64,000 nucleotides of DNA from Zootoca vivipara (taxonomy: Eukaryota), in contig NC_083277.1 of assembly GCF_963506605.1 (NCBI RefSeq), positions 4,588,001 to 4,652,000 on the forward strand, given 5' to 3'. Of this stretch, positions 1 to 64,000 are shown piece after piece. Within the stretch, counting starts at the first letter, position 1. Each line of letters begins with the position of its first letter. The notes beneath the pieces are model-generated. The model saw only the letters and a program-made list of their open reading frames with translations. It had not been told where the DNA came from and searched no databases. A program made the position numbers and the translations under genes.

Positions 1-745
1 CAGAGGTACCACTGTATTATTTTAGAGTATATATGAATGCACAATATGGAGTGTTAGGGTTGTAACCAACCTTATTCCTACTCAGAGTAGACCCATTGGT
101 ATTAATATCAATATGACTAACTTGGGTTCATTGGGTTGGATTCTACTAACTTGAGAACGTAACTTGTTGTATGCCTGAAGTAAAGTACACTCATATGACA
201 GGACCTTCCGCCTCTCCCCCACGAACACACATCCTAAATCTGTGAAAACTCACTTTTACAATATCTGGGCTGTATCTGAATATAAACACAACTTGGGGTA
301 GTTACTTCTGGACATCATGAGCACATGAAACTTCCTTTTATTTATTCACTTCTTTTCATTTGTGAACTCTTCCTATGAAACAATAAGAAATATACAGGTA
401 TAATAGGACCATTTCCTATATTAAAACAATTCCATATAGAAAAGCAATTTCACATTCAATACATATGCAGACTGTTTGTGGGACGGCACCAACTTGTCCT
501 TCAGCTCAGTCCTCAAAATGTCTTGACCCAGTGCTGTTTCTACTTAAAAGCCTTGTTCAGAAAGTAAGGTTTTAAATAGGCACCAAAGTGATAGCAGATA
601 TGGTTGTATACATCAGCACCTCAATCTTTTCCTGTGTCAGAACATGGAGCCACCAAGACCAATATCTACAGAAGCTTCTAAAGCAGTGCAATTTGGACCC
701 TTTGCATAAAAATGGGTGAAGGCATGCCAAATTGGTCCTCTTCAG

Positions 746-845
746 ATGGCGAACATTGCACAAAATGCCCAGAAGATCAGCATCTAAATAAGGACCAAGA
801 TCAATCTGTTCTCAAGATTATCACCTTCCTGGCTTATGAAGAACA
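746..845 (+). pseudogene. Vomeronasal type-2 receptor (V2R) fragment: start of the last exon (end of Cys-rich domain), truncated
   Basis: Acceptor cctcttcAG, then [33 protein letters not shown], matching the V2R/class C GPCR motif 'D..C..CPEDQYPN..QCIPK.ITFLSYEE'. One Cys is lost and similarity breaks off before TM1. Confidence 0.8.
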
Positions 846-979
846 TAAGCGGAGAGGATCAAAAAATAGCACACACACACAAAAAATAGCACACACACAC
901 AAAAATAGTGCCTAACAAGCCCAGGCTTTGTCTGAACGGGCACAATCCGAGGCCTAGTGTGAGGGAAGCGGGAAAAAGC

Positions 980-1370
980 ACAAATGTGAGCTCTCCCACC
1001 TCCTTCTCTCTCTCTCCCTTCCTTCCCTCCCTCTTCCAACTTGAATAAAATAATGGAGGGAGGGCCAGGTAAGCCCCTCCTCACATAACTGATCTCAAGA
1101 CAAAGTGCATGCACACTATATGAATGACAATGCCCATCAACATGGGGGGGGGCGACTCCCTCAAATATTTAATGGGGGGGCAAAGGCACCTAGGTCTCTA
1201 GGAGGTGACTGCTATAGCTAGGACAATTCAGGAAAGCAACATGATGCATACATAAAACCATAGCAAACAGAGAAAAATGTACATTGAAAAAACCCTTTTT
1301 AATGACTGGGAGAATTCCATACAGTAATGTCTTTGCACCTTAGGCAGGTTGGTGTGCAAGCAGGTGCTCC
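980..1370 (+). repeat. Segmental-duplication block, direct paralog of ~54005-54275
   Basis: Shared strings such as ctcaagacaaagtgcatgcacactatatgaatgacaatgcccatcaa and tacagtaatgtctttgcaccttaggcaggttggtgtgcaagcaggtg. Confidence 0.85.
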
Positions 1371-1391
1371 TTCTGGTACTTTGGCCTAACC

Positions 1392-1527
1392 CAGGCATCC
1401 CCAAACTGTGGCCCTCCAGATGTTTTAGCCTACAACTCCCATGATTCCTAGCTAACAGGACCAGTGGTCGGGGAAGATGGGAATTGTAGTCCAAAACATC
1501 TGGAGGGCCGAAGTTTGGGGATGCCTG
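1392..1527. mobile_element. hAT-type MITE (136 bp)
   Basis: TIRs caggcatccccaaact...agtttggggatgcctg; 8-bp TSD gcctaacc. Confidence 0.9.
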
Positions 1528-1770
1528 GCCTAACCCCTCCCTAGCCTTTATATTAATCATCTGTGTTAATACTTTAATATCAATAAACCTTTAGAGTGAT
1601 ACCGTAATTATTATTATGTTTTTACAGACTGTATGTCGGCTATGTGTACTATGATGCCATTAATTAAAGGTGTGGTCAGCGCAGTGTGGTAAACATTGGA
1701 GATACAGTACTGACAGTTCCTTCATCACTGTATGCTCTTGCAGAAAACCTCCCCCATCCTACATACAAGG

Positions 1771-1875
1771 ATGATAAAGCAGAAAAGACTAGCATCTAAG
1801 CTTCCTTTTAAACTAGAGGTAGTAAAATATGCTAAGGAGCATGGAAACAGAGCAGCGGAGAGGATCAAAAAATAG
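1771..1875 (+). mobile_element. pogo-like transposase N-terminal remnant (Brinker-type DNA-binding domain)
   Basis: Translates MIKQKRLASKLPFKLEVVKYAKEHGNRAAER, resembling the BrkDBD motif 'FKL.VV.YA..HGNRAAER' of pogo/POGK-like transposases; broken at a rearrangement junction. Confidence 0.65.
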
Positions 1876-2269
1876 CAATGTATTAGTTTGTATGTTTGTA
1901 AGCTTTATTTTCTGGTCTTTTAAGACTATTCTGCAGTAAAGCTTTGAAACACATCCTTTGTAGTGGAGACTAATTGTTTTCTACTCTACACACGGTCTGT
2001 ATCAAAGATACCTCTCTTGGAGCAACTGTCACCATTTCTCAGCCCAACCCACCTCACAGGGTTGTTGCGGCGATAAAATGTAGAGGGGGGGAGAAGTGTG
2101 TCAATGTTTCACAAGAGCATTTGATGACAACCTGTCAACATACCCAGATCTGGTGCTTCTGTGAGGGATCGGGATCCTCTCCACACCTTATCTGGTTTTT
2201 TCTTGGCAGGAATTCCAATCAGGATTCAGGCCTCATCAGGGGACAGAAACTGACTTCGTTGCGCTGGTC

Positions 2270-2605
2270 AACCACATAACATCGGTCTCTAAAAAGACCT
2301 CCATTGGCTCCCAGTACATTTCCAAGCATAATTCAAAGTGTTGCTGCTGACCTTTCAAGCCCTAAACGTCCTCAGCACAGTATACCTGAAGGAGCGTCTC
2401 CACCCCCATCGTTCAACCCAGACACTGAAGTCCAGCACCAATGGCCTTCTGGCAGTTCCCTCCCTGCGTGATGTGAGGTTACAGGAAACCAGGCAGAGAG
2501 CCTTCTTGGTAGTGGCGCCCACCCTGTGGAACACCCTCCAATCAGATGTAAATGAAGTAAACAACTATCTGACTTTCAGCAGACATCTGAAAGCAGCCCT
2601 GTTCA
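2270..2605 (+). mobile_element. L2 LINE 3' fragment
   Basis: LHWLPV...TFQALN...YLKERL...RAFLVVAPTLWNTL...RHLKAALF, the L2 ORF2 C-terminus. Confidence 0.85.
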
Positions 2606-2870
2606 GTAGTTTTGTGGAATTGGAATGTAACTGCTGAGTAACAAATGTAGCTTCTTGTATGGGAAAAAAAAGAATAGAATATTATTACCTTTTTTTAAAA
2701 AAAAGTTTCCCTCACAGGGGAGTTGCTTGGTCGTTTTGGTGGTCCTTCATTGAACTTTCGTTTTGGTGGTCCTTCATTGAACTTTCCCATCTCTACAATA
2801 TCCTCATTCATCTACCTAAATGACAATTCAAGATAAATCACAATCATCATGCCCAGCGATGGGCATTTTC

Positions 2871-3776
2871 TTTTTTTAAAAAAAAATATTTATTGAAAGA
2901 TTTTTTTCTTAAAAAATACAAAATACAAGAATTTGAACATTCACTATTAATATATAATTCACCAATAATTCCTGTAAAAGAAAAAGAAAAAAGAAACAAA
3001 GGAAAAAAGATTTTAAAAACCCAAAAAGGACAAAAAACACAAAACCAGAAAAAAAGCAAAAAAGCAAAAAATATTCATTCTACTTAATATCACTTAATTA
3101 TAACCTTACCGACTTCCCCATCCCACCCTTCCCGAGGCTAATTTAATCCCCATCTAAACAGCTTCCATATTTCTATGAGTTACGACTTTTAACACAACAA
3201 TATTTAACTCTATCACATAAATATTCCATCTCTTCTTAAATAATCATTTAAGGTTCCAATTAATTCAGCTTTCTTCCCTTAGTCCTGCCACTAAGGGAGG
3301 TTCAATATTCCTCTTTTTAAGGGTTAGAAAGTTCCATCCGTGATCATGGCTGCCGGCAAGCTAGCTGTGTCATGATTCACTCGGTGAGGAAGGGCTCAAC
3401 CTCCGTTTTTAAATCCACTTCCTTTGCCTAATTATTTCCAACAACAAATCTTAAAAGTCTTAAAAGCAAATCTTGATGTTTTGGAGGTATCTGTTGCTCA
3501 TAATCCGTCAGCTCAGAGCTTTGCAAATGCGGGGGGAGCAAATCAACCCAAGGCTCCGTCTCCACTCTGCCTGCTCTCGGCTGCTCTGGCGAGCTAACCG
3601 GGCAGCGAGGGAGACTTCACGGGGCACTGCTGGGTGACTACGTCCTCAGAAAGCCCAATCTGAGGTTTTTCCGGGTGGCCACATCACTCGTGTGGCTCAC
3701 CCCCTCCTCCGCATTGCTAGGGGCCTCGGAGCCCGAGGCGACCCTCGCCGATTGGTGATGGCAGCAGATCGGAAGT
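2871..3776 (-). mobile_element. Non-autonomous L1-type retroelement (~906 bp: GC-rich 5' region plus A-tailed 3' region, no ORF)
   Basis: 18-bp TSD ccagcgatgggcattttc (2853-2870 and 3777-3794); aataaa and A-rich tail at the left end on the minus strand; GC-rich head starting acttccg; empty site in the paralog near 31700-31720. Confidence 0.75.
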
Positions 3777-4489
3777 CCAGCGATGGGCATTTTCAGGATG
3801 GTGACAGTGGGTTGCAACTACTCAGATTGCTGGAATCCTTTGTTGGTGAAATGAAATCACGAATGTAATCTAGAAGTGTATATTGAACTTTAGATGTGTT
3901 TCTTCACATCCTCCTCATTTTTGAGGCTGTCCCTTTGTGTGTAGTTCAATAAAGGCCTGTCTTTTCACTTGGAGCCTCCATTCTTTTCTTTTTGTTTTCT
4001 GGGTGGGAGACCTTCCTTCGAGAAACCCCTTTTAAATTTCTCCAGCACAGCAATCCAGAAATCTACGCTGCATCTAGATACATCAAAAAAATTCAGGGAA
4101 ACGTGTTGTAAAACATTCCTAATGGGAAATCATGTTGGCAAAAGATGGAACTCCACAGCGCCATCTGGTGTCACAGTGTTATAATGCATTTAACACGCTT
4201 TAAAAAAACAACTATTATACCTGAGTCCCAGGTATAGTGCTTCCTTTGTCTAGTGGCAAGAGCAGCATTTGAAACACCCTAAGGACTAGGTGTATTTTGC
4301 AACTTGCCACGATCCTATTGCGACTGGTTTTAGATGCATGGGCGACTGAGCCCTGTCACTACTCATCATGTAAGCACTCTCTGCTGCTGGAGGAGGAGGG
4401 CAGGTGTAGGTATCCTTTAAGCCCCATCCCTGCCCATCCTGGCTTGGCAGGCGATACCAACACTGCTATTGCCATAGCAAATGGGGGGG

Positions 4490-5170
<681 letters not shown>

Positions 5171-6060
5171 AGCTTACAAAGATACAAATTAATACATTGC
5201 TCCACTGAGTTCTCAGGTTCCATTTTCTGCCAAAATAGACCACTCGGTTTTCTAGCAATGAGTCACCATTAAGCCCAGGGTTTTCCAAACTTGGTTCTCC
5301 AGCTGTTTATGGACTACAATTCCCATCATCCCTAGCTAGCAGGACCAGTAGTCAGGAATGATTGGAACTGTAGTCCAAAAACAGCTGGAGACCCAGGTCT
5401 CCAAACCTCCAAACACCCCACTATTTGTTACAGACAAACCTCTCCTGTCTAATGCAAACTTCTCTTTATATCGCTTCAAATACAATTCATTCATACGCCA
5501 CATCTTATACATATTAAACACATATATTTAACACCGTACATCAGCCAGTATAATTGATCGTGAAACTTATTAAACTTCTAAATGCAAAACTACATGATCA
5601 GATTAGCTCTTATTTTAAGAAGATGGGAGTTAGCAAATTGATTGAAGTGCGGATTCTGACTAACATCAGGAAGAACTTTCTGACAATAAGAGCTTTTCAA
5701 CAGGGGAACAAACTCCTTTGGTGGGTTGTGGACTCCCCTTCATTGCTTAAATCTTCCATTGAGATTTTAGCATTGCAGCACGTTGGACTAGATGTCCCTT
5801 GGGGCCCTTCCCATTATATGATTTTATGGCTCTATCTATGTGATAAGAGTGAAATGTGAGTGAAAATTGTTCCACATTCCATATATTTAAAATGTTTCTC
5901 CTATGTGAATTCGCTGATGTATATGAACATTCCACTTTCACTGAAGCTCTTTCCACACTCCATGCATTTAAATGGTTTCTTCCAGATGTAAATTTGTTGA
6001 TGTGAAGGTGTGATTACTAGCTGAACCACTTTCCACACTGCACACATTTAAATGCTTTTT

Positions 6061-7712
6061 TTATCCTGTGTGAGTTTGTTGATGTTTTCTAAGTGTTCCT
6101 CTTTGACGGAAGCGCTTCCCACACTCCATACATTTAAATGGTTTCTCCCCTGTATGAATTTGTAGATGTTTTGCATGGCTTCCACTGTTAGCGGACATCT
6201 TCCCACACTCCATACATTTAAATGGTTTCTCCCCTGTGTGGGACCGTAGATGAATATTAAGACTTCCCCTCTCACTGAAGCACTTTCCACACTCTGTGCA
6301 TTTAAAGGGTTTCTCCCCTGTGTGAATTCGTAGATGTTTTTTAAGGCTTCCACTTTGACTGAAGCGCTTTCCACACTCCATACATTTAAATGGTTTTTCT
6401 CCTGTGTGAATTTGTAGATGTTTTTTAAGGTTTTCACATCGATTGAAGCAGTTTCCGCACTCCATACATTTAAACGGTTTTTCTCCTGTGTGAATTCGTA
6501 AATGTTTTGCATGGCTTCCACTGTCAGCGGACATCTTCCCACACTCCATACATTCAAATGGTTTCTCCCCTGTGTGGGACCGTAGATGAATATTAAGACT
6601 TCCCCTCTCACTGAAGCACTTTCCACACTCCGTGCATTTAAAGGGTTTCTCCCCTGTGTGGATTCGTAGATGTTTTTTAAGGTTGCAACTTTGATTGAAG
6701 CAGTTTCCACACTCCATACATTTAAACGGTTTTTCTCCTGTGTGAATCCGCTGATGTGTTCTATGGTTTCGACTTTCTGTGAAAGTCTTCCCACACTCCA
6801 TACATTTAAATGGTTTCTCCCCTGTGTGAATTCGTAAATGTTTTGCATGGCTTCCACTATCCGTGAAAGTCTTCCCACACTCCATACATTTAAATGGCTT
6901 CTCCCCTGTGTGAGTTCTCTGGTGTGTAGTAAGGTAATGCTTCCACCTGAAACACTTCCCACACTCCATACATTCATATGGTTTCTCCCCTGTGTGAGTT
7001 CGCTGGTGTAAAGTAAGGTATTGTTTCCACTTGAAACACTTTCCACACTCCATACATTCATATGGTTTCTCCCCTGTGTGAGTTTGCTGGTGTATTTTAA
7101 GGTAATGTTTCCACTTGAAACACTTTCTGCACTCCATACACTCAAATAGCTTCTTCCCTGTGTGAGTTCGCTGGTGTATAGCAAGGTTCTGATTCCATTT
7201 GAAAGACTTTCCGCACTCCATACATTTGAATGGCTTCTCCCCTGTGTGAATTCTTTGATGCGAACTAAGGGACGCATGATCAATGAAGCTCTTTCCGCAC
7301 TCCAAACATTTAAAAGGTTTCTCCCCTGTGTGAATTTGTAGATGTTTCCTAAAGTTTCCACTTTGACTGAAGCTCTTTCCGCACTCCAAACATTTAAAAG
7401 GTTTCTCCCCTGTGTGAGTGAGTTGATGAACAATAAGACTTCCCCTCACACTGAAGCATTTTCCACACTCTATGCATTTAAATGGTTTTTCTCCTGTGTG
7501 AATCCGCTGATGTGTTCTATGGCTTCCAGAATCAGCAAATGTCTTTCCACACTCCATACACTGAAATGGTTTCTCCCCTGTGTGAGTTCGCCAATGTTTT
7601 GTAAGGTGTTCTTTCCGGCTGAACGACTTTCCACATTTTGTACATTTAAATGGTTTCTTCAATAAAATTCCAGGTGACTTCTTGGAACTCTGACTATTGT
7701 TTCCATCACATA
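6061..7712 (-). CDS. Tandem C2H2 zinc-finger protein, finger exon (19 fingers)
   Basis: Open ORF with 19 C-x2-C-x12-H-x3-H fingers and TGEKP linkers; phase-1 acceptor ttttctttcctccccAAG. The TAA at 6061-6063 is followed by decayed fingers to ~5860. Confidence 0.9.
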
Positions 7713-8674
7713 CTTGGGGAGGAAAGAAAATCCTGTTAGGCTTCCAAGGAAGAGGAAGAAGTAACAAAACACACATCTGGTGCAAATAACAACTCTTATT
7801 TCAATATCTCTTCTGTTCTCCCTTTTCATGTTCCAATTTTTTAGGAATACACCAAAAACAATGTAAATATATATAGTAATGCCAAGTGTTACAATCTGGG
7901 CAGCAAATGAAAACTTTCCTATTTTCCCTGTCCTTTGCCTAATTAAATCATCTCTGTCTTGTGTGTGTGGGTGTACTGTTTCGGTTGTTACAATGTTATG
8001 TATTTTTCTATTTTCTGTTATGCTTAGATGAAGGGTGGTATATGAACAATTCTATGTACACTTGGAAGAGACCCCAAGGGTCCTCTTGTCAAAACTTCTG
8101 CAATGCAGCAATCTCGAATCTGCATCTAACCTCTGCTTAAAAGCCCCCAAAGGAGGAGAGGCCACCACTTTCAGAGGGTGTCTGTTCTACTGTTTAGCTG
8201 GATTCACATTTCTTGTAATCTGAATCCATTGGATCAGCTCCTACCCTCCAGAGATGAAGATAACCAGCTTGCTCCATCTTCACGTGACAGCACTTTAGAT
8301 AGATATATGAAGATGGCATATCTCTTCCCAATCTCCTTTTACCCAAGCTACACAAACCCAGCTTCCTCAGCTATTCCTCATAAGGCTTGGTTTCCAGTCC
8401 CTTGATCATGTTAAGCTTGTGGTCTACTAAGGTCTTGAGACATGAACTACTGGCAAGCCAGGTTTTCTGTTTTTTATATTGTAATCTGTGCAGCGATGCT
8501 TAGATGAAGGTTAGTATATGAGAAATTCTATGGAAACTTGGAAGAGACTCCACAGGCTCTCTTGTGCAATCCCCTGCAGTGGAAATAGCACCTAAAACTC
8601 AAAAGCCTTGGAAAAGGATTTCCTCTTCACCATCCATCTATCTGTGTCCCTGTCTCCACTCCCCTGGAACTCAC

Positions 8675-8815
8675 CAGATATCTCTGAGGGCCCTGGGAAA
8701 AAATGCTCAGAGGTTTTGGGGAGGGATGCAGGAGGCAGTCTAATAAGGTCAACTGTCCATCTTCCTCCTTCCATCCTTGCTCGGTTTGCAGGTTCAGCCG
8801 CTTTCATCCTTCCTT
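8675..8815 (-). CDS. Duplicate N-terminal exon (MEGGRWTVDLIRLPP...SETS) with its 5' end replaced by an L1 3' fragment
   Basis: Paralog of 9563-9726; ATG at 8774; phase-1 donor G/GTGAGT; the original acceptor is missing. Confidence 0.55.
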
Positions 8816-9262
8816 TTTAAAAAGTTTTTATTAAACAAATTTAAAACAATGCATTGTCTATCACATTGTCAATTACATTTCCCCCCTTTTGTCCCCTCCC
8901 CTCCCTTCATCCCCCTTCCCTCAACTCCCCCCCCTCAACTCCCCCCCCCCCGTTTTATTCTCACAAGGTTTCCTCTGCATGTTATCAAATTGTACATATT
9001 TTCACCTTATCTAATTGTGGGTGTTAATTCAAAACCTCCTAAGGAGTCCAGTTCGTTTTGTTGTCTTTTTAAGTAATGGGTTAAAAAAAATCCCATTCTT
9101 CTTTAGAATCCCTAACAAAAATGCTTCTGGTTTTTTAACAAATGTTCTTTTAAACATTTTTTTCAGCTCATTGTATATCATCTCCCAATTTTTGTAAAAC
9201 TTCTCTACATTCCCACCACATATGGTAAAAAGTTTCCTCCTTTTCCCCAGTTCTCAAATTGT
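8816..9262 (-). mobile_element. L1 LINE 3' fragment
   Basis: Minus strand encodes FYHMWWEC (L1 ORF2 CCHC region), followed by a G-rich 3'UTR and aataaa; paralogous to 48480-49010 and 49470-50965. Confidence 0.7.
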
Positions 9263-9562
9263 ATGTTGTGTCCTACAACTTGCGCCCATTTGATCATGTT
9301 AAGCTTGTGGTCTACTAAGGCCCTGAGTCATGTACTACGGGCAAGCCAGGTTTTCTGTTTTTATATTGTAATATGTGCAGTGATGCTTAGATGAAGAAAT
9401 TATATGAGAAATTCTATGTAAACTTGGAAGAGACCCCGCGGGCTCTCTTGCGCAATCCCCTGCAGTAGAAATTGCACCTAAACCTCAAAAGGTTTTCCTC
9501 TTCACCATCCATCTATTGATCCATTTATGGTATGTCCCCATCTCCACTCCCCTGGAACTCAC

Positions 9563-9726
9563 CAGATGTCTCTGAGGGCCCTGGCAGAAAATGCTCAGAG
9601 GTTTTGGGGAGGGATGCAGGAGGCAGTCTGATAAGGTCAACTGTCCATCTTCCTCCTGCCATCCTTGCTAGGTTTGTAGGTTCAGTCGCTTTGGTCCTTC
9701 CTGAGGAGCTCAGAAGCTGCAGGTTC
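9563..9726 (-). CDS. N-terminal exon of the 19-finger ZNF gene (ATG at 9662: MAGGRWTVDLIRLPPASLPKTSEHFLPGPSETS)
   Basis: Polypyrimidine acceptor cttcttccttcccAG; donor G/GTGAGT in phase 1, matching the phase-1 acceptor of the finger exon. Confidence 0.7.
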
Positions 9727-9997
9727 CTGGGAAGGAAGAAGAAGCAAAGGGAGCCTCAGAGGCCCTGCAGGGATTCTCCTGCCCAAAACATTCTGGAGCC
9801 CCTAGAGAAGTTCAAATGGGGTAACCCTTCCAACAAGGCCAATTTTTAAAGGTTTTTTTGGTGATACCAATTCAATCTGTCCTCTCCCTGCCAGGGCTTA
9901 CTTATGAGTAAATCTGCACAGGGCTGCTTTCTGATACCCAGAAACATGCACCAGGTGAGAAGACCGCTCCCCTCCCTCCCTCCAGCCAGGACTTTCT

Positions 9998-10317
9998 CTT
10001 TTTTCTTTTCTTTTTAAGGTTAAAGTTCTTTAATCTTTAAATGCGCATCAATTACACCTCTTTTATTTTGACTTCCAGTTTACCTCTCTGTAGTTTGTAG
10101 TCAAAATAAAAGAGGTGTAATTGATGCGCATTTAAAGATTTTTGTCCAATATTTCATGTGTGGTTTTTTTGTGTGTTCTTTGTTTTGTTTTGTTTTTCTG
10201 CATTTTTTTCTGTAAAAGAAATATGTGGGTGAAGAACGTTTGTGTTTGTAATTATGTTGTTTGTTAATGTTTTTTAACAAGAAAATTAATAAAAACCTAT
10301 TATTATTTTTTAAAAAA
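9998..10317. mobile_element. Short retroposon-like insertion with an internal inversion (42-bp perfect inverted repeat)
   Basis: TSD-like gactttct at 9990-9997 and 10318-10325; absent at the paralogous site ~28277; T-rich left end and aataaa/A-rich right end. Confidence 0.6.
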
Positions 10318-11099
10318 GACTTTCTTGACATTTCTGCTAACTTTGGGGAGGAGGGTTCCCTTCCAGCCCCCACCCAACCATTTCTCCTTCTCTTCCCACA
10401 ACCCCCTGGAACTCAGCACACCACTCCCTGCCTCAAGTAATGATGGTGATGATCCAGCCTCTTTTAAACTATTTTGTAGAGCTCAAAGTTTAAACAAGTT
10501 GTGGCGTCTTGGGAGGGAGGGAAGCCCCAGACCCCTACAGAGACTGACCCAGGTGGACCTTTGCTCTAATTCGGTGTCATGCAGCATCCTACCTTGGGAG
10601 CCCCCAGTTCCTGAGGGAGAAGCAGTTTCCAAGGAGGAGGGGGGAGAAAGCAATTCGGACCCCCCCCTTATGGATGTGACCTTAAGGAGACTCCTGGGCA
10701 GGAGGGAGAAACCAAGGCAGCCCCTATGGAGATTTCCTCGTCTAAGATAGAGCCCTTTCTCTCAAGCCCCGCCCCATATAACTGATCATATGACACAGTA
10801 CATATATCTATATCTATCTATCCACACACCACACACACACACACACCAGCCGCCTCAAGTGTTTTATTGTGGTGGCCAAAGCCCTCACGGGCTCCATGGA
10901 TCTGTCTTCTACGTTCCTCCCCCCCAGAACCAGAGAACTGGAGCTGGAAGGGAAACCGAAGGGTCAGATTCTAACCCCCCCCCCCCCCGCAATGCAGGGG
11001 TCGCAGGAACAGCATCTGCCAAAGATGGATGCCCACCCTCTTTCCCCCCTTGGAGTCCCCTATTCTCAAGGGGCATCCACTTCCGAGCCCCCCAAACAG

Positions 11100-12120
11100 C
11101 CCGCTCAACCCCGGGGGTCATGGGTGGGGGCTGCTGGGACCTCGGAGGTCTTGGGTCCCATGGCTTCCCTCCCCCCCCAACCCAGGGGATCCTCCCATTC
11201 ATCTCTCAGCCCCCCAATCGCCTACTCTGCACCCCGCGTCGCCCCAGAGACTCCCCTTCGCCTAAAGGACTCACCGCCTCAGACAAGCTGAAAGAGACCA
11301 CACGAGGTGGCGGGACCGGAAGAGGGGGCTTTCCCAGGCCGCTCTAGGCAACCGGACTCTCTCGCTCCCCTTAACCCTTACGTGTCCTTGCCGCTCGGGT
11401 ATTCCTGCTCAGGCTGAACCTGCGCAAGACACCGGGAGGGATCCGGATCCCGCCAGATTCAGGACAGGACTGGGCAACGCTCGTCTAGGCTCCCTCGCTG
11501 GGAAAGGGGCATATACAGGGGCCAGCTCCTAGGGGCCCGGGGCCCTTGGGGGGCAATTGCATATTGGAGGGGCGATAGGTGGGATGGTTCAGTGGGTACA
11601 GCATGAGGCTCTTCATCTCAGGGTTGCCGGTTAGAGACCCATGTTGGGCAAAAGAGGGGGGTTGGACTAGATTTGGGGGGGGCGGACAGGGCCAGGCTAC
11701 AAGACGAGTGGGCTTACAAGGACAGAACCGAGGAACGGTACAGTTGGAAGGTGATCTCCGAGGGTCATCCAGACCAACCCGCTGCGATGCTGGAATCGCC
11801 ACGGAAGCATCCACGAGAGACGGCCTCCCGCTGCCAGTCTGCACCATCCTGGTCCACCGATGTTGCCATGCGTGGCCCCCTTTCAAAGCAAGAGGTTCTC
11901 TCTCTCTCCCTGGGGAGAGCGGGTGGGATGGAGGTAGTCTATGCAACTCTGTGGGACGAAAGGGAATATTCTCCCCTCCCCACCCCACAAACTCGCCTCC
12001 GCCAGCCTCCAAACATGGCTGTAGTCAGGGGGCATCTGCCAACCCTGCCCTGCAATCAAGTAAATAAATAAAAGGACTTCACTAACTGACAGATCATGTT
12101 GCAGATAGCTCGGTTCTTGC
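11100..12120 (-). promoter_or_regulatory. GC-rich promoter / non-coding first-exon module (copy 1), donor at ~11270-11275
   Basis: CpG-rich; ETS-like cttccggt; minus-strand donor CG/GTGAGT; lies upstream of ZNF exons. Copies at 20930-21720 (inverted) and 29230-30170. Confidence 0.55.
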
Positions 12121-13438
12121 CCCCCCCCCAAATAAATCTCCAAAAAGGACCCAAGGAGGCGAGATGCAGAAGCCGGCTGCGTCCTCAAAAAGGGGCTGCA
12201 TCCTCTACCCCGGGATCAAGAGAGGCAGTGGGGTGTAGTGGGTGGATACACCTGTTCTGCCCTCCTTCCTTTTGCGCAGATGCTCAGCCAAAGCATGCTC
12301 CTTTCTTTTTGAGGGGAATGTGCGCTTCCTTTATTCCTATATTGAGGGCAGAGGAAGACTGGGAAAAGTGTGGACAGGCGGCAGAGAGGAGAGGAAGGCA
12401 TCCTCTCCCAGCAAAGACAAATGTATTTCTGACAACATCCACGTAAGCTTCTATGGGCCTTGGTAGGCATCACACATGCTGAGAGGTGACGGGGCTCAGT
12501 CGCAATACATGTGCCCATGCATCTAAAACCGGCCGCAATTGGATAATGCCAAGTTGCAAAATGCACCTAGTCCTTAAGGGCGTTTCAAATGCTGCTCTTG
12601 CCCCTAGATGAATGAAGCACTATACCTTGCACTCAGGTATAATAGTTTTGTTTTTTTTTAAGCGTGTGAAATGCGTTATAACACGGTGACACCAGATGGC
12701 GCTGTGGAGTTCCAGCTTTCGCCAATGTGATTTCCCACTATGAACGTTTTACAACACGTTTTCCTGAAACTTTTTTGATGTGTCTAGATGCAGCGTAGAT
12801 TTCAGGATTGCTGTGCTGGAGAAAATTAAAAGGGGCTCCTCGAATGAACGTCTCCCACCCAGAAAACAAAAGAATGGAGGCTCCACGTGAAAGGACAGGC
12901 CTTTATTGAACTACACACAGAGAGACAGCCTCAAAAATGAGGAGGATGTGAAGAAACACATCTAAAGCTATGTTCAATATACACTTCTAGATTATATTCG
13001 TAATTTCATTTCACCAACAAAGGATTCCAGCAATCTGAGTAGTTGCGACCCACTGTCACCATCCTGAACCAATCAAATATGACATAGCTCTTCCGCTCAG
13101 CCCGCATCATCATATCATGTCTTTGTTTGTTGAGACACTAATTTTCCTTTTCATTAAATGTCTCCCAATATCCTCTTTTATCTACCTAAAAAAAAAAATT
13201 TCAAGATGAATCACAATCATCATGCCTAGCCATGTGGCTTGGCAATGACTCCAAAGAAAATGGAATCATTGAAAGTATAGTTTTATGAAATTATTATCAT
13301 TTGTACAGCTCTCAAGGGGAAAGCTCCATGGGATCTACATCTGAGTAAGCATGTGGAAAGGTACTTTCTTTAAAATTTACTGTTATGGGGGGTGGGGGAG
13401 AGCACTAGACCTTATGCCAGATAGTGTATGCCCCATTC

Positions 13439-14943
13439 TCAATGGACAGTGTTACCAGTGTGAATTATCTGGTGCTTTCTATAACTAGCAATGTAAGTAA
13501 AACATTTCCCACACACGGTGCATTTATATGGCTTCTCCCCCGTGTGGGCTCTCTGGTGGACGACCAAGGTAGACTTGTCAGCATAACATTTCCCACACTC
13601 AGGGCACTTATGATTTCTCTGCCCTGTATGGATTTTCCGATGTTTCACGAGGTGTGAGTAGCATTGAAAACATTCTCCACACTCGGTGCATTTATAGGGT
13701 TTCTCTCCTTTGTGGACAATCTGGTGGATCACCAATGTAGAGTTGGCAACAAAACACTTCCCACAGTCCATACACTCGTAAGGTTTCTCTCCAGTATGGA
13801 CTTGCTGGTGTTGCCTGAGGGAAGATCGGTTGGCAAACCATTTCCCACATGCTGTGCATTTATAGGGCTTCTCTCCAGTGTGGATTTTATTGTGTTCCAC
13901 AGCGGCTGAGCGTTGAGCAAAACTTTTCCCACATTCCATGCATTTGTATGGTTTCTCTCCTGTGTGGACTCTCTGATGTTTCATCAACTCACCATTTTCA
14001 GTAAAGCCCTTCCCACAGTCTATACATTTGTGAGGTTTCTCTCCCATGTGGACCCTCCGGTGGTGAGACACGAGGTGAGTGTTTTGAGAAAAACATTTAC
14101 CGCACTCTAGGCACTTGTAAGGTTTCTCCCCAGTGTGGACTTTCTGGTGGCGCAGGAGATGAAATTGGTCGGCAAACCGTTTCCCACACGAGGTGCACTC
14201 ATAAGGTTTCTCTCCAGTGTGGGATCTCTGATGCCTCACAAGGTGAACTTTACGAGAAAAACATTTGCCACACTCCATGCACTTGTAAGGTTTCTCCCCA
14301 GTATGGTCTTTCTGGTGTAGCCTGAGGGAAGATTGGATGGCAAACCATTTCCCACATGCTGTGCATTCATAGGGCTTCTCTCCAGTGTGGGATCTCTGGT
14401 GGATCACAAGGTGAGCTTTTAGAGAAAAACATTTGCCACACTCCATGCATTTATAAGGTTTCTCCCCAGTGTGGAATCTCTGGTGCATCACAAGGTGAGC
14501 TTTTAGAGAAAAACATTTGCCACACTCCCCACATCCATAAGGTTTCTCCCCAGTGTGGGATCTCTGGTGGATCACAAAGTAAGATTTGTGAGAAAAACAT
14601 TTGCCACACTCCCCACATGTATAAGGTTTCTCCCCAGTGTGAGATCTCTGATGACTCACAAGGTTACTTTTTTGGGAAAAATATTTGCCACACTCCCTGC
14701 ATTCATAGGGTTTCTCCCCAGTGTGGAATCTCTGGTGGATCCTAAGGTTTTCTGAGCAGGTAAAAGTCTTCTCGCACTCGGGACATTTGTAGGCCTCTTC
14801 TCCCTTGTGGATCCTCTTTTGTCTCACTAGTTCACACTGTAGAGCAAACTGTTTCTCACATTGCAGCGGCTGATCAAGACCCGGTTTCCCAGTCAAACAC
14901 TTCCCAGAAGAACTACAAATGGTCTTTCGCCCGAAGGCATTTC
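13439..14943 (-). CDS. Tandem C2H2 zinc-finger protein, finger exon (16 fingers plus a degenerate one)
   Basis: Open ORF; phase-1 acceptor ttcccatttgtcccAG; TGA at 13439-13441. A different subfamily from the other ZNFs in the window. Confidence 0.9.
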
Positions 14944-15277
14944 CTGGGACAAATGGGAAACAGGAAAATGAGACCGTGAACTTTGGAAACAATGAATATT
15001 TGTGTCGCTCATCTGTGGAACTCAATGCTGCACAAAGAGAAGAAAGGGTGTGTGTATGCAAGGGGCTGGAATCAGCTGACTTGCCCAACCCCTAGTTCTT
15101 TGAACCTTTAAGAGGGGAGCTTTAAGAGCTACAGCCAAAAGAAGTGAGAAGTATAAAACACTGTATTTTAAGGAGCTCCCATGTACTAATGTTATTGGCT
15201 TTTTTCCAGCCAGAATCCAGTTGCAGAACATTTAAGGTGGGCGCCATTGCCACTCTAATAATAATAAAAAACAATAA

Positions 15278-15886
15278 TAATTTATTATTTATACCCAGCC
15301 ACTCTGGGCGGCTTTCAACAGAAGAATAAAATAATTGATTAAAGATTAAAAAGCCTTTCTAAACAGGGCTGCCTTCAGATTTCTTCTAAAAATCTTTGAC
15401 ATCTGATTGGAGGGCGTTCCACAGGGTGGGTGCCACTACCAAGAAGGCCCTCTGCCTGGTTCCCTGTAGCTTTGCTTCTCGCAGTGAGGGAACCGCCAGA
15501 AGGCCCTCGGCACTGGACCTCAGTGTCCGGGCAGAACGATGGGGGTGGAGACGCTCCTTAAGGTATACTGGACTGAGGCCGTTAAGGCTTTAAAGGTCAG
15601 TACCAACACTTTGAATTGTGCTCGGAAGCCAATGTAGATCTTTCAAGACCGGTGTTATGTGGTCTTGGCGGCTGCTCCCAGTCACCAGTCTAGCTGCCGC
15701 ATTCTGGATTAGTTGTAGTTTCTGGGTCACCTTCAAAGGTAGCCCCACATAGAGCGCATTGCAGTAGTCCAAGCGGGAGATAACTAGAGCATGCACCACT
15801 CTGGCGAGACAGTCTGCAGGCAGGTAGGGTCTCAGCCTGCGTACCAGATGGAGCTGATAGACAGCTGCCCTGGACACAGAATTGAC
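15278..15886 (-). mobile_element. L2 LINE 3' fragment
   Basis: HALVISRLDYCNALY...QNAAARLV...HITPVLKDLHWLP. Confidence 0.9.
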
Positions 15887-16034
15887 TCTAAGACAACAAG
15901 GGAGGTGTTCATGGTGAGTTCTAGAAAAACTACACTTACCTGACATTTTGGTCAGTTTCTTGCTTACTTAAAATCTGATATATATGTTAAATGAACTGTT
16001 AATCATTAGATATTTAGCGTTTCACAGGGAGATG

Positions 16035-16640
16035 CCATATTTTTCCGTGTATAAGACGACCCCTATTTTTAGGGACCACAAATAAAGTAAGTTGGGGGGG
16101 ATTGCCCAGAGTTGTTAAGCTATTGGGGGGGATTCCCCACAATCCCTCACCTGCCTGACCGCCCCTGCCAATTGCATGTCCCGCCGAAGCCACCAATAAC
16201 AGGCATGCTCACAGCCAGCAGCCACTAATCGCCCACCAAATTGCCCCAGCACCAGCCAATCGCCATCAGGCCTTGCCACAGCCACCAATCACACGCCTAA
16301 TCGCTGCTTGCGACTGCCACCAATCACGTGTCCCCCCCCTCTGCACTATCTGTGTACAGTGGTACCTCGGGTTGAGTACTCAATCCTACCCTTAAAAGTA
16401 CTCAACCCGAGTGGCCATAGTGCACATGCACGAAGCGCCGACAGAGCACTTCTGCGCATGCAGAGAGCACGCAGACCGCTTCTGCGCATGAGCGTGCGGC
16501 GGAACCCGGAAGTAAACACTTCCGGGACCACGCGGTTCTTAACCTGAAAGTACGCAACCTGCAGCGTACTTAACCCGAGGTATGGCTGTATAAGACAACC
16601 CCCTAAAAGAAACATCGTCTTTTTCACAGTAAAATATGGT
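16035..16640. mobile_element. Tc2/pogo-like MITE containing a nested Tc1/mariner-type MITE (16357-16588)
   Basis: Outer ends ccatatttttccgtgtataagacg...gtaaaatatgg; inner element TA-cagtggtacctcgggtt...aacccgaggtatggctg-TA. Confidence 0.65.
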
Positions 16641-16804
16641 TTGCTGCCTTAAGGACAATAAAAGTTTGCTGCCTTAAGGACAAAATGAATTTGAGGAAAA
16701 TACCATATATACATTTGACTAGATCCAGACGCTCTTGGACGAAACTGATTTTCCTAGATTCGGTTCAATAAGGGTTTAGGTCCAGTTTGGGCACAAAACT
16801 GCTG

Positions 16805-17103
16805 GAGTCCAGCCCCGAGGGCCTTCTGGCGGTTCCCTCACTGCGAGAAGCAAAGCTACAGGGAACCAGGCAGAGGGCCTTCTCGGTAGTGGCACCCGCT
16901 CTGTGGAATGCCCTCCCATCAGAGGTCAGAGAGATAAACAACTACCTGACATTTAGAAAACATCTGAAGGCAGCCCTGTTTAGGGAAGTTTTGAAATGTG
17001 TGACATTTTAATGTATTTTAATCTTGTTGGAAGCCACCCAGAGTGGCTGGGGAAACCCAACCAGATGGACGGGGCACAAATAATAAATTATCATTATTAT
17101 TAT
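16805..17103 (+). mobile_element. L2 LINE 3' end
   Basis: RAFSVVAPALWNALP...HLKAALF, followed by an (att)n tail. Confidence 0.85.
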
Positions 17104-17427
17104 TTCGTCACCCTGTAGGATGACCTCTGTCAGAGGAGAGTCAGGCACAATGTGTCCTTGTTAATTCACTCCATTCTTAGGGTCCTTATGGTTGCCTCCA
17201 CGGTAGGTAGAGATGGGAAGCAACGAATCATTCCATCCACTACTGAAAGACCCAAAATGTGTTATTGCCGTGGGCTGTTTTTATACCAGCTTGTCATTGT
17301 TTAAAGACTGACTTTGCTTTTCCCTGTTGTGCCATTTTTAATTTTTGTATATATTAATTTTTGTATATATTAATTTTTTGTATATTTATATAAAATTATA
17401 AACTATAAAATATTATATATAAATTAC

Positions 17428-17548
17428 CCAGGAAATTCACGTTCTCGTCGTTTTCCTCCATGCCGCTCCCATGCAAGGCTCAGCTTTGCAGCAACACTCC
17501 CTGCCTGTATCTGAAAAAGGCGGTCACGTCTTGCAAGGTCACTGGACG
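17428..17548 (-). pseudogene. Decayed KRAB-A exon of the 16-finger ZNF gene
   Basis: Acceptor ccttctttcgtAG, then RPVTLQDVTAFFRYRQGVLLQS*ALHGSGMEENDENVNFL-G/GTAAT, against consensus PVTFEDVAVYF..EW.LL..QRALY.EVM.ENY.N..SLG. 121 nt versus the canonical 127, with an in-frame TGA. Confidence 0.8.
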
Positions 17549-18781
17549 CTACGAAAGAAGGAAACAGAAAGAGAGAACTTGCTGAAGAATAAACAGCTCA
17601 AAGCCAGTAATCAGGAAGAAGGTGGAGTTTGGAGTACAAATCCTCAGATTTAAGGCAATTGCCTGGAAGGGGGGCGGGTGGATTACCAGTGTGGGGTAGA
17701 AAGGGGTCAGGGTAGTCGTAAGAGTGCTAGACCAAATCCACTCTCTCAGCCTATCACAGGAACATTGTGAGGAAGAAATGGGGAGAGGGAGAACAATGTA
17801 CCACACCTTGAGGTCCTTGGAGGGGAAAATAGGGTCATAGATGTAATAAAGTACTGTACATAAATAATAATAATTTGTTGTTATTGTTATTATTATTACC
17901 CCATCCATCTGGCTGGGTTTCCCCATTAACTCTGTGTGGCCTATAGTATCTAAACAATGTAACAAAAACAGCAAACATTATAAAGCTCCCGATACTGGGC
18001 GGCCTTCAGATGTCTTCTAAAAGCTACGTACAGCCAATCAGAAGCCGCGCTTTGCTTTCCGAATGTTTTGGAAGTCAAATGGACTTCTGGAATGGATTCC
18101 GTTCGACTTCCAAGGTACAACTGTAGCTGTACTGAGTTATTTCAATTGCTTTTGTTGATTTGCTCATTGCAAACAGCTGGACGTCTGTAAACTTTGATAA
18201 TAAACCTGATTTGCAATGGAGATTGAATAATTTCAATTGCAAGTGTATATAAAATTATTTGGAGAGGCCCAAGGGAGCTTTCTTAAAAATATGGGCAATG
18301 CACACTTCTGCAAAACCACACAATCAATAAAGAGAAAAGTGGGGCCCTTTGCACCCTGCAAAATATTTTTTTGTCTAGAATTATTACTGTAATTCATTTC
18401 ATTTTCATACTGCTTTATATATTTTAAAGAGAAAAAATCTCAGAGCAGTTTTCAACACATTAAAATAATAAAGTTCAGAATAAAACATTACTGAGTAAAG
18501 TAATATATAAAGTACACGTTCAAAGCAACGTATATTATCTTAAACATTTCACCTCCCTACCCCCCCCCTTGCTCATTTGTAAAGACCCTATCCTTTCTCT
18601 CGATCGCCTTCCAGGAGGACAAAGCGGGGCTCCATGGGCTCTTCCCCTTCTTTGCAGCTGCAAAATCATGCAAGAGAAGCGAAAGCAAAAACTCAGATCG
18701 AGAAGGGCCTCCCCGTCTTCATGACCCGAAGTCAACGTGCCCCTTCCAGAAAAAGGGGGCCCCTTCTGCTTCTGATCCCAC

Positions 18782-19097
18782 ACTTACCAGCTTTTGCAAA
18801 ATGGGCATCAGATGCTTTTGCGCGCCGACCACGCGGCAAACCTTGCAAATCCTTCCCGCCAGGCAGCCGACCTACCGCTTTGCAGCTGCAAGGGAGCCTG
18901 GGAGATAAAGGGCTGCTGGGAATTGTAGTCTCTTATTGCCAAAAAAAGGACAAAGAGGTTTCTGTAGCCTGTTCCGTTCTCCCCGCCCACAGGGGGCTGG
19001 TTGGTGGGCAGGAAGGGACTGGCGGAAACATTGCAAGGTCTGCTGCGTCGTCTGCGCGCAAAAGCCCCGGAAGCGCACTCTGCAAAAGCTAGTAAGT
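18782..19097. promoter_or_regulatory. Bidirectional CpG promoter with inverted, homologous non-coding first exons (copy A)
   Basis: Minus-strand donor gcaaaagctg/GTAAGT (18782-18787) and plus-strand donor gcaaaagcta/GTAAGT (19092-19097); central ZNF143/THAP11-type motif tgctgggaattgtagtc (18914-18930); ETS-like ccggaag. Confidence 0.7.
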
Positions 19098-20929
19098 GGC
19101 CAGATCAGAAGCAGGATATCAGGTCCAAACGCCTCCTTCCTCCTCCTCCTCCTCTTATTCTTCTTCTTCTTCGCGGGGCTTGCCTTCCCGCCATATTTTA
19201 TTCAAGTTCGCACCCCTGGGGTGGAGAGAGAGAGAGAGAGAGACACGTGGCCTTTGGGTGAAAGGGCTCCATCTTGGGCACTGGCGGGGAAATTTCTGGA
19301 GGGGCTGCCTTGGCTTCTCCCTCCTGCCCAACAGACTCCTTAGGGTCACATCCGTAAATGGGGGAAAGGGAGGGTACCAATTCCTTTCTCCCTACTTAGA
19401 AACTGCTTCTCCCTTGGGGACTGAGTGGGGGCTCCGGAGGTAGGATGCTGCATGACACCGAATTAGACCATTGGTTCACCTGGGTCACTATTGCTGGCTG
19501 GCTGGGCACCCTGAGGTCAGGAGGCTGGACTAAGTGCGCCATTTGGCCTGATCCAGCAGGACTCTGGTGATGTTCTTAAGAGGAAAGGAGTGTTTTTTTA
19601 ATGGTGGAGTGGGGAAGATCCTCTTTCAGGCATGACTCTGCTGGGGTTCAGGAGGAAGTCACCCTTCTTTTCTTGTAGGAGGAGTTGCTAGGGTGCCACT
19701 TAGGGAGGGAAATATCTGTGGGGGTCTGGGGCTGCCTTTGCTTCTCCCCCCCCCCCCCAGGGCATGCTTGCATGCTTAGCTATATGCTTTTAGGACTGTT
19801 TAGGTAAACGTTCCCGCTGAAGAAGGTGCCAGGCCTCCTGCTGCACAAACCAAACCATATGAAAAATGAACATGAGATTTTAGCTAGGGTTTGTTCATTG
19901 TAGTTTTGGATTCAAACTTAGATTGCATTTCATGAAGAACCTGGGCCACACAGAGACTTTTCTTCCGCTTTCTTTGCACTACACACATTGCAGGATGTGG
20001 ATACCTTGAAAGAAGTTCCTGTTCTTCCCACATTACATGCAGGAGTGAGGAGGGGGCAGATACAACCCTATAGCAATGCTCACATTGCAGATTGGAGCTG
20101 AGGCCGAGGGTGCAGTCCTTGCCTGTTTACTCAGATGCAGATCCCATGGAATTTAATGGAGCTTTCCCCTTGAGATGTGTACAGAACCGAGCTATCTGCA
20201 ACATGATCTGTCAGTCAGTGAAGTCTTTGTACAGTATTTATTTACTTGATTGCGGGGCAGGGTTTGCAGATGCCCCCTGACTACGCCCATGTCTGGAGGC
20301 TGGCAGAGGCGATGTGGGGTGGGGAGTGCGAGGGATTCCCAGTTTCCCACCCCTCACTGTTTTAACAACAGAGGCTCTCCCTGTGCTTCTCTACAAACAG
20401 GAGAAAACCTCCAGTGTCCAAATTGGACTTGTCTCCAGGGTACCTCAGGCACTGCGTTCGAAACCTATTGCCACCAGTGGGGTCTCCCTCCCATGGATCC
20501 CTACTGCTACAATGTGCCTCTCCCTTAGGCAACTATGTGGCTCCTTTGGCTTCACTAACCAGTCCTTCATATGACAGGAGAAAAAGCAAACAGTTTCCTC
20601 TTCCCCAGGAAAGCTTTGTTCTCGCCTCTTTGTCACACCTCTGAAGGTACTGAGACACTGCCGAGTCAGGGAACGTTTAAGCACATTTAACTTTATTATT
20701 TAACTTGTAAACATGGATTTCTCTGGTTCTTAAAAGCACATATCTTCTTTTCATATAACACAGACTTGTCAATACAGCTCCTGCATCCCTCTCTAACACT
20801 CTACTCCCAAATGCCAACCCCCAACTGCCATTTAGAATGCCCTCCCGCTCCGCCTCCCAGGGAACACCTGCCTATAATGGGAGTGATAGGTTAACCCATG
20901 ATGAACCGGAATCATCATCAGGCACTATT

Positions 20930-21720
20930 CCGCCACAGGGAGAATATTCCCTTTCCTCCCACGGAGTTGCATCGAGTTGCAGGGTGGGCCGTCTCTTGTG
21001 GATGCTTCCATGGCGATTCCAGCATTGCAGCGGGTTGGGCTGGATGACCCTCGCAAGTCCCCTTCCAAGTGTACCGTTCCCCGGTTCTGTCCTTGTAAGC
21101 CCACTCACCCCCGATAGGGCCGAAAGTCTTGTAGCCTGGCCCTGTCCCATACCCCCATCTAGTCCTACCTCTTTTGCCCAACATGGGTCTCGATCCTGCA
21201 ACCCTGAGATGAAAAGCCTCATGCTGTACCCACTGAACCATCCCACCTATCGCCCCTCCAGTATGCCATCCCCCTCCAAGGGCCCGGGGCCCCTAGGAGT
21301 TGGCCACTGTATATGCCCCTTTCCCACCGTGGGAGCCAAGCCGAGCGTTGCCCAGTCCTGTTCTGAATCTGGCGGGATCCGGATCCCTCCCAGTGCCTCA
21401 CGCAGTTTCAGCCTGGGCAGCAATCCCCGAGCGGCAAGGCCATGTAAGGGTTAAGGGGAGCAAGAGAGCCCGGGTGCCTAGAGCAGCCTGGGAAAGGCCC
21501 CGCTTCCGGTCCTGCCACCTCCTGTGGTCTCTTTCCACTTTTCTTGGGAGGCCTCTGGGGCGGTGAGTCCTATGAGTGAAGGGGAGGCTCTGGGGCGATG
21601 CGGGGTGCAGAGTAGGTGATTGGGGGGCTGAGAGTTGAATGGGAAGATCCCCTGGGTTGGGAAGCCATGGGACCCAAGGTCTCTCAGGTCCCAGCACCCC
21701 CACCCCACACCCATGACCCC
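20930..21720 (+). promoter_or_regulatory. GC-rich promoter / first-exon module (copy 2, inverted relative to copies 1 and 3)
   Basis: Reverse-complement paralog of 11100-12120; donor ggggcg/GTGAGT at ~21563. Confidence 0.55.
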
Positions 21721-23484
21721 TGGGGGGGGGAGCGGACTGTTTAAAACACTTGAGGAGGCGGGGCTGTGCGTGGGTGTGTATATACTTGGTGTGTGGGTGT
21801 GTATGTACTTGGTGTGTGGGTGTTCGTATGTGCGTTTGTGTGCGATGTGTCATATGATCAGTTATATGGGACGGGGCTTGAGAGAAAGGGCTCCATCTTG
21901 GACGAGGAAATCTCCGGAGGGGCTGCCTTGGTTTCTCCCTCCTGCCCAGGAGTCTCCTTAAAGTCACATCCATAACGGGGGTGGGTGGTGGTTGGTCCGA
22001 ATTCCTTTCTCCCCCTTCCTCCTTGGAATCTGCTTCTCCCTCAGGGACTGGGGTCTCCCAAGGTAGGATGCTGCATGACACCGAATTAGACCAAAGATCC
22101 ACCTGGGACAGTCTCTACAGGGGTCTGGGGCTTCCCTCCCTCCCAAGACGCCACAACTTGTTTAAACTTTGAGCTCTACAAAATAGTTTTAAAATGGCTG
22201 GATAATCATCATCACTACCTGAGGCTGGGAGTGGTGTGCTGAGTTCCAGGGGGTTGGGGGAAGAGAAGGAGAAATGACTGGGTGGGGGCTGGAGAGGACA
22301 GATTGAATTGGTATCACCAAAAAAAACTTTGAACATGGGGCTCCTGTTGGGAAGGTGGTACCCCATTTGGGCTTCTCTAGAGGCTCCTGAATGTTTTGGG
22401 CAGGAGAATCCCTGCAGGGCCTCTGAGGCTCCCTTTCCTTCTTCTTCCCTCCCAGGAACCCTTTGCTGTATAACATCTATATGATACCACTAAGTGGAGT
22501 TACCCAGAGGTTTGGAGTACGTTGTCAGCAATATGCTGATGACACTCAGCTCTATTTCTCATACAGGCAGCAGGTGTGCTAGACCATTGTCTTGCCTCGG
22601 TAATGGACTGGATGAGATCCAACAAACTGAAGCTGAATCCAGATAAGACAGAGGCCCAGTTAATAGGTGGTTCCCTAGACTGGATGGTGGGGAGGTTGCC
22701 TTCTCATGATGGGGTTACATTCCCTCCGAAAGAGGAGGCATGTTGCTTGGAGGGACTTCTGCATCCATTGCTGTCCTTTGAGGCTCAGGTGGCCATAGTG
22801 GCGTGGCTTCAGTTGGCCTGAGTCTGTTGTTGTTCAACGTCTTTATAAACAACTTAGATGAAGGAATTGAGGGGATGGATGCTCATCCAATGTGCAGATT
22901 ATGCCAGAGCAGGAGATTCAATTTTACCATAACAGATTGGAGTCCTGGGCTTGTTATCTTTATCACTGGAGGGTAGGAGCTGATCCAATGGATTCAAATT
23001 ACAAGAAATGTGAATCCAGCTAAACAGTAGAAGAGACACCCTCTGAAAGTGGTGGACTCTCCTTCCTTGGAGGCTTTTAAGCAGAGGTTGGATGCTTAAG
23101 TCAAGATTGCTGCATTGCAGAAGTTTGGACAAGAGGACCCTCGGGGTCTCTTCCAAGTGTACATAGAATTGTTCATATACCACCCTTCATCTAAGCATAA
23201 CAGAAAATAGAAAAACACTCACCCACACAATTTAAAGAGACAGAGATGATTTAATTAGGCAAAGGCCAGGGAAAAGAGGAAAGTTTTCATTTGCTGCCCA
23301 GATTGTAACACTTGGCATTACTATATATATTGACATAATTTTTGGTGTATTCCTAAAAAATTAGAACATGAAAAGGGAGAACAGAAGAGATATTGAAATA
23401 AGAGTTGTTATTTGCCCCAGATATGTGTTTTGTTACTTCTTCCTCTTCCTTGGTAGCCTAACAGGATTTTCTTTCCTCCCCAAG

Positions 23485-24100
23485 CACGTGATGGAAACAA
23501 TAGTCAGAATTCCAAGAAGTCACCTGGAATTTTATTGAAGAAACCATATGAATGTATGAAATGTGGAAAGTCGTTCAGCCGGAAAGAAAACCTTACTACA
23601 CACCAGCGAACTCTCACAGGGGAGAAACCATTTCAGTGTATGGAGTGTGGAAAGACATTTGCTGATTCTGGAAGCCATAGAACACATCAGCGGATTCACA
23701 CAGGAGAAAAACCATTTAAATGTGTGGAGTGCGGAAAGTGCTTCAGTCAAAGTGGAAACCTTAGTTCACATCAAATAATTCACACAGGGGAGAAGCCATT
23801 CAAATCTATGGAGTGCGGAAAGTCTTTCAGGTGGAAACATTACCTTACTACACACCAGCGAACTCACATACGGGAGAAGCCATTTAAATGTATGGAGTGT
23901 GGGAAGACTTTCACAGATAGTGGAAGCCATGCAAAACATTTACGAATTCATACAGGGGAGAAACCATTTAAATGTATGGAGTGTGGGAAGACTTTCACAG
24001 ATAGTGGAAGCCATGTAAAACATTTACGAATTCACACAGGAGATAAACCATTTAAATGTATGGAGTGTGGAAGTTGCTTCAATCAAAGTTGCAACCTTAA
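23485..24100 (+). pseudogene. Truncated C2H2 ZNF (7 finger units, one with C>S); N-terminal exon deleted
   Basis: Same acceptor as the other copies. The array breaks mid-finger (NQSCNLK) at ~24100. The upstream exon is cut a few nt after its acceptor at ~22460 and fused to an L2 fragment. Confidence 0.75.
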
Positions 24101-24499
24101 GTCAGGTAGTTGTTTATCTCTCTGACCTCTAAATTAGTCATTTAAAACTCCACTATATATACCTGGGCTGGAGAGTTTGTGTGGGTGCATCTGTAAGCCA
24201 TAAAATACATCTGTTTCTTCCATGACTTAAATTAAAATTTCAATATGTATTTTTCTTTTTTTAAAAAAATCCCACTTAGAAACCAAAAACCTTAAGAACT
24301 TCAGCAACCTTCATTCCACCCCTAAGAAGATTATGTTAGGACCCTCATGCCAATAATTTTATATAAAGAACTGTTGGGGGGGGATGCAGAAACTAATGAA
24401 GCCACAGCAAATAGGAGTTTAAAAATAGAAATTTGCTGCTGCCAACATTTGTACTGAAGTTGTAGCTATTTCCCTTCCCAGCACAAAGCAAAGTTTAGA

Positions 24500-24964
24500 G
24501 GGCAAGAAGCGCCTCCCCCCAAAATTAGGACCTTGAGCCCGTCGTGGCTTCTGCACTCACCAGAGGCACCGCGGCGCAAGGGAACAGTTGCTGGGGACTA
24601 GGAAGGAAATGCGCTTGGCGGGAGGACAAGTGAAAGAATCGCCACACGCTCCTGCAAAAGGAAACGCGGAGGCAGTGCCGCTCCCGGGAAGACCGAGCAA
24701 GCGTGTCCATAGAGATAGGAAAAGTAAAAGTAAAGAGTGATACTTGCACGCGCACTTCCTGGCTCTGTTTGCAACTTTGGGTGTCCATAGAGATAGGAAA
24801 AAGTAAAGAGTGATACTCGCACGCACACTTCCTGGCTCGGTTTGCAAAAAAAAAAAAAAATTACGGGATAATTACGGGATATTTCTCCATACGGGATGAC
24901 AGCGGGAAATGGCTTTAAAAACGGGGGTTTCCCGGGGAAAACGGGAGACTTGGCAGCTATGGAG
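24500..24964. repeat. Unclassified interspersed repeat with an internal ~80-bp tandem duplication; same terminus as 59490-59938
   Basis: Shared end cccggggaaaacgggagacttggcagctatgga; internal repeat gtgtccatagagataggaaaagtaaa... Confidence 0.55.
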
Positions 24965-25671
24965 ACCAGTGTTATGTGGTTGACCAGCACAACCAAGGCA
25001 GTTTCTGTCCCATGATGAGGTCTGAATCCCAATTGGAATTCCTGCCAATAAAAAACCAGATAAGGTGTGGGGAGGATCCCGATCCCCCACAGAAGCACCA
25101 GATCTGGTTATGTTGACAGATTGTCATCAAATGCTCTTGTGAAAGATTGACACTTCTCTCCCCCTCTACATTTTATAGCCGCAACAACCCCGTGAGGTGG
25201 GTTGGGCTGAGAAATGGTGACAGTTGCTCTAAGAGAGGTATCCCTGATACAGACCGTGTGTAGAGTAGAAAACAATTAGTCTGCACTACAAAGGATGTGT
25301 TTCAAAGCTTTACTGCAGAATAGTCTTAACAGACCTGAAAATAAAGCTTACAAACATACAAACTAATACATTGCTCCATTGAGTTCTCGGCTTCCATTTT
25401 CTGCCAAAAGAGACCACTCGGGTTTCAGGCAATGAGTCACCATTAAGCCCAGGGTTTTCCAAACTTGGTTCTCCAGCTGTTTATTGACTACAATTCCCAT
25501 CATCCCTAGCTAGCAGGACCAGTGGTCAGGAATGATGGGAACTCTAGTCCAAAAACAGCTGGAGACCCAAGTCTGGGAAACCCTGATTTAGCCAAAACCC
25601 TCAAAACAGAAACATCCCACAATTTGTTGCAGACAAACCTCTCCTGTCTAATGCAAACTTCTCTTTATATC

Positions 25672-26283
25672 AAAATAAAAATAAAAAATCCTTCTAGTAG
25701 CACCTTAGAGCAGTGTTTCTCAACCTTTTTTGGGCCACGGCACACTTGTTCCGTGAAAAAAATCACGAGGCACACCACCATTTAAAAAGTTAAAAAATTT
25801 AATTCTGTGCCGCCCTATATTATAATTATGACTGTAAGAAACACTTGCCCAATATTGCTTTACGGCGGGTCATTGTTGTATATTGGCGGCCGCCAGGCTC
25901 GTTTGCACTGAGCTTTGGGAAAGAGGAGGAGAAATATTGCTTTCCGGTGGGTCAGTGTTGATTATTGGCGGCCGCCAAACACGTGACAATGCAAATCGCC
26001 CTTCTGTCGCGGCATGTCGTGGCACACCAGCCAGCGTCTCGCGGCACACTAGTGTGCCACGGAACAGTGGTTGAGAAACGCTGCCTTAGAGACCAACCAA
26101 GTTTGTCATAGGTATGAGCTTTCGTGTGCGTGCACACTTCTGTTTCAGTGTATCTGAAGAAGTCTGCATGCACACAAAAGCTCATACCTATGACAAACTT
26201 GGTTGGTCTCTAAGGTGCTACTGGAAGGATTTTTTATTTTTATTTTGACTGCGTCAGACCAACATGGTTACCTACCTGTAACT
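25672..26283. mobile_element. Penelope-derived palindromic element interrupted by a hAT MITE
   Basis: Inverted arms agtagcaccttagagaccaac...gttggtctctaaggtgctact, matching the termini of the GIY-YIG-bearing copies; uninterrupted paralog at 33265-33480. Confidence 0.7.
25711..26083. mobile_element. hAT (Charlie-like) MITE
   Basis: TIRs cagtgtttctcaacc...ggttgagaaacgctg; 8-bp TSD ccttagag; absent from the paralog at ~33287. Confidence 0.9.
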
Positions 26284-26878
26284 TCTCTTTATATCATTTC
26301 AAATACAATTCATTCAAACACCACATCCTATACATATTTAACACCGTACATCAGTCAGTATTATTGATCGTGAAGCTTATTAAACTTCAAAATGCAAAAA
26401 CTACGCATGATCAGATTAGCTCTCATTTTAAGAGGATGGGGGTTAGCAAATTGATTGAAGTGTGGATTCTAACTAAACATCAGGAAGAACTTTCTGACAG
26501 TAAGAGCTTTTCAACAGGGGAACAAACTCCTTTGCTTAAAATTCTCCAAAGGCCATCTGTCATGGATTCTTCCATTGAGATTTTAGCATTGCAGGAGGTT
26601 GGACTAGTTGTCCCTTGGGTCCATTCCCATGCTACAATTTTATGGCTCTGTATTTTATGTAATAATTGTGAAATGTGAGTGAAAATTGTTCCACACTCCA
26701 TATATTTAAAATGTTTCTCCTATATGAATCCTCTGATGAATATGAGCATTCCACTTTCACCGAAGCTCTATCCACACTCTATGCATTTAAATGGTTTCTT
26801 CCTGGTGTGAATTTGTTGATGTGAAGGTGTGATTACTAGCTGAACCACTTTTCGCACTGCACACATTTAAATGCTTTT

Positions 26879-27946
26879 TTATCCTGTGTGAGTTTGTTGA
26901 TGTTTTCTAAGTGTTCCTCTTCGACTGAAGCTCTTCCCACACTCAATACATTCAAATGGTTTCTCCCCTGTGTGAGACCGTAAATGAATATTAAGACTTC
27001 CCCTCTGACTGAAGCACTTTCCACACACTGTGCATTTAAAGGGTTTCTCCCCTGTGTGAATTTGTAGATGTTTTGCATGGGTTCCACTGTCAGCGGACGT
27101 CTTCCCACACTCCATACATTTAAATGGTTTCTCCCCTGTGTGAGTCTGGTGATGTCTTGTAAGATTTCTACCTTCACTGAAACCTTTCCCACACTCCATA
27201 CATCTATATGGTTTCTCCTCTGTGTGAATTCGGTGATGTCTTGTAAGTGACTGACTTTTAGTGTAGCTCTTTCCACACTCCATACATTTAAATGGTTTCT
27301 CCCCTGTGTGAGTTCTCTGATGGAAAGTAAGGCTTTTCTTCTCTGTGAAGCTCTTTCCACACTCCATACATTCATATGGTTTCTCCCCTGTGTGAATTCG
27401 CTGGTGTAAAGTAAGGCTTTTCTTCCCTGTGAAGCTCTTTCCACACTCCATACATTTAAATGGTTTCTCCCCTGTGTGAATTCGTAAATGTGTTGCATGG
27501 GTTCCACGGTCAGCGGAAGTCTTCCCACACACCATACATTTAAATGGCTTCTCCCCTGTGTGAGTTTGCTGGTGTCTAGTAAGGTGCTTATTCCTCCTGA
27601 AACACTTTCCGCACTCCATACATTTGAATGGCTTCTCTCCTGTATGAATTAGTAGATGTTTTTTAAGGTTTCCACTTTCACGGAAGCTCTTTCCGCACTC
27701 CATACATTTAAATGGTTTCTCCCCTGTGTGAATTCGTAAATGTTTTGCATGGCTTCCACTGTCAGCGGAAGTCTTCCCACACTCCATACACTGAAATGGT
27801 TTTTCCCCTGTGTGAGTTCGCTGGTGCCTAGTAAGGTAATGCTTCCACATGAAACACTTTCCACACTCCATACATTGAAATGGCTTCTCCCCTGTGTGAG
27901 TTTGCTTGTGAGAAGTAAACTTTGTTTTCCATCTTCCTCCTTCCAT
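26879..27946 (-). CDS. C2H2 ZNF (12 intact fingers) made by an in-frame deletion fusing the N-terminal exon to the finger array
   Basis: ORF starts MEGGRW|[16 protein letters not shown]; exon acceptor intact at 28011-28012; same TAA as the 6061 gene. Confidence 0.8.
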   Translation of the reverse strand: MEGGRWKTKFTSHKQTHTGEKPFQCMECGKCFMWKHYLTRHQRTHTGEKPFQCMECGKTSADSGSHAKHLRIHTGEKPFKCMECGKSFRESGNLKKHLLIHTGEKPFKCMECGKCFRRNKHLTRHQQTHTGEKPFKCMVCGKTSADRGTHATHLRIHTGEKPFKCMECGKSFTGKKSLTLHQRIHTGEKPYECMECGKSFTEKKSLTFHQRTHTGEKPFKCMECGKSYTKSQSLTRHHRIHTEEKPYRCMECGKGFSEGRNLTRHHQTHTGEKPFKCMECGKTSADSGTHAKHLQIHTGEKPFKCTVCGKCFSQRGSLNIHLRSHTGEKPFECIECGKSFSRRGTLRKHQQTHTG

Positions 27947-28479
27947 CCTTTCTGGGTTTGTAGGTTCAGCTTTTTTGGTCCTTCCTGAGGAGCTCAGAAG
28001 CTGCAGGTTCCTGGAAGGGAAGAAGCAGCAAAGGGAACTTCAGAGGCCATGCAGGGATTCTCCTGCCCAAAACATTCTGCTGTCCCTGGAGAAGCTCAAA
28101 TGGGGTACCCCCTTCCCAACAGGAGGCCCATTTTTAAAGGTTTTTTTTGGTGGTACCAATTCAATCTATACTCTCCCCGCCAGGGCTTACTTATGAGTAA
28201 ATCTGCACAGGGCTACTTTCTGACACCCAGAAATATGCACCAGGTGAGAAGACTGCTTCCCCCCTCCCTCCAGCCAGGGCTTTCTTGATGTTTCTGCTAA
28301 CTTTGGGGAGGAGGGTTCCCCTCCAGCCCCCACCCAACCATTTCTCCTTCTCTTCCCACAACCCCCTGGAACTCAGCACACCACTCCCAACCTCAGGTAG
28401 TGATGATGATGATGATCCAGCCTCTTTTAAACTATTTTGCAGAGCTCAAAGTTTAAACAAGTTGTGGCTTCTTGGGAGG

Positions 28480-29125
28480 GAGGGAAGCCCCCAGAGACTG
28501 TCCCAGATGGAGCTTTGCTCTAATTTGGTGTCATGCAGCATTCTACCTTAGGAGCCCCCTGTCCCTGAGGGAGTAGCAGATTCCAAATGAGGGGGAGAAA
28601 GGAATTCGGATCCCCTCCCCCACCCCCGTTATGGATGTGACTTTAAGGAGACCCCTGGGTAGGAGGGAGAAACCAAGGCACCCCCTCCGGAGATTTCATC
28701 GTTTAAGATGGAGCCCTTTCTCTCAAGCCCCACCCCATATAACTCATCATATGACACATCATACACAAACGCGCGCACACGAGTTTAAAAGTTGTGGCAC
28801 CTTGGGAGGGAGGGTAGCCCCAGACTCCTGCAGAGACTGTCCCAGGTGGACCTTTGCTCTAATTCGGTGCCATGCAGCATCCTACCTTGGGAGCCCCCAG
28901 TCTCTGAGGGAGAAGCAGATTCCAAGGAGGAAGGGGGAGAAAGGAATTTGGACCCTCCCTCCCCCCACCCCGTTATGGATGTGACTTTAAGGAGACTCCT
29001 GGGCAGGAGGGAGAAACCAAGGTACCCCCTCCGGAGATTTCCTCGTTTAAGATGGAGCCCTTTCTCGCAAGCCCCGCCCCATATAACTGATCATATGACA
29101 CAGCACACAAACGCGCGCACACGAG
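28480..29125. repeat. Local tandem duplication (~340-bp unit) in a ZNF intron
   Basis: cagagactgtcccag...gttatggatgtgactttaaggagac...acaaacgcgcgcacacgagt occurs twice. Confidence 0.8.
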
Positions 29126-29229
29126 TACAGAAACACACACACACATGACACTGACACACACACACACACAAACACAGAGAGAGAGTGCACACCCACCCAC
29201 CTTCACCCCAGCCCCCTCCAGTGTTTTTA

Positions 29230-30170
29230 AACAGCCCGCTCACCCCCCAGGGGTCATGGCTGTGGGGTGGGGGTGCTGGGACCTCAGAGGTCTTGGGTCC
29301 CATGGCTTCCCCACCCAGGGGATCTTCCCATTCACCTCTCAGCCCCCCAATCGCCTACTCTGCACCCCGCGTCGCCACAGAGCCCCCTCCTTCGCCCAAA
29401 GGACTCACCGCCCCAGAGGCCTCCCAAGACGAGCTGAAAGAGACCACACGAGGTGGCGGGACCGGAAGAGGGGCCTTTCCCAGGCCGCTCTAGGCACGCG
29501 GGCTCTCTCGCTCCCCTTAACCCTTACGTGGCCTTGCCGCTCGGGGATTCCTGCCCAGGGGGAAACTGCGCGAGGCACCGGGAGGGATCGATTCAGGACA
29601 GGACTGGGCAACGCTCTGCTAGGCTCCCACGCTGGGAAAGGGGCATATACAGGGGCCAGCTCCTAGGGGCCCGGGGCCCTTGGGGGAGGGGATGGCATAT
29701 TGGAGGGGCGATAGGTGGGATGGTTCAGTGGGTACAGCATGAGGCTCTTCATCTCAGGGTTGCGGGTTAGAGACCCATGTTGGGCAAAAGAGGGGGTTGG
29801 ACAAGATGGGGGGGGCGGACAGGGCCAGGCTACAAGATTTTCGGCCCTGTCGGGGGCGAGTGGGCTTACATGGACAGAACCAGGGAATGGGAGAGTTGGA
29901 AGGGGACCTGCGAGGGTCATCCAGCCCAACCCGCTGCAATGCTGGAATCGCCACGGAAGCATCCACGAGAGACGGCCTCCCCCTGCCACTCGATGCAACT
30001 CTGTGGGAGGAAAGGGAATATTCTCCCCACTCCACCAAACCTCACCTCTGCCAGCCTCCAGACATGGGCGTAGTCAGGGGGCATCTGCAAACCTTGCCCC
30101 GCAATCAAGTAAATAAATACTGTACAAAGACTTCACTAACTGACAGATCATGTTGCAGATAGCTCGGTTC
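29230..30170 (-). promoter_or_regulatory. GC-rich promoter / first-exon module (copy 3)
   Basis: Direct paralog of 11100-12120; minus-strand donor at ~29403-29408. Confidence 0.55.
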
Positions 30171-30483
30171 TGTAAACATCTCAAGGGGAAAGCTCCATTA
30201 AAACCCATGGGATCTGCATCTGAGTAAACAGCATGCAAGCTATGCCAACCTAGCAGTTCGAAAGTATGTCAGTGCAATTAGATAAAGAGGTACCGCTGTT
30301 TCTGTGCGCTCTAACACTCGTCACTCTCCTCCGTGCGCCAGAAGCGGCTTAGTCATGCTGGCCATATGCCCTCAGCCTGTAAAGCGAGATGAGCGCCACA
30401 ACCCCACAGTCGTTCACAATTGGACTTAACTGTCGGGGTCCCTTTACCTTTACCCTTTAAGCATGCATAGAAAGTCTTTATTA

Positions 30484-30489
<6 letters not shown>

Positions 30490-30542
<53 letters not shown>
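30490..30542. repeat. (CA)n microsatellite
   Basis: Long pure CA run. Confidence 0.95.
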
Positions 30543-30544
<2 letters not shown>

Positions 30545-31799
30545 TTTCCTCTGAAAAGCTCTGCTTAGGGTGGGCAACACAATGTTAATTAAAACTGTGG
30601 CAACAAAACTGGGTAAGATGAATTGCGAGAAAGTAATTAGGCTTTTCCAGCATTTTTCTTCTTTTTTAAAATTAAAACCCTTTCCATAATATTTGTAGTA
30701 TCGGGTTCCACTATGACTGCCACCCCAACAGTCTTTAAAACTAGGATGAAGGTAGAATTTTGCAGATGAACCGGTTAGAAGAGAAGGCTGATAGTGAGGA
30801 TATGGTTGTGCTGTCTGACTGATGTTTGTGAAGCATTTGAGAAGGGGGAAAGTATGAAATACACCACTTCCCTGTTTGTTTGTTTGTTTGTTTGTGTGTG
30901 GGGGATGCTCACAGGGTTGTGTCAGAATAGTAGGAGTCGCACACTAGAAAGTTTCATCCACGTCAAATCAGCTAATCACTAGAGGTTTCTTGAGCTTCAT
31001 AGATGCTTATAGTGATGGAGTCTTTCTTTGCTACGGCAATAGCACTGTTGGTATCGCCTGCCAAGCCAGGACGGGCAGGGATGGGGCTTAAAGGATACCT
31101 ACCCCTGCCCTCCTCCTCCAGCAGCAGAGTGTGCTTACATGATGAGTGGTGACGGGGCTCAGTCGCAATACATGTGCCCATGCATCTAAAAGCGGTCACA
31201 ATTGGACCGTGGCAAGTTGCAAGATGCACCTAGTCCTTAGGGTGTTTCAAATGCTGCTCTTGCCCCTAGACAAAGGAAGCACTATAGGTTTTTAAAAGTG
31301 TGTTAAGTGTGTTATAACACTGTGACACCAGATGGCTCTGTGGAGTTCCATCTTTTGCCAACATGATTTCCCATTAGGAACGTTTTACAACACGTTTTCC
31401 TGAAACTTTTTTGATGTGTCTAGATGCAGCGTAGATTTCAGGATTGCTGTGCTGGAGAAATTTAAAAGGGGTTCCTCGAATGAACATCTCCCACCCAGAA
31501 AACAAAAGAATGGAAGCTCCAAGTGAAAGGACAGGCCTTTATTGAACTACACACAGAGAGACAGCCTCAAAAATGAGGAGGATGTGAATAAACACATCTA
31601 AAGATATGTTCAATATACACTTCTAGAGTACATTTGTGATTTCATTTCACCATCGAAGGATTCCAGCAATCTGAGTAGTTGCAACCCACTGTCACCATCC
31701 TGAAAAGTCCCATGGCTGGGCATGATTGTGATTGATCTTGAATTGTTATTTAGGTAGATGAAAGAGGATATTGGGAGACATTTAATGTGTGTTTGTAAT

Positions 31800-32366
<567 letters not shown>

Positions 32367-34304
32367 CCTCACATCACGCAGGGAGGGAACTGCCAGAAGG
32401 CCATTGGTGCTGGACTTCAGTGTCTGGGTTGAACGATGGGGGTGGAGACGCTCCTTCAGGTATACTGGGCTGAGGACGTTTAGGGCTTGAAAGGTCAGCA
32501 GCAATACTTTGAATTATGCTTGGAAATGTACTGGGAGCCAATGGAGGTCTTTCTAGACCAGTGTTATGTGGTTGACCAACGCAACCAAGGCAGTTTCTGT
32601 CCCCTGATGAGGCCTGAATCCCGATTGGAATTCCTGCCAATAAAAAACCAGATAAGGTGTGGGGAGGATCCCGATCCCTCACAGAAGCACTAGATCTGGG
32701 TATGTTGACAGATTGTCATCAAATGCTCTTGTGAAAGACTGACACACTTCTCCCCCCCTCTACATTTTATCGCCGCAACAACCCCGTCAGGTGGGTTGGG
32801 CTGAGAAATTGTGACAGTTGCTCCAAGAGAGGTATCTCTGATACAGACCGCGTGTAGAGTAGAAAACAATTAGTCTCCAGTACAAAGGATGAGTTTCAAA
32901 GCTTTACTGCAGAACAGTCTTAAGAGAGTTGAAAATGAAGCTTACAAACATACAAATTAATACATTGCTCCGCTGAGGTCTCAGGTTCCATTTTCTGCCA
33001 AAAGAGACCACTTGGGTTTCAGGCAATGAGTCATCATTTAGCCCAGGGTTTTCCAAACTTGGTTCTCCAGCTGCTTATGGACTACAACTCCCATCATCCC
33101 TAGCTAGCAGGACCAGTGGTCAGGAATGATGAGAACTGTAGTCCAAAAACAGCTGGAGACCCAAGTCTGGGAAACCCTGATTTAGCCAAAACCCTCAAAA
33201 CAGAAACATCCCACAATTTGTTGCAGACAAACCTCTCCTGTCTAATGCAAACTTCTCTTTATATCAAAATAAAAATAACCTTACCACCTTAGAGACCAAC
33301 CAAGTTTGTCATAGGTATGAGCTTTCGTGTGCATGCACACTTCTTCAGATAAGTGAAGAAGTGTGCATGCACACGAAAGCTCATACCTATGACAAACTCG
33401 GTTGGTCTCCAAGGTGCTACTGGAAGGATTTATTTTTATTTTGACTGCGTCAGACCAACACGGCTACCTACCTGTAACTTCTCTTTATATCGTTTCAAAT
33501 ACAATTCATTCAAACACCACATCTTATACATATTAAACACCGTACATCAGTCAGTATTATTGATCGTGAAGCTTATTAAACTTCAAAATGCAAAAACTAC
33601 GCATGATCAGATTAGCTCTTATTGTAAGAAGATGGGGGTTACCAAATTGATTGAAGTGTGGATTCTAACTAAACATCAGGAAGAACTTTCTGACAATAAG
33701 AGCTTTTCAACAGGGGAACAAACACCTTTGCTTAAAATTCTCCAAATGCCATCTGTCATGGATTCTTCCATTGAGATTTTAGCATTGCAAAAGGTTGGAC
33801 TAGATGTCCCTTGGGGCCCTTCCCATTCTACTATTTTATGGCTCTGTATTTTATGTGATAAGAGTGAAATGTGAGTGGAAATTGTTCCACACTCCATATA
33901 TTTAAAATGTTTCTCCTATGTGAATTCGCTGATGAATATGAACATTCCACTTTCACTGAAGCTCTTTCCACACTTCAGGCATTTAAATGGTTTCTTCCAG
34001 GTGTGAATTTGTTGATGTGAAGGAATGATTACAAGCTGAGCCACTTTCCGCACTGCACACATTTAAATGCTTTTTTTATCCTGTGTGAGTTTGTTGATGT
34101 TTTCTAAGTGTTCCTCTTTGATGGCAGCTCGTCCCACACTCCATACATTAAAATGGTTTCTCCCGTGTGAGACCATTGATGAATGGTGACCACTGAAATG
34201 GTTTCTCCCCTGTGTGAGTTCTCTGATGTAAAGTATGGCTTGTCTTCCATGTGAAGGTCTTCACACACTCCATACATTAAAATGGTTTCTCCCCTGTATG
34301 AATT

Positions 34305-35159
<855 letters not shown>

Positions 35160-35189
35160 TCATAGATGTTTTTTAAGGTTTTCACTTTA

Positions 35190-35285
<96 letters not shown>

Positions 35286-35330
35286 TCAGTTTGTTTGTTT
35301 ATGTCTAGTAAGGTTTGCACTGTGCCGAAA

Positions 35331-37265
35331 ACGAAAACCATCCCAAGGAAAAGGAAATGCAAGAAAGCAAAATGGCTGTCCAACGAGGCCTTACAAATAG
35401 CAGAGGAGAGGAGGCAAGCAAAATGCAAGGGAGATAGGGAAAGATACAGGAAACTGAATGCAGATTTCCAAAAAACAGCAAGGAGAGACAAGAGGGTCTT
35501 CTTAAACGAGCAATGCAAAGAAATAGAGGAAAACAATAGAATGGGGAAAACCAGAGATCTGTTCAAGAACATTGGAGATATGAAAGGAACATTTCGTACA
35601 AAGATTACCATAATAAAGGACAAAAGTGGTAAGGACCTAACAGAAGCAGAAGACATCAAGAAGAGGTGGCAAGAATACACAGAGGAATTATACCAGAAAC
35701 ATATGGAGGTCTCGTACACCCCAGGTAGTGTGGTTGCTGACCTTGAGCCAGACATCTTGGAAAGTGAAGTCAAACGGCCTTAGAAATCACTGCTAATAAC
35801 AAGGCCAGTGGAAGTGATGATATTCCAGCTGAACTATTTAAAAATTTAAAAGATGATGCTGTTAAGGTGCTACACCCAATATGCCAGCAAGTTTGGAAAA
35901 CTCAGCAGTGGCCAGAGGATTGGAGAAGATCAGTCTACACCCCAATCTCAAAGAAGGGCAGTGCCAAAGAATGCTCCAACTACCACACAATTGCGCTCAT
36001 TTCACCCGCTAGCAAGGTTATGCTTAAAATTCTACAAGGCAGGCTTAGGCAGTATGTGGACCAAGAACTCCCAGAAGTGCAAGCTGGATTTCAAAGGGGC
36101 AGAGGAACCAGAGACCAAATAGCAAACATGCGCTGGATTATGGAGAAAGCTAGAGTTCCAGAAAAACGTCTACTTCTGCTTCATTGACTATGCAAAAGCC
36201 TTTGACTGTGTCGACCACAGCAAACTATGGCAAGTTCTTAAAGTAATGGGAGTGCCTGATCACCTCATCTGTCTCCTGAGAAATCTCTATGTGGGACAAA
36301 AAGCTACAGTTAGAACTGGATATGGAACAACTGACTGGTTCAAAATTGGGAAAGGAGTACGACAAGGTTGTATATTGTCTCCCTGCTTATTTAACTTATA
36401 TGCAGAATTCATCATGCGAAAGGCTGGACTAGATGAATCCCAAGCTGAAATTAAGATTGCCGGAAGAAATATCAACAACCTCAGGTATGCAGATGACACA
36501 ACCTTGATGGCAGAAAGTGAGGAGGAATTAAAGAACCTTTTAATGAGGGTGAAAGAGGAGAGCGCAAAATATGGTCTGAAGCTCAACATCAAAAAACCAA
36601 GATCATGGCCACTGGTCCCATCACCTCCTGGCAAATAAAAGGGGAAGAAATGGAGGAAGTGAGAGATTTTACTTTCTTGGGCTCTTTGATCACTGCAGAT
36701 GGTGACAGCAGTTACGAAATTAAAAGACGCCTGCTTCTTGGGAGAAAAGCAATGACAAACCTAGACAGCATCTTAAAAAGCAGAGACATCACCTTGCCTA
36801 CAAAGGTCCATATAGTTAAAGCTATGGTTTTCCCAGTAGTGATGTATGGAAGTGAGAGCTGGACCATAAAGAAGGCTGACCGCCAAAGAATTGATGCTTT
36901 TGAATTATGGTGCCGGAGGAGACTCTTGAGAGTCCCATGGATTGCAAGAAGATCAAACTTATCCATTCTGAAGGAAATCAGCCCTGAGTGCTCACTGGAA
37001 GGACAGATCGTGAAGCTGAGGCTCCAATACTTTGGCCACCTCATGAGAAGAAAAGACTCCCTGGAAAAGACCCTGATGTTGGGAAAGATTGAGGGCACTA
37101 GGAGAAGGGGACGACAGAGGACGAGATGGTTGGACAGTGTTCTTGAAGCTACGAACATGAGTTTGACCAAACTGCAGGAGGCAGTGGAAGACAGGAGTGC
37201 CTGGCGTGCTATGGTCCATGGGGTCACGAAGAGTCGGACACGACTAAACGACTAAACAACAACAA
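35331..37265 (+). mobile_element. Bov-B (RTE clade) LINE, 5'-truncated and frameshifted
   Basis: RT motifs GVRQGCILSP and NLRYADDTTLMAESEEELK; C-terminus VHGVTKSRTRLND; (caa)n tail. Confidence 0.95.
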
Positions 37266-37791
37266 TGCCTGAAGCTCTTTCCACACTCTGTACATCTAAA
37301 GGGTTTCTCCCGTGTGAATTCGTAGATGTACAGTAAGTTCTCCATTTTCTCTGAAGCCCTTTCCACACACAATACATTTAAATGGTTTCTCCCCTGTGTG
37401 ACTTTGGTGATGTCTTGTAAGTTTTCCACCTTCACTGAAACCTTTCCCACACTCCATACATCTACATGGTTTCTCCTCTGTGTGAGTTCGGTGGTGTCTT
37501 GTAAGTGACTGACTTTTAGTGTAGCTCATTCCACATTTAAAAGGTTTCTCCCCTGTGTGAGTTCTCTGATGTAAAGTAAGGGTTGTCTTCCGTGTGAAGC
37601 TCTTTCCACACTCCATACATTTAAATGGTTTCTCCCCTGTGTGAATTTGTAGATGTTTTTTAAGGGAGCAACTTCGATTGAAGCAACTTCCACACTCCAT
37701 ACATTTAAACGGTTTTTCTCCTGTGTGAATTCGTAGATGTGTTGAATAGTGTCCACTTTCTGTAAAATTCTTCCCACACTCCATACATTTA

Positions 37792-37953
<162 letters not shown>

Positions 37954-39008
37954 TCATATGGTTTCTCCCGTGTGAATTCGTAAATGTGTTGCATGGGTTC
38001 CACGGTCAGCGGATGTCTTCCCACACACCATACATTTAAATGGCTTCTCCCCAGTGTGAATTCGTAGGTGTTTTTTAAGGTTTCCACTTTCACGGAAACA
38101 TTTAAATGGTTTTCCTCCTGTGTGAATCCGTTGATGTTTTCTATGGGTTCCAGAATCAGCAAATGTCTTTCCACACTCCATACACTGAAATGGCTTCTCC
38201 CCTGTGTGAGTTTGCTTCTGAGAAGTAAACTTTGTTTTCTGGATGAAGCACTTTCCGAACACCATGCATTTAAATGGTTTCTTCAATGAAATTCCAGGTG
38301 ACTTCTTGGAATTCTGACTATTTTTTCCATCATCTGCTTGGGGAGGAAAGAAAATCCTGTTAGGCTTCCAAGGAAGAGGAAGAAGTAACAAAACACACAT
38401 CTGGTGCAAATAGCACCTCTTATTTCAATATCTCTTACGTTCTCCCTTTTCATGTTCCAATTTTTTAGGAATACACCGAAAATAATGTCAAAATATAGTA
38501 ATGCCAAGTGTTACAATCTCGGCAGCAAATTAAAACTTTCCTCTTTTCCCTGGCCTTTGCCTAATTATATCATCTCTGTCTCTTTAAATTGTGTGTGTAC
38601 TGTTTTGGTTGTTACGATGTTATGTATTTTTCTTTTTTAATATTGTAAACCAGGCAGTGATGCTTATATGAAGGGTGGCATATGAACAATTCTATGTAGA
38701 CTTGGAAAAGACCCCAAGGTTCCTCTTCTCCAAACTTCTGCAATGCAGCAATCTCAACTCTGCATCCAACCTCTGTTTAAAAGCCCCCAAAGGAGAAGAG
38801 TCTACCACTATTAGAGGATGTCTGTTCTACTGTCTAGCTGGATTCACATTTTTTATCATTTGAATCCATTGGATCAGTTCCTACCCTCCAGTGATAAAGA
38901 TAACAAGCTTGCTCTCTTCCCAGTCTCCTTTTATCCAGGCTAATCAAACCCAGCTTCCTCAACTATTCCTCATAAGGCTTGGTTTCCAGTCCCTTGATTA
39001 TGTTAAGC

Positions 39009-39145
39009 CAGGCATCCCCCAACTTCGGCCCTCCAGATGTTTTGGACTACAATTCCCATCTTCCCTGACCACTGGTCCTGTTAGCTAGGGATCATGGGAG
39101 TTGTAAGCCAAAAACATCTGGAGGGCCGCAGTTTGGGGATGCCTG
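39009..39145. mobile_element. hAT-type MITE (same family as 1392-1527)
   Basis: TIRs; 8-bp TSD tgttaagc. Confidence 0.9.
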
Positions 39146-40099
39146 TGTTAAGCTATGATATTCAGTCCCCACTGAAATTCAGTCCCCACTGAAATTCATT
39201 TTTGCCCAGTACTCCAATCTGTTATGGTGATATTGAATCTCCTGCTCTGGCATAATCTGCACATTGGATGAGCAGCCATCCCCTCAATTCCTTAATCTAT
39301 GTTGTTTATAAAGACGTTGCACAACAGACTCAGGCCAACTGAAGCCACGCCACTATGGCCACCTGAGCCTCAAAGGACAGCAAAGGATGCAGAAGTCCCT
39401 CCATCATGAGAAGGCAACCTCCCCGCCATCCAGTCTAGGGAACCACCCATTAACTGGGCCTCTGTCTTATCTGGATTCAGCTTCAGTTTGTTGGATCTCA
39501 TCCAGTCCATTACCGAGGCAAGACAATGGTCTAGCACACCTGCTGCCTGTATGAGATATAGAGCTGAGTGTCATCAGCATATTGCTGACAAGGTACTCCA
39601 AACCTCTGGGTAACTCCACTTAGTGGTATCATATAGACGTTATACAGCAAAGGGGATAAAATTGAACCCTGAGGAATCCCACATTGAAGGTTCCACAGGG
39701 CTGAAGAATACTCTCCAAGCAAGTGGTCAAGAATCTTGCCTGAAAAGGGGAGATCAGCAACTACCCAGGAGTCCTGCAGAGGAAATAGCACCTAAAATTC
39801 AAATGCCAGGGAAAAGGTTTTTCTCTTCACCATCCATCTATTGATCCATCTATGTCCCCATCTCCACTCCCCTGGAACTCACCAGTTGTCTCTGAGGGCC
39901 CTGGGAGAAAATGTCCAGAGGTTGTGGGGAGGGATGCAGGAGGCAGTCTGACAAGGTCAACTCTCCATCCTCCTCCTTCCGTCCTTGCTAGGTTTGCAGG
40001 TTCAGCCTCTTTGGTCTTTCCTGAGGAGCTGAGGATCTCTCCCTCATCACAGTTGATGAGGAATATGAAGACGAGCAACCAAGTCAGTCCTCTGGAAAT

Positions 40100-40666
40100 A
40101 TGCAGGTAACCTTGGAAGGGACAGCACATAGAAGAATCCCAACCAAGCCTATGAAGAGGCGTGTAGTGGTGATTGGGGATTCCCTACTGAGGGGTACAGA
40201 AGCAGTGATCTGTGGGCCTGACAAGATGTCTCGAGAGGTGTGCTGTCTACCTGGGGCCAAGATCAAAGATGTAACAGAACGGCTGCAAGGAATCATAAAA
40301 CCCACCGACAAATACCCCTTCCTTTTGGTGCATGTGGGAACCAATGACACTGCAAGCCATAGCTTACAGAAGATCAAAAATGATTATGAGGCTCTGGGCA
40401 GGAAGTTGAAGCAATTAGATGCACAAATTGTCATCTCTTCTGTCCTCCCAGTTGAACGACATGGCCCAGCGAGAGAGGGAAAAATAGGGGAAGTGAACAA
40501 CTGGCTTCGCAAATGGTGCAAACAGGAACGGTTTGGATTCCTAGATCACGGTCTGCAGTTTCTTGAAGATGGACTTCTGGCAAGTGATGGACTGCACCTC
40601 ACAAAAGTTGGGAGGAATGTTTTTGCCACAAAACTCAAAAACCTCATCAGGAGGGCTTTAAACTGA
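40100..40666 (+). CDS. CR1 ORF1 C-terminal SGNH/GDSL esterase-like domain (5'-truncated)
   Basis: [24 protein letters not shown] and DGLH motifs. Confidence 0.9.
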
Positions 40667-40671
40667 CTTAT

Positions 40672-43593
40672 GTGGGGGAGGGAGACAGTGGTCCTGAAGG
40701 TAGGAGTCTATCAAATGCTGAAGATGATCATCCAAATGTCAAGGACCAAATGGAGCAAGCAGCATGCAGACCTAGTGGTGGGACGAAAATATCCTTAAAT
40801 AAGAGACATGGGGGAATGATCAACGGTCTTCAATGTCTGTATACTAATGCACAGAGCATGGGAAATAAACAAGATGAACTTGAGCTCTTGGTACAGCAAA
40901 CTAAATATGACATAATAGGCATCACTGAAACCTGGTGGGATGAGTCTCATGACTGGAATGTAGTAATAGAGGGATACAATCTATTTAAGAGAAATAGACC
41001 AAACAGGAAAGGAGGAGGAGTAGCTTTATATGTTAGGGATATGTATACCTGTGAAGAGATCCAGGATTTAAAACTTCAAAGCCAAATTGAGAGTATCTGG
41101 GTCAAAATTAAGGGAGAGAAAAACAACAGTGATCTCATTGTGGGAGTTTACTATAGATCCCCAAGCCAAACTGAGGACACAGATGATGCCTTCCTGGAAC
41201 AGATGGCCAAGCATTCCAAAGGAAGTGAGATAGTAGTAATGGGGGATTTCAACTATCCTGATATTTGTTGGATGTCAAACTCAGCCAAGAGCATAAGGTC
41301 GAACAGATTCCTCACTGGCCTTGCAGACAACTTCATTGTCCAGAAAGTGGGAGAAGCAACAAGAGGATCAGCCATTTTAGATCTGGTCCTAACCAATAGT
41401 GATGACTTGGTTAGTGGGGTAGAAGTGGCAGGATCATTAGGTGGGAGTGACCATGCTCTTCTGGAGTTTATAATCCAGCGGAAAGGAGCAACCAAGCATA
41501 CTAAGGTCCAAATTCTAGACTTTAAGAAAGCCGACTTCAGAAAACTTAGGGAAACGCTGGGTGAAATCCCATGGACAGTAATACTAAAAGGGAAGGGAGT
41601 TCATGATGGTTGGGAGTTTGTTAAAAGGGAGATATTAAAAGCACAACTTCAGGCAATACCAATGAGACGGAAACATGGAAGGTGCCTAAAGAAGCCAGGC
41701 TGGCTATCTAAAGAACTTTTGACTGAGTTAAGATTTAAAAGGGATATGTACAAAAAATGGAAAAGGGGGGAAATCTCCAGAGAGGAATTCAAACATATAG
41801 CCAGCACGTGTAGAGACAAAGTCAGAAAAGCTAAAGCACAGAATGAACTCAGGCTCGCCAGAGAGGTTAAAAGCAACAAAAAGGGCTTTTATGGGTATGT
41901 CCGTAGCAAAAGGAAAAACAAGGAAACAGTGGGGTCACTCAGAGGAGAAGATGGTGAAATGCAAACAGGGGACAGAGAAAGGGCAGAACTCCTCAATGCC
42001 TTCTTTGCCTCAGTCTTCTCCAAGAAAGAAAACAACGCCCGACCTGAAGAATATGGAGCAGATGATTCAGCAGGGGAAACACAGCCCAGAATAAGTAAGG
42101 AGGTAGTACAAGAATACTTGGCTAGTTTAGATGTATTCAAGTCTCCAGGGCCAGATGAACTACATCCAAGAGTATTAAAAGAACTGGCAGAGGTGATTTC
42201 AGAACCACTGGCAATAATCTTTGAAAATTCCTGGAGAACAGGCAAAGTTCCAGCAGACTGGAGGAGGGCAAATGTTGTCCCTATTTTCAAAAAGGGGAAA
42301 AGAGAGGACCCAAACAATTACCGCCCAGTCAGCCTGACATCAATACCAGGAAAGATTCTAGAGCAGATCATTAAGCAAACAGTCTGTGAGCACCTAGAAA
42401 GAAACTCTGTGATCACTAAAAGTCAGCATGGGTTCCTGAAAAATAAGTCATGTCAGACTAATCTGATCTCATTTTTTGACAGAATTACAAGCCTGGTAGA
42501 TGAAGGGAACGCTGTGGATGTAGCCTATCTTGATTTCAGCAAGGCCTTTGACAAGGTGCCCCATGATATTCTTGTAAAGAAGCTGGTAAAATGTGGGCTA
42601 GACAATGCTACCATTCAGTGGATTTGTAGCTGGATTACTGACCGAACCCAAAGGGTGCTCATCAATGGCTCCTCCTCATCCTGGAGAGTAGTGACTAGTG
42701 GGGTGCCACAGGGTTCTGTCTTGGGCCCAGTCTTGTTCAACATCTTTATCAATGACTTGGATGATGGGCTTGAGGGAATCCTGAGCAAGTTTGCAGATGA
42801 CACCAAGTTGGGAGGGGTGGCTAACACCCCAGAGGACAGGATCACACTTCAGAATGACCTTAACAGATTAGACAACTGGGCCAAAGCAAACAAGATGAAT
42901 TTTAACAAGGAGAAATGTAAAGTACTACACTTGGGCAAAAAAAATGAAAGGCACAAATACAGGATGGGAGACACCTGGCTTGAGAGCAGTACATGTGAAA
43001 AGGATCTAGGAGTTTTGGTTGACCACAAACTTGACATGAGTCAGCAGTGTGATGCAGCAGCTAAAAAAGCCAATGCAATTCTGGGCTGCATCAATAGGAG
43101 TATAGCATCTAGATCAAGGGAAGTAATAGTACCACTGTATTCTGCTCTGGTCAGACCTCACCTGGAGTATTGTGTCCAGTTCTGGGCACCACAGTTCAAG
43201 AAGGATACTGATAAGCTGGAACGTGTCCAGAAGAGGGCAACCAAAATGGTCAAAGGCCTGGAAACGATGCCTTATGAGGAACGGCTTAGGGAGCTGGGTA
43301 TGTTTAGCCTGGAGAAGAGAAGGTTAAGGGGTGATATGATAACCATGTTCAAATATATAAAAGGATGTCATATAAAGGAGGGAGAAAGGTTGTTTTCTGC
43401 TGCTCCAGAGAAGCGGACACGGAGCAACGGATTCAAACTACAAGAAAGAAAATTCCACCTAAACATTAGGAAGAACTTCCTGACAGTAAGAGCTGTTCGG
43501 CAGTGGAATTTGCTGCCAAGGAGTGTGGTGGAGTCTCCTTCTTTGGAGGTCTTTAAGCAGAGGCTTGACAGCCATCTGTCAGGAATGCTTTGA
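40672..43593 (+). CDS. CR1 ORF2: apurinic-like endonuclease plus reverse transcriptase (973 aa, uninterrupted; true start uncertain)
   Basis: YTNAQS, ITETWW, MGDFN and SDH (endonuclease); [19 protein letters not shown] and FADD (RT). Confidence 0.97.
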
Positions 43594-43862
43594 TGGTGTT
43601 TCCTGCTTGGCAGGGGGTTGGACTGGATGGCCCTTGTGGTCTCTTCCAACTCTATGATTCTATGATTCTATGAAGCTGTAGGTTCCTGGGAGGGAGGAAG
43701 AAGGAAAGGGAGCCTCAGAGGCCATGCAGGGATTCTCCTGCCCAAAACATTCTGTAGCCTCTAGAGAAGGGGAAGGGGAAGGAGAAGCAGGAGAAGGAGA
43801 AAGATGAATAAAATATGGTGGGGACAGGCAAGCCCCGCACTGAAGATATCTCGCCTTGCACT

Positions 43863-44105
43863 AGGTAAAGGGACCCCTGACCATTAGGTCCAGTCGTGAC
43901 TGACTCTGGGGTTGCAGCACTCATCTCGCTTTACTAGCCGAGGGAGCTGGCATTCAGCTTCCAGATCATGTGGCCAGCATGACAAAGCCACTTCTGGCGA
44001 ACCAGAGCAGTGCACAGAAACGCCATTTACCTTCCCGATGTAGCGGTTCCTATTTATCTACTTGCATTTTGACGTGCTTTCGAACTGCTAGGTTGGCAGG
44101 AGCTA
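43863..44105 (+). mobile_element. Sauria SINE (partial), inverted duplicate of 45788-46032
   Basis: ggtaaagggacccctgaccattaggtccagtc head, with the same unique flank as the 46032 copy. Confidence 0.85.
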
Positions 44106-45196
44106 CTTAACCTGAAGCAAACTTTCCCATTGAAAGTAATGGAAAGTGGATTAATCCGTTCCAGACGGGTCCATGGATTACTTAAACTGAAAGTACTCAA
44201 ACCGAAGTGTACTTAAACCGAGGCATGACTGTATTGTTATTATTATTATTATTACCCCAGCCTCTGGTTGGGTTTCCCTAGTCACTCTGGGTAGCTTATA
44301 GTATCTAAACAATATAAAAATAAAAACATTATAAAGCTCCCGATACAGGGCGGCCTTCAGATGTCTTCTAAAAGCTACATACAGCCAATCAGAAGCCGCG
44401 CTTTGCTTTCCGAATGTTTTGGAAGTCAAATGGACTTCCGGAATGGATTCCGTTCGACTTCCAAGGTACAACTTTAGTTGTATTATTTCAATTGATTTTG
44501 TTTGATTTGCTTACTGCAAACAGCTGGAAGTCTGTAAACTTTGATAATAAACCTGATTTGCAATGGGGATTGAATAATTTGATTGCAAGGTGTATATAAA
44601 TTTATTTGGAGAGGCCCAAGGGAGCTTTCTTAAAAATATGGGCAACACACACTTCTGCAAAATCACACATTCAATAAAGAGAAAAGTGGGGCCCTTTGCA
44701 CCCTGCAAAATATTTTTCTGTCTAGAATTATTACTGTCATTCATTTCATTTTCATACTGCTTTATATGAATGGCTTTATACACTGAAATGGTTTTATATT
44801 ATATAAAAAAATCTCAGAGCGGTTTGCAACACATTAAAATAATAAAGTTCAGAATAAAACATTACTGAGGAAAGTGATATATAAAGTACACATTCAAAGC
44901 AACGTAGATTATCTTAAAAAATTTCAAAAGAAAACATTAAAGGAGGAGGGCAACTCCACCTCCCTACCCCACCCCTTGCTCATTTGTAAAGACCCTATCC
45001 TTTCTCTCGATCGCCTTCCAGGAGGACAAAGCGGGGCTCCAGGGCCTCTTCCCCTTCTTTGCAGCTGAAAAATCATGCAAGAGAAGCGAAAGCAAAAACT
45101 CAGATCGAGAAGGGCCTCCCCGTCTTCATGACCCAAAGTCAACGCGCCCCCTCCAGAAATAAAGGGGAGGGGGGTCCCTTCTGCTTCTGATCCCAC

Positions 45197-45551
45197 ACTT
45201 ACCAGCTTTTGCAAAGTGCGCTTCAGAGGCTTTTGCGCGCCGACCACGCTGCAAATCTTGCAAATCTTTCCCGCCTATCAACAGAGGCAGCCGGCCTCCC
45301 GCTTTGCAGCAGCTGCAAGGGAGCCTGGGAGATAAAGTGCTGCTGGGAATTGTAGTCTCTTATTGCCAAAAAAACCCCACAAAGACAAAGAGGTTTCTGG
45401 GAAGTGTAGCCTGTTCCGTTCTTCAAGCATTTCTCCCCGCCCACAGGGGGCTGGTTGGTGGGCAGGAAGGGACCGGCGGAAACATCGCAAGATCTGCTGC
45501 GTCGTCTGCGCGCAAAAGCCCCCGAAGCACACTCTGCAAAAGCTAGTAAGT
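45197..45551. promoter_or_regulatory. Bidirectional CpG promoter with inverted homologous first exons (copy B)
   Basis: Paralog of 18782-19097; donors at 45197-45202 (-) and 45546-45551 (+); ZNF143-type motif 45341-45357 and a weaker one at ~45395-45410. Confidence 0.7.
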
Positions 45552-45687
45552 GGCCAGATCAGAAGCAGAAGGGGCTTCCTTTATTTCTGGAGGGGGGGGG
45601 GGGCGCGCTCAGCTTGGAGACGGGGAGGGAAGGAAGAAGTGTCCGATCCCCACTTTCTCCTTCTGGGTGTGACTGATAGGGTCCTAT

Positions 45688-46032
45688 CAGGTGGCGCTGT
45701 GGGTTAAACCACAGAGCCTAGGGCTTGCCGATCAGAAGGTCAGCGGTTCGAATCCTCACAACCGGGGTGAGCTCCCGTTGCTCGGTCCCAGCTCTTGCCA
45801 ACCTAGCAGTTCGAAAGCACATCAAAGTGCAAGTAGATAAATAGGAACCGCTCCAAGCCGGAAGGTAAATGGCGTTTCCGTGTGTTGCTCTGGTTCGCCA
45901 GAAGCGGCTTTGTCATGCTGGCCACATGACCTGGAAGCTGTACGCTGGCTCCCTCGGCCAGTAAAGCGAGATGAGCGCCGCAACCCCAGAGTCAGTCACG
46001 ACTGGACCTAATGGTCAGGGGTCCCTTTACCT
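45688..46032 (-). mobile_element. Sauria SINE
   Basis: Near full-length reverse complement of 53648-53997. Confidence 0.9.
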
Positions 46033-47018
46033 AGTGCAAGGCGAGATATCTTCAGTGCGGGGCTTGCCTGTCCCCACCATATTTTATTCAAGTTTGCACC
46101 CCTGGGGAGCAGAGAGAGAGACGTGTCATTTGGTAGAAAAGGCTCCATCTTGGGCACTGGCGGGGAAATCTCTGGAGGGGCCGCCTTGGCTTCTCCCTCC
46201 TGCCCAGGAATCTCCTTAAAGTCACTTCTATAAATGGGGGAAGGGGTCCCAATTCCTTTCTCCCTCTTCCTACTTAGAAACTGCTCCTCCCTTGGGGACT
46301 GGGGGCTCCCAAGGTAGGATGCTGCATGACCCCGAATTAGACCATTGGTTCACCTGGGTCACTATTGCTGGCTGGCTGGCCACCCTGAGGCCAGGAGGCT
46401 GGACTAGGTGCTCCATTTGGCCTGATCCAGCAGGACTCTGGTGATGTTCTTAAGAGGAAAGGAGTGTTTTTTAATGGTGGCGTGGGGAAGATCCTCTTTC
46501 GGGCATGACTCTGCAGGGGTTCAGGTGGAAGTCACCCTTCTTTTCCTGTAGGAGGAGTTGCTAGGGTGCCACTTAGGGAGGGAAATCTCTGGGGGGGGTC
46601 TGGGGCTGCCTCCCCCCCCCCAGGACATCACAACTTGTTTAGACTTTGGGCTCTGCATAATAGTTTAAAAGAGGCTGGATCTGCAATCATCATCACTATC
46701 CGAGGCTGGGAGAGGTGCTGATTTCCAAGGGACTGTGGGTGGAGAAGGAGAAATGGATGGATGGGGGCTGGAGGGGAACCCTCCCCCCAAGCAGAAAAGT
46801 CAAGAAAGCCCTGGATGGAGGAAGGGAGGGGAACAGTCATCTCCAAAGTCTCTCACCTGGTGCATGTTTTGGGTGTCCAAAGAGGAGGAATATGCAGAGC
46901 AAACACTGTGCAGATTTACTCACAAGTAAACCCTGGCGGGGAGGGCACAGATTGAATTGGTATCACACAAAAAGACTTTAAAAATGGGGCTCCTTTTTGG
47001 AAGGGGGTACCCCATTTG

Positions 47019-47258
47019 GAGAGTCTGTGTGGTGTAGTGGTTAAGTGCGGTAGACTCGTAATCTGGGGAACCGGGTTCGCGTCTCCGCTCCTCCACAGGC
47101 AGCTGCTGGGTGACCTTGGGCTAGTCCCACTTCTCTGAAGTCTCTCAGCCTCACTCACCTCACAGAGTGTCTGTTGTGGGGGAGGAAGGGAAAGGAGAAT
47201 GTTAGCCACTTTGAGACTCCTTAGGGTAGTGATAAAGCGGGATATCAAATCCAAATTC
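47019..47258 (+). mobile_element. tRNA-headed SINE
   Basis: A box tggtgtagtgg and B box gggttcgcgtc; absent from paralogous introns (e.g. ~22370). Confidence 0.75.
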
Positions 47259-47380
47259 TTCTCTTTCTCCTTCTCTTGCTTCTCCTTCCCCTTCCCCTTC
47301 TCTAGAGGCTGCAGAATGTTTTGGGCAGGAGAATCCCTGAATGGCCTCTGAGGCTCCCTTTCCTTCTTCTTCCCTCCCAG

Positions 47381-47543
47381 GAACCTGCAGCTTCTGAGCT
47401 CCACAGGAAGGACCAAAGAGGCTGAACCTGAAAACCTAGCAAGGATGGAAGGAGGAAGATGGACAGTTGACCTTATCAGACTGCCTCCTGCATCCTCCCC
47501 AAGAACCTCTGGGCATTTTCTCCCAGGGCCCTCAGAGACATCT
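47381..47543 (+). CDS. N-terminal exon of the 13-finger ZNF gene (ATG at 47445, MEGGRWTVDLIRLPP...)
   Basis: Acceptor ttcttccctcccAG; phase-1 donor G/GTGAGT; further 5'-altered tandem copies at ~49014-49152 and ~50969-51107. Confidence 0.7.
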
Positions 47544-49677
47544 GGTGAGTTCCAGGGGAATGGAGATAGGGACATAAATGGATCAATAGATGGATGGCGA
47601 AGAAGAAAACCTTTTCCCAGGCTTTTGAGTTTTAGGTGCTATTTCCACTGCAGGGGATTGCACAAGAGAGCCTGTGGGGTCTCTTCCAAGTTTGCATAGA
47701 ATTTCTCATATACGACCCTTCATCTAAGCATCACTGCACAGATTACAATATAAAAAACAGAAAACCTGGCTTGCCAGTAGTTCATGTCTCAAGACCTTAG
47801 TAGACCACAAGCTTAACATGATCAAGGGACTGGAAACCAAGCCTTATGAGGAATAGCTGAGGAAGCTGGGTTTGCTTAGCCTGGATAAAAGGAGACTGGG
47901 AAGAGATATGCCATCTTCAGATATCTATCTAAAGTGCTGTCACGTGAAGATGGAGCAAGCTGGTTATCTTCATCTCTGGAGGGTAGGAGCTGATCCAATG
48001 GATTCAAATTACAAGAAATGTGAATCCAGCTAAACAGTAGAACAGGCACCCTCTGAAAGTGGTGGACTCTCCTCCTTTGGGGGCTTTTAAGCAGAGGTTA
48101 GATGCTTAAGTCGAGATTGCTGCATTGCAGAAATTTTGACAAGAGGACCCTCGGGGTCTCTTCCAAGTGTACATAGAATTGTTCATATACCACCCTTCAT
48201 CTAAGCATCACAGAAAATAGAAAAATACATAACATTCTAACAACCGAAACAGTACACCCACCCACACAATTTAAAGAGACAGAGATGAGCCCACAGGAAA
48301 GTTTACATAGAATTTCTCATAGAATTTCTTCATCTAAACATCGCTGCACAGATTACAATATAAAAACAGAAAACAGGGCCTTAGTAGACCACAAGCTTAA
48401 CATGATGAAATGAGCGCAAGTTGTAGGACACAACATACAATTTGAGAACTGGGGAAAATTGTGGAAAATAAATTTAAAATGTACTGATTGTTCTTTGCTG
48501 AAGGAAAATTATATGAAAATGATGTATAGATGGTATATTACACCTGCTAAAGTGGGAATCGTGTATAAAACTGGATCAAATAAATCAAACATGTGGTGGG
48601 AATGTAGAGAAGTTTAAAAAAATTGGGAGATGATATATAATGAACTGAAAAAAAATGTTTAAAAGAACATTTGTTAAAAAACCAGAAGCATTTTGTTAGG
48701 GATTCTAAAGAAGAATGGGATTTGTTTATTTTTACCAATTACTTAAAAAGACAACAAAATGAACTGGACTCCTTAGGAGGTTTTGAATAAACACCCACAA
48801 TTTATTAGTAGAATATAGGGTAGATAAGGTGAAAATATGTACAATTTGATAATATGCAGAGAAAACCGTGTGAGAATAAAAGGGGGGGAGTTGAGGGAAG
48901 TCTTGGGAAGGGGGGAGGAAGGGAGGGGAGGGGATAAAAGGGGGGGAAATGTAATTGACAATGTGATAGATAATGTATTCTTTTAAATTTGTTTAATAAA
49001 AACTTTTAAAAAAGGAAGGTTGAAAGCGGCTGAACCTGCAAACCGAGCAAGGATGGAAGGAGGAAGATGGACAGTTGACCTTATTAGACTGCCTCCTGCA
49101 TCCCTCCCCAAAACCTCTGAGCATTTTTTCCCAGGGCCCTCAGAGACATCTGGTGAGTTCCAGGGGAGTGGAGACAGGGACACAGATAGATGGATGGTGA
49201 AGAGGAAATCCTTTTCCAAGGCTTTTGAGTTTTAGGTGCTCTTTCCACTGCAGGGTATTGCACAAGAGAGCCTGTGGGGTCTCTTCCAAGTTTCCATAGA
49301 ATTTATCATATACTACCTTTCATCTAAGCATCGCTGCACAGCTCACAATATTAAAACAGAAAACCTGGCTTGCTAGTAGTACATGACTCAGGGCCTTAGT
49401 AGACCACAAGCTTAACACGATCAAATGGGCACAAGATGTAGGACACAACATACAATTTGAGGACTGGGGATAATTGTGGAAAGTAAATTTGATTGTTCTC
49501 TCCTGAAGGAAAATTATATGAAAATGATGTAGAGATAGTATATTACACCTGCTAAAGTGGCAAACATGTATAAAACTGGATCAAATAAATGTTGGAAATG
49601 TAAGGAAAAGGAGGGAACTTTTTACCATATGTGGTGGGAATGTAGAGAAGTTTAAAAAATTGGGAGATGATATATAA

Positions 49678-49745
49678 CTAGTGTCGTTCAGCCCGTTTAG
49701 AAAACAGGCGCTAGGGGATATGTGAGAGGAGCAGCGGGGCCGCGG

Positions 49746-49789
<44 letters not shown>

Positions 49790-50406
49790 GCTCGGCTGCG
49801 GGGCGCGCCAGGAACGCAAGTAAACAAACTCGCTATCCCGTCGTGCCCCGCAGCTGAGTGCAGAGAGGGAGGGAAGGCTGCGGCCTCGTCGCTCGTCTCA
49901 TGGGCTCCTCCGTCGAGCGCGCGAGGGGAAGGCACGAGGGGAGGCGGAGTCCGGCGCCTGGGCCTAGCCGCCTCCCTCAGCCATGGTGCGCTTCGTCGCA
50001 GGCTTCGCCTACGATGACGACGGGGAAAGCCTGGCCGCCGGAGCCGCAGCAGCAGGAGCCGGAGCCCGGGGACTGGGAGGCTTCGGCGGGGGTGACCGGC
50101 TGGCCCGTCAGCAGGAGCACCACTACCAGCTCAAACGGGAAGCGACAGGAAGGAGACATCCCGGGGTTTGGAGAAGCGCTTGCTGGACGCACACACGTGC
50201 GCGCTCCCCCCCCCCCCGCCAACGCTCAGTCCAGCCAGGAGCGGCGGTTGGCAGCCGCAGGGAAACGGTAGGTGGGGGGGAGAGTGCACGTGTGTGTGCG
50301 TCCAGTCTCTGCTGTCCAATCCCTGTGTCCCTGGGGCCCATGTGCAGTAACCCAGGGACACACGGGAAAACTGGACGCAGAGACACTTGGACTTTATTAT
50401 ATAGGA
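49678..50406 (-). mobile_element. Non-autonomous Helitron (729 bp) carrying a captured host gene fragment
   Basis: The minus strand starts TCCTATATAATAAA and ends ...ACACTAG. Subterminal hairpin gcccgttt-aga-aaacaggc at 49691-49709. Inserted between A and T with no TSD; empty site gatatataa|tgaactg in the paralog at ~48631-48646. Confidence 0.92.
49983..50132 (+). pseudogene. DGCR6: Captured 5' coding fragment resembling DGCR6 exon 1, preceded by a CpG-island-like 5' region (~49735-49982)
   Basis: Kozak cagccATGG; MVRFVAGFAY...DRLARQQEHHYQL versus the recalled DGCR6 N-terminus MERYAG...ARQQERHYQLL; similarity stops after HYQL. Confidence 0.7.
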
Positions 50407-51260
50407 TGAGCTGAAAAAAATGTTTAAAAGAACATTGTTAAAAAACCAGAAGCATTTTTGTTAGGGATTCTAGGGCAAGACCTGTGAAGGAAATCAAGGA
50501 ACCTATTTATGTAGTATGCTAGAACAGTGCCGAGAGTTTTGTTCGCAAAGGTATGGAAGACTGAGGAAATCCCTATGAAAGAGCAATGGCAAGAAAAATT
50601 GATGAGTTATGAGGAACTGGCAAAGCTGAGATACAAACTGTGAGAGAAGGACAACCATGAGTTTAAAGAAAAATGGGATTTTTAAAAGAAATTACTTAAC
50701 GACATCAAAACAAATAGGACTCCTTAGCAGGTTTTGAATAAACACCCATAATTTATTAGTAGAATATAGGGTAGATAAGGTGAAGATATGTACAATTTGA
50801 TAACATGCAGAGTAAACCGTGTGAGAGAAAAAAGGGGGGGAGTTGAGGGAAGTATTGGGAAGGAGGGACGGAGAGGAGGGGAGGGGATAAAAAGGGGAGG
50901 AAATGTAATTGACAATGTGATAGATAATGTATTATTTTAAAAATTGTTCAATAAAAACTTTTTAAAAAGGAAGGATGAAAGTGGCTGAACCTGCAAACCT
51001 AGCAAGGATGGAAGGAGGGCGATGGACAGTTGACCTTATCAGACTGCCTCCTGCATCCCTCCCCACAACCTCTGAGCATTTTCTCCCAGGGCCCTCAGAG
51101 ACATCTGGTGAGTTCCAGGGGAGTGGCGATGGGGACATAAATGGATCAATAGATGGTGAAGAGGAAAACCTTTTCCCAGGCATTTGAATTGTAGGTGCTA
51201 TTTCCTCTGCAGGACTCCTGGATAGTTGCTGGTCTCCCCTTCTTAGGCAAGGTTCTTGAC

Positions 51261-51392
51261 CAGCCATCCCCAAACTTCGGACCTCCAGATGTTTTGGACC
51301 ACAATTCCTCTCACCCCTGACCACTGGTCCTGCTAGGTATCATGGGAGTTGTAGGGCAAAACATCTGGAGGGCCGCAGTTTGGGGATGCCTG
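51261..51392. mobile_element. hAT-type MITE (same family as 1392-1527)
   Basis: TIRs; 8-bp TSD ttcttgac. Confidence 0.9.
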
Positions 51393-52410
51393 TTCTTGAC
51401 CGTATGGTTGCAGACAAGATCCAGGTGGCCTTTTAGGAAGCTGATTTTCTAGGTCCATTTTAATTGGATTTTGGACCAGTTTTGTCCCAGAAACTGCTTT
51501 GGTTGCCCTGTATGATGACCTCTGTTGGGAAAGAGGCAGCAGAACCGTGACCCTACTAATTCTCCTTGTCCTCTCAGCAACTTTCGATTCCCTCTACCAT
51601 GGTATCCTTCTAGAGCAGCTAGAATAACCAGCTGCACATATATAAGATGGAGGACACCTGGGTTGCCAGTAGTCCAAGTCTCAGGGCCTTAGTAGACCAC
51701 AAGCTTAACATGATCAAGGGATTGGAAACCAAGCCTTATGAGGAATAGCTGAGGAAGCTTGGTTTGCGTAAAAGGAGACTGGGAAAAAGGAGACTGGGAA
51801 GAGATATGCCATCTTCAGATATCTATCTTCACGTGAAGATGGAGCAAGCTGGTTATCTTCATCTCTGGAGGGTAGGAGCTGATCCAATGGATTCAGATTA
51901 CAAGAAATGTGAATCCAGCTAAACAGCAGAACAGACACCCTCTGAAAGTGGTGGACTCTCCTCCTTTGGGGGCTTTTAAGCAGAGGTTAGATGCAGATTC
52001 GAGATTGCTGCATTGCAGAAGTTTGGACAAGAGGACCCTCGGGGTCTCTTCCAAGTGTACATAGAATTGTTCATATACCACCCTTCATCTAAGCATCACA
52101 GAAAATAGAAAAATACATAACATTGTAAAAACCGAAACAGAACCCCCTCCCCTGCAAATTTAAAGAGATGATTTAATTAGGCAGAAGCCTGGGAAAAGAG
52201 GAAAGTTTTAATTTGCTGCCTTAATTGTAACACTTGGCATTATTATAATTTGACATTATTTTCGCTGCATTCCTTAAAAAATGGAATATAAAAAGGAAAA
52301 GGGAGAACGTAAGAGATATTGAAATAAGAGGTGCTATTTGCACCAGATGTGTGTTGTGTTACTTCTTCCTCTTCCTTGGAAGCCTAACAGCATTTTCTTT
52401 CCTCCCCAAG

Positions 52411-64000: not shown

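Follow-up and report, generated by a model that had tools for sequence, protein, structure and literature searches.

The 64-kb window (the whole stretch of DNA analysed here, which is without any N) contains a 729-bp block, at 49678–50406 on the minus strand, that is very probably a non-autonomous Helitron1-type element with the captured 5′ end of a DGCR6 gene, amplified in trans and now a decaying passenger. The two central claims of an earlier note on this DNA held up. That the block is a complete non-autonomous Helitron follows from its termini, its hairpin, its insertion between A and T and two empty paralogous sites; that it took up a DGCR6-like 5′ end was confirmed by a protein match and an alignment with lacertid orthologs. 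The surroundings are a C2H2 zinc-finger (ZNF) gene cluster, with finger exons at 6061–7785, 13439–15088, 26879–27946 and 37296–38174 on the minus strand and at 23535–24125 and 52338–53567 on the plus strand.

Termini, architecture and insertion site

Read on the minus strand from 50406, the element begins TCCTATATAATAAAG, with the TC start of the Helitron1 type, and the letters of its 5′ end run TCCTATATAA...; at 49678 it ends ...CACTAG, in agreement with the CTRR ending of the same type. A hairpin lies at 49709–49691, with the arms GCCTGTTT and AAACGGGC around the loop TCT (8-bp stem, 3-nt loop), and 13 nt separate it from the 3′ end, within the 10–20 nt before the end that are characteristic of Helitron1-type hairpins. 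All of these signals, which the earlier note had described, could be read directly: the TC start, the CTAG end and the hairpin 13 nt from it. When folded as single-stranded DNA (ssDNA) the hairpin is the centroid structure (z = −2.6), with an equally good fold in 2 of 200 shuffles, and the ssDNA fold of the whole element has a z of −5.7. Each of the 21-nt termini occurs once in the 64-kb window, where 0 occurrences are expected by chance, and none of 13 inverted-repeat pairs connects both ends of the element in the manner of terminal inverted repeats. Neither BLAST of the element nor searches with its 5′ motif found a further copy in the window, and no RepHel open reading frame (ORF) was found in it. 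A pattern search returned a second 3′ end at 935–958, which we rejected: it has no convincing hairpin or Helitron context, and 0.27 such matches are expected by chance.

On the Helitron strand the element opens with a 5′ backbone (left terminal sequence) at 50143–50406, delimited by contig depth and loose ends, which has a TA-rich start and contains nested palindromes at 50183–50305 and 50321–50365 according to an inverted-repeat search. A 10-nt junction (50133–50142), lacking a GT splice donor, joins the common backbone to the end of the DGCR6 homology. The cargo proper, DGCR6 codons 1–50, occupies 49983–50132 on the plus strand, antisense to the Helitron, as defined by protein match, alignment and ORF. 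It is adjoined by a probable DGCR6 5′ UTR at 49928–49982, also plus, whose approximate boundary is drawn from exon-like low depth and RNA reads. Beyond it lies a GC-rich palindromic module at 49797–49927, probably Helitron 3′ backbone judging by its depth and by its arms at 49775–49821 and 49828–49874 (47 nt each, 77% complementary). A repeat search placed a (TC)18.5 microsatellite, (GA)n on the Helitron strand, at 49749–49785, and sequence and fold delimit a 3′ terminal sequence at 49678–49737 on the minus strand that holds the hairpin (49691–49709), the 13-nt spacer and CTAG. The interior had been described as CpG-dense, and rightly so: the CpG observed/expected ratio (o/e) is 0.82 (0.82–0.84) in the element against 0.14–0.25 in the flanks. 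With a GC content of 66%, the Helitron is the largest and top-scoring CpG-island-like block of the 64-kb window.

The flanks read ...CTCA before the element and TTATAT... after it, so that the insertion lies exactly between A and T, with no target site duplication. We joined the flanks after removing the 729 bp and aligned them to paralogous sites in the window. Across the junction they align gap-free to two such sites, one at 48632–48647 on the plus strand (A 48640, T 48641) and the other at 9164–9179 on the minus strand (junction 9170/9171), the latter 95.8% identical to the flanks over 143 bp. The block therefore entered as one piece between A and T, without duplication or deletion. The insertion without duplication and the empty site claimed at ~48631–48646 were both recovered, and the site at 9164–9179 is a second one.

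The Helitron stands 22 bp downstream of, and antisense to, a decayed L1 ORF2 C-terminal cysteine motif region (49539–49655, plus strand), which matches residues 1113–1148 of the solved human L1 ORF2p with an E value of 4e-6. This match identifies the flank as L1; a relation to the LINE ORF2 at 40672–43593 was considered and rejected, the two being unrelated. An apparently intact non-LTR retrotransposon, likewise unrelated to the L1 around the Helitron, is present at 40100–43593 on the plus strand. Its ORF1 (188 aa), which has a GDSL-esterase domain as is typical for LINEs of the CR1/L2 type, is directly followed by an ORF2 of 973 aa with domains for endonuclease and reverse transcriptase.

Blocks of 83–96% identity link 8402–9702 (minus strand) with 47405–49424 and 50407–51400, 40 kb apart in the same ZNF cluster. 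As far as sequence comparison goes, they suggest a segmental duplication of the cluster and not solely independent L1 copies; the copy of the duplicated blocks at 9170 is without the Helitron. An ORF-like repeat occurs three times around the Helitron, at 46916–47575, 48983–49219 and 50962–51324, always on the minus strand, with the motif ...SPLPWNSPDVSEGPGRKC.EVLG.DAGGSLIRSTVHLPPSILARF... and with no Pfam match. It is possibly dispersed in its own right, or it may belong to the duplicated unit.

Identity and limits of the cargo

The cargo ORF, MVRFVAG...ARQQEHHYQL at 49983–50132, matches the ‘protein DGCR6-like’ of Lacerta agilis at 85% identity (45 of 53 aligned residues, 43 of the first 50; E = 4.8e-17). 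The 90% cluster of this protein holds the DGCR6 of Podarcis muralis, P. raffonei, P. lilfordi and Zootoca vivipara. When the 50 cargo residues were aligned with six lacertid DGCR6 proteins, the closest was that of P. raffonei (84% over the aligned part), and the match comprised residues 1–50, ending after ...HYQL. By these 50 residues the DNA comes from a lacertid lizard and stands nearest to Podarcis. A tblastn search of the whole 64-kb window with Podarcis DGCR6 returned residues 1–53 only and no other DGCR6 exon; the fragment therefore lies apart from the parental gene, and its site is not the parental locus. No GT splice donor is present in the letters just past the DGCR6 part, and the ORF continues from the cargo into the backbone, up to 50414, for a total of 143 aa. 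Within these 143 aa we found no Pfam match of any kind; that the DGCR6 domain (PF07324) is not among them is expected for the N-terminal 50 residues alone. Judged by its sequence, the cargo is a DGCR6 fragment, not a gene.

Two other protein matches were set aside. A Pfam match of a 52-aa piece to K_channel_TID is weak (E = 0.042) and attributable to chance. A WD40-repeat protein was the sole match of the 50-aa cargo in 1.8 billion representative proteins; it reflects a chance repeat motif and is uninformative on chimeric proteins.

Where the cargo ends upstream, and how it relates to the border between exon 1 and intron 1, was judged from depth profiles and from the protein alignment. Here the earlier note had gone further and proposed that the element also captured the DGCR6 promoter, a claim that is not supported. 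The DGCR6 homology is shown for 50 codons, the plus-sense RNA reads of the parent gene reach back to ~49930 and no further upstream, and the stretch at 49797–49927 has the high depth of backbone. We read this stretch as Helitron backbone because its depth is ~20 times that of the exon and because it contains a long palindrome. The GC-rich stretch upstream of ~49930 is thus probably not DGCR6 promoter.

Copies of the family, decay and expression

Logan contigs of the public runs X1 and X4, which come from the same organism and from different studies, were placed on 49400–50700 at 85% likeness, and raw reads of the RNA runs X15 and X16 (~6% of each run sampled) were placed on the same interval. 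Perfectly matching flank contigs served as the yardstick of depth, with ~21–26 in X1 and 50–69 in X4. The first ~90 bp of the Helitron (50324–50411) reached summed depths of 80,000–111,000 in X1 and 256,000–381,000 in X4, where summed contig depth is not a copy number and gives an order of magnitude only. At 50407 we observed loose ends in 40 contigs of X1, 52 contigs of X4 and 249 RNA reads, which run off into unrelated flanks (agreement 0.36–0.46). Divergence between the copies sets in no more than 1 nt from the proposed 5′ end at 50406, with the flanking A in common if 50407 is the last aligned letter. The expectation that the termini recur elsewhere is therefore borne out at the 5′ end, and recurrence with unrelated flanks is established for this end only.

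In 9 contigs of X1 and 19 of X4 a second set of loose ends lies before 50143 and marks the boundary between backbone and cargo. These contigs show that other members of the family have 50143–50406 but a different sequence in place of the DGCR6 piece. The exon part of the cargo has a depth of 89–483 in X1 and 421–2,403 in X4, and the probable 5′ UTR stretch at 49928–49982 falls into the same low class (483–535 in X1), while the GC-rich module at 49797–49927 has 1,568–11,629 in X1. At 50119 the cargo is covered by 8 distinct contigs in X1 and 12 in X4, and the junction between module and cargo is spanned by two contigs of single-copy depth, 49849–49948 and 49860–49991, with 3–10 differences. Therefore several other copies of the same composite exist, in keeping with the suggested dispersal of the cargo by the Helitron; contig depth puts their number at perhaps ~10–25. 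The substitutions of the copies are nested (T at 50093 in most copies, T at 49996 in a subset, A at 50119 private), which fits amplification after a single capture.

In nine X1 contigs the sequence past the loose end behind 50183 is the reverse complement of 50148–50183 (agreement 0.93), so other members have the full palindrome, of which this copy has one arm. The letters of this copy at 49895, 49934 and 50119 are found in none of the X1 and X4 contigs listed, and at most 0.64 of the sampled words occur in any one run. The animals of X1 and X4 may lack the copy, or it may be poorly assembled, given its GC content of 66% and strong self-folding. As a Helitron copy it may represent an insertion polymorphism or a sequence poorly recovered by short reads.

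The coding part has five changes at residues that are invariant in six lacertid orthologs (A2V, G5V, G22A, G29R and R46H). This copy differs from the majority of related contigs at 17 or more positions, and among those listed the other allele restores a CpG in 12 of 17. The copy is losing CpGs, and CpG loss is the behaviour of methylated DNA; its CpG o/e of 0.82 indicates, therefore, that long-term germline methylation has not been complete. When combined with a lacertid rate of 2.56e-9 per site per year (PMC12001565), these lower-bound counts suggest an age of a few million years. The element had been called young, which is true only in a relative sense: a paralogous segment of 96% identity lacks the insertion, but the changes at invariant residues and the CpG losses speak of a copy that has already begun to decay.

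Plus-sense RNA reads of X15 cover 50060–50147 at a depth of 15–18. They carry the parental letters, which include those coding G5 and R46, in 27 of 27 cases at 50093, 26 of 26 at 50119 and 4 of 4 at 49996, and they come therefore from DGCR6 itself or from less-changed copies. The diagnostic letters of this copy were seen in no RNA read at these three positions in the ~6% of X15 that was sampled, and X16 has almost no reads over the cargo. We infer that the copy is silent, and it is without sign of function. The Helitron 5′ end (50324–50411) appears in RNA-seq on both strands at a depth of 90–190 (X15), next to unrelated flanks; thus many copies of the family are transcribed within host transcripts. 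A 6-nt insertion, AGCGCA, follows 50348 in 71 of 219 RNA reads and in no DNA contig of X1 or X4.

Origin of the composite and comparison with known Helitrons

In Helitron transposition RepHel nicks at the 5′ TC and peels off one strand as far as the hairpin-CTAG signal, and it then inserts this strand between A and T. In the history that we propose, a member of the very abundant lacertid Helitron family would have taken up, at the DNA level, ~200 bp of the DGCR6 5′ end, probably a short 5′ UTR and the first 50 codons, in reverse orientation. On one side of the piece would stand 264 bp of 5′ backbone and on the other ~250 bp of 3′ backbone, the latter made up of the palindromic module, the TC repeat, the hairpin and CTAG; the piece would travel because it lies between the end signals of the Helitron. 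A RepHel enzyme acting in trans would then have copied the composite to the order of 10–25 places. This copy would have inserted between A and T in the 3′ region of an L1, with a C2H2 zinc-finger exon ~1.9 kb downstream, and would now be a decaying passenger, with no splice donor, a coding part free of constraint and ongoing CpG loss. The high-copy backbone flanks the cargo on both sides, and we therefore favour a capture in which template switching or filler repair brought the piece into a non-autonomous element that already existed.

The composite could also have arisen by end-bypass, or chimeric transposition, in which a Helitron 5′ end together with an unrelated 3′ end or a de novo terminator mobilised the DGCR6 exon 1 that lay between them, with no internal filler capture. 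The 5′ end is indeed ~50–80 times more abundant than the stretch beside the 3′ end (110,961 against 1,314 in X1), an imbalance under which the two ends may derive from different subfamilies, and composites made by end-bypass are documented in bats (PMC4224331). However, backbone-like high-copy sequence is found on both sides of the cargo (50143–50406 and 49797–49927), which also fits insertion into an existing element, and we hold end-bypass to be possible but doubtful. Improbable, in our view, is an origin through RNA, by which a reverse-transcribed 5′ fragment of DGCR6 mRNA would have come to lie in a Helitron copy and been amplified afterwards. The cargo seems to start near ~49930, where the parental RNA reads start, and has no recognisable intron sequence, but neither poly(A) nor a second exon was seen, no target duplication surrounds the cargo, and LINE-mediated retroposition normally retains 3′ ends and not 5′ ends (PMC12001565).

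Another question is whether the fragment has acquired a role. The cargo ORF lies in sense with the finger exon at 52338–53567, 1.9 kb downstream, and the DGCR6 fragment might have been exapted, to serve this ZNF gene, or a new chimeric one, as first exon or alternative promoter. An intact ATG starts the 143-aa ORF, the block has the highest CpG-island score in the window with a CpG o/e still at 0.82–0.84, and bat Helitron cargo is known to have donated promoters and exons (PMC4224331). A regular-expression search found no KRAB-like exon upstream of the ZNF exon. Against exaptation, which we regard as very improbable, stand the missing GT donor after the DGCR6 part, the five substitutions at invariant residues together with ongoing CpG decay, and the RNA reads (two runs, ~6% sampled), all 26–27 of which are parental at the diagnostic positions; moreover, a protein search found no annotated chimeric protein of 79–250 aa. 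It is also conceivable that no transposition took place and that we are looking at an assembly artefact, or at a DGCR6 duplicate that lies by chance beside Helitron-like motifs. The private letters of this copy do occur in no short-read contig listed, with 0.64 of the sampled words in the best run. But the insertion between A and T is exact against two independent empty sites, the termini agree to 1 nt with the divergence point of many other copies, the hairpin is typical of the family, and contigs of other copies span the junction between module and cargo, so that this account is extremely improbable.

A Helitron that carries the DGCR6 5′ end adds a well-documented squamate case to the transduplication of gene 5′ ends by Helitrons, which is documented mainly in maize, bats and Xenopus. 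It is a clean instance of a behaviour that is familiar from the Helitrons of bats, maize and frogs. It is also a warning for annotation, since transposon cargo, and not a gene start, provides the best CpG island and Kozak ATG of this window in a ZNF cluster. Rather speculatively, and with less confidence in it than doubt, we suggest that the abundant lacertid Helitron family repeatedly picks up the CpG-island 5′ ends of housekeeping genes, as is shown here for DGCR6. If this were true, lacertids would offer a natural system in which to study the 5′-end bias of Helitrons, with recent and possibly polymorphic insertions, and a few cargoes might seed promoters or first exons in fast-evolving ZNF clusters. 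The cause of the bias of Helitron capture towards gene 5′ ends has been called an open question (PMC12001565).

In the literature searched we found nothing that links a Helitron with DGCR6 and no description of host-gene cargo in lizard Helitrons. The earlier statement that such a case is undescribed in squamates is thus sound for the host-gene cargo, but not for Helitrons as such, which are known in Anolis (PMC3014272, PMC2997563) and in lacertids (PMC12001565). The Helitron-1, Helitron-2 and N families of Anolis carolinensis were described by Novick et al. (2010, PMC3014272), and HeligloriaB by Thomas et al. (2010, PMC2997563). By their description the Anolis Helitrons resemble ours in being young, abundant and non-autonomous elements of a squamate host; unlike ours, they are reported to have captured SINE and Poseidon fragments only, and not fragments of host genes (PMC3014272).

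Another family to compare is Heli1Xen1, which belongs to the Helitron1 type, has moved by horizontal transfer and is found in Xenopus, Bufo and bichirs as well as in Zootoca, Darevskia and Lacerta, with autonomous copies in lacertid genomes (Mob DNA 2025, PMC12001565). A sequence counts as a member when its identity to the query or consensus and its coverage each reach 80% or more (PMC12001565). Gene capture by Heli1Xen1 was analysed in X. laevis only: of the 19 CDS fragments taken up there, 17 come from the 5′ ends of genes, and most have few copies, while cargo in lizards is not reported (PMC12001565). Heli1Xen1 has the ends TC...CTAG, the left motif TATATAAA and the hairpin CCCGTTA...TAACGGG (PMC12001565). 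Compared at the level of motifs, our element has in common with it the TC...CTAG ends. Its TA-rich 5′ motif (TATATAATAAA here against TATATAAA) and its 3′ hairpin, CCTGTTT...AAACGGG, resemble those of Heli1Xen1 without being identical, the hairpin arms matching at 5 of 7 and 6 of 7 positions.

A close likeness in the kind of cargo is found in bats. Pritham and Feschotte reportedly described Helibat cargoes in vespertilionid bats in 2007, HelibatN3 with NUBPL among them. Bat Helitrons capture promoters, 5′ UTRs and first exons, with a bias towards gene 5′ ends and with some cargo in reverse orientation (Thomas et al. 2014, PMC4224331), and NUBPL cargo in bat Helitrons has been reported as well in PMC2997563. 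Like HelibatN3 with its NUBPL cargo, which in this type comprises the 5′ UTR and the first coding exon, our element is non-autonomous, carries the 5′ end of a conserved single-copy gene and was amplified after the capture (PMC4224331); like HelibatN217.1 with its TMBIM4 cargo, it holds the cargo in reverse orientation (PMC4224331). It differs from Helibat in its lizard host, in its tens of copies as compared with about a thousand, and in a homology to the captured gene that is shown for 50 codons and for no promoter or intron part.
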